A DNA stretch of 37,945 bases. It comes from an uncultured Clostridium sp. (lineage in GTDB: Bacteria; Bacillota; Clostridia; Oscillospirales; CAG-272). This document shows positions 1 through 37,945 of the stretch, piece by piece. The number at the start of each line of letters is the position of its first letter. The first letter of the stretch is position 1. The translations under genes were made by a program, and so were the position numbers. The DNA lies in the NCBI GenBank assembly GCA_964501175.1, contig CAZCRV010000001.1, forward strand, positions 1 to 37,945, given 5' to 3'. The notes under the pieces are model-generated. The model was not told where the DNA came from and searched no databases. It worked only from the letters and a program-made list of their open reading frames with translations.

Positions 1-603
1 TTTGACGACTGCATGGTCATCAAGGGCATTTGCGGCTGGGATGACGAATGCAACCGCAATATTACGGTACAAGGGTGCGTGCTTTGGTGCGATTGGGGCA
101 GGGCACTTGAGATCGGCGCCGAGACCAACGCGCCTGCATTTTATCACATTCTGTTCTCGGATTGCGACGTCATTCACGGCTCTACCATTCAGCTGGATAT
201 CCAGCACCATAACCGTGCCGAGATCCACCACGTCACCTTTGAAAATATCCGCGTGGAGTACACGCAGTATCAGCAAAGTGACCTGCATCAGCAAAGCGAG
301 GAGCAGGAATATCGCAGCACAGGGCAGCAGCCCGTGCTTCTCAACGTCGCGCTCTACGATATGGGATTGTTTTCTCGTGACGGCCTGCACGGCTGCGTGC
401 ACGATGTCATCTTCAAGAATATTTACGTGCTGACCGATGCGCCCATGCCCATGCCTTGCTCGATCTTCCGCGGTCTTAGCGAGCAGCACGGCGTGCAAGA
501 TATCCGCATTGAAGGCTTGTATTTCAACGGTGAGCGATTGGAAACCCCCGAGGCGGCAAATTTCGTGATCGGAGAGCTTGCACAGAACGTGCAGCTGATC
601 TGA
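1..603 (+). CDS. C-terminal part of a parallel beta-helix glycoside hydrolase (GH28/pectinase-like); the 5' end lies outside the window
   Basis: Frame 1 is open from base 1 (FDDCMVIKG...) to TGA at 601-603. It has short repeated beta-strand/turn segments (NITVQGCVLW, GRALEIGAET, ILFSDCDVIHG, VTFENIRVEY, VIFKNIYVL) typical of right-handed beta-helix hydrolases. The family call is by eye only. Confidence 0.45.
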   Translation, partial: FDDCMVIKGICGWDDECNRNITVQGCVLWCDWGRALEIGAETNAPAFYHILFSDCDVIHGSTIQLDIQHHNRAEIHHVTFENIRVEYTQYQQSDLHQQSEEQEYRSTGQQPVLLNVALYDMGLFSRDGLHGCVHDVIFKNIYVLTDAPMPMPCSIFRGLSEQHGVQDIRIEGLYFNGERLETPEAANFVIGELAQNVQLI

Positions 604-629
604 TCCGAAAAATCAAGGAGAAATAAAGT

Positions 630-1616
630 ATGAACGCATTTCATTATACGCTGATCGGTGCGGGCGTGCTGGCCGGTGCTGCGGCAATCACCGCGGCAGC
701 TGCTGCACCCTATATCCATAAGCTGTTCAAGCAGTCGTTTGGACGCAGCGATCCTTCCCCGGATCATCAAAGCAGATTCTTGGAGGGACTTCGCCAAAAG
801 GGCTTTGATAAGCAGGTAGAGATCGTCAAAAAGGGCTGGGCTGCCTTGGATGCTGCCGAGCATGAGAAGGTGTATATCACCTCGCACGACGGTCATAAGC
901 TTTGCGCCAAGCTGTTCGCGCCAGAAAATCCCCGCGCAACCGTGATTTTGGTGCATGGATATCACAGCAAGGGCGAGATGGATTTCGGCTGCGTGTTAAA
1001 TTTTTACGCCGAGAGAAATATTGCCATGCTGATCGTGTATCAGCGCGCACACGGCGAGAGCGAGGGCAATTATCTGACCTTTGGCGCAAAGGAGCGCTTT
1101 GACGTGCGCGATTGGGCCAAGTACTTAGTAGAGAGATACGGAGAGGACCACAGCATTATCTTAGACGGCGTTTCTATGGGCTGCTCCACCGTGCTGCTTG
1201 CCTCCTGCCTGCCCGACCTGCCTCCCCAGGTCAAGGCGGTGATCGGGGATTGCGGCTTTGCCTCGGCAAAGGATCAGATCGCGCAGGTGCTGCGCAGCGA
1301 TTTCAAGCTGCCCGTACCCATCGTGCTGCCCGTGGCAAGCTTGCTTTGCCGCATTTACGGCGGTGCGTTCCTGGGTGATGCGGAGGTGGAAAGGGAACTC
1401 GGCCACGCCAAGCTCCCCACGCTGTTTGCACACGGTGCGGCGGACGATTTCGTGCTGCCCTCCAATTCCGAGCGCAACTATGCCGCCTGCACCTCGGAAT
1501 ACAAAAGGCTTTGCATTTTCGAGGGCTCACCCCACGGTATGAGCTATCTTGACCACCAAGAGGAATATGAAAAGGAGATCACCGCGCTTTTGCAGCATGC
1601 GGGGATTTTGGAATAA
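630..1616 (+). CDS. alpha/beta-fold serine hydrolase with an N-terminal membrane or signal segment
   Basis: AAGGAG lies 9 nt before the ATG. Motifs: VILVHGYHS oxyanion block, GVSMGCS nucleophile elbow (GxSxG), late HGAADDFV Asp block and GSPHGM His block. It starts 26 nt after the preceding gene. Confidence 0.8.
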   Translation: MNAFHYTLIGAGVLAGAAAITAAAAAPYIHKLFKQSFGRSDPSPDHQSRFLEGLRQKGFDKQVEIVKKGWAALDAAEHEKVYITSHDGHKLCAKLFAPENPRATVILVHGYHSKGEMDFGCVLNFYAERNIAMLIVYQRAHGESEGNYLTFGAKERFDVRDWAKYLVERYGEDHSIILDGVSMGCSTVLLASCLPDLPPQVKAVIGDCGFASAKDQIAQVLRSDFKLPVPIVLPVASLLCRIYGGAFLGDAEVERELGHAKLPTLFAHGAADDFVLPSNSERNYAACTSEYKRLCIFEGSPHGMSYLDHQEEYEKEITALLQHAGILE

Positions 1617-1660
1617 ATATAAAAGACCGCCCATCGGGTTGCGGATCTAACGGAAAATAT

Positions 1661-1702
1661 AGCAGGAATTTGTTCGATTTTGAGCAGATTCCTGCTTTTT
1701 TG
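1661..1702 (+). terminator. intrinsic terminator after the alpha/beta hydrolase gene
   Basis: AGCAGGAAT (1661-1669) pairs with ATTCCTGCT (1688-1696) and is followed by TTTTT. Confidence 0.55.
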
Positions 1703-1750
1703 CAAATAAAAGAAAGACCATTTCGGTTTCCGTTGCTGCATCAGCGTCAG

Positions 1751-1995
1751 AAACCCATTCTATTCGCATTCTCCCCCCTGCGCTTGGCCAAGGCAGCGCT
1801 GTGCGTTCCCCCCTCCCGGAGGGGGGCGATGAAGGCAGGTCTGCTTCCTTTAACACTTAACCGCTATGGGAGATGACTTGTATGTTGAAATTAACTAAAA
1901 ATCAGCATCACTCTCACAGCCCCCCTCCGGGAGGGGGGAATATTTGGTGCTGCCCTGAGCCAAGCACCGGGGGGAGAATGCGAATCCGAACGGTT
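1751..1995. repeat. 245-bp element made of two ~76-nt imperfect inverted arms around a 93-nt centre (MITE-like or structured-RNA-like)
   Basis: Arm 1 (1751-1826) and the reverse complement of arm 2 (1920-1995) share AAACC, a perfect 16-mer TTCGCATTCTCCCCCC, CTTGG, GGCAGC and an identical 19-nt palindrome CCCCCCTCCCGGAGGGGGG at the inner ends (1808-1826 and 1920-1938). Confidence 0.65.
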
Positions 1996-2018
1996 TTTGC
2001 GCGTAATATTTCCATCAT

Positions 2019-2058
2019 AAAAGCAGAAGCCTTAATCAAAGACTTCTGCTTTTGTTTT
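2019..2058. terminator. bidirectional intrinsic terminator; serves the minus-strand P-II-like/DUF1538 operon
   Basis: AAAAGCAGAAG ... CTTCTGCTTTTGTTTT. GCAGAAG (2023-2029) pairs with CTTCTGC (2043-2049), with an A-run on one side and a T-run on the other. Confidence 0.65.
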
Positions 2059-2096
2059 ATTTTACCGCTATTTCTACAGCCCAACCGGGCTGTTAT

Positions 2097-2786
2097 TTAA
2101 TTCTGCGGATTGAATCTGCGATCCAGGCGCAGACCCATGGTGTCGGATACGGGGAGCGAGAAGGTCACGGTGCCAAGCTCGGGCGTTTCCTTTGCCTGGT
2201 TGACCAGCGCCTGCATGATGGGACGGCGCTGCGCCTCGGTTGCAACGATCAGGATGGTGTCCTTTTCCTCTGCAAGTGTCACACCGAAGAAGTGCTCGTC
2301 GCCCTTGCCGTACGTGCCCTTGGCACGGATGACCGTACCGCCTCCGGCACCCGCCTCGCGTGCTGCCTTCATGGCAATATCGGAGCAGCCCTTGTTGAGT
2401 ACGGCTACGATCAGATGTGTATTGTATTCCATTTTAATAACCTCTCTTTCCTCTGCTTCTGAGCTTCCCGTCAAAACCTGCATGGAGTGAAGGCCACCCA
2501 TGCTGTTCAGGGGAATGATCAGGCCAATGCCGCGGCCGGGGATATCGATTTCCATCTGGTCGGGCAGCGTTGCAAGAATGTCTTGTGTTTGCTTCTTTCC
2601 CACCACGGCAGTCAGCATGATTTTTTCGGTCTGCTCAATGCCAAGCAGGTCCAGCGTTTTATTCTGCGCAGTACCATGGCAGGGCACGGTGGCGTAAGCT
2701 GCAAGCTTGTGACGGGAAAAGTATTTCTCGTATGCCGCGTGATCCTTCTGGCGCGCGATAATCATTAACAGATTGAGTTCTTTCAT
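2097..2786 (-). CDS. fused tandem P-II-like signal-transduction protein
   Basis: 229 aa, 14 nt downstream of the DUF1538 gene on the same strand. It has two ~105-aa halves with a beta-alpha-beta pattern, and the second half carries AREAGAGGGTVIRAKG, as in P-II-like proteins. P-II-family genes are the usual neighbours of DUF1538 genes (recalled knowledge). Confidence 0.6.
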   Translation of the reverse strand: MKELNLLMIIARQKDHAAYEKYFSRHKLAAYATVPCHGTAQNKTLDLLGIEQTEKIMLTAVVGKKQTQDILATLPDQMEIDIPGRGIGLIIPLNSMGGLHSMQVLTGSSEAEEREVIKMEYNTHLIVAVLNKGCSDIAMKAAREAGAGGGTVIRAKGTYGKGDEHFFGVTLAEEKDTILIVATEAQRRPIMQALVNQAKETPELGTVTFSLPVSDTMGLRLDRRFNPQN

Positions 2787-2800
2787 ATATCCTGTACCTC

Positions 2801-4351
2801 TTACAAATCGATGATGTCTTCCTCATCCATGGGAACAAACTCTGCCTCGATGGGAGTCGTCTTCTTGAGTCTTGCGTTGCGGATGTGCCAGATCAGTCCG
2901 GGGATCTGTACCGCGATCAGCGGCGTCATGGCAACGAATGCAACCACACCGAACGCGTCAGTTGCCGCGTTTCCGCCAACCGCACGGCAAGCGCCCATTG
3001 CAAAGGGCAAAAGGAATGCCGCAGTCATGGGGCCGGAGGCCACTCCGCCCGCGTCAAACGCGATCGAGGGGAAGGGCGAGGGCACGATGAGGGTCAAAAC
3101 CAACGCAATGGCATAGCCGGGAATCAAAAACCACATGATGTTGATGCCGCTGAGCACGCGTATCATGGCAAGTGCGATCGAGCAAGCAACACCGATGGAA
3201 AGGCAGCGCAGCACCACCTTGCGCGAGATCGCGCCTGCGGTCACGGTATTGACCTGCTTGGTCAGCACGTGCACTGCGGGCTCTGCCTGCACGATAAAGT
3301 AGCCCACCACGGCACCGATGGGGATGATGATGTATTGCAGAATTCCCTTACTCGGATTTGCAAGAGCAACGCCCAGCTGATATCCGCAAGGAGAAAAGCC
3401 TATGTTAGCACCCAGTAAGAACAGAACAAGACCTGCGTAAGTATAACCAAGGCCGACCAAGATCTTTTGCAGCGCACGCTTGGAAAGTGCGTTTCCGGGC
3501 TTTTTGGCACAGATATGATGGAACAAGAAAAATCCTGCCGAAATGGGCCCTAACGCCATCAGCACCTCCCAGAGCTGATGCGGCAGCTTTTGCAAAAAGG
3601 GCATCAGAACCTGATTGGATTGTGTGATGATCTCTACCTCGGAGAGATCCGGAGGCACGATGTCTCCGCCCACCAAAAGGCCGAGAATCATGACAGCCGA
3701 GATCGGGCCGATGGAGGAGAGCGCGACAAGACCGAAGCAGTCGTTATCTGCAGCGCCGTCCGAACGGCTGGAGGCAACGCCCACGCCAAGTGCCATGATA
3801 AAGGGCACGGTCATGGGGCCCGTGGTCACGCCGCCCGAGTCAAAGGCAACTGCCCAATAGTTCTTCGGGATGAAGAATGCCATGATAAATACGCCGATGT
3901 AGCAGATCCACAAAAGCAGCGAAAGCTTGACCTTGAACAGGATGCGCAGCATGGCAACAACCAGGAAAATGCCAACGCCAAGGCCGACCGATGCGGTCAG
4001 GACGAAGGGCTTGACTGTGGGCACGTAGCCCGCGAGCACCTGCAGATCGGGCTCGCAAATGGTGGCCAGAAAGCCAACGAAGAAGGAGAGAAAGACCACA
4101 AGCCAGATCTTACGCGACTTGGTCATCTGCGAGCCGATGTACTCACCCATGGGGATCATGGACATGTCCGATCCCAGAGAGAAAAGTCCCATGCCGATAA
4201 TCAGCAGCACAGCACCCAGCAAGAAGGAGAGTAACGTGCCCGTATGCACGGGCGAGATGGTCACAACCAGCAAAATGGTGATCAGCGTGACGGGCATGAC
4301 AGCGGCAAACGCCTCCTTGATCTTCTCAAGTAATACCGTCTTTTCAAACAA
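2801..4351 (-). CDS. DUF1538-family polytopic membrane protein (internally duplicated), putative transporter
   Basis: 516 aa with many hydrophobic spans. Clear internal duplication: AFDSGGVTTGPMTVPFIMALGVG in the first half versus AFDAGGVASGPMTAAFLLPFAMG in the second. TTG start with GAGGTG upstream. Confidence 0.7.
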   Translation of the reverse strand: MFEKTVLLEKIKEAFAAVMPVTLITILLVVTISPVHTGTLLSFLLGAVLLIIGMGLFSLGSDMSMIPMGEYIGSQMTKSRKIWLVVFLSFFVGFLATICEPDLQVLAGYVPTVKPFVLTASVGLGVGIFLVVAMLRILFKVKLSLLLWICYIGVFIMAFFIPKNYWAVAFDSGGVTTGPMTVPFIMALGVGVASSRSDGAADNDCFGLVALSSIGPISAVMILGLLVGGDIVPPDLSEVEIITQSNQVLMPFLQKLPHQLWEVLMALGPISAGFFLFHHICAKKPGNALSKRALQKILVGLGYTYAGLVLFLLGANIGFSPCGYQLGVALANPSKGILQYIIIPIGAVVGYFIVQAEPAVHVLTKQVNTVTAGAISRKVVLRCLSIGVACSIALAMIRVLSGINIMWFLIPGYAIALVLTLIVPSPFPSIAFDAGGVASGPMTAAFLLPFAMGACRAVGGNAATDAFGVVAFVAMTPLIAVQIPGLIWHIRNARLKKTTPIEAEFVPMDEEDIIDL

Positions 4352-4438
4352 TTTTCAAAAACACCTCACAACATATTATTTCAATATCATTATATCGGAT
4401 TATCCTTCCCGAATGGTGAACATTTTGTAAAGTTCTGT

Positions 4439-4467
4439 TTGACAACGAGGAGCTTCTGTGCTATACT
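4439..4467 (+). promoter_or_regulatory. sigma-A type promoter for the ThrE-like operon
   Basis: TTGACA (4439-4444), 17-nt spacer, TATACT (4462-4467). Confidence 0.6.
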
Positions 4468-4497
4468 CATGATATAAATATTCTTTTGCAGAAAGTG

Positions 4498-5295
4498 ATG
4501 AAGATTATGACGCAACAATCAGTCAGCACGGCACCTTCGTACGATTTCGACGACGTGCTGGATACAATACTGGATATTGCCTGCCACCTTTTGGAGGCGG
4601 GCGCGGAGGTGCGCCGCGTGGAGGACACGGTGGAAAGGCTTTGCTTTGCCTACGGTGCGCACGACGTGGACGTGTTTTCGATCGTCGTGCTGGTCGGCGT
4701 GACCTCGGAGGGGCCTAATGGCGATCACTATACGCAGATCCGCAAGGTGGGCAGCATTGGCAACAGCCTTGTGCGCATTGAAAAGCTCAACGCGCTCTCG
4801 CGCAGACTGTGCGCTTGCCCTGAGGACCCCTGGGAGGTCAAGGCAGAGGTGGCGCGCATTTGCAAAAAGCAGACGTATTCCGAGCTTTTGCTGCACGTAA
4901 GCGCAGCCATTGCCGCGGGCGGCTTTGCCATGTTCTTTGGTGGCGGCTGGATGGACGGTCTGATCGCGGCCGTGATCGGCGTGGTGATCATGGTGTTCAA
5001 TTTACATACGCCCAAAAAAGTCAACGGCACGCTCAAAACCTTTGTCACGGCATTCGTGGCGGGCGCTTTGGCGTTGCTTTCATGCGCTGCCATTCCGGGC
5101 GGACACCCCGATATGATCATGATCGGTACCATCATGCTCATGATCCCCGGCCTTGCGCTGGGTACCTCGCTGCGCGATCTGTTCGGCGGCGATATGGTTT
5201 CGGGACTTTTGCGCTTTGCGCAGGCATTGTTCACAGCAGCCATCATTGCAGCAGGCTATGGCCTTGCATGGCTGACGATAGGAGGGATCGTATGA
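4498..5295 (+). CDS. threonine/serine-exporter family protein, large subunit (ThrE / YjjP-like)
   Basis: Soluble N-terminal segment (LDIACHLLEAGAEVRRVEDTVERL) followed by about five hydrophobic helices. ATGA overlap with the next small membrane gene, as in two-gene YjjP/YjjB systems. The start is ambiguous (TTG 4486, ATG 4498 or ATG 4507). Confidence 0.7.
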   Translation: MKIMTQQSVSTAPSYDFDDVLDTILDIACHLLEAGAEVRRVEDTVERLCFAYGAHDVDVFSIVVLVGVTSEGPNGDHYTQIRKVGSIGNSLVRIEKLNALSRRLCACPEDPWEVKAEVARICKKQTYSELLLHVSAAIAAGGFAMFFGGGWMDGLIAAVIGVVIMVFNLHTPKKVNGTLKTFVTAFVAGALALLSCAAIPGGHPDMIMIGTIMLMIPGLALGTSLRDLFGGDMVSGLLRFAQALFTAAIIAAGYGLAWLTIGGIV

Positions 5296-5780
5296 CCTGG
5301 CTTGACATAATCAACAGTACGATTGCCTGCTCAGTAGCGCTTTTGGGCATTGCGGTCATTTTTGACGTTCCGCCCAAAAAGCTGCTCTGGGCCATGATAG
5401 GTAGCGTGATTTCCTGCGTGCTGATGCTGATCGGGGATAAATTCGGCATAGATCCGCTGATTACCAACATGGTCGCCACCGCCGTTCCTTGCGTGTATTG
5501 CGAGATCATGGCGCGCGTGCTCAAAACCCCCACTACCGTGTTCATGATCCCCACGCTTCTGCCGCTGGTGCCCGGAAGCCGCTTGTATTACACCATGTTC
5601 TATCTGTTCAGCGGTGAGCAGGAGCTGTTTATGGAGAATATGCTGGCAGCGGTCAAGATCTGTACGGGTATTGCCATGGCCATCATTGTGGTCACGGGTG
5701 CCGTGCGCTGGCTGGAGGCTGCCAAAAAGCAACGCTTTGAGCGCGAGCGCGAAAGGGAAAGAGCGGAGATGGGCCAATGA
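5292..5780 (+). CDS. threonine/serine-exporter family protein, small subunit (ThrE_2 / YjjB-like)
   Basis: ATG at 5292 overlaps the upstream TGA (ATGA). 162 aa with four hydrophobic helices and a charged ERERERER tail. The longer ORF-track version (4860) is an out-of-frame overlap with the previous gene. Confidence 0.7.
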   Translation: MTWLDIINSTIACSVALLGIAVIFDVPPKKLLWAMIGSVISCVLMLIGDKFGIDPLITNMVATAVPCVYCEIMARVLKTPTTVFMIPTLLPLVPGSRLYYTMFYLFSGEQELFMENMLAAVKICTGIAMAIIVVTGAVRWLEAAKKQRFERERERERAEMGQ

Positions 5781-6400
5781 AAAACGTGATCTTTGATTTT
5801 GGTCAGGTGCTCGTGCGCTTTGAACCGTCCTATATGGTGGGGAAATACGTGTCTGACCCCGTGGAGGCCGCACTGCTGGCGCACATTGTGTTTGACCGCA
5901 AATACTGGGATCAATTGGACGCGGGCTCGATCACCGATGCCGAGGTGGTAGCGGATATCAAGACCCGCGTGCCCGTGCGGCTTGGTGACGCGGTGGAGAA
6001 CATTTACTACAACTGGATTTACAACATCCCCGAGGTGGAAGGCATGCGCGAGGTGATTTTGCACGTCAAAGAGACCTACGGCGCGCCGATTTACGTGCTT
6101 TCCAATATTTCGACGTATTTTGCCGCGCACGCGCACGAGATTCCCATTCTTGAGTTGGTGGACGGCTGCGTGTTTTCTGCAGTTTGCGGTATGACCAAGC
6201 CCAATGCCGATATCTTTGAGCATATTTGCGAAAAGTTTTCGCTTGATCCCGCCCGGACCGTGTTCGTGGATGACCGCGCCGAAAACGTTCGGGCGGCCGA
6301 GGCTCTCGGCATGCAGGGAGTCGTCTTTGACGGTGACGCTGACAAGCTGCGCGCCTACCTGGATCAGCTTATAGGAGGCAGACATGAATCATCCGAATAA
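5777..6400 (+). CDS. HAD-superfamily phosphatase (subfamily IA, YihX-like)
   Basis: ATGA overlap with the upstream gene. Motif I IFDFGQVLV, motif II LSNIS, Lys block TKPNADIF, motif IV FVDDRAENV. Confidence 0.75.
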   Translation: MKNVIFDFGQVLVRFEPSYMVGKYVSDPVEAALLAHIVFDRKYWDQLDAGSITDAEVVADIKTRVPVRLGDAVENIYYNWIYNIPEVEGMREVILHVKETYGAPIYVLSNISTYFAAHAHEIPILELVDGCVFSAVCGMTKPNADIFEHICEKFSLDPARTVFVDDRAENVRAAEALGMQGVVFDGDADKLRAYLDQLIGGRHESSE

Positions 6401-7595
6401 ATATCTGGCCAAGAGATACGACACGCCCAACCGATCCAAGGCCTTTACCGATGCGGTGTACTGCAAGGCAGACGCTACGGGCGCGGATCTGAATGCCGCA
6501 TGGCGCAGCCTTGACCCGCCCGAACCCGAGTTGATTGCTTTGGTAGGCGAGATGCACGGACACACCAATCTTTCGGACGGCAGACCCGATATTGATACCT
6601 ATTTTCGCAATATCCGCGACCTTGCGGGCCTTGATTTCGCGGTGCTGACCGACCACGACCACGGCGGTGTGGGCAGACCCGCGCTGTGGGAGGGATGTCC
6701 ATCCAAATGGGATCTGATCCGCGCAAAGGCGGCCGAGTATTGCGAGCCGGGCAAGTTTTCCACGCTGCTTGGCTACGAGCGCGATTCGTATCCGTTTTAT
6801 AACAATCTGGTGCTGTATTTCCGCGATGCAGATGCGGAAATGGTGCGCGGTGTGCGCGACGGCGAGATCACCGAGGATGAGCTTGTTGCGCTGCTTGCGC
6901 GCGACGACGTGATCGCCTGCCCGCATGATACCTATTCCTTTACCTCTAACGCCGATTTTATCGCGCTGCCCGTCGAGTTGCATACACCCTTTATCGAGGT
7001 TATTTCGCGCGGTGACGCGGCAGAGTATATGGGCAATCCCGCGGGCGCAACCTACGCGTGCTGTGAGGGTGGCTTTTGGCAGGATGCCTTGCGCAAGGGC
7101 GCAAAAATGGGCGTGATCGGCGGTTCGGATGATCACAGTGGCATGAATGGGCGCGTGAACGACGCGTTGCCTTATCCGCAAAAGTACCCGGGCGTGACGG
7201 GTGTGTGGGCAACCGAGAATACCCCCGCCGCCATTTTCGAGGCGCTTTCTGCCAAGCGCACGTATGCCTTTATGATGGGCCAGAGCACGGGCGAGATGCA
7301 CGGCCGCATGGAGATCGATTTCCGCATCAACGGCCACTACATGGGAAAGGCCATCACCCGTCCCGCAAGCCGCGAGCTGCATATTTTCTATTGCGTCAAG
7401 GCCGATGTGCCCGTGGGGCGCGTGACGCTGGTCAAGAACTGCCGCAATTACGTGGCGCTGACTGCCGCGTCCGAGCTGATTTTGGATTACAAGCAGGAAA
7501 ACGCAACCGATTTTTTCTATCTGCGCGTCGAGCTTGCCGACGGCCGCTTTGGTTGGACCTCTCCGATCTGGGTGGAAAGCAACTCTGCAGAGTAG
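6384..7595 (+). CDS. PHP-fold metal-dependent hydrolase (DUF3604 / CehA-McbA-like)
   Basis: AGGAGG lies 5 nt before the ATG, and there is a 17-nt overlap with the HAD gene. Motifs: GEMHGHTNLSDG (HxH..SDG) and VLTDHDH, with later GGSDDHSG. The exact subfamily is not resolvable by eye. Confidence 0.5.
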   Translation: MNHPNKYLAKRYDTPNRSKAFTDAVYCKADATGADLNAAWRSLDPPEPELIALVGEMHGHTNLSDGRPDIDTYFRNIRDLAGLDFAVLTDHDHGGVGRPALWEGCPSKWDLIRAKAAEYCEPGKFSTLLGYERDSYPFYNNLVLYFRDADAEMVRGVRDGEITEDELVALLARDDVIACPHDTYSFTSNADFIALPVELHTPFIEVISRGDAAEYMGNPAGATYACCEGGFWQDALRKGAKMGVIGGSDDHSGMNGRVNDALPYPQKYPGVTGVWATENTPAAIFEALSAKRTYAFMMGQSTGEMHGRMEIDFRINGHYMGKAITRPASRELHIFYCVKADVPVGRVTLVKNCRNYVALTAASELILDYKQENATDFFYLRVELADGRFGWTSPIWVESNSAE

Positions 7596-7730
7596 CTAAA
7601 GGCGCATTCGCCAAGGAATCTTGACGGATGCGCTTTTGATAAAATTTCAATTTGACATGTAGTATGCACGGTCATTTTTCCGTTTTTATAAGTGAAGGGC
7701 CTTCAAAAATGCATGAAAGGAGTGAGAGCT

Positions 7731-8288
7731 TTGGATGATAAGCAGATCCTGGATCTGTATTTTGCACGCTCGGAATCAGCCGTTTGTGAGACCGAAAGGA
7801 AATACGGAAGCTACTGCTATGCAATCGCATATCGCATTCTTGAAAATGACCAAGATGCAAAGGAGATCGTCAACGATACGCTTCTCAAAGCGTGGAATAC
7901 CATTCCGCCGAAACGCCCCGATTCGCTCAAGCCATACGTCGGAATGATCAGCCGTCAGCTTTCCCTTGACCGTTATGAGCAGTACCACGCACAAAAGCGC
8001 GGCGGTCGGGTGGCGCTTGTGCTCGACGAGCTTGCCGAGTGTATCCCCTCGGGGGATAACGGAGAGGACGTGGGTGAGAGTGTTGCTTTGAGGGATGCCT
8101 TGAACAAATTCGTTTGGTCGCTTTCCGATCGGGCTCAGATCGTGTTTGTGCGTAGGTATTGGTACTCGTGCTCCATATCCGAGATCGCACGGGACCTTCG
8201 TATGAAGGAAAGCTCGGTTACCGTCCTCTTGCTCCGCACAAGAAAAAAGCTGAAAGAGTTTTTGAAAAAGGAGGGCTTTGACGTATGA
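7731..8288 (+). CDS. ECF-type sigma-70 family RNA polymerase sigma factor
   Basis: Region 2 (YCYAIAYRILENDQDAKEIVNDTLLKAWN) and region 4 HTH (CSISEIARDLRMKESSVTVLLLRTRKKLKEFL). The ORF is open from GTG 7692. I prefer TTG 7731 because AAAGGAG lies 8 nt upstream. ATG 7713 is also possible. Confidence 0.8.
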   Translation: MDDKQILDLYFARSESAVCETERKYGSYCYAIAYRILENDQDAKEIVNDTLLKAWNTIPPKRPDSLKPYVGMISRQLSLDRYEQYHAQKRGGRVALVLDELAECIPSGDNGEDVGESVALRDALNKFVWSLSDRAQIVFVRRYWYSCSISEIARDLRMKESSVTVLLLRTRKKLKEFLKKEGFDV

Positions 8289-9403
8289 CCAATAAAAATA
8301 TTTATGAAAGCCTCGGCGGTCTTGACCCCGCGTTGATCGAAAGAGCTGCCCCTGCCGAAAAGGTGCAAACCATCGCCCCAAAGAAGATGTGTCGGAAAAA
8401 GAGCGCTTGGATCAAATGGCTGACGGTCGCTGCTTGTGTCTGCTTGGTGATTACCGGGAGCGTGCTGCTCGGGGGATCGTTTTCCGACGATCCGCCGGAT
8501 GACGATATCGCATCAGGCTTTGTGATCACGGCATATGCCGAAAACGGAGAGCTGACTGAGTTGGGAGCGGAGAACAGCGTTCTGAGTGTTCTGAGTTCTT
8601 CGGTCGGACAGAACAATATATTTGGCGTGGATATGCCTTTATTTAACTTCAAGGTGCGTCCGTCCGGCGCTACAGAAAGCGACGAGACGCTGTTTGCAAG
8701 ATACGAGCTCTCTGTTTCCTATAACGGCAAGGTTGTGGAAGGGATGGACGAGCACGTGATGGTGGCCTATAACGTATATGCGCAGGGATTTGAGGGGGAA
8801 AGCTCATTTTCGGTCACGGGATGGTTTGAAGAGCCCACGGATATCACGATCAGCATTCTGGAAACGGAGAGCGGGGAGATCGTACAAACCCTTTTTGTCA
8901 ACGTGTCGTATATGCCGCATAAGAACGCTTATGAGCTCAAGTACGTCGATCTGAATACGTTGGAGAAGAACCAGGAGCAGGCGGTCAAGGCGAGCGATGC
9001 ACTGACAAGGTATTTCTTAAGCCAAGGCTACGTGACGGATTATCCCGCGTATTACGGCGGATGCTATATTGAAAACAATCGGTTGCACGTCAGACTGGTA
9101 GCGCCCACCGATCGGGAAATGAGCGAGATATCCTTGGTGCTTGACCTGTACAAGAGCGTGGTGGTGTATCACTATGGCGAGTATTCCATGTCGGATCTGA
9201 AGGCGTATGCTGATCAAACGGTGGAGACCATGGAGTTACTTAGCTACAGGGTGACCGAATGGTATGTGGATGATCGGACGGGTAACGTGGTCATAGCGGT
9301 TCTGGAGGAGGATTTTGATGCGGCTGTGGCTTGGGCTGCCGATACCCTCGAGGCTTATCCCAAGGTCGTGATCGAAATCGGTGGTTACGTCGTTTCCGAA
9401 TGA
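8285..9403 (+). CDS. single-pass membrane protein, putative cognate anti-sigma factor / sensor
   Basis: ATGA overlap with the sigma gene. It has a ~45-aa cytoplasmic N-terminus, one TM helix (WIKWLTVAACVCLVITGSVLLGG) and a ~300-aa extracytoplasmic domain with no motif I recognise. Confidence 0.5.
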   Translation: MTNKNIYESLGGLDPALIERAAPAEKVQTIAPKKMCRKKSAWIKWLTVAACVCLVITGSVLLGGSFSDDPPDDDIASGFVITAYAENGELTELGAENSVLSVLSSSVGQNNIFGVDMPLFNFKVRPSGATESDETLFARYELSVSYNGKVVEGMDEHVMVAYNVYAQGFEGESSFSVTGWFEEPTDITISILETESGEIVQTLFVNVSYMPHKNAYELKYVDLNTLEKNQEQAVKASDALTRYFLSQGYVTDYPAYYGGCYIENNRLHVRLVAPTDREMSEISLVLDLYKSVVVYHYGEYSMSDLKAYADQTVETMELLSYRVTEWYVDDRTGNVVIAVLEEDFDAAVAWAADTLEAYPKVVIEIGGYVVSE

Positions 9404-9428
9404 TCCGCGAAAGAAAAACGAATACAGG

Positions 9429-9466
9429 GCTGCTTCAAGTGCGCTTGAGGCAGCTCCTTTTCTTTG
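9429..9466 (+). terminator. intrinsic terminator after the sigma/anti-sigma pair
   Basis: GCTGCTTCAAG (9429-9439) pairs with CTTGAGGCAGC (9444-9454), 11 bp including one G-U, with loop TGCG, then TCCTTTTCTTT. Confidence 0.6.
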
Positions 9467-9533
9467 CAGCAGAGGATGCTTTTTGGGGCTGCAAAAACAA
9501 CCGTCGGTTGAATACGTATATCCCATATTTCTA

Positions 9534-9562
9534 TTGCAATCGTAAAAGCCTTATGCTATAAT
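9534..9562 (+). promoter_or_regulatory. sigma-A type promoter for the 714-aa regulator gene
   Basis: TTGCAA (9534-9539), 17-nt spacer, TATAAT (9557-9562). Confidence 0.6.
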
Positions 9563-9591
9563 GAAATCAGAAACCGTTCAAGGAGGCGCAC

Positions 9592-11736
9592 ATGTCCGAA
9601 AAACAGTTGAATTCGAATGCAATAGGCGAGAGCATCCGCCGCAGCCGCAAGCAAAAGGGAATGACGCAGGAGGCGTTGGCGCAGGTGCTGAGCGTGTCCG
9701 CGCAAGCCGTTTCCAAATGGGAAACCGGGCAAAGCCTGCCGGATATCGGCCTGCTCTTGCCGCTTTCCAAGGCGTTGGGCGTTGGCGTGGACGAGCTGCT
9801 GGGCGGCAACCGCAGGCAGCTGCTTGAGAAAAAATTCCAAAACGAGCTTGCCTTTGACGAGGAGCTTTCGCTGCTTGTATCCCTGGAGGCGCTTGAGGAG
9901 TTTCCGGATGACGAGACCTTCCTTTACCGCCGCGCGTGCGACGAGCTGTTCCTCGGTGAGCGTGACGTGGATCCCCGCGTTAAGGGGAGAGGGCGGGTCT
10001 ATCTGGATCAGGCGATACAGCATTTTCAAAAGCTGCACTATCGGTATCCCAAAAACGAGACCTACACTGTCATGCTGGTGCGCGCATATCGTGCGATTGG
10101 GCGAATGGAAGATGCGGAAAGGCTGGCTGCGACCTTGAAGGATCCCGCCAATCAGGCTGCTGTGCTGCAAGGAGAGGACAAACGCCGCCATGGGCAGCAA
10201 AAGATCCGCGAGGCGATGTATGCGCTGTGTACCGAGCTTCGGCGCTATAGCACACGCGAGTCCCTGGAGGCATACCGCGTGATCACGCAAACGTTGCTTG
10301 GCGAGGACGTTGCATATCTTGAAAGCCATTGGAGCTCGTATGCGCAGCAAGCCGAGATGTGCCGCGAGGCAGGGGATACCGAGGGCTTTGTGTCCTCGCT
10401 GACCACGGCTTACGAGCTTGCTAAGCAATACGATTCGCTCAAGCGCGGCGTCACGCCCTGCAAGGCGCCCTTGTTTGATCTTTTGAGCAACGAGGTCAGA
10501 GTGCATGGCAATTTGTACGAATTTTTGGACAGCCAACTGCATCTGCTGGGAGACAGCGCGGCAAATGATCTCAAAGCGCGCATCGTGGATGAGCAGGTCA
10601 CGTATCACAAGCTTTGGCGGCACGAATGGATCGCATACTATCAGTTTTGCAGAAGGTATGCGTGTGGACCTGCATGGATCAATTACAGCACCGAGTACGA
10701 CTATGAGATCGATTATATGAACGTGGTGAACAATTTCCGTTTCCGCGGCTATCACGACGCACAGATGCATGCATATTACCGCGCGCTTGTCGAAAGGCTG
10801 ATCACCGAGGGTACCATGACCGGCTACTGCGCGTGTTTCGGGAACGATATCCTTGCCTATATCAACTGCAAGGACAAGGAAAGTTATTTCGCGCTCGGAA
10901 TTTCCGAGCAGGAGCGCGCCGTGCCCACAGCCCCCGCGGGCAGCAAGATCCTTGCCATTGTGGATATGCTGATCGCCCCCGCCTTTGTGGGCAGCGGCAT
11001 GGGGGAAAGACTTTTGCAGCACGCCTTGGAGGACGCCCAAAGAAGGGGATTTACCCATGCCGAGGTGTACTTGACCGAGGGGCCGTTGTATCCCGAAAAG
11101 GCGGATTTTGAAGCCATTCTGAATATGTATTTGCAGGCGGGATTTGTCGTGATCCGCGACTTTACCGCCGATCATGAGCACGAGGGGCATAAATATCACG
11201 GCATGCGGCAGTATATTTTGCAAAAGTGCATTGACGACCAAAGCTTTTCGGAGCGCGCGACGCGCTTTACCTTTGGCGATTACGTCGTGGACGTGGACGT
11301 GGAAAAGACGCGCGAGATCTACAAGACCCTGACGCCGGTGACTTCGCGCTGCAAGTGCGATTATTGTGCCAATTACGAGAAGGTCGTAGATAGGTTACCC
11401 GCGCAGGTGCGTGATTTCTTTGATAATTTGGGCGTGGACCTGACAAAAATCACCGAAAGCGTTGTGTATAATCGCAATCGTGACGGAAGCGTGTATTGCG
11501 GTGGATGGTTGCACGTTTGCGGTAAGGTGGTAAGGGGCAAGAAGCATGGCGATCACATGATCACCTTACGTCCGGGGGAGGCGTGCGGGGTAACCGAGGA
11601 TTTCAAGGTGTGGTTTAGTGAGGAGTCCATGATGGTCGAAAAGGCGTTTGGCGCACCCGTGGTACAGATCGATTTTGGCGCGACCCTACCGTGGGTGTTG
11701 GACAAAAAAATATTGGAAAATATCCCGATTGCGTGA
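9592..11736 (+). CDS. multidomain protein: XRE-family HTH + helical (TPR-like) region + GNAT acetyltransferase + Cys-rich C-terminal domain
   Basis: AAGGAGG lies before the ATG. HTH at aa 8-72 (IRRSRKQKGMTQEALAQVLSVSAQAVSKWETGQSLPDIGLLLPLSKALGVGVDELL). GNAT motif A near aa 470-500 (ILAIVDMLIAPAFVGSGMGERLLQHALEDAQRRGF). C-terminal ~160 aa contains CKCDYCANY ... YCGGWLHVCGK. Confidence 0.75.
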   Translation: MSEKQLNSNAIGESIRRSRKQKGMTQEALAQVLSVSAQAVSKWETGQSLPDIGLLLPLSKALGVGVDELLGGNRRQLLEKKFQNELAFDEELSLLVSLEALEEFPDDETFLYRRACDELFLGERDVDPRVKGRGRVYLDQAIQHFQKLHYRYPKNETYTVMLVRAYRAIGRMEDAERLAATLKDPANQAAVLQGEDKRRHGQQKIREAMYALCTELRRYSTRESLEAYRVITQTLLGEDVAYLESHWSSYAQQAEMCREAGDTEGFVSSLTTAYELAKQYDSLKRGVTPCKAPLFDLLSNEVRVHGNLYEFLDSQLHLLGDSAANDLKARIVDEQVTYHKLWRHEWIAYYQFCRRYACGPAWINYSTEYDYEIDYMNVVNNFRFRGYHDAQMHAYYRALVERLITEGTMTGYCACFGNDILAYINCKDKESYFALGISEQERAVPTAPAGSKILAIVDMLIAPAFVGSGMGERLLQHALEDAQRRGFTHAEVYLTEGPLYPEKADFEAILNMYLQAGFVVIRDFTADHEHEGHKYHGMRQYILQKCIDDQSFSERATRFTFGDYVVDVDVEKTREIYKTLTPVTSRCKCDYCANYEKVVDRLPAQVRDFFDNLGVDLTKITESVVYNRNRDGSVYCGGWLHVCGKVVRGKKHGDHMITLRPGEACGVTEDFKVWFSEESMMVEKAFGAPVVQIDFGATLPWVLDKKILENIPIA

Positions 11737-11756
11737 TGCAGCGGGGGCATGCAAGT

Positions 11757-11832
11757 GTAACAGGGGACGGGTCCGTGTGATGTTGCAAGCCCCAAGGGCG
11801 CGGCAATGTTACACGGTTCCGTCCCCTGTTAC
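11757..11832 (+). other. 76-nt extended hairpin (30-bp stem with G-U wobbles) between the 714-aa gene and the small-ORF cassette
   Basis: GTAACAGGGGACGGGTCCGTGTGATGTTGC pairs with GCAATGTTACACGGTTCCGTCCCCTGTTAC. Of 30 positions, one is a U-U mismatch and four are G-U pairs that exist only at the RNA level on the plus strand. The apical GCCC-CAA-GGGC forms a mini-stem. No T-run follows. Confidence 0.6.
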
Positions 11833-11872
11833 GCGCAGATGTGGTAGAAAAGAGTAAATAAGGAGAGTTGTC

Positions 11873-12265
11873 ATGTACCAAACCATCAAAACCCCCGAGG
11901 ATATTCGGGTATTTCTTGAAAAAACCAATTTTCTGCACGATGGATATATTATCGGTTTGCAATATTCCCACAACGGCATTACGGCAAGTGAAAACCGTGT
12001 GGATTTTGAGCCCGACAAAACCAAGCTGACGCTGCAAATCTTGGTGACAAGCATTTGGAACGCCGTTGTGGAAATCGAATTTGAGGATCTGTACAAGTGG
12101 CAGATCAAGGGCGCAGAGGGGGATATTTTCCACACCGCGGTGACTTTTGATCCAAACCGTTGGATCGTGTGGGCGGACGATGCGTTTGTGGATATGGAAC
12201 AGATCAAGCATGGCTCGTACGTGATCGCACGGTCCATGAAGTGGCGCATTTCGGAACAGAATTGA
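11873..12265 (+). CDS. hypothetical 130-aa cytoplasmic protein (immunity-protein-like size and context)
   Basis: AAGGAGAG lies 7 nt before the ATG. No signal peptide and no catalytic motif. GC is lower than the flanks. Confidence 0.6.
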   Translation: MYQTIKTPEDIRVFLEKTNFLHDGYIIGLQYSHNGITASENRVDFEPDKTKLTLQILVTSIWNAVVEIEFEDLYKWQIKGAEGDIFHTAVTFDPNRWIVWADDAFVDMEQIKHGSYVIARSMKWRISEQN

Positions 12266-12276
12266 TTTAGAAAAAT

Positions 12277-12621
12277 ATGGATATGAAACAAACGGAAAAA
12301 TTGACGATTGGGGCAGACAACACAAATCTTGTGTTTGCTTCGGCAATGCTGGGGATGCTTGAATTGATTGAAAAAGGCAAGATTTCCACTACCGACGCAG
12401 CCATGGCGTTTTACCTGCCCATCATGCGCAGAACAGGGGAAGATACCGAGATGCACCGTATCTGCTCCATGGCAGAGGAGCTTGACACGTATCCGCCGAC
12501 AAGACGCGCAGAGGAGATGGAAAGAATCCGCGCGCTTTGCTATGCAATGGTGGCAGAGTACAGTTGCGCAAATGATGAAAGATTTTTATTTGAAATTCAA
12601 CGTGGAGACGATATATCATGA
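12277..12621 (+). CDS. hypothetical 114-aa helical protein
   Basis: 11 nt after the previous stop, on the same strand, with a weak RBS. No motif recognised. Confidence 0.5.
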   Translation: MDMKQTEKLTIGADNTNLVFASAMLGMLELIEKGKISTTDAAMAFYLPIMRRTGEDTEMHRICSMAEELDTYPPTRRAEEMERIRALCYAMVAEYSCANDERFLFEIQRGDDIS

Positions 12622-12917
12622 AAGCATATACGCATTTGACAGATCATCAAGGAAACCAAAAGGAAGTTGAGCTTGACGAGGTTGCGATTTTTGCAAATTG
12701 CGAGGAAATACAGGAGCTGATTGAGTTTCTGACCTACGTAAAAGAAGATCATCTGGTGCAGCATAAGTATAATTGCATTGCCGTGACGCATAACCACTTC
12801 TATATGTGGAAGGGCGAGAGTGAGCATAGCTGTTCTGCAAATCCCGATTTGCAGATCTGGTCCACGTCGGGCGATTGGTCAAAATCAGATGATGGGACCA
12901 CAGGCAGGGACAGGTGA
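12618..12917 (+). CDS. hypothetical 99-aa protein
   Basis: ATGA overlap with the previous ORF, and GGAGA lies 9 nt before the ATG. The segment VAIFANCEEIQELIEFLTYV ... THNHF loosely resembles small immunity proteins (weak). Confidence 0.55.
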   Translation: MKAYTHLTDHQGNQKEVELDEVAIFANCEEIQELIEFLTYVKEDHLVQHKYNCIAVTHNHFYMWKGESEHSCSANPDLQIWSTSGDWSKSDDGTTGRDR

Positions 12918-12983
12918 CGAGACAGAGGCTTGACATGTGAGCGCAGCATCCCTGATCCGTTTTACAAAAGATGAATATTTCTC

Positions 12984-13012
12984 TTGAATTTTCCGAAAAA
13001 CCGTGATATAAT
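12984..13012 (+). promoter_or_regulatory. sigma-A type promoter for the NagD-like phosphatase gene
   Basis: TTGAAT (12984-12989), 17-nt spacer, TATAAT (13007-13012) preceded by TGA (extended -10). Confidence 0.6.
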
Positions 13013-13042
13013 GGCAGTAATATGATGCATAGGAGTGGAACA

Positions 13043-13816
13043 ATGCAGGAAATTCTGAACAAAAAAGGCTTTATATGCGATATGGATGGCGTGATCTATC
13101 ACGGCAACGAGATCTTGGACGGTGTTCGTGAGTTTGTCACGTGGATGCTGGAGCATGATAAGAAATTCGTATTCCTGACCAACAGCCCCGAAAGAACGCC
13201 TCATGAGCTGAGCATGAAGCTGGAGCGCATGGGCCTGAGCATTTCTGCCGATCATTTTTACACAAGCGCCATGGCAACTGCCGAGTTTTTGCATTCGCAA
13301 GCCCCCGGCTGCACGGCTTACGTGATCGGTGAAGCGGCACTTTCCAAAGCGCTGTACGACAAGGGCATTTACATGAACGACATCAATCCCGACTACGTGG
13401 TCATTGGCGAGACGCGCACGTATTGCTTTGAAAAGCTGGAAAAGGCGATTGCACTGGTCAACAACGGCGCAAAGCTGATCGGAGCCAATCCCGACACGAT
13501 CGGCGTGACCGAAAAGGGCGTTATGCCTGCTACCGGCTCGCTGGTGGCTCCCATCGAGATCGCAACCGGTAAAAAGACGTATTTCGTGGGCAAGCCCAAC
13601 CCGTTGATGCTGCGCCACGGCTTGCGCATGCTGGATTGCCACAGTAGCGATATCGCGTTTATCGGCGATCGAATGGATACCGATATCATCGCGGGAATTG
13701 AGTCCAACGTGGATACCGTGCTGGTGCTCAGCGGCGTGACCTCGCGCGAGGATATCAACAATTTCCCCTACCGCCCCAAATACGTGCTGAACGGTGTGGG
13801 AGATATTATTAAGTAA
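13043..13816 (+). CDS. HAD-IIA family sugar/nucleotide phosphatase (NagD-like)
   Basis: AGGAG lies 7 nt before ATG 13043. Motifs: CDMDGVIY (DxDG), FLTNS, VGKPNP, IGDRMDTDI. Confidence 0.8.
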   Translation: MQEILNKKGFICDMDGVIYHGNEILDGVREFVTWMLEHDKKFVFLTNSPERTPHELSMKLERMGLSISADHFYTSAMATAEFLHSQAPGCTAYVIGEAALSKALYDKGIYMNDINPDYVVIGETRTYCFEKLEKAIALVNNGAKLIGANPDTIGVTEKGVMPATGSLVAPIEIATGKKTYFVGKPNPLMLRHGLRMLDCHSSDIAFIGDRMDTDIIAGIESNVDTVLVLSGVTSREDINNFPYRPKYVLNGVGDIIK

Positions 13817-13829
13817 ACATCAAGCCGAA

Positions 13830-13866
13830 AGGGCTGCGCCGAGTTGCTTGGCGCAGCCCTATTTTG
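13830..13866 (+). terminator. intrinsic terminator
   Basis: GGGCTGCGCC (13831-13840) pairs with GGCGCAGCCC (13850-13859), a 10-bp stem, then TATTTT. Confidence 0.7.
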
Positions 13867-13910
13867 CATTGGTTGCCAATCAGCGCAACAGACGATTTGG
13901 GGGTTCAATC

Positions 13911-13939
13911 TTGACATATCTATCCTCTTGTGCTAAAAT
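13911..13939 (+). promoter_or_regulatory. sigma-A type promoter for the aminotransferase gene
   Basis: TTGACA (13911-13916), 17-nt spacer, TAAAAT (13934-13939). Confidence 0.6.
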
Positions 13940-13971
13940 AATGGGTGTTTGTTTGTCGGGAGGTGTGTGAC

Positions 13972-14820
13972 ATGGCAACAAAAGCATATTATAACGGACA
14001 GATCGGGAATTTTGACGAGATGATGATCCCGCTTTCCGACAGATCCGTGTTTTTTGGCGACGCGGTGTACGACGCCGTGCTGGTGCTTGGCGGCAAGCCC
14101 TTTGCGTTGGATCTGCACCTTGATAGGCTCTACAACAGCTGCGCTCTGACCGATATTGCGTATTCCATATCGCGCGAGCAGCTGAAGGGCGAGATTTGCC
14201 GCCTGCTGGACGCATCCGAGGGTGACACGCATATGTTATATTTGCAGGTCACGCGCGGAGCGGCCCCCCGCAAGCACGAGTATCCCGAGGGAGCCGTGCC
14301 CAATCTGATCATGTTTGCAAAGCCGATCGCGTTGACGCCCAAGGATAAGAAGGTCAAGCTGATCAGCGTGCAAGACCTGCGCTTTGAGTACTGCCATATC
14401 AAGACCACCAACCTTTTGCCCAACGTGTTCGCGTCCGAGAAGGCGACGCGCGCGGGGGCGGACGAGGTGCTCTGGCACAGGGACGGACGCGTGACCGAGG
14501 CTGCGCACAGCAGCATTCTCATGATCAAGGAGGGGGCTGTGGTCATGCCGCCGCTGGATCATTTGGTGCTTCCCGGCATTACGCGCAAGATCATCCACCA
14601 GCTTTGCGACAAAAACGGCATTGCGGTCAAGGTGCGCGAGTTTTCGGTGGACGAGGTCATGCAGGCGGACGAGGTCATTCTGTGCAGCACGACCAAGAAT
14701 ATTTTGTACGTTTCCGAGATCGACGGCGAGATGGTCGGCGGCAAGGGCGGGGCGCTTGCGCACAGATTGCAGGAGTTGTTCCTCGACGAGGTTTACAGAC
14801 AAACCGGCGAAAGGATTTGA
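13972..14820 (+). CDS. dat: D-amino-acid (D-alanine) aminotransferase, fold-type IV PLP enzyme
   Basis: GGAGG lies 8 nt before ATG 13972. Blocks FFGDAVYD, YLQVTRGAAPRKHEYP, the catalytic-Lys context EYCHIKTTNLL, and LPGITR all parallel Bacillus Dat. Confidence 0.75.
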   Translation: MATKAYYNGQIGNFDEMMIPLSDRSVFFGDAVYDAVLVLGGKPFALDLHLDRLYNSCALTDIAYSISREQLKGEICRLLDASEGDTHMLYLQVTRGAAPRKHEYPEGAVPNLIMFAKPIALTPKDKKVKLISVQDLRFEYCHIKTTNLLPNVFASEKATRAGADEVLWHRDGRVTEAAHSSILMIKEGAVVMPPLDHLVLPGITRKIIHQLCDKNGIAVKVREFSVDEVMQADEVILCSTTKNILYVSEIDGEMVGGKGGALAHRLQELFLDEVYRQTGERI

Positions 14821-14827
14821 ATACAGG

Positions 14828-14857
14828 AAAACGGCGGGAAATCCCGCCGTTTCTTTG
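14828..14857 (+). terminator. intrinsic terminator
   Basis: AAACGGCGGG ... CCCGCCGTTT followed by CTTTG. Confidence 0.65.
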
Positions 14858-14905
14858 TAAATCAAAAATCACCAATTTTGACACCGATTCTCAATCAGCG
14901 TGATA

Positions 14906-14934
14906 TTGCGTTTTTATTTTGCATTTGCTATACT
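14906..14934 (+). promoter_or_regulatory. candidate sigma-A promoter for the second XRE regulator
   Basis: TTGCGT (14906-14911), 17-nt spacer, TATACT (14929-14934). An alternative TTGACA (14877-14882)-17-TGATAT lies just upstream. Confidence 0.5.
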
Positions 14935-14983
14935 ATAGTCGAAGGGGCCGCTTCAAATCTGTTTTGAAAGGTGAATTTTATTG

Positions 14984-16108
14984 ATGAAACTGAATTTTTC
15001 GGAAAATCTTAAAAAGCTCCGCAAGCAAAAGGAGATCACGCAGGAGGCGCTCGCTGATGCACTGGGTGTGTCGGGGCAGTCTGTCTCGCGCTGGGAGATT
15101 GGCATTTGTTACCCCGATTTGGAGCTTTTGCCCTCAATTGCCAATTATTTTGGCGTGAGCGTGGACAGCCTGCTTTCCAATGATACGACTTCCAAGCAAA
15201 AAGAGCACGAGGCGTTCTATCCGACGCTTGACAGTATTTCGGACGGTGCAGAACGCATCGAATTTATCAGGGAATATTGCCGCAAGTATCCCGAAAACGA
15301 TGAATATGCCTACGTTTTGGTGCAGGATATCAAGGATTACGCTGCCGCTGACGAGACAAAACTGCGCAAATACATGCCGCTGGTGGATAAGATGGTGCCA
15401 AGGCTGTTGGAGACCCGCTATCGCAACGCCACCATTCAGGTCATGGTATCTATTTGTGATGAAAAGGATCTGCAGTCCTGGCTGAGCATGACTCCTTACT
15501 CGGGATGGAGCAGACGCTACTGCTTGATCGCGCGCGCCATGGCACATGGCGACTGGGAGCAGGTGCACGTGCAACAGGGCTTGGAAATGTTGGAGAGCAT
15601 GGCAGATCAGTTGGACCGTCGCTATCCCGATCAGTTAGGACCGCAGGGAAAGGTGCAGTTCCACCGTGAGGTGCTTGCCTACATTCGTGCCTTGGGCGGA
15701 GGGATCGTGCCCGACGGCTGGAAGATGTTCTACGCTTATAAGCAGTTGGTTATGTCGGCCTGCCTGTTTGGCTGCGGTGAGAGTGAGCAGGGATGGGAGA
15801 ATTTCCGCGAGGCGGTCGCTATGTACCGCGAAGCGCATGCGCTGCCTGATGCCTATCTCAGCATTGGTGGCAAGCTGTTTTCGGACTTGAAGGCAAGCAA
15901 GGATTGGAATTATGCCATTGACGGTAAGGGCAAGAAGCACAAGTTGTTTGCCATGGTAAATCTGTCCCGCTATAATGCCGTGTACGTCTGTGACCTCTTG
16001 GAAAATCCCAGATGGGCGTGGTTTGACAGCGTCAGAGATACGCCCGAGTACCGTGAAGCCCTTGCCTGGGTCAAGCAAAAGGTGCAGGAGCAAAGGGATG
16101 AAGATTGA
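14984..16108 (+). CDS. XRE-family HTH transcriptional regulator with a ~300-aa helical C-terminal domain
   Basis: The N-terminus LRKQKEITQEALADALGVSGQSVSRWEIGICYPDLELLPSIANYFGVSVDSLL is paralogous to the HTH of the 714-aa protein. The rest is predicted helical. Confidence 0.75.
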   Translation: MKLNFSENLKKLRKQKEITQEALADALGVSGQSVSRWEIGICYPDLELLPSIANYFGVSVDSLLSNDTTSKQKEHEAFYPTLDSISDGAERIEFIREYCRKYPENDEYAYVLVQDIKDYAAADETKLRKYMPLVDKMVPRLLETRYRNATIQVMVSICDEKDLQSWLSMTPYSGWSRRYCLIARAMAHGDWEQVHVQQGLEMLESMADQLDRRYPDQLGPQGKVQFHREVLAYIRALGGGIVPDGWKMFYAYKQLVMSACLFGCGESEQGWENFREAVAMYREAHALPDAYLSIGGKLFSDLKASKDWNYAIDGKGKKHKLFAMVNLSRYNAVYVCDLLENPRWAWFDSVRDTPEYREALAWVKQKVQEQRDED

Positions 16109-16163
16109 CGCATAATGAAAGGGGAGCAAACTGTTATATAAAAATTTCGTTCCCCCTTATAAC

Positions 16164-16194
16164 AAAAGCAGAAGTCTTGTGACTTCTGCTTTTC
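16164..16194. terminator. bidirectional intrinsic terminator between convergent genes
   Basis: AGCAGAAGTC (16167-16176) pairs with GACTTCTGCT (16181-16190), loop TTGT, flanked by an A-run and a T-run. Confidence 0.7.
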
Positions 16195-16222
16195 TGAATT
16201 CTTTGCTAATTTGTACAGTTGC

Positions 16223-16891
16223 TTACAGACTCTCAAGCACGCTGATCAAGCGGGATGCGATGATCTCGTGACCTGCGTCGTTGGGGTGCAGGCCGTCTGG
16301 GCAATATGCTATGCGGTGCGCCTCCAGCTCGGGGCAAATAGAGCCTGCCGCGTAGAGGTCGCAAACGGGCAGGGAATAGTATTCTGCTGCCTGTCTGATG
16401 ATGTCTACGTAATCCTTGAGAATGGTGGTCTGCGTGACGCTGCCGTCACGCGAGGTGCGGGTCTGAGGAACGTACTCGTACCAGCGGTGCAGAGGGGTGA
16501 CTACCACGATGGGGCAGGTGGGGTACTTTGCGATCAGCGTCGAGAACAGGTCGTGGCACGCGCCCCAGAAGGTCTCGGGGGTACGGTCGTCGGGCGTGCC
16601 CAGGAGTGCCTGGCCGTGACCAAAATCGTTTGTGCCGCCAAAGACAACGATGGCGTCCGCCTTTTCGGGCATATCCCCCACGCGCGTGATAAAGTGCGCG
16701 TTGAATTCGGGGATTTCCAGGGGCGTGTAGCGGTCAGCCAAGCAAGTGCCACCGATACCAAAGTTATTCGCCTCTGCCAAGCCGCAACGCTGCTTGATCA
16801 GCTGGTGATATACCTTGTCGGGTGCGCTGGGGCCGTATCCCTGCGTGATGCTGTCGCCCAAAAAGTGAATGATTTTTCCTTGCAGTTCCAT
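16223..16891 (-). CDS. SGNH/GDSL-family hydrolase (esterase)
   Basis: GGAGG lies 5 nt before the ATG. Block I FLGDSITQG, block III FGGTNDFG, block V DGLHPNDAGH. Confidence 0.8.
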   Translation of the reverse strand: MELQGKIIHFLGDSITQGYGPSAPDKVYHQLIKQRCGLAEANNFGIGGTCLADRYTPLEIPEFNAHFITRVGDMPEKADAIVVFGGTNDFGHGQALLGTPDDRTPETFWGACHDLFSTLIAKYPTCPIVVVTPLHRWYEYVPQTRTSRDGSVTQTTILKDYVDIIRQAAEYYSLPVCDLYAAGSICPELEAHRIAYCPDGLHPNDAGHEIIASRLISVLESL

Positions 16892-16935
16892 GCCTGCCTC
16901 CGTTCTGCCGTGTCCGGCACAAAATTTCTAATTCC

Positions 16936-16964
16936 ATTATACCACCGATCCGTCACCGTGTCAA
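16936..16964 (-). promoter_or_regulatory. consensus sigma-A promoter for the SGNH hydrolase gene
   Basis: On the minus strand: TTGACA (16964-16959), 17-nt spacer, TATAAT (16941-16936). Confidence 0.65.
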
Positions 16965-17000
16965 CGAAATTCTTAATATCTTAATTGTCGGCCAAATTGC

Positions 17001-17029
17001 TTGTGAAGTCATGGCCACGGTGCTATAAT
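17001..17029 (+). promoter_or_regulatory. sigma-A promoter for the YwaF-like gene
   Basis: TTGTGA (17001-17006), 17-nt spacer ending in TGC (extended -10), TATAAT (17024-17029). Confidence 0.55.
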
Positions 17030-17064
17030 GATGACGAAACCACACGAAAGAAGGCGAAAGTGCA

Positions 17065-17853
17065 GTGATTGATGCTTTTTTGGAAAAGTTTATTGAAATG
17101 ACCGCGTGGGAAATGACCAAACCCAAGGCTTACGGGCCTTTTCATCTTATTTTTACATTTGTTGGCCTTGCCGTCTCGCTGCTTGCGGCCTACCTTTTGC
17201 GCAAGACGGGCGAGAAGGGCAACCGTATCGTGCTGTTTTCCTCGGGCGCGTTTTTGATGCTGACCGAGGTGTATAAGCAGCTTTTTTACTTTTATCACAT
17301 GGAGGACCACGCGTATAACTGGGGCATTTTCCCGTTCCAGCTGTGCTCGGTGCCCATGTATCTGTGTGTCATCGCGGCATTTTTAAAGCCGGGCAAGCTG
17401 CGCGACGGCATGTATGGGTTTATGACCACCTTCAATCTGCTTGGCGGCATCATGGCGTTTATCGAGCCGTCGGGCATTGTGCACGGACATTGGACCTTGA
17501 CCATTCACGCATTCGTCTGGCACATGATGCTGATCTTTATCGGCGCGTATCTGATCGCGTCGGGGCGCTTTGCCAAGACCTGGAAGGATTACCGCGCGGC
17601 GGTATTTACGTTTTTGGCGTTGGCCGTGCTGGCATTCTGCATCAACTGCATCTTCTGGAAGGTGTCCGAGGGCGGTATCAACATGTTTTTCGTCGGCCCG
17701 CGCAATTCGTCCCTGATCGTGTTCAAGCAGATCTCCGAGGCAGCGGGATGGTATGTCAGCACGCTCTTGTACCTGCCAACCGTGTGCCTGGGGGCTCTGG
17801 TCGTGTTCCTGCCCGCGCATTTTTATGCCAAGAAAAAGGGAATGATTTCATAA
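17065..17853 (+). CDS. YwaF / TIGR02206-type integral membrane protein
   Basis: 262 aa with about seven hydrophobic helices. The FPFQLCSVPMYL block matches the conserved LPLQLCS motif I recall for this family. GTG start; ATG 17098 is an alternative. Confidence 0.55.
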   Translation: MIDAFLEKFIEMTAWEMTKPKAYGPFHLIFTFVGLAVSLLAAYLLRKTGEKGNRIVLFSSGAFLMLTEVYKQLFYFYHMEDHAYNWGIFPFQLCSVPMYLCVIAAFLKPGKLRDGMYGFMTTFNLLGGIMAFIEPSGIVHGHWTLTIHAFVWHMMLIFIGAYLIASGRFAKTWKDYRAAVFTFLALAVLAFCINCIFWKVSEGGINMFFVGPRNSSLIVFKQISEAAGWYVSTLLYLPTVCLGALVVFLPAHFYAKKKGMIS

Positions 17854-17858
17854 CAAAG

Positions 17859-17929
17859 CGGGAGGCGAAACGCCTCCCCTACGTTCATTTATGCAAAACA
17901 GATTTGTAGGGGAGGCGTTTCGCCTCCCG
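17859..17929. repeat. inverted pair of 25-nt GC-rich palindromic units (REP-like)
   Basis: CGGGAGGCGAAACGCCTCCCCTACG (17859-17883) is the exact reverse complement of CGTAGGGGAGGCGTTTCGCCTCCCG. The second unit, TGTAGGGGAGGCGTTTCGCCTCCCG (17905-17929), matches that reverse complement at every position except its first base. Each unit is itself a hairpin. Confidence 0.7.
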
Positions 17930-17935
17930 TTTTTT
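17905..17935 (+). terminator. intrinsic terminator for the YwaF-like gene (second unit of the pair)
   Basis: GGGAGGCG-TTT-CGCCTCCC followed by GTTTTTT. Confidence 0.65.
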
Positions 17936-18428
17936 ATGAAAACAATATCATCGAAAAATAGGTCACGGTCTGCGGGCCGTTGTTGTAGCGCAGGCCGCAG
18001 GCACGGGAAAGCGCGCCCGCGTCAACGCCGCAGGCCTCCATGGAGCGGTGCACGCGCTCGGGAAAGCGGCAGGGCGCGTCGGGATAGGTGCAGGCCTTGC
18101 AAAGGCTGCAGCCGCCCGCGCTGTAAAGCAGGTGAGGAATGCCCTGTGCCCGCAGCGCATCGGCCAGCGCACGGTCAAGCTGCTTGTGCAGCACGCCCGA
18201 CTGCTGAATTCCCTCGAAATCAAAGTCATCGTCTAAAGTGTGCTTGGTGGTGAACACCAGCGTGTGCGCATAAGAGCGGCACTCGTCGCGCAATTGCTCC
18301 CATTCGCCCACACCGGGCGGGCAGGTCCAGGTCTTGCCGTAAAGCCCGCAGCGATTGGAGGCGCACATCTCGCGCACGCGCGCGTCAAACGGCACGTCAC
18401 ACGGATCAAGCCATGCAAACTCGTGCAC
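17934..18428 (-). CDS. DUF2284-family predicted metal-binding protein; the start codon is problematic
   Basis: Cys-rich blocks VREMCASNRCGLYGKTWTCPP and AGGCSLCKACTYPDAPC. The first canonical start is GTG 18428, which has no RBS, yet the frame stays open 34 more codons upstream (see findings). Confidence 0.6.
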   Translation of the reverse strand: MHEFAWLDPCDVPFDARVREMCASNRCGLYGKTWTCPPGVGEWEQLRDECRSYAHTLVFTTKHTLDDDFDFEGIQQSGVLHKQLDRALADALRAQGIPHLLYSAGGCSLCKACTYPDAPCRFPERVHRSMEACGVDAGALSRACGLRYNNGPQTVTYFSMILFS

Positions 18429-18518
18429 GGCAAAAGGGAGAGATGGGGCGGATAACAGTTGTTCTAAAAATTCTTTTTGGATATCAATTCTCCGTGAAAA
18501 TACAGAATCATGATGCTT

Positions 18519-18593
18519 TGTAGGGGCGATTCATGAATCGCCCGAATCAAATCAATCCCTATGGCGCGGGCGATTCGTGAATCGCCCCTACGG
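18519..18593. repeat. second inverted pair of GC-rich palindromic units (REP-like)
   Basis: TGTAGGGGCGATTCATGAATCGCCCG (18519-18544) and CGGGCGATTCGTGAATCGCCCCTACGG (18567-18593). Each holds a ~20-nt palindrome, and the two units are inverted copies differing at one position. Confidence 0.7.
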
Positions 18594-18595
18594 AA

Positions 18596-20113
18596 TCAAT
18601 TTTCCGGAAACATCATGTTTTCCATAAAAGATTGACTCCACACCGCGTTGGTGCTCAGCTCCAGCGTCTTGGCATGTGCGGCATCTTTGCCCAACGCGTC
18701 AAGGAGTGCCGGATGGGTCAGAATGCGTACGCAGCCACCCAAGGCCGCATTGCCAACGCTTTGCGTGCGCGTCTTGAAGGCTTCGGGCAAAAGGCCGATG
18801 GCAATGGCCGAATCCACGTTCATGTAGTAGCCAAGGCCGCCCGCAAGGTAAACGTGCGCCAGATCGTCGGGGGAGATGCCTGCGTGCGCGCAAAGCGCAT
18901 CTACACCTGCGCGAATGGCACTCTTGGAAAGCTGAAAGGCACGGACGTCTGCCTGCGTAAGGGCAAGCGGCGTGCCGTTTTGCGTGGTGGCGTAGATAAA
19001 TTGGTCGCCGTCCGTAAAAGCGCCCGTTTCGTCAATGATATCAGCCTCGTAAAGCGCACGGACAAGATCGATCAGACCGCTGCCGCAAATGCCGCGCGCG
19101 GGCGCGTCGCCTACCGTGGAGCAGATCGGGCGGCCGGATTGCATGCGAAACGCGCAAACCGCGCCCGCAACACCGCCCATACCGGTGGCAATGCCTGCGC
19201 CCTCCATGGCGGGGCCTGCCGCAGCCGAGGTGGCGTACAGAGCAGATCCGCGCGCCTTTCCCGTAAACAGAATGATTTCACCGTTGGTTCCAATGTCAAT
19301 CAGCAGCGTGGGCTGCTCGGAGTCGGTCAGATTCACGTGCAGCATGCCTGCCGTCAGATCTCCACCCACAAAGGCGGAAATGCTTGGCAACAGGGTCAGC
19401 GAGCCTGCCGGCAGACCAAGCTGCGCACCGGGTATGGTTTTGGCTTCTGTAAAGGCTGGGGTGAAGGGATAAGCGCCTATGCCTGTGGGAGAAATGCCCG
19501 CAAAAATATGCAGCATGGTGGGGTTGCCCGCCACGGTCATGCGCGCAGCCTTCTTGTCACCAAGCAGCTGCGCAAGCATTTCGCGGATTTTGTCAAGCAG
19601 CGCACTTTGCATTTGCGCAAGCGCCTCGGGTCGGCGCATGACGGCTTCAATGCGGCTGATCACGTCCGCACCGAACGAGGCCTGCGGATTGAGTGCTGAG
19701 GCGGTGTCAAGCACGTTGCCGTTTCGTGTGTCCACCAAGGCGGCCGCCAGCGTGGTGGAGCCGATATCCAGCGCGATACCCAAGAATTGTTCCGGGATGT
19801 CGGAGCTTTGCTTGTCGGTCTGCTTGCCGAAATCGGTCAGGCCGTCGCCCTCGGGTACAGGCAGCAGCACAAATGCATTGCATGCAGCGTAAACGCGGCA
19901 TGCATAATAGTAGCCGTCCTTGTCCGGTACTGCCGGGCGGGTGCATTCGGGATTTTCAAACAGCACGCCCGAGGCAAGCCGTATGCGGCATTTGCCGCAC
20001 TTGCCCTTGCCGCCGCAATCGGCGGTGATAGGATACCCTGCACGTGCCAAGTATGCGGCCACGTTCTGACCGCAGGCAGAGGCGCCGAGTCGGATGCGAA
20101 CTTCTTTGCTCAT
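18596..20113 (-). CDS. reductive activator of corrinoid enzymes (RACE/RamA/AcsV-type: [2Fe-2S] ferredoxin domain + ASKHA ATPase)
   Basis: N-terminal CGGKGKCGKC cluster motif. ASKHA phosphate motifs ALDIGSTTLA and LIDIGTNGE. ATGA overlap with the upstream UroD-family gene. Confidence 0.8.
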   Translation of the reverse strand: MSKEVRIRLGASACGQNVAAYLARAGYPITADCGGKGKCGKCRIRLASGVLFENPECTRPAVPDKDGYYYACRVYAACNAFVLLPVPEGDGLTDFGKQTDKQSSDIPEQFLGIALDIGSTTLAAALVDTRNGNVLDTASALNPQASFGADVISRIEAVMRRPEALAQMQSALLDKIREMLAQLLGDKKAARMTVAGNPTMLHIFAGISPTGIGAYPFTPAFTEAKTIPGAQLGLPAGSLTLLPSISAFVGGDLTAGMLHVNLTDSEQPTLLIDIGTNGEIILFTGKARGSALYATSAAAGPAMEGAGIATGMGGVAGAVCAFRMQSGRPICSTVGDAPARGICGSGLIDLVRALYEADIIDETGAFTDGDQFIYATTQNGTPLALTQADVRAFQLSKSAIRAGVDALCAHAGISPDDLAHVYLAGGLGYYMNVDSAIAIGLLPEAFKTRTQSVGNAALGGCVRILTHPALLDALGKDAAHAKTLELSTNAVWSQSFMENMMFPEN

Positions 20114-21228
20114 ATGCGTATCTCTTTGATCTTTTCTGCGTAGTATTGCACCAGCTCAAACTTGGTGCCGGGCATGAGTCTGTGGTCGGGGCAGGGGATA
20201 AAGCCGCCGAGTGCCGAAAGGCGGGTCAATCGCTCCAGCTCGCGGTCAACGGCTGCCTTGTCAAGGCGCAGGACCGTCTTGTCCATACCGCCCACGCCAA
20301 GCATTCCGCGGCCGTACCTTTGACGTGCGGCCTCGAATTGATCTCCCCAAGTACCGATCTCGATGGGGAACATGACGTTGACGCCGTTTTCGTACCAGGT
20401 CGGCAGCAGCTTGTCGGTCACGCCGTCGCAATCAAGAGAAATGATGTCAATGCCGTAAGCGTGGCAGAGGTCATTTCTCTTTTTGTAGTGCTTGGCGCAA
20501 AGCTCGTCAAAGATCGCAGGAGAGAGCAGGGGACCTGAGTTAAAGCAAATGTCCTCCCAGTAGTGCGCGAAATCGAATTTCGCACCGGTTTTGAGAATCT
20601 CCGCGGCGCACTTGTATTGCATTTCGGCATAAGTGTCCACCAGGTCGGCAAACAGCTCTTCGTCCTCGTCGTACATGAGGTAACTCATGCCTACCACAGA
20701 GACCATGGAGCGGATGTTGCCAAGCACCGAACCAAGGTGCAGACCGATGGGCACGTCGGGGTCGCGCGTGTCGTTGAAAGTTTTGAAATATTCGTAGTTG
20801 ACTCGCTCGGGGCAGAATTGCATTTTCGGGCGATAAAGCGTTTCGAACGCTTCTCTGTCCTTGAGCAGATAATCGTCCTCCGAGGGGATTGAGGTTACGC
20901 CGGGCTTTACGCGCTCGATCAGGCCGTCGTGGTTTTGCACGCGCTGCGTGCCGTCGGGCAACACCTCGAGCACCTTGCGCTCAAACGTGGGGAGCAGACC
21001 GTTGTATGCACCCACGGTGCGATACCAGTTGAAATCCCAGCCAAGGATTTTATCAAGCTCGCTGTCGGCAGCGTTGCCGTCCGCCCAGGAGAGTGCAAGC
21101 TCGTGTGAGATTTGGCCCTGTTCTGCCCATTCGAGCAAAAGCTCGGGCCAGTAGCCAAAGTGTACGGCGGGCATGCGGTCTGCGGGGCGATAGTGCAAAA
21201 TATTCATGGCTCTTTCGCGGTTGGTCAT
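20110..21228 (-). CDS. uroporphyrinogen-decarboxylase (UroD)-superfamily protein, candidate substrate:corrinoid methyltransferase (paralog 3)
   Basis: 372 aa with a TIM-barrel-type pattern. It has SLDCDG and IPCPDHRL where MtaA-type enzymes have zinc ligands. 4-nt overlaps at both ends. Confidence 0.7.
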   Translation of the reverse strand: MTNRERAMNILHYRPADRMPAVHFGYWPELLLEWAEQGQISHELALSWADGNAADSELDKILGWDFNWYRTVGAYNGLLPTFERKVLEVLPDGTQRVQNHDGLIERVKPGVTSIPSEDDYLLKDREAFETLYRPKMQFCPERVNYEYFKTFNDTRDPDVPIGLHLGSVLGNIRSMVSVVGMSYLMYDEDEELFADLVDTYAEMQYKCAAEILKTGAKFDFAHYWEDICFNSGPLLSPAIFDELCAKHYKKRNDLCHAYGIDIISLDCDGVTDKLLPTWYENGVNVMFPIEIGTWGDQFEAARQRYGRGMLGVGGMDKTVLRLDKAAVDRELERLTRLSALGGFIPCPDHRLMPGTKFELVQYYAEKIKEIRI

Positions 21229-22289
21229 GCCTCTCTCCTTTCTTGCGCTGCAAATACGGGGCAGGGGGTGATATTGCCATGTGCGTGCGTGACGCGTGCG
21301 GCGTATTCCTTCAAAAGGGTTACGTAGATCTTGTAGTTTTCGATCGAGACGTCGGGCGGGGTCTGGTGATCCACCGAGGCAATCACCTTGCCGCGCTGCA
21401 GCGAGGGCAAAATGCGTTCAAATTCCGCGCGCATGGCGTCCTTTCCAAATTTCATGCACATTTTATCAAAATGACCGAGAAAGGCCATGTCCGGCTGCTT
21501 GTCAAGATAGGTGGAAACGTCCACGCCCGCCTGTCTTTCCAAAGGGAACATGCCGTCAGCACCCACCTCTGCGTACCAATCCACCGCCATGGTAATGTCA
21601 CCGTCCGAATCGATAAACACGGGAATGCCGTGCTTGTGGATGACGGGAATGATCTTGCGGTAAAAGGGCGCTAAAAACTCGTCAAAGCAGCATTTAGAGA
21701 TCATGGGGCCCGAGTTGTAGCTCATATCCTCGGCAAAGCTCATAAAGTCAAAGTGGAACTGCGAGAAGACATAGTCAAACAGCTCGACCAGCCAGTCGGA
21801 GTAGTCCTCGCACATCTGCTTGTAAAGCTCGGGATAATCGTAAAAGCTGTAAAGGTGATTTTCAATGCCGAACAGCACGCGCGGATACCAGAAAAAGCCC
21901 TCCACCGTAAAAAAGTGCAAGGTGTCTCCGCGCTCGTGCGTGGCGCGCAGCCAATCAAAGTGCGCTGCGGGGATGACCGTACGCACGTCGGGGAACAGCG
22001 TCGGGCGAATGCGAGCCCAATCGTCCTCGTCCTCCATGCAGCCGATTCCCGAGCCGGGAATGACCGTGGGGGAGGCGGGTGTAAAGTAAGATACGCCCGT
22101 CTGCAGGCAGCGGTCAAGGCCGAAATAGCCTTGAATATCGTCCACGCTTGCGCACTTTGCGGGCAATCCCTCCGCGTGCCATCGGCCAAGCGTCAGATGC
22201 CACCAAGGGGCCCATTCGATCATGGGCATGCGGTCAATTTCCTTGCCCGAAAGGTAGCGGGCAAAGCGTTCGGACGCGGTCATACTCAC
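21225..22289 (-). CDS. UroD-superfamily protein, candidate substrate:corrinoid methyltransferase (paralog 2)
   Basis: 354 aa. It has FIDSDGD and SVDHQTPP at the positions of the zinc ligands. 4-nt overlaps at both ends. Confidence 0.7.
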   Translation of the reverse strand: MSMTASERFARYLSGKEIDRMPMIEWAPWWHLTLGRWHAEGLPAKCASVDDIQGYFGLDRCLQTGVSYFTPASPTVIPGSGIGCMEDEDDWARIRPTLFPDVRTVIPAAHFDWLRATHERGDTLHFFTVEGFFWYPRVLFGIENHLYSFYDYPELYKQMCEDYSDWLVELFDYVFSQFHFDFMSFAEDMSYNSGPMISKCCFDEFLAPFYRKIIPVIHKHGIPVFIDSDGDITMAVDWYAEVGADGMFPLERQAGVDVSTYLDKQPDMAFLGHFDKMCMKFGKDAMRAEFERILPSLQRGKVIASVDHQTPPDVSIENYKIYVTLLKEYAARVTHAHGNITPCPVFAAQERREA

Positions 22290-23287
22290 GAAAACGCCTC
22301 CTTTGCCGCTGCGAAAAACGCGTCAATATTCTCCCATTTGGCTGCGGGCGGGATGTCACATCCCGAGGAGAGCACAAAGTGGGGGTATTGCTTGCATTCG
22401 GAAATCAAAGCTTGCACAGCCGCGCGTATGCTCTCGGGTGTGCCGCCCAAAAACTCGCCCGCGGGCGAAATATTGCCGCAAACGGGTCGGTCCGTGGGCA
22501 TTTTGGCAAGCATATCGGCAAGGCTGATCGCGTCGCCAAAGTGATAAGCCGCAGCACCGTTTGCGTAAAGCGAGTCGGTCATGAGCGGCACGTTGGGGCC
22601 GCAGTTGTGGTAGATGACGATAAAGGAATCGTCCTGCACGGCGTCAATGATCCGCTTAACGAAAGGTGCGGAGAATTCTTTCTCCTGCGCGGGAGAGAGC
22701 AGACCCGCAAGCGGTTCTGCCATGACGATCCCGTCAAGCCCCGCCTCTTTGTAGGCAAGGGCATAGTTGATCAGAAAGGGCGTGACCTTTTCCAAGGCTG
22801 CGTAAACGAAATCCTCGTCCGCAATGCAGTTGACCAGCGCCTCGGTGACGTCCATCAGTCGGCCGACCAGCGAAAAAGGACCGATCATGCCAGCAAGCAC
22901 CGGGCGATCGGTTATTTGCGCCTTGGCATCGGCAGCGGCCTTGATATAAAGGCCCGTGCGTGCCGCGCCCACGGCGGGAATATCCAGCGCGCGCGCCTCG
23001 TCCTCATCCGAGATCAGAATGTTTGTCACGGTGGGCACCTCATCCTGCGAGCAGGCCAGCGTGCAGCCAAAGGCCTCAGCCTCGACCGAGAGATCCATCA
23101 TGCAAACGGCGGCTGCGGCGGGCGTGCGCGCAGCAACTGCTAAAATGCCCTCGGTCTGCGTGGCGGCGTCGTGCGTAATGGTGTACACGTCAGCCCCTGT
23201 CAGCTGAGCCGAGGGGAAGGAAAGAAGGGGAAGCGGGTGGCGACTTCCCGGAAGAGCAGCCGCCCATGCTTTCATATCGTATTTCAT
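22286..23287 (-). CDS. MtaA/CmuA-type methylcobamide methyltransferase (UroD superfamily, zinc ligands present)
   Basis: GGAG lies 6 nt before ATG 23287 (the ORF track starts at TTG 23299). Blocks MDLSVEAEAFG, GPFSLVGRL, IVIYHNCG (H-x-C), LSSGCDIPP. Confidence 0.8.
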   Translation of the reverse strand: MKYDMKAWAAALPGSRHPLPLLSFPSAQLTGADVYTITHDAATQTEGILAVAARTPAAAAVCMMDLSVEAEAFGCTLACSQDEVPTVTNILISDEDEARALDIPAVGAARTGLYIKAAADAKAQITDRPVLAGMIGPFSLVGRLMDVTEALVNCIADEDFVYAALEKVTPFLINYALAYKEAGLDGIVMAEPLAGLLSPAQEKEFSAPFVKRIIDAVQDDSFIVIYHNCGPNVPLMTDSLYANGAAAYHFGDAISLADMLAKMPTDRPVCGNISPAGEFLGGTPESIRAAVQALISECKQYPHFVLSSGCDIPPAAKWENIDAFFAAAKEAFS

Positions 23288-23299
23288 AAATTTCTCCAA

Positions 23300-23950
23300 T
23301 TATCCGCGCATTTCAGCAATCAGACGCTTGGCCTCGCGGGCAGCACTTGCAGCGTCCAGCGTGTAGCAGTCCGCACCGATCTCGTCGGCAAATTCCTGCG
23401 TAATGGGCGCACCGCCCACCATCACGCGCACCTTGTCGCGCAGACCCGCTGTGCTCAGCGCGTCAATGACCTCCTTCTGGCCGTACATGGTGGTGGTCAG
23501 AAGTGCGGAAAGGCACACGAGCTGCACGTCGTTGTCGCGCACGGTGTTCACGATGACCTGCGGGTCCACGTCCACGCCAAGGTCAATGCAGGCAATGCCT
23601 TGACCCTCGATCATCATCTTGACCAAGTTCTTACCAATGTCGTGCATGTCGCCCTTGACCGTGCAGATGACTGCCGTGCCGAGCGGCTCGATGCCTGCAC
23701 CCGACAGTGCGGGCTTTAAGATCTTGAGTCCTGCGTTCATGGCGCGTGCGGCAACCAGTACCTCGGGCACAAAGACCTCGTTTTGACGGAACTTGTCACC
23801 GATGACGTTCATGCCGCTGACAAGGCCCTCATTAAGAATGGTTTCGGGGGAGATATTCAACTCAAGAGCTTGGGTGACCAGCACTGCGACGTCCTTGGCC
23901 TTGCCACGCTGCAGCTTTTCGGAAATTTCTTGCAAAAGTGCTGTTTCCAT
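23300..23950 (-). CDS. corrinoid (cobalamin-binding) protein of the MtaC/MtbC/MttC type
   Basis: N-terminal helical cap followed by a Rossmann B12-binding domain with GDMHDIGKNLV (DxHxxG), SALLTTTM (SxL) and MVGGAPI (GG). AAGGAGAAGG lies before the ATG. Confidence 0.85.
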   Translation of the reverse strand: METALLQEISEKLQRGKAKDVAVLVTQALELNISPETILNEGLVSGMNVIGDKFRQNEVFVPEVLVAARAMNAGLKILKPALSGAGIEPLGTAVICTVKGDMHDIGKNLVKMMIEGQGIACIDLGVDVDPQVIVNTVRDNDVQLVCLSALLTTTMYGQKEVIDALSTAGLRDKVRVMVGGAPITQEFADEIGADCYTLDAASAAREAKRLIAEMRG

Positions 23951-23976
23951 AACCTTCTCCTTATACTTTATCGGAT

Positions 23977-25494
23977 TTATTTATGTGTGGGCTTGAATAA
24001 CAGAATAAAGACGATCATGACCATCATGGCAAGAATTGCCATGGGGGGAATGAGATCGCGCAGTGAGGCTTTTTCTTCGACCGGCTCGGTTTCCTCGGAA
24101 GCTTTGGTGGTGGCCGAGGAAACCGGAGCGGTGGTCGCGGCTGCCGTGGTTACAGGCTCGAGCTTTTTGACAGAAAAGCGGTATTCCGCCTGGCCCAGCC
24201 ATTCTCCCGTGGCAAAATCTCTGCCACGTACCAGGACGGCGTCCTCGTAAATTGTCACGTAGTAGCCCTGGCTGCCTGCGATTTCATAGCCGCCTGTGCC
24301 GTCATCGGTCCAGAGATATGCGGCAGACGCCGTGTTGAAGATCCTGGAGCCCTCCTGCAGCTTGAACATGGTTCCGGTTTCGTTCATGGATCTGTGCGAG
24401 TGGCCGTTGAACATGACGACGTTGGAGTAGCGGTCAAGAAGACTTTGTACTTCCAAGTAGTTGTATACATCGCCGCAGCTGTGCGGATCGGGCGTGCCTG
24501 AAACGGTATTGGGCAGCGGCTCGTGCAAAAAGACGAACACGGGCTTATCCGGATTTGCGGATGAGAGTATGGCGGAAAGCCAGGAAAGCTGCGCAGAGGA
24601 AATCACGGCCTTGCCGTCCTGATACGAGTCCGCACCAAGCACGATCATGGTGCAAGTCCCCAGGTTGAACGAGTAGTAAGGGGTGGTCAATGCGCTCCCG
24701 CTCGGATGCTTGACGTATTTGAAAAATCTTTGCAGATTGGCACTATATGCGCTCTCGTCGTAGAGATAGGTGCCCTTGGTAAGGAATTCATGCGTGCCGA
24801 TTGCGCGGTACAAGGGCGGGAGACCCGTTTCTTGGGCGTAAAGCTGCGCAAGAAGCTCGTAGTATTCGTCCTCGGCCGCGTCCACGGCAGAGCCGACGAT
24901 AAAAATGCCTGCGGCATTGGGCGAATTTGCTTTGATATCCTTGAGCATGGCGGCAAAGCTTGCCTGTGTTTGCGTATCTCTGCCTACGTGCGTATCGGAT
25001 ATTACCACGAATTCGGCCAGCGTTTTACCTGCTTTGGGAAACGTGAGATTGCTGAAGTCGGTAGCAGCCATAAACGCGGTACTCTCTCCATAGCTTTCGC
25101 TATAGGTATATACCACAACTGATTTTGCCTTTTCGGGAACGGTAAAGGTTTCGTTGATCGATATCAGTACGTAATCAGAGGTGATCTTTCCCGTATAGAA
25201 AGCTGAATAGCCGGGCAGACGGTTGCCGTTCGCATCGCTCCAGTAAAGGGCATAAGAGGTTGCGTTGGAGTCCTCGGGCAGCGTCATGTAAAAGGTGCCT
25301 GCGCCGTATCCCTGCGCGCCGTCGATCAGTACAAAGGAGGCCGTATCGGGCAGCGTGGTCGTACCGGTGGTATCCTCGGTTTGCTCCTCTGTGCTGCCTT
25401 GTGTATCACCTTGCTCGGACGAGGCCGAGCAAAACAGCGTCGACGAACCGAGAAGCAGGCAGAAGCACAGCAAAATGGTCAGAATTCTTTTCAT
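23977..25494 (-). CDS. secreted, C-terminally membrane-anchored calcineurin-like metallophosphoesterase
   Basis: GAGGA lies 7 nt before ATG 25494. Signal peptide MKRILTILLCFCLLLGSSTLFCSA. Blocks ISDTHVG, GTHE, FLHEPL, NGHSHR. A Thr/Ala/Glu linker precedes the hydrophobic tail PPMAILAMMVMIVFILLFKPTHK. Confidence 0.75.
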   Translation of the reverse strand: MKRILTILLCFCLLLGSSTLFCSASSEQGDTQGSTEEQTEDTTGTTTLPDTASFVLIDGAQGYGAGTFYMTLPEDSNATSYALYWSDANGNRLPGYSAFYTGKITSDYVLISINETFTVPEKAKSVVVYTYSESYGESTAFMAATDFSNLTFPKAGKTLAEFVVISDTHVGRDTQTQASFAAMLKDIKANSPNAAGIFIVGSAVDAAEDEYYELLAQLYAQETGLPPLYRAIGTHEFLTKGTYLYDESAYSANLQRFFKYVKHPSGSALTTPYYSFNLGTCTMIVLGADSYQDGKAVISSAQLSWLSAILSSANPDKPVFVFLHEPLPNTVSGTPDPHSCGDVYNYLEVQSLLDRYSNVVMFNGHSHRSMNETGTMFKLQEGSRIFNTASAAYLWTDDGTGGYEIAGSQGYYVTIYEDAVLVRGRDFATGEWLGQAEYRFSVKKLEPVTTAAATTAPVSSATTKASEETEPVEEKASLRDLIPPMAILAMMVMIVFILLFKPTHK

Positions 25495-25511
25495 AAAAAT
25501 ATCCTCGGGAA

Positions 25512-26963
25512 TCAATATCTTTGCCAGTGGTAAACGCCCTTTTCATCCTTTTTGTCAATGTCTCTGAAAACGTAATAGATGGGCTTGGGGGTATCGGGCA
25601 CGCTGCTTTCGGGTCTGCGGCGCCAAAGGCCGAGGTTCAGGCCGAATTCGCCCTTGTTATCCCCGTGCGCGTGCAGAATAAAGCTGTCGATTTCGGGAAT
25701 CTCCATCACCTTGCGGTAAGCCTTGCCGTAGGCCATGGCCTGCAGCACCTCGCTGGTGGCGGTGTTGTGCGAGTTAAAGCCCTGCTCTGAGAGAATGATG
25801 CGGCGGCGCTGTCCTTGGAACAGGCATTCCTGTTTGTAAAGGAACTGAGCCAACACCTCAAGGTTCTTGAAGGTGATGCGGTAGGTGTCCTCGTCTTCGG
25901 TGGCGGTGGTGTCGTTCCAGAAATCGGGGAAGTTGAGGTTTTCGGGGTAGGGGTGGTGTGCCACGTTCCAACCGATCTCGCCCTCGGTCTTGCCAAGGCG
26001 AACCAGCTCCTCGAGCACGAATTTCGAGCCGTAGAAGCGGTTGGGATTTGCGCTGAAGTTGGCGCCGGTCCAGAAGTGGTCAAGCGAAATGTAGGTGCGC
26101 GCGCCTGACCAGATAGCGGTGGAAACCTGCCAGCAAAGGCGCAGAGAGGTGGTGTAGTCGTAAACGTATTGCGCAAGCGTTGCCTCGCCCATGTTGCACC
26201 ATTCAAAGCCCGAGTTGACCTCGTTACCCACGATGTGACCAACGGCACGGCCAAAGGGTGCGCCGTCCAGCGTATAGCGGTCGGTCAGAAAGGCGACCCA
26301 GGCCGAGTAGTAGCGCACGGCGCGCTCGTTATGCAGATTGAATGCAGAAATTCTGCCGCCCTCGCAAAAGCCGGGGTGCTTGATGATCTCCCAAAGGTCG
26401 TCGGGCGTTTGCACGCCGCCCCAGGTGTGGGAGTTAAGCAGAATGTAGGTAATGATCACGCCGGCCTCGGTCAGCTCGCGCACGCGTGCGTCGTTGTGCT
26501 CGACCACCTTTTTGCGAAAATAGAAGGTCTCACCGTCAAATTCGTAAGGGATGGTGTCGCCCTCGACGGGCTCAACCCACAAAAAAGAGCCTAAGTTGAC
26601 GTTGAGCGCCGCGTGCTTGACGCCTAAGTTGATGGCGTCGTGCACCATGGTGACCTGCAAGCCCTTTTTGCTCTCGGTCACGGGGTAGGGCGCGTCGCGC
26701 AGGGATGAACCCATGTCCTCAACGTAGCAAGCGCCCTCGCAATCCGCACCGTCGGTGCTTGTGCGATAGTAAAGGAATCTGCCGTCGCAGCCGCCTTGGT
26801 GGATGGGCAAGGTAAAGCTGCCGTTTTTGGCCGTAGCGGTGGCGGTAAAGATGGGTGTGTCAAGGCAGAATGCGCTGCGATAAGCGGTGACCTGCACGCC
26901 CCCGTCGAAGTCTGTATCAAAGCGGATCTGGTCGTTGTCCGTGACGATGCGTAAAATCTTCAT
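25512..26963 (-). CDS. cytoplasmic glycoside-hydrolase-like TIM-barrel protein (DUF5722-like)
   Basis: GGGAGG lies 7 nt before the ATG. There is no signal peptide. An N-terminal beta-rich ~110 aa is followed by a segment with alternating strand/helix pattern (GVKHAALNV, ITYILLNSHTW, IVGNEVN, ILSEQGF). IVGNEVN resembles the clan GH-A acid/base NE motif. The family name is from memory and is moderately uncertain. Confidence 0.45.
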   Translation of the reverse strand: MKILRIVTDNDQIRFDTDFDGGVQVTAYRSAFCLDTPIFTATATAKNGSFTLPIHQGGCDGRFLYYRTSTDGADCEGACYVEDMGSSLRDAPYPVTESKKGLQVTMVHDAINLGVKHAALNVNLGSFLWVEPVEGDTIPYEFDGETFYFRKKVVEHNDARVRELTEAGVIITYILLNSHTWGGVQTPDDLWEIIKHPGFCEGGRISAFNLHNERAVRYYSAWVAFLTDRYTLDGAPFGRAVGHIVGNEVNSGFEWCNMGEATLAQYVYDYTTSLRLCWQVSTAIWSGARTYISLDHFWTGANFSANPNRFYGSKFVLEELVRLGKTEGEIGWNVAHHPYPENLNFPDFWNDTTATEDEDTYRITFKNLEVLAQFLYKQECLFQGQRRRIILSEQGFNSHNTATSEVLQAMAYGKAYRKVMEIPEIDSFILHAHGDNKGEFGLNLGLWRRRPESSVPDTPKPIYYVFRDIDKKDEKGVYHWQRY

Positions 26964-26996
26964 AATGCGGCCTCCCGATGTTTATGGATTATCTCC

Positions 26997-27025
26997 ATTA
27001 TATCAAATAACTGCGCCAAAGGCAA
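26997..27025 (-). promoter_or_regulatory. sigma-A promoter of the long minus-strand operon
   Basis: On the minus strand: TTGCCT (27025-27020), 17-nt spacer, TATAAT (27002-26997). A ~30-nt leader runs to the GGGAGG RBS. Confidence 0.6.
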
Positions 27026-27057
27026 TAGGCATATGGAAATTTACAATGATTGGTTTG

Positions 27058-27090
27058 CAAAAAGTGCCCTGCGGCATTTTGCCGCAGGGC
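27058..27090 (-). terminator. intrinsic terminator of the lipoprotein-metzincin pair
   Basis: GCCCTGCGGC (27066-27075) pairs with GCCGCAGGGC (27081-27090). On the minus strand it is followed by ACTTTTTG. Confidence 0.65.
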
Positions 27091-27110
27091 TTGGCTTTCA
27101 TGATTCGATT

Positions 27111-28667
27111 TTACTCGGTTTGGGTTTGGTCATTAACGTCGTAGAATTGCAACGTGCCATTTTCGTACGCCTCAAGGTCGGCTTGAACCAATACTACAAT
27201 ACCGTTTGGCAAGATATAACTGCCGTTTGCCGTTCGCATATTTGTGATGCCATACGCTATATTGGCGTTGTCTTTGGTTAAATCCAACCTTGCTCTACAT
27301 CCAAGACAGTTTGCATATCGTCCGTTTTCAATCTCATCATACAGTACGCTATGTGCTTGGGTTTCTGTTTTTCCACATGTGCAGGCTCTTCGGTGTTGGT
27401 TTTCGTTCAAATATAAATAAAGACCAAATGTATGGCTTGTCTCAGCATATCCACACGTCAAGCAACCGTGAATCGTCATATCGTGTTCTTCCAAAAAGGT
27501 ATATCCTAACCCGGGAACAATGTTTGTATATTTGTGGTAGGTGCTGTTAACCGATGTGACCGTATAGTTTTGGGGAACTCTTTCATCAAAAGGTGCTACA
27601 TATCTGCAATATTTGCACTTGTAATAATCCCGATCACCGTAACTTGCTACAGCCATCATGTTGCCACTTGACAATTCATGATTGTTAACACATAGGCCAT
27701 ACAAATAAAAATCATCACCATAAGTATAACCATCAAAAGAGTCTATCCATTTCACTCCGTTACAAATTGAGCATATCATCTTGTGCTTTCCGTCTTTCAT
27801 TTCTTTATATAACCATTTATGGTCATTATCATTATGGAAACCTCTTATGATTGCTACACCTGCAATATCTTTGTAAGTAATGTTCTGTTCGCAAGTTTCA
27901 GGTGTAGCACCATATCCCATAAGCAATTCTTGATGATGATAATGCTCTGATCCTTCTGCTCCACAACGCTCCTCTATATCATATAATCCCAATACATGTC
28001 CGAATTCGTGCGCACCGGCTTTCTCTCTCGCTGCATTCACATAATCAGCAGTATAATATGACCCATGCTCATAGAAATGTTCTATATTTACTAGCATTTT
28101 CCACTCGAAATAATGCTGATGATGATATAAATTAACGGTTTCTATGTATTCGCTTGATCCAACAGAATAAGTTCCTGCCAATGCTCCTAAGTTCAGGGCG
28201 GGATATATGATCAAATTGTGATCTTCTGCCGTCCCTTCCACTATGTTAATAATTCTGTTTTTTGTTATGCTTTCATCTTCTCCGTATGAATAAAAATAGA
28301 CATTATTCCATTTTTTCATGCTTTGCGCATATGTTTCCTTTATTTCATTAGCTGTCTCTGACGATATGCCTCCGGAAGTCCATGTATACTGTCCGTCTTC
28401 AGATTCGGGTGCAAAATAGTATTTGACAGTAACTAATTCGGTAGCCATGTGAGATGACCAGCCTCCACTTTTTAAAATATACCAGGCTTCATCAAGTCCA
28501 TCCGCGGGAAGTTCTGCTCCGTTTTCGGGAGAAGAATATACACAATCATCGTATATTACATCTAAAAAAGCATCATGTGCGTATGTGGCAGTTGCAGCGC
28601 ATAACATGCAACTCAATATCATAAATAAACTCATAAAGCTTAAGCAAAATTTTTTAACCCCTTTCAT
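27111..28667 (-). CDS. secreted zinc metalloprotease, snapalysin-like metzincin, with a Cys-pair-rich C-terminal region
   Basis: AAAGGAGA lies 6 nt before ATG 28667. Signal peptide ...MILSCMLCAATATYA. HEFGHVLGLYD (HExxHxxGxxD) is encoded at 27978-28010, followed by C...ELLMGYG (Met-turn-like). The C-terminal 220 aa carry CSIC, CKYC, CLTC, CTC and CLGC. Confidence 0.7.
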   Translation of the reverse strand: MKGVKKFCLSFMSLFMILSCMLCAATATYAHDAFLDVIYDDCVYSSPENGAELPADGLDEAWYILKSGGWSSHMATELVTVKYYFAPESEDGQYTWTSGGISSETANEIKETYAQSMKKWNNVYFYSYGEDESITKNRIINIVEGTAEDHNLIIYPALNLGALAGTYSVGSSEYIETVNLYHHQHYFEWKMLVNIEHFYEHGSYYTADYVNAAREKAGAHEFGHVLGLYDIEERCGAEGSEHYHHQELLMGYGATPETCEQNITYKDIAGVAIIRGFHNDNDHKWLYKEMKDGKHKMICSICNGVKWIDSFDGYTYGDDFYLYGLCVNNHELSSGNMMAVASYGDRDYYKCKYCRYVAPFDERVPQNYTVTSVNSTYHKYTNIVPGLGYTFLEEHDMTIHGCLTCGYAETSHTFGLYLYLNENQHRRACTCGKTETQAHSVLYDEIENGRYANCLGCRARLDLTKDNANIAYGITNMRTANGSYILPNGIVVLVQADLEAYENGTLQFYDVNDQTQTE

Positions 28668-28669
28668 TT

Positions 28670-29710
28670 TCAATCTCCTTTCGTTTTTATAATCTCTGCA
28701 ATATCTTCTGCTTTCAATAAGCCATATTCGTTTATGTTACCGTATCGATCTGTCCAGTTGTATTTCCCTGTGATCATAAAACGCAAGGCATCATCGTAAT
28801 ATTTCCCAAAATATTCTGGCAAAAAACCGTTCTCGCTTGTGTTGCCATCCGGTGTGTGCGTGCTCGTGTGTATTTTCACATAATATGCGTTATCTAACTC
28901 CATAAGAGTCAAAACGACGGATTTATGGTAATAACAATCGATGCTATGATAAATAATAGCCGGATTATTACATTGATGATACTTTGAAACAGTATTATCC
29001 GAATAAAAATAAAGAAAAGCTTCTGCAAATTCCAAAGGTTCTGAAGTATTTACACCGTCAACGAATTCTGGCGAATAAATCCGGTAGTGCTCCATATCTG
29101 CGCTTACATCTTTTTCATCCAACATATTCACGCAAGACAGAGTTTTGTTTATTTGAAAGCTTACTACGAAATCCTTGCCGTCATAACTATCCTTTAGTTC
29201 TTGCTCGTCCTCAAACTTGACCCATGTATAACTATCAATACAGCATTGATCGTAAAATTCATATTCATGCCCACTATCTGAATAGGCGCAAACATAGTAA
29301 TACGCATTCGGATTAAATTCTACAAATAATACCTTGCCGCTTTCTTTGGCTGAATCAAATTTGTTTTCGTATGTGTTCTCCAACCCGGAAAATTCATACT
29401 TTAAATGACCGAGATACGTCTTCAAAGTATGGATCAAATAATCAAATTCTTTTTCCGGGTCATACGTATCATCGGCTAACGTGATCGGTTGAGAGGTGTC
29501 TTCCGGTAAGGGATCGGATGTTTCTTGTACTACTTCTGTATGGATATCGGTTGCTTGGGAGTTTTCAACTGTATCATCGGTATTGCTTGGAGCAAGTTCA
29601 TTTTGGCTTTGTGCCTCAAAGCTAACATTGGACAAGTCGCAAGCCGATAAGAGCAGGCAGGATGCCAGCAGAAAAAGCAGGGGGAGGAGTGCTTTTTGTG
29701 AGTATTTCAT
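28670..29710 (-). CDS. lipoprotein of unknown function
   Basis: AAAGGAG lies 8 nt before ATG 29710 (the ORF track starts 33 codons upstream at 29809). Lipobox LLLSAC. An acidic Ser/Thr/Asp/Glu-rich linker precedes a Tyr/Cys-rich globular part. Its stop is 2 nt from the metzincin start. Confidence 0.65.
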   Translation of the reverse strand: MKYSQKALLPLLFLLASCLLLSACDLSNVSFEAQSQNELAPSNTDDTVENSQATDIHTEVVQETSDPLPEDTSQPITLADDTYDPEKEFDYLIHTLKTYLGHLKYEFSGLENTYENKFDSAKESGKVLFVEFNPNAYYYVCAYSDSGHEYEFYDQCCIDSYTWVKFEDEQELKDSYDGKDFVVSFQINKTLSCVNMLDEKDVSADMEHYRIYSPEFVDGVNTSEPLEFAEAFLYFYSDNTVSKYHQCNNPAIIYHSIDCYYHKSVVLTLMELDNAYYVKIHTSTHTPDGNTSENGFLPEYFGKYYDDALRFMITGKYNWTDRYGNINEYGLLKAEDIAEIIKTKGD

Positions 29711-29735
29711 GATATCCGCTCCTTTCGTTTTTTTA

Positions 29736-29764
29736 ATGATATCATAGTATATGCGATCCGTCAA
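29736..29764 (-). promoter_or_regulatory. candidate promoter of the islet operon
   Basis: On the minus strand: TTGACG (29764-29759), 17-nt spacer, TATCAT (29741-29736). Confidence 0.45.
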
Positions 29765-29898
29765 GTAGCTGCACGTAATTTGCAAGTGGTGCAATATCAT
29801 AATTAACAATTTTTTGTGAACATTCTACACAATTCTCGCACAAGTATACAAAAGTGTGATACAATGAACCCGAGAAATGACGGAAAGGCGGCATTGAT

Positions 29899-31701
29899 AT
29901 GAAAAAATACCTGTCCTTATTACTGATATGCATCATCATTTTAGGCGTGCTTGCGTCCTGCAATCCTGCACACGAGCCCGAGCAGACCACGTCTGCGCAA
30001 ACGGCTGCCCCCGAGACGACCGAGCCCGATACCGAGGAGCAAACCGAGCCTGCGCCCGCGATCAATCTGACCGATCCCGTGTTCTCTTTGGCGGGTGGGC
30101 TTTACAAGGCGTCCGAGCAGCTGACGCTGCAGGCTCCCGAGGGCACAGACTATACCGTGCGTTACACCACCGACGGCAGCGTGCCCACAAAGAAATCCAA
30201 GGCGGCCGAGGATAGCATTAGCGTGCCGGGCAAGGACGCCACGGTGGTCCGCGCGGCTTGCTTTGATTCGGACGGCAATATCGTTGGCAAGGTGGTCACG
30301 CATACGTATATCAAGGCGAACGACCAGCGCGCGGCGCTGTATACCGTCTCTCTGACGCTTGAGCCGGATGATTTCGACGAGCTTTGCACGTATTATACCG
30401 AAAAATTGGAAATGCCCACGCACATAGAGATCATCACGCCCGCGGGCGAGAGAGTGGTCTCGCAGGACGGTGGCATGCGCATCTTCGGCGGCTCGTCCCG
30501 CGCGCTGTCGCAAAAGTCGTTCAAGATCATCGCGCGCAAAACGGGGCACTTTGGCACCGATATTTACGAGGGCGCGGGCACCTTCCGTTATGCGTTTTTT
30601 GAGGATCGCGTGGTGCGCGCGGGCAAGGACGCGGGCGAGATACTGGACAGATACGACAGCCTGATTTTGCGCAACGGCGGCAACGACTCGCTGCTGCACA
30701 ATTCCTGCGACCCGCTCAACGCTTCGCTTTTGCGTGATAATGCGGTCAACAATTTTGCCGCGCACGTCACCGACACCTTGGATTATGCCTGCTCCGCGTT
30801 TGCCGTGGTGTACGTCAACGGCGAGTATTACGGAATCCTTGACATGAAGGAGAATTTGAACGAGGACTACGTCAAGCGCGTGTACGGTGTGCTTGACGAT
30901 GACGTGGTCGTGGTCAAGAGTGAGCTGGATACCTCGCGCGGTGGCCGCTTTGACGGCCAGTGGTTCTATTATGAAAGCGAAAACGCGGACGAGCTGGCCG
31001 CATGGGAAGCCATCTGCGATGAGGTTGCCACCGCACAAAAGAAGGGGAATGCCTCTTACTATGAAACGCTTGCCGAGAAGGTGGATCTGCACAGCTTTGC
31101 CGAATATTGCGCGCTCAATCTCTATACCTCCAATCACGACTGGCCGCACAATAACGTCAAGCTTTGGCGTTATACCGGCACACCCGTCGAGGGTATTGAG
31201 ATCACGGATGGCAAGTGGAGATTTATGACTCGCGACTGCGACCTGGGGCTTGGCAGATACGATTCCGCTTATCTCAATCCCGAGCTGGATACCACTCCCG
31301 AGGTGGACAGCTTTTACCGTATGCTTGGCAATTTCGTGGACTATCACGATCTGTATTCCTACGAGGGCGAGCAGCGCATGTACCCCGATTCGCTCGGGCT
31401 GCAATGCATGCTGGCTTATTGCCTTGAAAACGACGAGTTCCGCGCGGATTTCGAGCAGATCTGCCGCAAGATGGCCTCTGCCGAATCTGCAGAGCTGCTG
31501 CTGGCCGAGCTTTTCTTGGGCTATACGGCGATCGCTCCCGAGATGGAGCGTCACATCGAGCACTGGGAATGGGCGATCGGCAACGGTTATACGCTCAAAT
31601 CCTGGAAAAAGGAGTATTCCGCTATCAAGAAATACGTGGACGCACGCCCCGCGTACTTTATCGAGCAGTTAGAGCGGGCGTTGGAAAGGACAGGAAATTG
31701 A
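29899..31701 (+). CDS. CotH-family (atypical kinase) lipoprotein with an N-terminal chitobiase/hexosaminidase-C-like beta domain
   Basis: Lipobox GVLASC, then a Pro/Glu/Thr linker. FSLAGGLY...VRYTTDGSVPT is a CHB_HEX_C-type domain. CotH blocks: SFKIIARK, LILRNGGNDSL, LRDNAVNNFA, YYGILDMKENLNEDYVKRVYG, NHDWPHNN. Confidence 0.75.
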   Translation: MKKYLSLLLICIIILGVLASCNPAHEPEQTTSAQTAAPETTEPDTEEQTEPAPAINLTDPVFSLAGGLYKASEQLTLQAPEGTDYTVRYTTDGSVPTKKSKAAEDSISVPGKDATVVRAACFDSDGNIVGKVVTHTYIKANDQRAALYTVSLTLEPDDFDELCTYYTEKLEMPTHIEIITPAGERVVSQDGGMRIFGGSSRALSQKSFKIIARKTGHFGTDIYEGAGTFRYAFFEDRVVRAGKDAGEILDRYDSLILRNGGNDSLLHNSCDPLNASLLRDNAVNNFAAHVTDTLDYACSAFAVVYVNGEYYGILDMKENLNEDYVKRVYGVLDDDVVVVKSELDTSRGGRFDGQWFYYESENADELAAWEAICDEVATAQKKGNASYYETLAEKVDLHSFAEYCALNLYTSNHDWPHNNVKLWRYTGTPVEGIEITDGKWRFMTRDCDLGLGRYDSAYLNPELDTTPEVDSFYRMLGNFVDYHDLYSYEGEQRMYPDSLGLQCMLAYCLENDEFRADFEQICRKMASAESAELLLAELFLGYTAIAPEMERHIEHWEWAIGNGYTLKSWKKEYSAIKKYVDARPAYFIEQLERALERTGN

Positions 31702-31702
31702 T

Positions 31703-33640
31703 ATGATTACGTACGAGCAATATTTAGATAAGGTATACGGCTGTTTTCTGGGCAAAACGGTCGCGGGAACCATGGGTGCGCCTTACGAGGGCATCAAAAT
31801 GCCTTTAGAGCTTGCGTTCAAGCCCGAGATGATCAACACCATGCTGCCAAACGACGACCTGGATCTGCAGGTTTTGTGGCTGGACGTGGTCAAGAGGTAC
31901 GGTGAGGACTTTTCCTCCTACGATCTGCAAAAATGTTTTTGCGAAAGCTGTGACTATTCACCCGGTGAGTACGCCATCATGCGTAAGAATTACGCCAAGG
32001 GTATTTATCCGCCCGAAAGCGGACGTTTTTGCAACGATTTTTACATAGACGGCATGGGCTGCCCCATCCGCAGCGAGATCTGGGCTTGCCTGTATCCCGC
32101 GCAGCCCGCAAAGGCGGCGGAGACCTCCACCATGGATGGGTGTCTGGATCACGATGGAGACTCGGTGTATGCCGAAAAGTTCTTCGCTGCCTTGGAATCG
32201 GCTGCGTTTTATGAAAGCGATCTTTACAAGCTGATCGATACAGCACTTTGCGAGATCCCGACGGATTGCAAGCTGCGCGAGTTGATCGGCGACACGCTTG
32301 CGTGGTGCGAGAGGTACGACGACGTCAAAACCGTGCTCAAATACATTCTGCACAAGTACGGGCATCCCGACTGCACCAATCTGTTTCAGAATATCGGCAT
32401 CACGCTGGCCGCGCTGCTTAAGGGCAATTTGGACCTGATCAAGACCTCCATGGACGCGCTTAACTGCGGCTTTGATACCGACTGCACCTGCGCGACTGCG
32501 GGAGCGGTGATCGGCGTCATCCGCGGGGCGGAGTCGCTGATCAAGGAATATGACCTTGGCGACGTCAAGTTCGTACTTGGCGTGCGCTCACCCGATCATA
32601 CCGACAGCGTGTACAACCTGTCGGTCGAGATTGCCGAGCTGGGCGCATATTTCGCACCTTACCTGTTCGAGGATGCACCCAAGCAGGAGCTTGCGTTTGA
32701 AAAACACGACCCGCTGGTCTTTGACGTGTCCTATCCCGAAGGGCCTTCCATTTCGTTCGGGCAGACAAAAACGGTTGTACTGTCAGTTTACAACACAACC
32801 GAGCAAGAGCTCAGCACCGCGCTTTGTGTGACAGGCTTCGGCACGATGACCTGTCACGGCATCCGCCTTTCGGAAGGACAGCGCATAGAACTGCCGCTTA
32901 CCTTCAGCGTTCCCTCCGACGCGCGAGAGCTGTACGAGAAGAATCTCGTGCACGTGTCCTACGCGCTTGACGGCAAGGAGTACGGCTACACCTTTGGCCT
33001 CTCGGGCGCGGCAGTGTGGAAGGTGACCGGTCCTATCTGGAAGACCGATCCCGAGTGCACCACCGAGGCGCTCAGTAAAGTTCCCAACTACTGGCATCTG
33101 TTCGCGGGCGTGCAGCACGACGGAGACGACAACGACGTGGTGCGCCGCTTCCACCTCAATTTTGCGCCCGATACCGACACCGAATACTTGACCGAGCAGG
33201 AGTTGTTTGCAGCACCCTGCGAGCTCGGCAAATATGTGGAGGACGTGTTCGCGCAAAAAGAGGATTCCTTTACGGTCAGTGATCTCTTTGGCTTCAAGGG
33301 ACCTTGCGTGGCGTATCTTTCTCGCGTGCTGCTTTGCCCCGAGGATATGGAGGTCTGCGTGCAGATCGGCCACAGCGCGCCCTTTGCCTTGTATATCAAC
33401 GGAGAATTGATTGCAGAGCGCAAGTGCTGCGACACCTGGACGGCCGAAAACGTGCACGTGCAGGGCGTCAAGCTGGGGGCGGGTGAGAACCATGTGGTGC
33501 TTCGCCTGACCCGCGTCAATGCAGACGCAAAGTATAACGTGATCTTCTCCAAGGGTCCGACCTGCGCCGAGCACCTTGTGTGCATGGGATCTGTGAATCC
33601 GAAGTATCATTTTCAGAGGAATTTTGAGAATATCTATTGA
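31703..33640 (+). CDS. ADP-ribosylglycohydrolase-family protein with a ~310-aa C-terminal beta-rich extension; no signal peptide
   Basis: The ATG is 1 nt after the CotH stop. ARH blocks: GCFLGKTVAGTMGAPYEG, NDDLDLQV, GFDTDCTCATAGAVIGVIRG. Confidence 0.7.
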   Translation: MITYEQYLDKVYGCFLGKTVAGTMGAPYEGIKMPLELAFKPEMINTMLPNDDLDLQVLWLDVVKRYGEDFSSYDLQKCFCESCDYSPGEYAIMRKNYAKGIYPPESGRFCNDFYIDGMGCPIRSEIWACLYPAQPAKAAETSTMDGCLDHDGDSVYAEKFFAALESAAFYESDLYKLIDTALCEIPTDCKLRELIGDTLAWCERYDDVKTVLKYILHKYGHPDCTNLFQNIGITLAALLKGNLDLIKTSMDALNCGFDTDCTCATAGAVIGVIRGAESLIKEYDLGDVKFVLGVRSPDHTDSVYNLSVEIAELGAYFAPYLFEDAPKQELAFEKHDPLVFDVSYPEGPSISFGQTKTVVLSVYNTTEQELSTALCVTGFGTMTCHGIRLSEGQRIELPLTFSVPSDARELYEKNLVHVSYALDGKEYGYTFGLSGAAVWKVTGPIWKTDPECTTEALSKVPNYWHLFAGVQHDGDDNDVVRRFHLNFAPDTDTEYLTEQELFAAPCELGKYVEDVFAQKEDSFTVSDLFGFKGPCVAYLSRVLLCPEDMEVCVQIGHSAPFALYINGELIAERKCCDTWTAENVHVQGVKLGAGENHVVLRLTRVNADAKYNVIFSKGPTCAEHLVCMGSVNPKYHFQRNFENIY

Positions 33641-33665
33641 AAAATTCGGAAAGCAATGATATAAT
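33637..33665 (+). promoter_or_regulatory. sigma-A promoter (extended -10) for the Ntn-hydrolase gene
   Basis: TTGAAA (33637-33642), 17-nt spacer ending in TGA, TATAAT (33660-33665). The -35 overlaps the stop codon of the previous gene. Confidence 0.6.
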
Positions 33666-33762
33666 GAACAAAACGATCAGAAAAAAACAGAGGCCGAAAC
33701 TATCAAGAATTGAAATTCAAGGCTCAAGATAGCTTTTGCCAAATGAAAGGATGTATGATATT

Positions 33763-34968
33763 ATGAAGAAGTACTTACTCATTCCATTGATGCTCGCGCT
33801 TCTTATGCCCTTTGCGGTTGTGGGCTGTACGCCGGATCCCAATACGCCCGGTGACACAGAGCAAACCACCGACGAGGCTGTTCCTTCGGCTCCCGAGACT
33901 ACCGAAGCTCCCGAGACTACCGAAGCACCCGAAACCACTCAAGCTCCCGAGACCACCGAAGCACCTGAGACCACGCAAGAACCCGAAACCACCGAAGCTG
34001 CCGAAGTTTACCCCGACGAGTACGAACCCATTACCTTCTCCAAAGAGGAGGGGCCTGTCCGTGTATTTAACGGTTATTATACGGCTGTTTATCGCGGAAG
34101 CTACGGCTTTGAAGAATTCCTTGCCGGGGGCGGTGCCTCCACCGAGGAGGAAATTTTTGCATACCTTGCAAATATGCTGAATAATCCCTCGGGACTCCGC
34201 TTCTCGATTGACGGATTGGGCTGCAGCACCATGCAGGCACAAGGTAAGGACGGATACTATTTTGGCCGTAACTTTGACTGGAAATTGTGCGACGTGCTCT
34301 TCCTTGCCAGCTATCCGGAACAGGGTTATGCCTCCATCTCCACCGTCAACACCGATTTTATCACCCAGAGCAACGGGTCTTTGACCGACGAGCAGTTGGT
34401 CTTGGCTGCCCACTATGCTCCGTTGGACGGCATGAATGAAAAGGGTCTTTGCGTGTCCATCAATCTGCTTCCGAATGGCATGAATCTGAAGCAGGAGACG
34501 GGCAAGACAAATCTGACCATCACCTCTGCTATCCGATTGATGCTCAATCAGGCCGCTACCGTAGAGGAGGCTGTAGAGCTTCTTGGGCAGTACGATTTGA
34601 GCACGGGCATGAATATGGTGATCCACTACATGATCGCGGATGCCCAGGGTAACAGCGTATGCGTGGAGTTTATCGATAACGTAATGCACGTAACCGAGAC
34701 CAAGGTAATGACCAACCACTACCTGACCCCCGGTGATTATTACGGAGTCGCCCGCAATCAATCCTCCTTGGACCGTTATGACACGTTGGCGGCTGCCTTG
34801 AAGGATACTCCGGTCATGACCTTTGCGGACGTCAGCTACGCTATGCAAAGCGCGATGTCCGACACCGTTTGGACCGTGATCTATGACCAGCACGATTTGA
34901 TTGCTTACAGCCATTATATCAACCGTTACGACACGCCTGTCGTAATCAAGCTTATGGAAGAAGAATAA
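33763..34968 (+). CDS. lipoprotein Ntn-hydrolase of the choloylglycine hydrolase / linear amide C-N hydrolase family with a long pro-region
   Basis: Start at MKKYLL (ATG 33763). Lipobox AVVGC. Nucleophile context GLGCSTMQAQGKDGYYFGRNFDW, with Cys154 at 34222-34224. Confidence 0.75.
   Translation: MKKYLLIPLMLALLMPFAVVGCTPDPNTPGDTEQTTDEAVPSAPETTEAPETTEAPETTQAPETTEAPETTQEPETTEAAEVYPDEYEPITFSKEEGPVRVFNGYYTAVYRGSYGFEEFLAGGGASTEEEIFAYLANMLNNPSGLRFSIDGLGCSTMQAQGKDGYYFGRNFDWKLCDVLFLASYPEQGYASISTVNTDFITQSNGSLTDEQLVLAAHYAPLDGMNEKGLCVSINLLPNGMNLKQETGKTNLTITSAIRLMLNQAATVEEAVELLGQYDLSTGMNMVIHYMIADAQGNSVCVEFIDNVMHVTETKVMTNHYLTPGDYYGVARNQSSLDRYDTLAAALKDTPVMTFADVSYAMQSAMSDTVWTVIYDQHDLIAYSHYINRYDTPVVIKLMEEE
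33889..33996 (+). repeat. six in-frame 18-bp tandem repeats encoding (A/E)PETT(E/Q)
   Basis: Units at 33889, 33907 (identical to the first), 33925, 33943, 33961 and 33979, plus a partial seventh unit. Confidence 0.9.
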
Positions 34969-35003
34969 TCTGCCGTCATTTGGCAAGAACAAGTAAAATC
35001 AGA

Positions 35004-35040
35004 GGCAGGGGCCAACGTTCGTTGGCCCCTGCCGTTATTT
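35004..35040. terminator. bidirectional intrinsic terminator between convergent genes
   Basis: GGCAGGGGCCAAC (35004-35016) pairs with GTTGGCCCCTGCC (35021-35033), loop GTTC. It is followed by GTTATTT on the plus strand and TCTGATTTT on the minus strand. Confidence 0.7.
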
Positions 35041-35062
35041 CTGTATAGGATCAGAGCTGTTT

Positions 35063-36760
35063 TTATCTGCGCTTTTTCAGTACGCCGCACAAGGCAGGGA
35101 TCATGACCAAGGCAAGCGCCGCGTCCGCGGCGGATTTGCATCCGACGGGGGAGGTTGCGATATCCTTATCACCCTCGGCAGGCTCGGTGGTCTGTGCCTC
35201 GGTGGTTTCGGGAAGCGGCTCACCCGTGGATACTTGCAGCGAGAACACGGTCATGTTGTGGTCGGAGGGGTGGGGAACGTTCTCAATGGGATCACCGCCC
35301 ACCTGCTTGTAGGAGTCCACCCAGATCTTGTCCTTGGAAATGATGCAATGGTCAATGGGCAGGCGGGTCTGAAAGTCGGCCGAGTACTCGCCCCATTTGT
35401 TGAACGTGCCGTGCAGATTGGTCTTATAGGTGCGAAGACGTGCGTCCGCAAGGTCGCCCGAGGTCAGAATATCGTAGGAGCCGTGGGTCTGATTGGCGTT
35501 CCAGTCGCCAAGCATGATGATGGGTCGGTCACCCGCAATCTCGTGTGAACGGTCGTAGATCAGCTGCGCGGAAAGCGCGCGGACCTCCTCACTCTTGGCA
35601 TCCAGGTGTGCGCCGAGGAACAGGAATTCCACGCCGCTTGCCTTGTCCTTGAGCACGGCGTAATTGATGCAGCGCGCCATGTCGCCCACAATGCCACCGT
35701 TCCACTTGTTGGAGTTCTTTTTGTCGGGGGTAGAGGAGCACCAGAAATGATTCTGCTCCAAAATCTCAAAGCGCTCGGTCTTCCACAGAATCAGCGAGGT
35801 CAGATCCCATTTTTGCTTGTTCTGCTTGCCGGCGAAATCCTTGCCCGCGCTGGAAAACCCGTAGGCGGTATATCCGTTCTGCTCGCAGAAGGCTTGGATA
35901 GGCTCTTGCCACGCAAAGTTGACCTCGCAGAACACGATCAGATCGGGATCCTCGGCCTTGACAAGCCCCAACGCCTCGTCACAGCGGTCGGCAATGAAGG
36001 GAATATCCTCGTAGTCGTCGGGGATTCCCGAGGCGCAGATGTTGTATTCCACGGCCTTGATCGGGATGGTCAGCGTGTTTGGTACAAGCTCGGGATTATT
36101 GGGGATCTGATTGTCGTAAACGCGGCCGGGATTTGGGATGGTCGTGCCCATGCAAGCACCGTCCACGCCGAACACCACGGCGCGGTTGGAGCGGTTGTAA
36201 AAGGCGGCGTCGTAGGAAAAGGAATTGACAAAGCCGCCGCAGTAAAGCTCCATGGCTGCGGATGCCGAGGTTTTATCAAGCTTGAAATCCTTATTGGAAA
36301 CGACAAAGAAGCGGTTCTTGTCCAAAAGATCGGAGATACCGTGCAGGGCGGTAAAGACGTCGTAAACCGCACCCGCCTGCTCGGCGGTGTTGTCAAGTCC
36401 CAGCGTTTCCCAATGCTTGGTGTAGTGCACGATGATGGCAACCTCTCCGGGCGCGAGCTCGGGGGTATCTCCCGCGCAGAACAGCTCGCCTGAGTCGGTT
36501 CGGGCGCTGTCCGAGCGGTAGCAGAGCGAAAGCTCGGAAAGGGATACGGTTCTGTTCGTGGGATTATAGATCTCGGTGTAGGGAAAAACGTCGGCGCTTT
36601 CCTCAATCGCGGCGTCTCCCTCTTTCCATTTGGGATTGAAGCAGATCTCGGAAACGGTCAATCCTTGCCCCTCGGGAGGCGGCGTTTCGGCAAAGATGCT
36701 CAAAGGGGAGAGCAGCATCAGGATGCAAAGCAATAAGGGCATGATCGTTAAGTGTTTCAT
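35063..36760 (-). CDS. secreted lamin-tail-domain + endonuclease/exonuclease/phosphatase (EEP) family protein with a C-terminal membrane anchor
   Basis: AGGAGA lies 7 nt before ATG 36760. It has a signal peptide. LTD pattern LTVSEICFNP...YTEIYNPTNRTVSLSELSL. EEP blocks IVFCEVN, LGDWN, PSDHNM. Tail AALALVMIPALCGVLKKRR. Confidence 0.7.
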   Translation of the reverse strand: MKHLTIMPLLLCILMLLSPLSIFAETPPPEGQGLTVSEICFNPKWKEGDAAIEESADVFPYTEIYNPTNRTVSLSELSLCYRSDSARTDSGELFCAGDTPELAPGEVAIIVHYTKHWETLGLDNTAEQAGAVYDVFTALHGISDLLDKNRFFVVSNKDFKLDKTSASAAMELYCGGFVNSFSYDAAFYNRSNRAVVFGVDGACMGTTIPNPGRVYDNQIPNNPELVPNTLTIPIKAVEYNICASGIPDDYEDIPFIADRCDEALGLVKAEDPDLIVFCEVNFAWQEPIQAFCEQNGYTAYGFSSAGKDFAGKQNKQKWDLTSLILWKTERFEILEQNHFWCSSTPDKKNSNKWNGGIVGDMARCINYAVLKDKASGVEFLFLGAHLDAKSEEVRALSAQLIYDRSHEIAGDRPIIMLGDWNANQTHGSYDILTSGDLADARLRTYKTNLHGTFNKWGEYSADFQTRLPIDHCIISKDKIWVDSYKQVGGDPIENVPHPSDHNMTVFSLQVSTGEPLPETTEAQTTEPAEGDKDIATSPVGCKSAADAALALVMIPALCGVLKKRR

Positions 36761-36804
36761 GATCAATTCTCCTGTCAGATGTAAGATAGCGAAGCTCTGC
36801 TTTT

Positions 36805-36833
36805 ATTATATCCGATTGCGACGGGATTGTCAA
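36805..36833 (-). promoter_or_regulatory. consensus sigma-A promoter for the LTD-EEP gene
   Basis: On the minus strand: TTGACA (36833-36828), 17-nt spacer, TATAAT (36810-36805). Confidence 0.65.
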
Positions 36834-36875
36834 TGCAGAAAAAAGCGGCATGGTGACAAAACGCGCAAAAACGTC

Positions 36876-36904
36876 TTGACAAATGCGCACGAATGCCGTA
36901 TAAT
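36876..36904 (+). promoter_or_regulatory. consensus sigma-A promoter for the MarR gene
   Basis: TTGACA (36876-36881), 17-nt spacer, TATAAT (36899-36904). Confidence 0.65.
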
Positions 36905-36943
36905 GAATAAAATAGTTCAAAAGGAAACTAAAGAGGAGACGCT

Positions 36944-37384
36944 ATGCATTATTCCGAGTGGCTGGGTAAGCTTTATACCATGGAGCAATATTTAGAGGAG
37001 TGCTTTGCGCCCGTTTGTAAGGAGTACAATATCAACTCGACCGAGCTGACCGTGCTTTTGTTTTTGCATAACAATCCCGAGAAAAACACCGCCACCGACA
37101 TTATTGCATACAGCCGACTGGCCAAGGCCAATATCTCCAAGGCGGTGGAGCATCTGATGCGCCGTGATCTGCTGGAGCGCGTGCGGGATGCACAGGACAG
37201 GCGCGTCATGCATCTTTGTCTGACAGAGACGGCCGAGCGCATCATGCCCGACCTGCACCGAGTCGCAGAGCAGTTTTTGCGCGGAATTTTTGCGGACTTC
37301 TCACCCTCGGAGCTGCGCGCATATGCGCAATACAGCGACCGCATTGCAACCAATGCGGAAAACAGACTCAAAAATAACCAATGA
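36944..37384 (+). CDS. MarR-family transcriptional regulator
   Basis: GAGGAG lies before the ATG. Winged-helix core LTVLLFLHNNPEKNTATDIIAYSRLAKANISKAVEHLMRRDLLERVRDAQDRRVMHLCLTE. Confidence 0.85.
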   Translation: MHYSEWLGKLYTMEQYLEECFAPVCKEYNINSTELTVLLFLHNNPEKNTATDIIAYSRLAKANISKAVEHLMRRDLLERVRDAQDRRVMHLCLTETAERIMPDLHRVAEQFLRGIFADFSPSELRAYAQYSDRIATNAENRLKNNQ

Positions 37385-37388
37385 ACTA

Positions 37389-37421
37389 AAAGCCCCGTCG
37401 TTGACAAACGACGGGGCTTTT
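37389..37421 (+). terminator. intrinsic terminator of the MarR gene
   Basis: AAAGCCCCGTCG (37389-37400) pairs with CGACGGGGCTTT (37409-37420), a 12-bp stem with an 8-nt loop and a T-run. Confidence 0.7.
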
Positions 37422-37429
37422 GATATAAT
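37401..37429 (+). promoter_or_regulatory. consensus extended -10 promoter for the GH38 gene, embedded in the MarR terminator
   Basis: TTGACA (37401-37406) lies in the terminator loop. It is followed by a 17-nt spacer ending in TGA and TATAAT (37424-37429). Confidence 0.65.
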
Positions 37430-37465
37430 GAAAAAGTAAAAATTCGGATCGCAAAGGAGAGAGTT

Positions 37466-37945
37466 ATGAAAGAACTGCATTTGATTTGTAACGCGCATCT
37501 TGACCCCGTCTGGCAATGGGATTGGAACGAGGGTGCATCCGCTGCGCTGGCAACCTTTTATTCGGCTGCCGAGCTGGCTGACGAATACGACTATATTTTC
37601 TGCCACAACGAGGCGCTCTTGTACGAGTGGATCGAGCGCTACGATCCCGCTCTGTTCTGTCGCATCAAGGAGCTTGTCGAGGCAGGCAAGTGGCACATTA
37701 TGGGTGGCTGGTATTGCCAGCCCGACTGCACCGTGCCGAGCGGCGAGGGCTTTGTGCGTCAGATCGAAACAGGTCTTACGTATTTCAAGGAAAAGTTTGG
37801 CGTGCGTCCGACAACGGCCGTCAACTTTGACTCGTTTGGTCACACGCAGGGCTTAGTACAGATTCTGAACAAGACCGGATATGACAGCTATATCTTCTGC
37901 CGTCCGCTGCCCATGATGATGGAGCTGCCGCACATGTTCTTTGAG
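37466..37945 (+). CDS. GH38 alpha-mannosidase, N-terminal part (the 3' end lies outside the window)
   Basis: AAAGGAGAG lies before ATG 37466, and the frame is open to the window end (not in the ORF track because no stop is reached). My own translation gives MKELHLICNAHLDPVWQWDW..., GGWYCQPD and NFDSFGHTQG, which are the GH38 catalytic-domain blocks. Confidence 0.8.
   Translation, partial: MKELHLICNAHLDPVWQWDWNEGASAALATFYSAAELADEYDYIFCHNEALLYEWIERYDPALFCRIKELVEAGKWHIMGGWYCQPDCTVPSGEGFVRQIETGLTYFKEKFGVRPTTAVNFDSFGHTQGLVQILNKTGYDSYIFCRPLPMMMELPHMFFE

Follow-up and report, generated by a model that had tools for sequence, protein, structure and literature searches.

A putative corrinoid-dependent methyl-transfer operon with two divergent UroD paralogs in an uncultured Clostridia bacterium of the herbivore gut

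The window, meaning the whole stretch of 37,945 nucleotides that was analysed, contains on its minus strand a row of eight genes (g1 to g8), which in this uncultured herbivore-gut Clostridia bacterium (Oscillospiraceae-like) probably forms one transcription unit. Read in the direction of transcription, the genes and signals are:

27066 to 27090, no strand assigned: GC-rich hairpin of 11 bp with a T-run, 5' of the operon
26997 to 27025, minus strand: promoter-like site of the sigma-70 type, TTGCCT-17-TATAAT with TGn extension, best match in the region
25512 to 26963, minus strand: g1, DUF5722 protein of 483 aa without signal peptide (Pfam 1e-107)
23977 to 25494, minus strand: g2, protein with calcineurin-like phosphoesterase fold (Pfam Metallophos 4.5e-8)
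23300 to 23950, minus strand: g3, corrinoid (B12-binding) methyl-carrier protein of 216 aa (Pfam B12-binding_2 and B12-binding)
22286 to 23287, minus strand: g4, MtaA-like UroD-family methyltransferase with His-x-Cys…Cys zinc ligands (Pfam URO-D 6e-48)
21225 to 22289, minus strand: g5, divergent UroD-fold paralog of 354 aa (Pfam URO-D 7.5e-14)
20110 to 21228, minus strand: g6, second divergent UroD-fold paralog of 372 aa (Pfam URO-D 6.9e-10)
18596 to 20113, minus strand: g7, RACo-type ATP-dependent reductive activase (Pfam Fer2, Raco_middle and RACo_C_ter)
18520 to 18591, no strand assigned: palindromic insert of about 72 nt (GTAGGGG-hairpin, 24 nt, hairpin-CCCCTAC) without T-run
17934 to 18428, minus strand: g8, DUF2284 Cys-rich predicted metal-binding protein (Pfam 5.9e-46)
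17860 to 17878, minus strand: terminator after g8, hairpin with 8-bp stem (7 GC pairs) and T-run, tail GCTTTGTTAT

The promoter-like site at 27025-26997 shows 10/12 matches, and an alignment of seven related loci revealed that both hexamers, the TG and a downstream GGGAGG ribosome-binding site are invariant within diverged flanks. The hairpin further upstream terminates inserted low-GC genes and therefore delimits the unit on its upstream side; it is also present in L010 and L011, both of which likewise have genes inserted here. If g2 starts at the ATG at 25494, its likely start, and g4 at the ATG at 23287 (their reading frames are open up to 25515 and 23299, respectively), the first three gaps measure 17, 26 and 12 nt. 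The following junctions are 4-nt overlaps, GTGA for g4/g5 and ATGA for g5/g6 and g6/g7. Because the 26-nt gap between g2 and g3 contains just a ribosome-binding site, neither g1 nor g2 contains a promoter-like site and the one promoter is conserved, co-transcription of g1 and g2 with the downstream genes is plausible. The preliminary description had recognized this promoter, the junctions, the probable co-transcription and the seven co-directional open reading frames with their coordinates. Its seven-gene operon ending at 18596 has to be extended to eight genes, as the DUF2284 gene follows the activase gene and the terminator lies at 17878-17860. A mirror copy at 17910-17928 pairs with this terminator and serves the convergent TMEM164 gene.

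In related loci g8 adjoins or overlaps the activase gene (L005, L008-L010, L013, L016, L027, L038, L061, L088), and it is a conserved member of the methyl-transfer module. The g7-g8 spacer of the window measures 167 nt and holds the palindromic insert, which is missing in L008, L012 and L088, where the two genes overlap by 4 nt via ATGA; L010 carries a different palindrome at the same junction. The first canonical start codon of g8 is the GTG at 18428. The frame is open further upstream, and a comparison of the N-termini identified an ATC (18482-18480) where the relatives have ATG. Because the canonical start is lost and the insert separates g8 from g7, expression of g8 in the window is uncertain.

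Pfam profile searches recovered the families proposed earlier for g1 to g7. The translation of g3 contains the expected DMHDIG, SAL and GG motifs and matches the NCBIfam model for methyltransferase cognate corrinoid proteins (5e-60). In g7 the RACo domains are preceded by an N-terminal domain with the Cys pattern of a plant-type [2Fe-2S] ferredoxin, in line with the proposed activase; the match to the AcsV-type NCBIfam model (5e-85) is below cut-off. Using MtaA from M. mazei (4ay7) for comparison, g4 could be aligned (4e-15) with 'YHNCG' opposite 'LHICG' and 'SGCDI' opposite 'PGCGI', and it matched MtaA/CmuA-type NCBIfam models with 1e-31 to 1e-37, every one below cut-off. It is presumably a methyltransferase II (MT II), which would transfer the methyl group from the methyl-corrinoid to an acceptor. 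The Pfam and NCBIfam matches thus agree with the suggested architecture of a corrinoid protein, UroD-type methyltransferases and an ATP-dependent activase, and the reported lack of a substrate methyltransferase was also confirmed: none of the MttB, MtaB, MtmB or pterin-binding families was found in the window ORFs scanned. A gene for a pterin-type methyltransferase could lie in the part of the genome outside the window.

The paralogs g5 and g6 had been called Zn-less. The His-x-Cys…Cys ligands are indeed gone, but the site is not simply empty, since an invariant Asp-x-Asp…Asp-His occupies their place. The invariant motifs of g5 are EDMSYNxGP, D227-S-D229-G-D and D307-H308-QTPPD; g6 has LDCDG … PDH. 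The AF2 model of g5 (pLDDT 86) is a UroD-type TIM barrel resembling UROD (TM 0.68) and MtaA (TM 0.62), with decarboxylases as top structural matches. By sequence, neither protein showed detectable similarity to MtaA or a match in the PDB, for g5 also when a profile was used. Over their full length g5 and g6 are 23% identical (E 7e-20), and hhalign gives a probability of 98.8%; they are sister families, and the g5 family has more than 5000 homologs. Both are nearer to Dhaf4610, the guaiacol-type MT I for aryl methyl ethers from D. hafniense, than to g4 or MtaA. For g5, hhalign returned a probability of 94% (E 8.5e-8) with Dhaf4610 and 3.5% with g4, and BLASTP aligned g6 to Dhaf4610 with 27% over 162 aa (E 3e-10); g6 showed no similarity to g4. 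At 24-27% identity over about half the length to this sole characterised MT I compared, the paralogs are not nested tightly in the characterised aryl enzymes. Within the UroD family, S-methyltransferases keep His-Cys-Cys, whereas O-methyltransferases swap the Cys ligands for carboxylates or non-ligands (Kountz & Balskus, PMC10418091). By this rule g4 fits the S-methyltransferase side and g5 and g6 the O-methyltransferase side, and we presume that g5 is an MT I and g6 a second one. In L001, L031, L035 and L061 g5 and g6 can each lie apart with their own AraC-type regulator, a behavior expected for substrate-specific MT I modules.

The first two genes encode proteins of a different kind. According to the AF2 model (pLDDT 81), g1 has a beta-sandwich at its N-terminus and a (beta/alpha)8 barrel; Foldseek gave weak matches to GH1, GH2, GH5, GH39 and GH53 (TM 0.4-0.47). 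Two sites do not vary, namely N247-E248, which follows strand 240-245, and E393, with which strand 389-393 ends, and the modelled protein looks like a clan GH-A glycosidase. For g2, previously described as a surface phosphoesterase, the fold, the N-terminal signal peptide and the C-terminal transmembrane anchor were recovered, but a comparison of seven orthologs showed degenerate catalytic motifs: GNH[DE] is missing from all, the window, L008 and L019 have GS instead of GD, and L010 and L011 no longer have DxH. Judged by these motifs, g2 is probably not active as a phosphoesterase. Its orthologs share 44-79% identity, compared with 85-92% for g1.

Comparison of related genomes shows a conserved core of six genes, namely g3, g4, g5, g6, g7 and g8, which is a B12-protein methyl-transfer system of uncharacterised type. 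Many gut Clostridia MAGs contain this core at 67-79% g5 identity with neither DUF5722 nor the phosphoesterase beside it, and the core, or a version without g6, forms a unit without g1 and g2 in L005, L013, L016, L017, L021, L024, L026, L027, L038 and L061. Linkage to g1 and g2 was found only in the closest clade (g5 identity of at least 82%; about five species-level genomes plus metagenome contigs). Both genes are additions between promoter and core in one narrow clade, and a functional coupling to the core is no more than a possibility. DUF5722 homologs with 50-58% identity have no corrinoid genes around them and lie after SufCD, after transketolase or beside CotH. The g5 gene is closely packed with g4 and the genes for the corrinoid protein and the activase in at least 15 independent loci, where the stop codon of one gene often overlaps the start codon of the next. 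Among g5 homologs at 44-50% identity, the majority are solitary and have neither a corrinoid protein nor an activase within 10 kb; therefore the g5 family might not be obligatorily corrinoid-linked. In other loci, the genes directly beside the core on the same strand encode a GH106-like rhamnosidase in L017, a sulfatase in L027, and Gfo/Idh/MocA and xylose-isomerase-like proteins in L024. An O-acetylhomoserine sulfhydrylase-like (MetY-like) gene is located near the module in two independent loci, L017, which additionally contains MetA, and L024, whose gene belongs to the same BLAST cluster. The close relatives are all from herbivore gut metagenomes (e.g. sheep colon, yak and water deer). In the window itself, the glycan-rich neighborhood described before was reduced to an SGNH esterase, as GH28-like and GH38 genes were not found; the other neighbors include HTH regulators, TMEM164, CotH, ADP-ribosylglycohydrolase, HAD and aminotransferase.

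We regard it as quite unlikely that the core is an mlp cluster (Kountz & Balskus) for methyl-sulfur or methyl-selenium compounds, with S- or Se-methyl groups as the targets of all three UroD paralogs in methionine or selenium salvage. The His-Cys-Cys of g4 and the MetY- and MetA-like neighbors would suit such a cluster, but type 1 mlp clusters need Mlp2 and Mlp3, in which this site is essentially invariant (Kountz & Balskus, PMC10418091), and BLAST with MtbA detects each of the three Mlps of C. ljungdahlii (E 3e-10 to 5e-60). Asp in place of His and Cys in g5 and g6, their lack of detectable MtaA similarity and the absence of selenium or sulfur genes from the window argue against it. Very unlikely, in our estimate, is another chemistry of g5 and g6, as a decarboxylase, metal-dependent hydrolase or isomerase recruited beside a minimal methyl-thiol system of g3, g4 and g7. 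The standalone homologs, the structural matches to decarboxylases and an Asp/His-rich site that could bind a catalytic metal agree with this possibility, whereas the tight packing in independent loci and the relationship to a bona fide MT I, Dhaf4610, oppose it. Moreover, in organisms with many systems, such as A. dehalogenans with its 26 methyltransferase systems (PMC13222342), it is usual for standalone MT I genes to share a carrier and an activase.

Concerning the methyl donor, the preliminary description had suggested a methyl-ether sugar. The whole row would then be a pathway in which the surface enzyme and the cytoplasmic glycosidase release a methylated sugar, e.g. 4-O-methyl-glucuronate, 2-O-methyl-fucose or -xylose, or 6-O-methyl-galactose, for demethylation by g5 and g6 via the corrinoid protein. 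Both catalytic Glu positions of the GH-A-like barrel are conserved, the g1-g2-core synteny is kept in the closest clade despite the divergence of g2 to 44% identity, and the rhamnosidase, sulfatase and Gfo/Idh/MocA plus isomerase-like neighbors are further points in its favor. So are the g5 homologs in MAGs of Lentisphaerota, Verrucomicrobiota, Planctomycetota and Anaerolineae, which are known as polysaccharide degraders, and the gap in knowledge on anaerobic sugar demethylation that PMC12316285 acknowledges. On the other side, relatives at 67-79% g5 identity lack the linkage, DUF5722 occurs apart from corrinoid genes, a Pfam census of 218 neighbors of distant g5 homologs showed no CAZyme enrichment, the unit contains no sugar transporter or sugar-catabolic gene, g2 is probably inactive, and Dhaf4610 acts on aryl methyl ethers. 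The clade-limited linkage and the missing glycan-rich neighborhood therefore weaken the sugar idea, even though the paralogs do not nest tightly with aryl MT I, and we consider it unlikely. An equally simple rival, deglycosylation and O-demethylation of methoxylated plant phenolic glycosides, had been left out. As donors, such phenolic conjugates (flavonoid, isoflavone, lignan or hydroxycinnamate glycosides) suit at least as well as sugar methyl ethers: g1 would take off the sugar after uptake and g5 and g6 would O-demethylate the aglycone, with the rhamnosidase, sulfatase or Gfo/Idh/MocA plus isomerase-like enzymes in place of g1 in other lineages. Methoxylated phenolic glycosides are abundant in the herbivore gut, the source of all close relatives. 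The characterised enzyme closest to g5 and g6 is of the guaiacol type, differing de-conjugating enzymes recur beside one core, and corrinoid O-demethylation of dietary aryl methyl ethers by gut bacteria is well documented (e.g. PMC9602652 and PMC12915777). However, the context evidence is as weak and non-conserved as for the sugar, the identity to Dhaf4610 is low, the Gfo/Idh/MocA and isomerase genes are generic for sugar catabolism, and characterised aryl O-demethylase systems possess a pterin-type MT II (PMC13222342, PMC10418091), whereas the operon in the window has the MtaA-like g4 and no pterin-type enzyme was found. Phenolic conjugates as donors are possible but doubtful.

Taken together, we favor with moderate confidence that the six-gene core is a corrinoid-dependent methyl-transfer system without a tetrahydrofolate methyltransferase, in which an MT I pair would take methyl groups from an O-methyl donor and MT II would pass them to a thiol. 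In this system g7 would bring the g3 cobalt to the Co(I) state at the expense of ATP and by way of its [2Fe-2S] domain. As substrate-specific MT I, g5 and/or g6, with Asp-x-Asp…Asp-His in place of the thiolate zinc site, would present the O-methyl donor to Co(I), which would accept the methyl group and leave a free hydroxyl. With its intact zinc site g4 would then act as MT II and transfer the methyl group to a soft nucleophile, of which a thiol (sulfide or homocysteine, for example) is the likeliest judging by the zinc ligands of g4, while g8 may be a conserved accessory metal or Fe-S protein. Transfer of methoxy-derived methyl groups to sulfide has a precedent (Bak et al. 1992, as cited in PMC6486533), and the MetY- and MetA-like neighbors in L017 and L024 fit a thiol or methionine sink.

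The operon is real, and it encodes an uncharacterised variant of a familiar type of module. ORF listing and Pfam and NCBIfam scans of the window bore out the seven minus-strand genes of the preliminary description as well as their spacing, with gaps of 17, 26 and 12 nt and three 4-nt overlaps when ATG starts at 25494 and 23287 are taken. The unit nevertheless comprises eight genes, the additional one (g8) encoding a DUF2284 protein. The genes are, in order of transcription:

25512-26963, minus strand: g1, Pfam DUF5722 (1e-107)
23977-25515 (ORF), minus strand: g2, Pfam Metallophos (4.5e-8)
23300-23950, minus strand: g3, corrinoid protein, Pfam B12-binding_2 (6.5e-21) and B12-binding (3e-24)
22286-23299 (ORF), minus strand: g4, MtaA-like, Pfam URO-D (6e-48)
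21225-22289, minus strand: g5, Pfam URO-D (7.5e-14)
20110-21228, minus strand: g6, Pfam URO-D (6.9e-10)
18596-20113, minus strand: g7, activase, Fer2, Raco_middle and RACo_C_ter (RACo middle and ASKHA domains)
17934-18428, minus strand: g8, Pfam DUF2284 (6e-46)

The promoter-like site at 27025-26997, which had already been recognised, is the best-scoring one in the region. In an alignment of seven related loci the two hexamers, a TG extension and the ribosome-binding site are invariant amid diverged flanks, so that the site is more than a match to the consensus. A terminator consisting of a hairpin and a T-run follows g8 at 17878-17860. The 26-nt gap between g2 and g3 contains just a ribosome-binding site and no promoter-like site was found within g1 or g2, which makes it likely that both genes are co-transcribed with the core g3 to g8. 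This does not imply that g1 and g2 are functionally coupled to the core. When the window and five related loci were scanned against Rfam, no cobalamin, SAM or T-box leader was detected; the sole match was an unrelated lysine riboswitch in L024 (L numbers denote related loci in other genomes or metagenome contigs).

In relatives g8 overlaps the activase gene by ATGA, whereas here the two genes are separated by a 167-nt spacer with a palindromic insert of about 72 nt (18520-18591). The window has ATC at the site of the relatives' ATG start, and the first canonical start of g8, GTG at 18428, lacks a Shine-Dalgarno sequence. In this strain g8 may therefore be poorly expressed or started at a non-canonical codon. 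The DUF2284 frame is open upstream (18429-18530), where it encodes …IQKEFLEQLLSAPSLPFA…, matching the N-terminus of the relatives. Two pairs of short palindromic units with the termini GTAGGGG … CCCCTAC are located at 18520-18591 and 17860-17928, the two units of a pair being separated by about 23-24 nt. The pair in the g7-g8 spacer is missing in close relatives, in which both genes overlap, and the other one lies between g8 and the convergent TMEM164 gene. A different palindrome, GTAAGGG…CCCTAC, is present at the g7-g8 junction of L010. These units look like a small family of REP- or MITE-like elements.

Carrier, activase and UroD-fold transferases together make up the parts list of a corrinoid methyl-transfer system. 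The translation of g3 contains DMHDIG, which corresponds to the DxHxxG motif of the carrier proteins of O-demethylase systems, and the domains of g7 are those of an ATP-dependent reductive activase of the RACo/Ram type. The best NCBIfam scores of g4 were obtained with MtaA/CmuA-type models, all below their cut-offs. The protein aligns with MtaA from M. mazei (4ay7) with an E value of 4e-15 and keeps all three zinc ligands, with 'YHNCG' opposite 'LHICG' and 'SGCDI' opposite 'PGCGI'. The MtaA-like gene of the loci L031 (4317-5675) and L035 (4433-5791) encodes a 452-aa fusion protein with a thioredoxin-fold domain at the C-terminus (URO-D 7e-52 plus Thioredoxin_3), and a radical-SAM-like gene is nearby. 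No window ORF scanned matched Pterin_bind or MtrH, and the scans confirmed that a pterin-type, MttB-type or MtaB-type partner is missing in the window.

The remaining two transferases, g5 and g6, share 23% identity over their full length (E 7e-20; hhalign probability 98.8%) and are, judged from their sequences, sister families with almost no similarity to g4. Searches of PDB sequences with g5, g6 and a g5 profile revealed no meaningful relative. An AlphaFold model of g5 (pLDDT 86) displays a UroD-type barrel with TM scores of 0.68 to human UROD and 0.62 to MtaA. The His-x-Cys…Cys ligands correspond in position to the invariant residues D227-S-D229 and D307-H308 of g5 and to LDCDG and PDH of g6. 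UroD-family S-methyltransferases keep His-Cys-Cys, whereas carboxylates or non-ligands replace the cysteines in O-methyltransferases (Kountz & Balskus, PMC10418091). For comparison with MT I enzymes, which move the methyl group from the donor to the corrinoid, we used one characterised sequence, the aryl methyl ether enzyme Dhaf4610 of Desulfitobacterium hafniense; it was recovered from the supplement of PMC9930637 and rebuilt from OCR, so that small errors are possible. The g5 profile matched Dhaf4610 with an hhalign probability of 94% (E 8.5e-8, 24% identity, only 151 columns) and g6 matched it in BLASTP with 3e-10 (27% over 162 aa). Because of these matches g5 and g6 appear to be MT I-like and less distant from an ether-cleaving enzyme than from MtaA, yet they come nowhere near nesting with Dhaf4610.

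We compared the module with the four-component O-demethylases of Acetobacterium dehalogenans (Odm/Vdm), D. hafniense (Dhaf4610-4612), Moorella (MtvABC) and Methermicoccus (MtoABCD) and with the related chloromethane system CdmBCA. Common to these systems and the window are a small B12-binding carrier with DxHxxG, an ATP-dependent activase of the RACo/Ram type and UroD-fold enzymes, in the window putative MT I enzymes, of which more than one paralog can be encoded for each carrier; a relationship to Dhaf4610 can be detected for both g5 and g6. The MT II of the known systems, which passes the methyl group on from the corrinoid, is a pterin-binding enzyme, also in the chloromethane relative (PMC13222342). 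Such an enzyme, forming methyl-tetrahydrofolate, was not found among the window ORFs scanned, and the MtaA-like protein with His-Cys-Cys takes its place. Further differences are that g5 and g6 form a separate clade with invariant motifs of their own (EDMSYNxGP, DSDGD and DHQTPPD), that a DUF2284 gene is a fixed member of the module, and that the hosts are non-model gut Clostridia and not known acetogens.

The mlp gene clusters (Kountz & Balskus 2023, bioRxiv, PMC10418091) resemble the window in their occurrence in anaerobic Firmicutes including gut organisms, in one member, here g4, with His-Cys-Cys and similarity to a soluble CoM methyltransferase, in occasional methionine-biosynthesis neighbours and in the same logic of lacking a tetrahydrofolate methylase. 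The cluster falls within the operational definition of an mlp cluster (PMC10418091), and no tetrahydrofolate methylase is present within 20 kb as far as the window extends (about 18 kb to one side of the cluster, 11 kb to the other). The defining Mlp2/Mlp3 pair, however, combines His-Cys-Cys with similarity at the level of MtbA (PMC10418091). Both g5 and g6 lack His-Cys-Cys and similarity at the level of MtaA, which sets them apart from ClMlp1-3 as described, and the window has no selenium or sulfur context. We rejected a type 1 mlp cluster on the zinc ligands and the similarity of g5 and g6, since g4 alone qualifies. With methanogen MtaABC and RamA the module shares the resemblance of g4 to MtaA and of g3 to MtaC-type carriers, but the activase is of the bacterial RACo type with [2Fe-2S], the RamA model scoring below its cut-off, and there is no MtaB in the window. 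CoM metabolism is not expected in this host. Methanol use of the MtaABC type was rejected because the MtaB family is missing in the window. With the P450 demethylase for 6-O-methyl-galactose from aerobic marine bacteria (Reisky et al. 2018; PMC6292453) the module has at most a hypothetical task in common, the demethylation of a sugar methyl ether; the two differ entirely in protein family, cofactor and need for oxygen. As far as sequence comparison goes, the window can best be regarded as a hybrid variant that combines putative O-type MT I-like enzymes with a predicted S-type MT II.

In the protein collection searched, more than 5000 sequences belong to the g5 family. The best 120 homologs (68-88% identity) are without exception unnamed proteins from MAGs of Clostridia, Ruminococcaceae or Oscillospiraceae. 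A genome scan with one genome per species yielded 592 relatives; it was seeded on the motifs DHQTPPDV and EDMSYNxGP and is thus biased to homologs that keep these motifs. The eight proteins were mapped onto the best 80 of the 592 loci by local tblastn. Among these 80, all eight genes occur together only in the closest clade (L008, a sheep colon MAG with 94%, L009, L010, L011 and L019/L012). The metagenome contigs L088 and L089 have the same full row and the same outer flanks, with ADP-ribosylglycohydrolase and CotH on one side and TMEM164 and SGNH on the other. The six-gene core persists at 67-79% g5 identity, but without g1 and g2 and with varying upstream genes. L013 has tRNA ligase genes at this position. 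In L017 the core is directly preceded by MetY-like (Cys_Met_Meta_PP) and MetA (HTS) genes (5350-7576), and a GH106-like rhamnosidase is encoded downstream (13246-16218). L024 contains two Gfo/Idh/MocA and two xylose-isomerase-like genes upstream of the core and, just downstream (12244-13554), a gene assigned to the MetY-like group of L017 by BLAST cluster alone; a sulfatase gene is found upstream in L027. The MetY and MetA neighbours hint at a link of the module to methionine or thiol metabolism. PocR-AraC or AraC-B12 regulators adjoin the core in L026, L061 and L005, which suggests regulation responsive to corrinoid or substrate. The PocR-sensor/AraC proteins are encoded within the cluster at 7676-8965 (L026) and 6293-7441 (L061), and the protein at 6597-8168 of L005, also found in L006 and L007, is of the AraC family fused to B12-binding_2 and B12-binding domains.

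Homologs with 44-50% identity to g5 come from Clostridia, Lentisphaerota, Verrucomicrobiota, Planctomycetota and Anaerolineae. Their genes stand alone, in many cases with a divergent AraC regulator as neighbour. When Pfam domains were counted in 218 genes around them (90 immediate and 128 next-nearest neighbours), neither B12-binding nor RACo domains and no enrichment of CAZymes emerged. The neighbours are heterogeneous (AraC 5, URO-D 4, SBP_bac_5 4, MFS 5) and thus give no clue to the substrate.

The linkage of DUF5722 to the corrinoid module, on which the preliminary description had built, did not extend beyond close relatives when the loci were compared. DUF5722 homologs show 75-92% identity and then drop straight to 58% or less. 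The distant homologs occur in three contexts: between SufC-SufD and thioredoxin genes; downstream of transketolase genes; and divergent from CotH and ADP-ribosylglycohydrolase, followed by nucleoside-salvage genes. Corrinoid genes were found in none of the three, which indicates that the synteny of DUF5722 with CotH is older than its junction with the corrinoid genes. The corrinoid core and the phosphoesterase-fold gene were apparently placed downstream of DUF5722 in one lineage. In L090, L091 and L093, which come from other Clostridia, the homolog between SufC-SufD and ferredoxin-thioredoxin-reductase-like/thioredoxin genes (52-58% identity), sometimes a tandem pair, is in an odd but conserved setting for a glycosidase-like protein.

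The label of a glycosidase-like TIM barrel for g1 is fair. Its model (pLDDT 81) consists of an N-terminal beta-sandwich and a TIM barrel with weak structural matches to the clan GH-A families GH1, GH2, GH5, GH39 and GH53 (TM 0.4-0.47). The invariant residues N247-E248 follow strand 240-245 and E393 ends strand 389-393; with the strand numbering taken from the model, they fit the Asn-Glu acid/base after strand 4 and the Glu nucleophile at the end of strand 7 of clan GH-A. The protein belongs to no defined glycoside hydrolase family, DUF5722 being its sole Pfam match, and a search of PDB sequences revealed no meaningful relative. In the literature search we found no mention of DUF5722 and only incidental, non-functional mentions of DUF2284. 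The second gene had been called a surface phosphoesterase. A signal peptide and a C-terminal hydrophobic anchor can be read from its translation and the match to Metallophos exceeds the gathering cut-off (34.2 bits against 21.5), but an active enzyme is doubtful, as the metal-ligand motifs are incomplete and variable. Compared with the full set DxH, GDxxD, GNH[DE], H and GHxH, g2 has DTH, GSAVD, GTHE, H and GHSH; GNH[DE] is missing in all seven orthologs, three have GS for GD and two have lost DxH. The orthologs share 44-79% identity and evolve much faster than the neighbouring genes.

The neighbourhood had also been described as rich in glycan-active genes. An SGNH esterase is indeed present, but GH28 and GH38 were not found among the large ORFs of the window. 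The other neighbours are HTH regulators, TMEM164, CotH, an ADP-ribosylglycohydrolase, HAD hydrolases, an aminotransferase, a bile-salt-hydrolase-like protein and a protein of the endonuclease/phosphatase family. The CotH-kinase-family protein (chitobiase-C/Fn3-associated domains) and the 645-aa ADP-ribosylglycohydrolase-family protein at 29899-33640 form a conserved pair divergent from DUF5722, which is retained even in L094, a relative without corrinoid genes. Between CotH and the operon promoter lies a low-GC island (27111-29809; GC 0.37-0.40 versus about 0.55) whose two genes run in the same direction and encode proteins of 520 aa and, lipoprotein-like, 379 aa; neither has a Pfam match. The island is missing in L008, L019 and L088. 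In L010 (two copies) and L011 its place is taken by distant homologs of the second gene (36-38% identity), after which the same terminator hairpin is found. The site looks like a recurrent insertion hotspot.

In the mechanism that we propose, g5 and g6 would be alternative MT I enzymes for O-methyl donors because of their carboxylate/histidine site, their relation to Dhaf4610 and the separate siting of homologs under their own AraC regulator elsewhere. The MtaA-like g4 would serve as MT II and methylate a thiol, given its intact His-Cys-Cys and the MetY-like neighbours in L017 and L024. The transfer of methoxy methyl groups to sulfide has a physiological precedent (Bak et al. 1992, as cited in PMC6486533). 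We consider it somewhat probable that the unit works in this way with some O-methyl donor.

As to the nature of this donor, the preliminary description had favoured methyl-ether sugars, a proposal that rests on a non-conserved adjacency and an incorrect account of the neighbourhood. In the most far-reaching form of this reading the g5/g6 clade would be the missing anaerobic route that removes methyl ethers from sugars via the corrinoid protein, the MtaA-like enzyme passing the methyl group to a thiol and not to tetrahydrofolate; candidate substrates are 4-O-methyl-glucuronate from xylan, 2-O-methyl-fucose and -xylose from pectin and 6-O-methyl-galactose from red algae. The g5 family reaches MAGs of Lentisphaerota, Verrucomicrobiota, Planctomycetota and Anaerolineae, which are polysaccharide degraders, several core-bearing loci adjoin differing de-conjugating enzymes, and anaerobic sugar demethylation was stated to be still unexplained in 2025 (PMC12316285). 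With the adjacency to g1 and g2 confined to close relatives and the glycan-rich neighbourhood not holding, we regard this route as a whole as improbable. The same facts are accounted for no less well by aryl methyl ethers such as methoxylated plant phenolic conjugates, which we put forward tentatively as possible donors.

The range of methylated compounds open to anaerobes is set by their corrinoid methyl-transfer systems, and in gut bacteria corrinoid methyl transfer alters the activity of dietary compounds and drugs. The negative result on g1 matters as well: that a glycosidase-like gene adjoins the operon in a few close relatives does not show that they share a pathway. With two putative O-type MT I-like enzymes, a predicted thiol-type MT II and no tetrahydrofolate methyltransferase found in it, the window would represent a widespread, unnamed version of such a system. 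This pairing would explain how non-acetogenic gut Clostridia could get rid of methyl groups derived from methoxy compounds, namely in the form of methanethiol or methionine. The g5/g6 family offers clonable candidates both for sugar demethylation without oxygen and for the genes behind methyl transfer from methoxy groups to sulfide.
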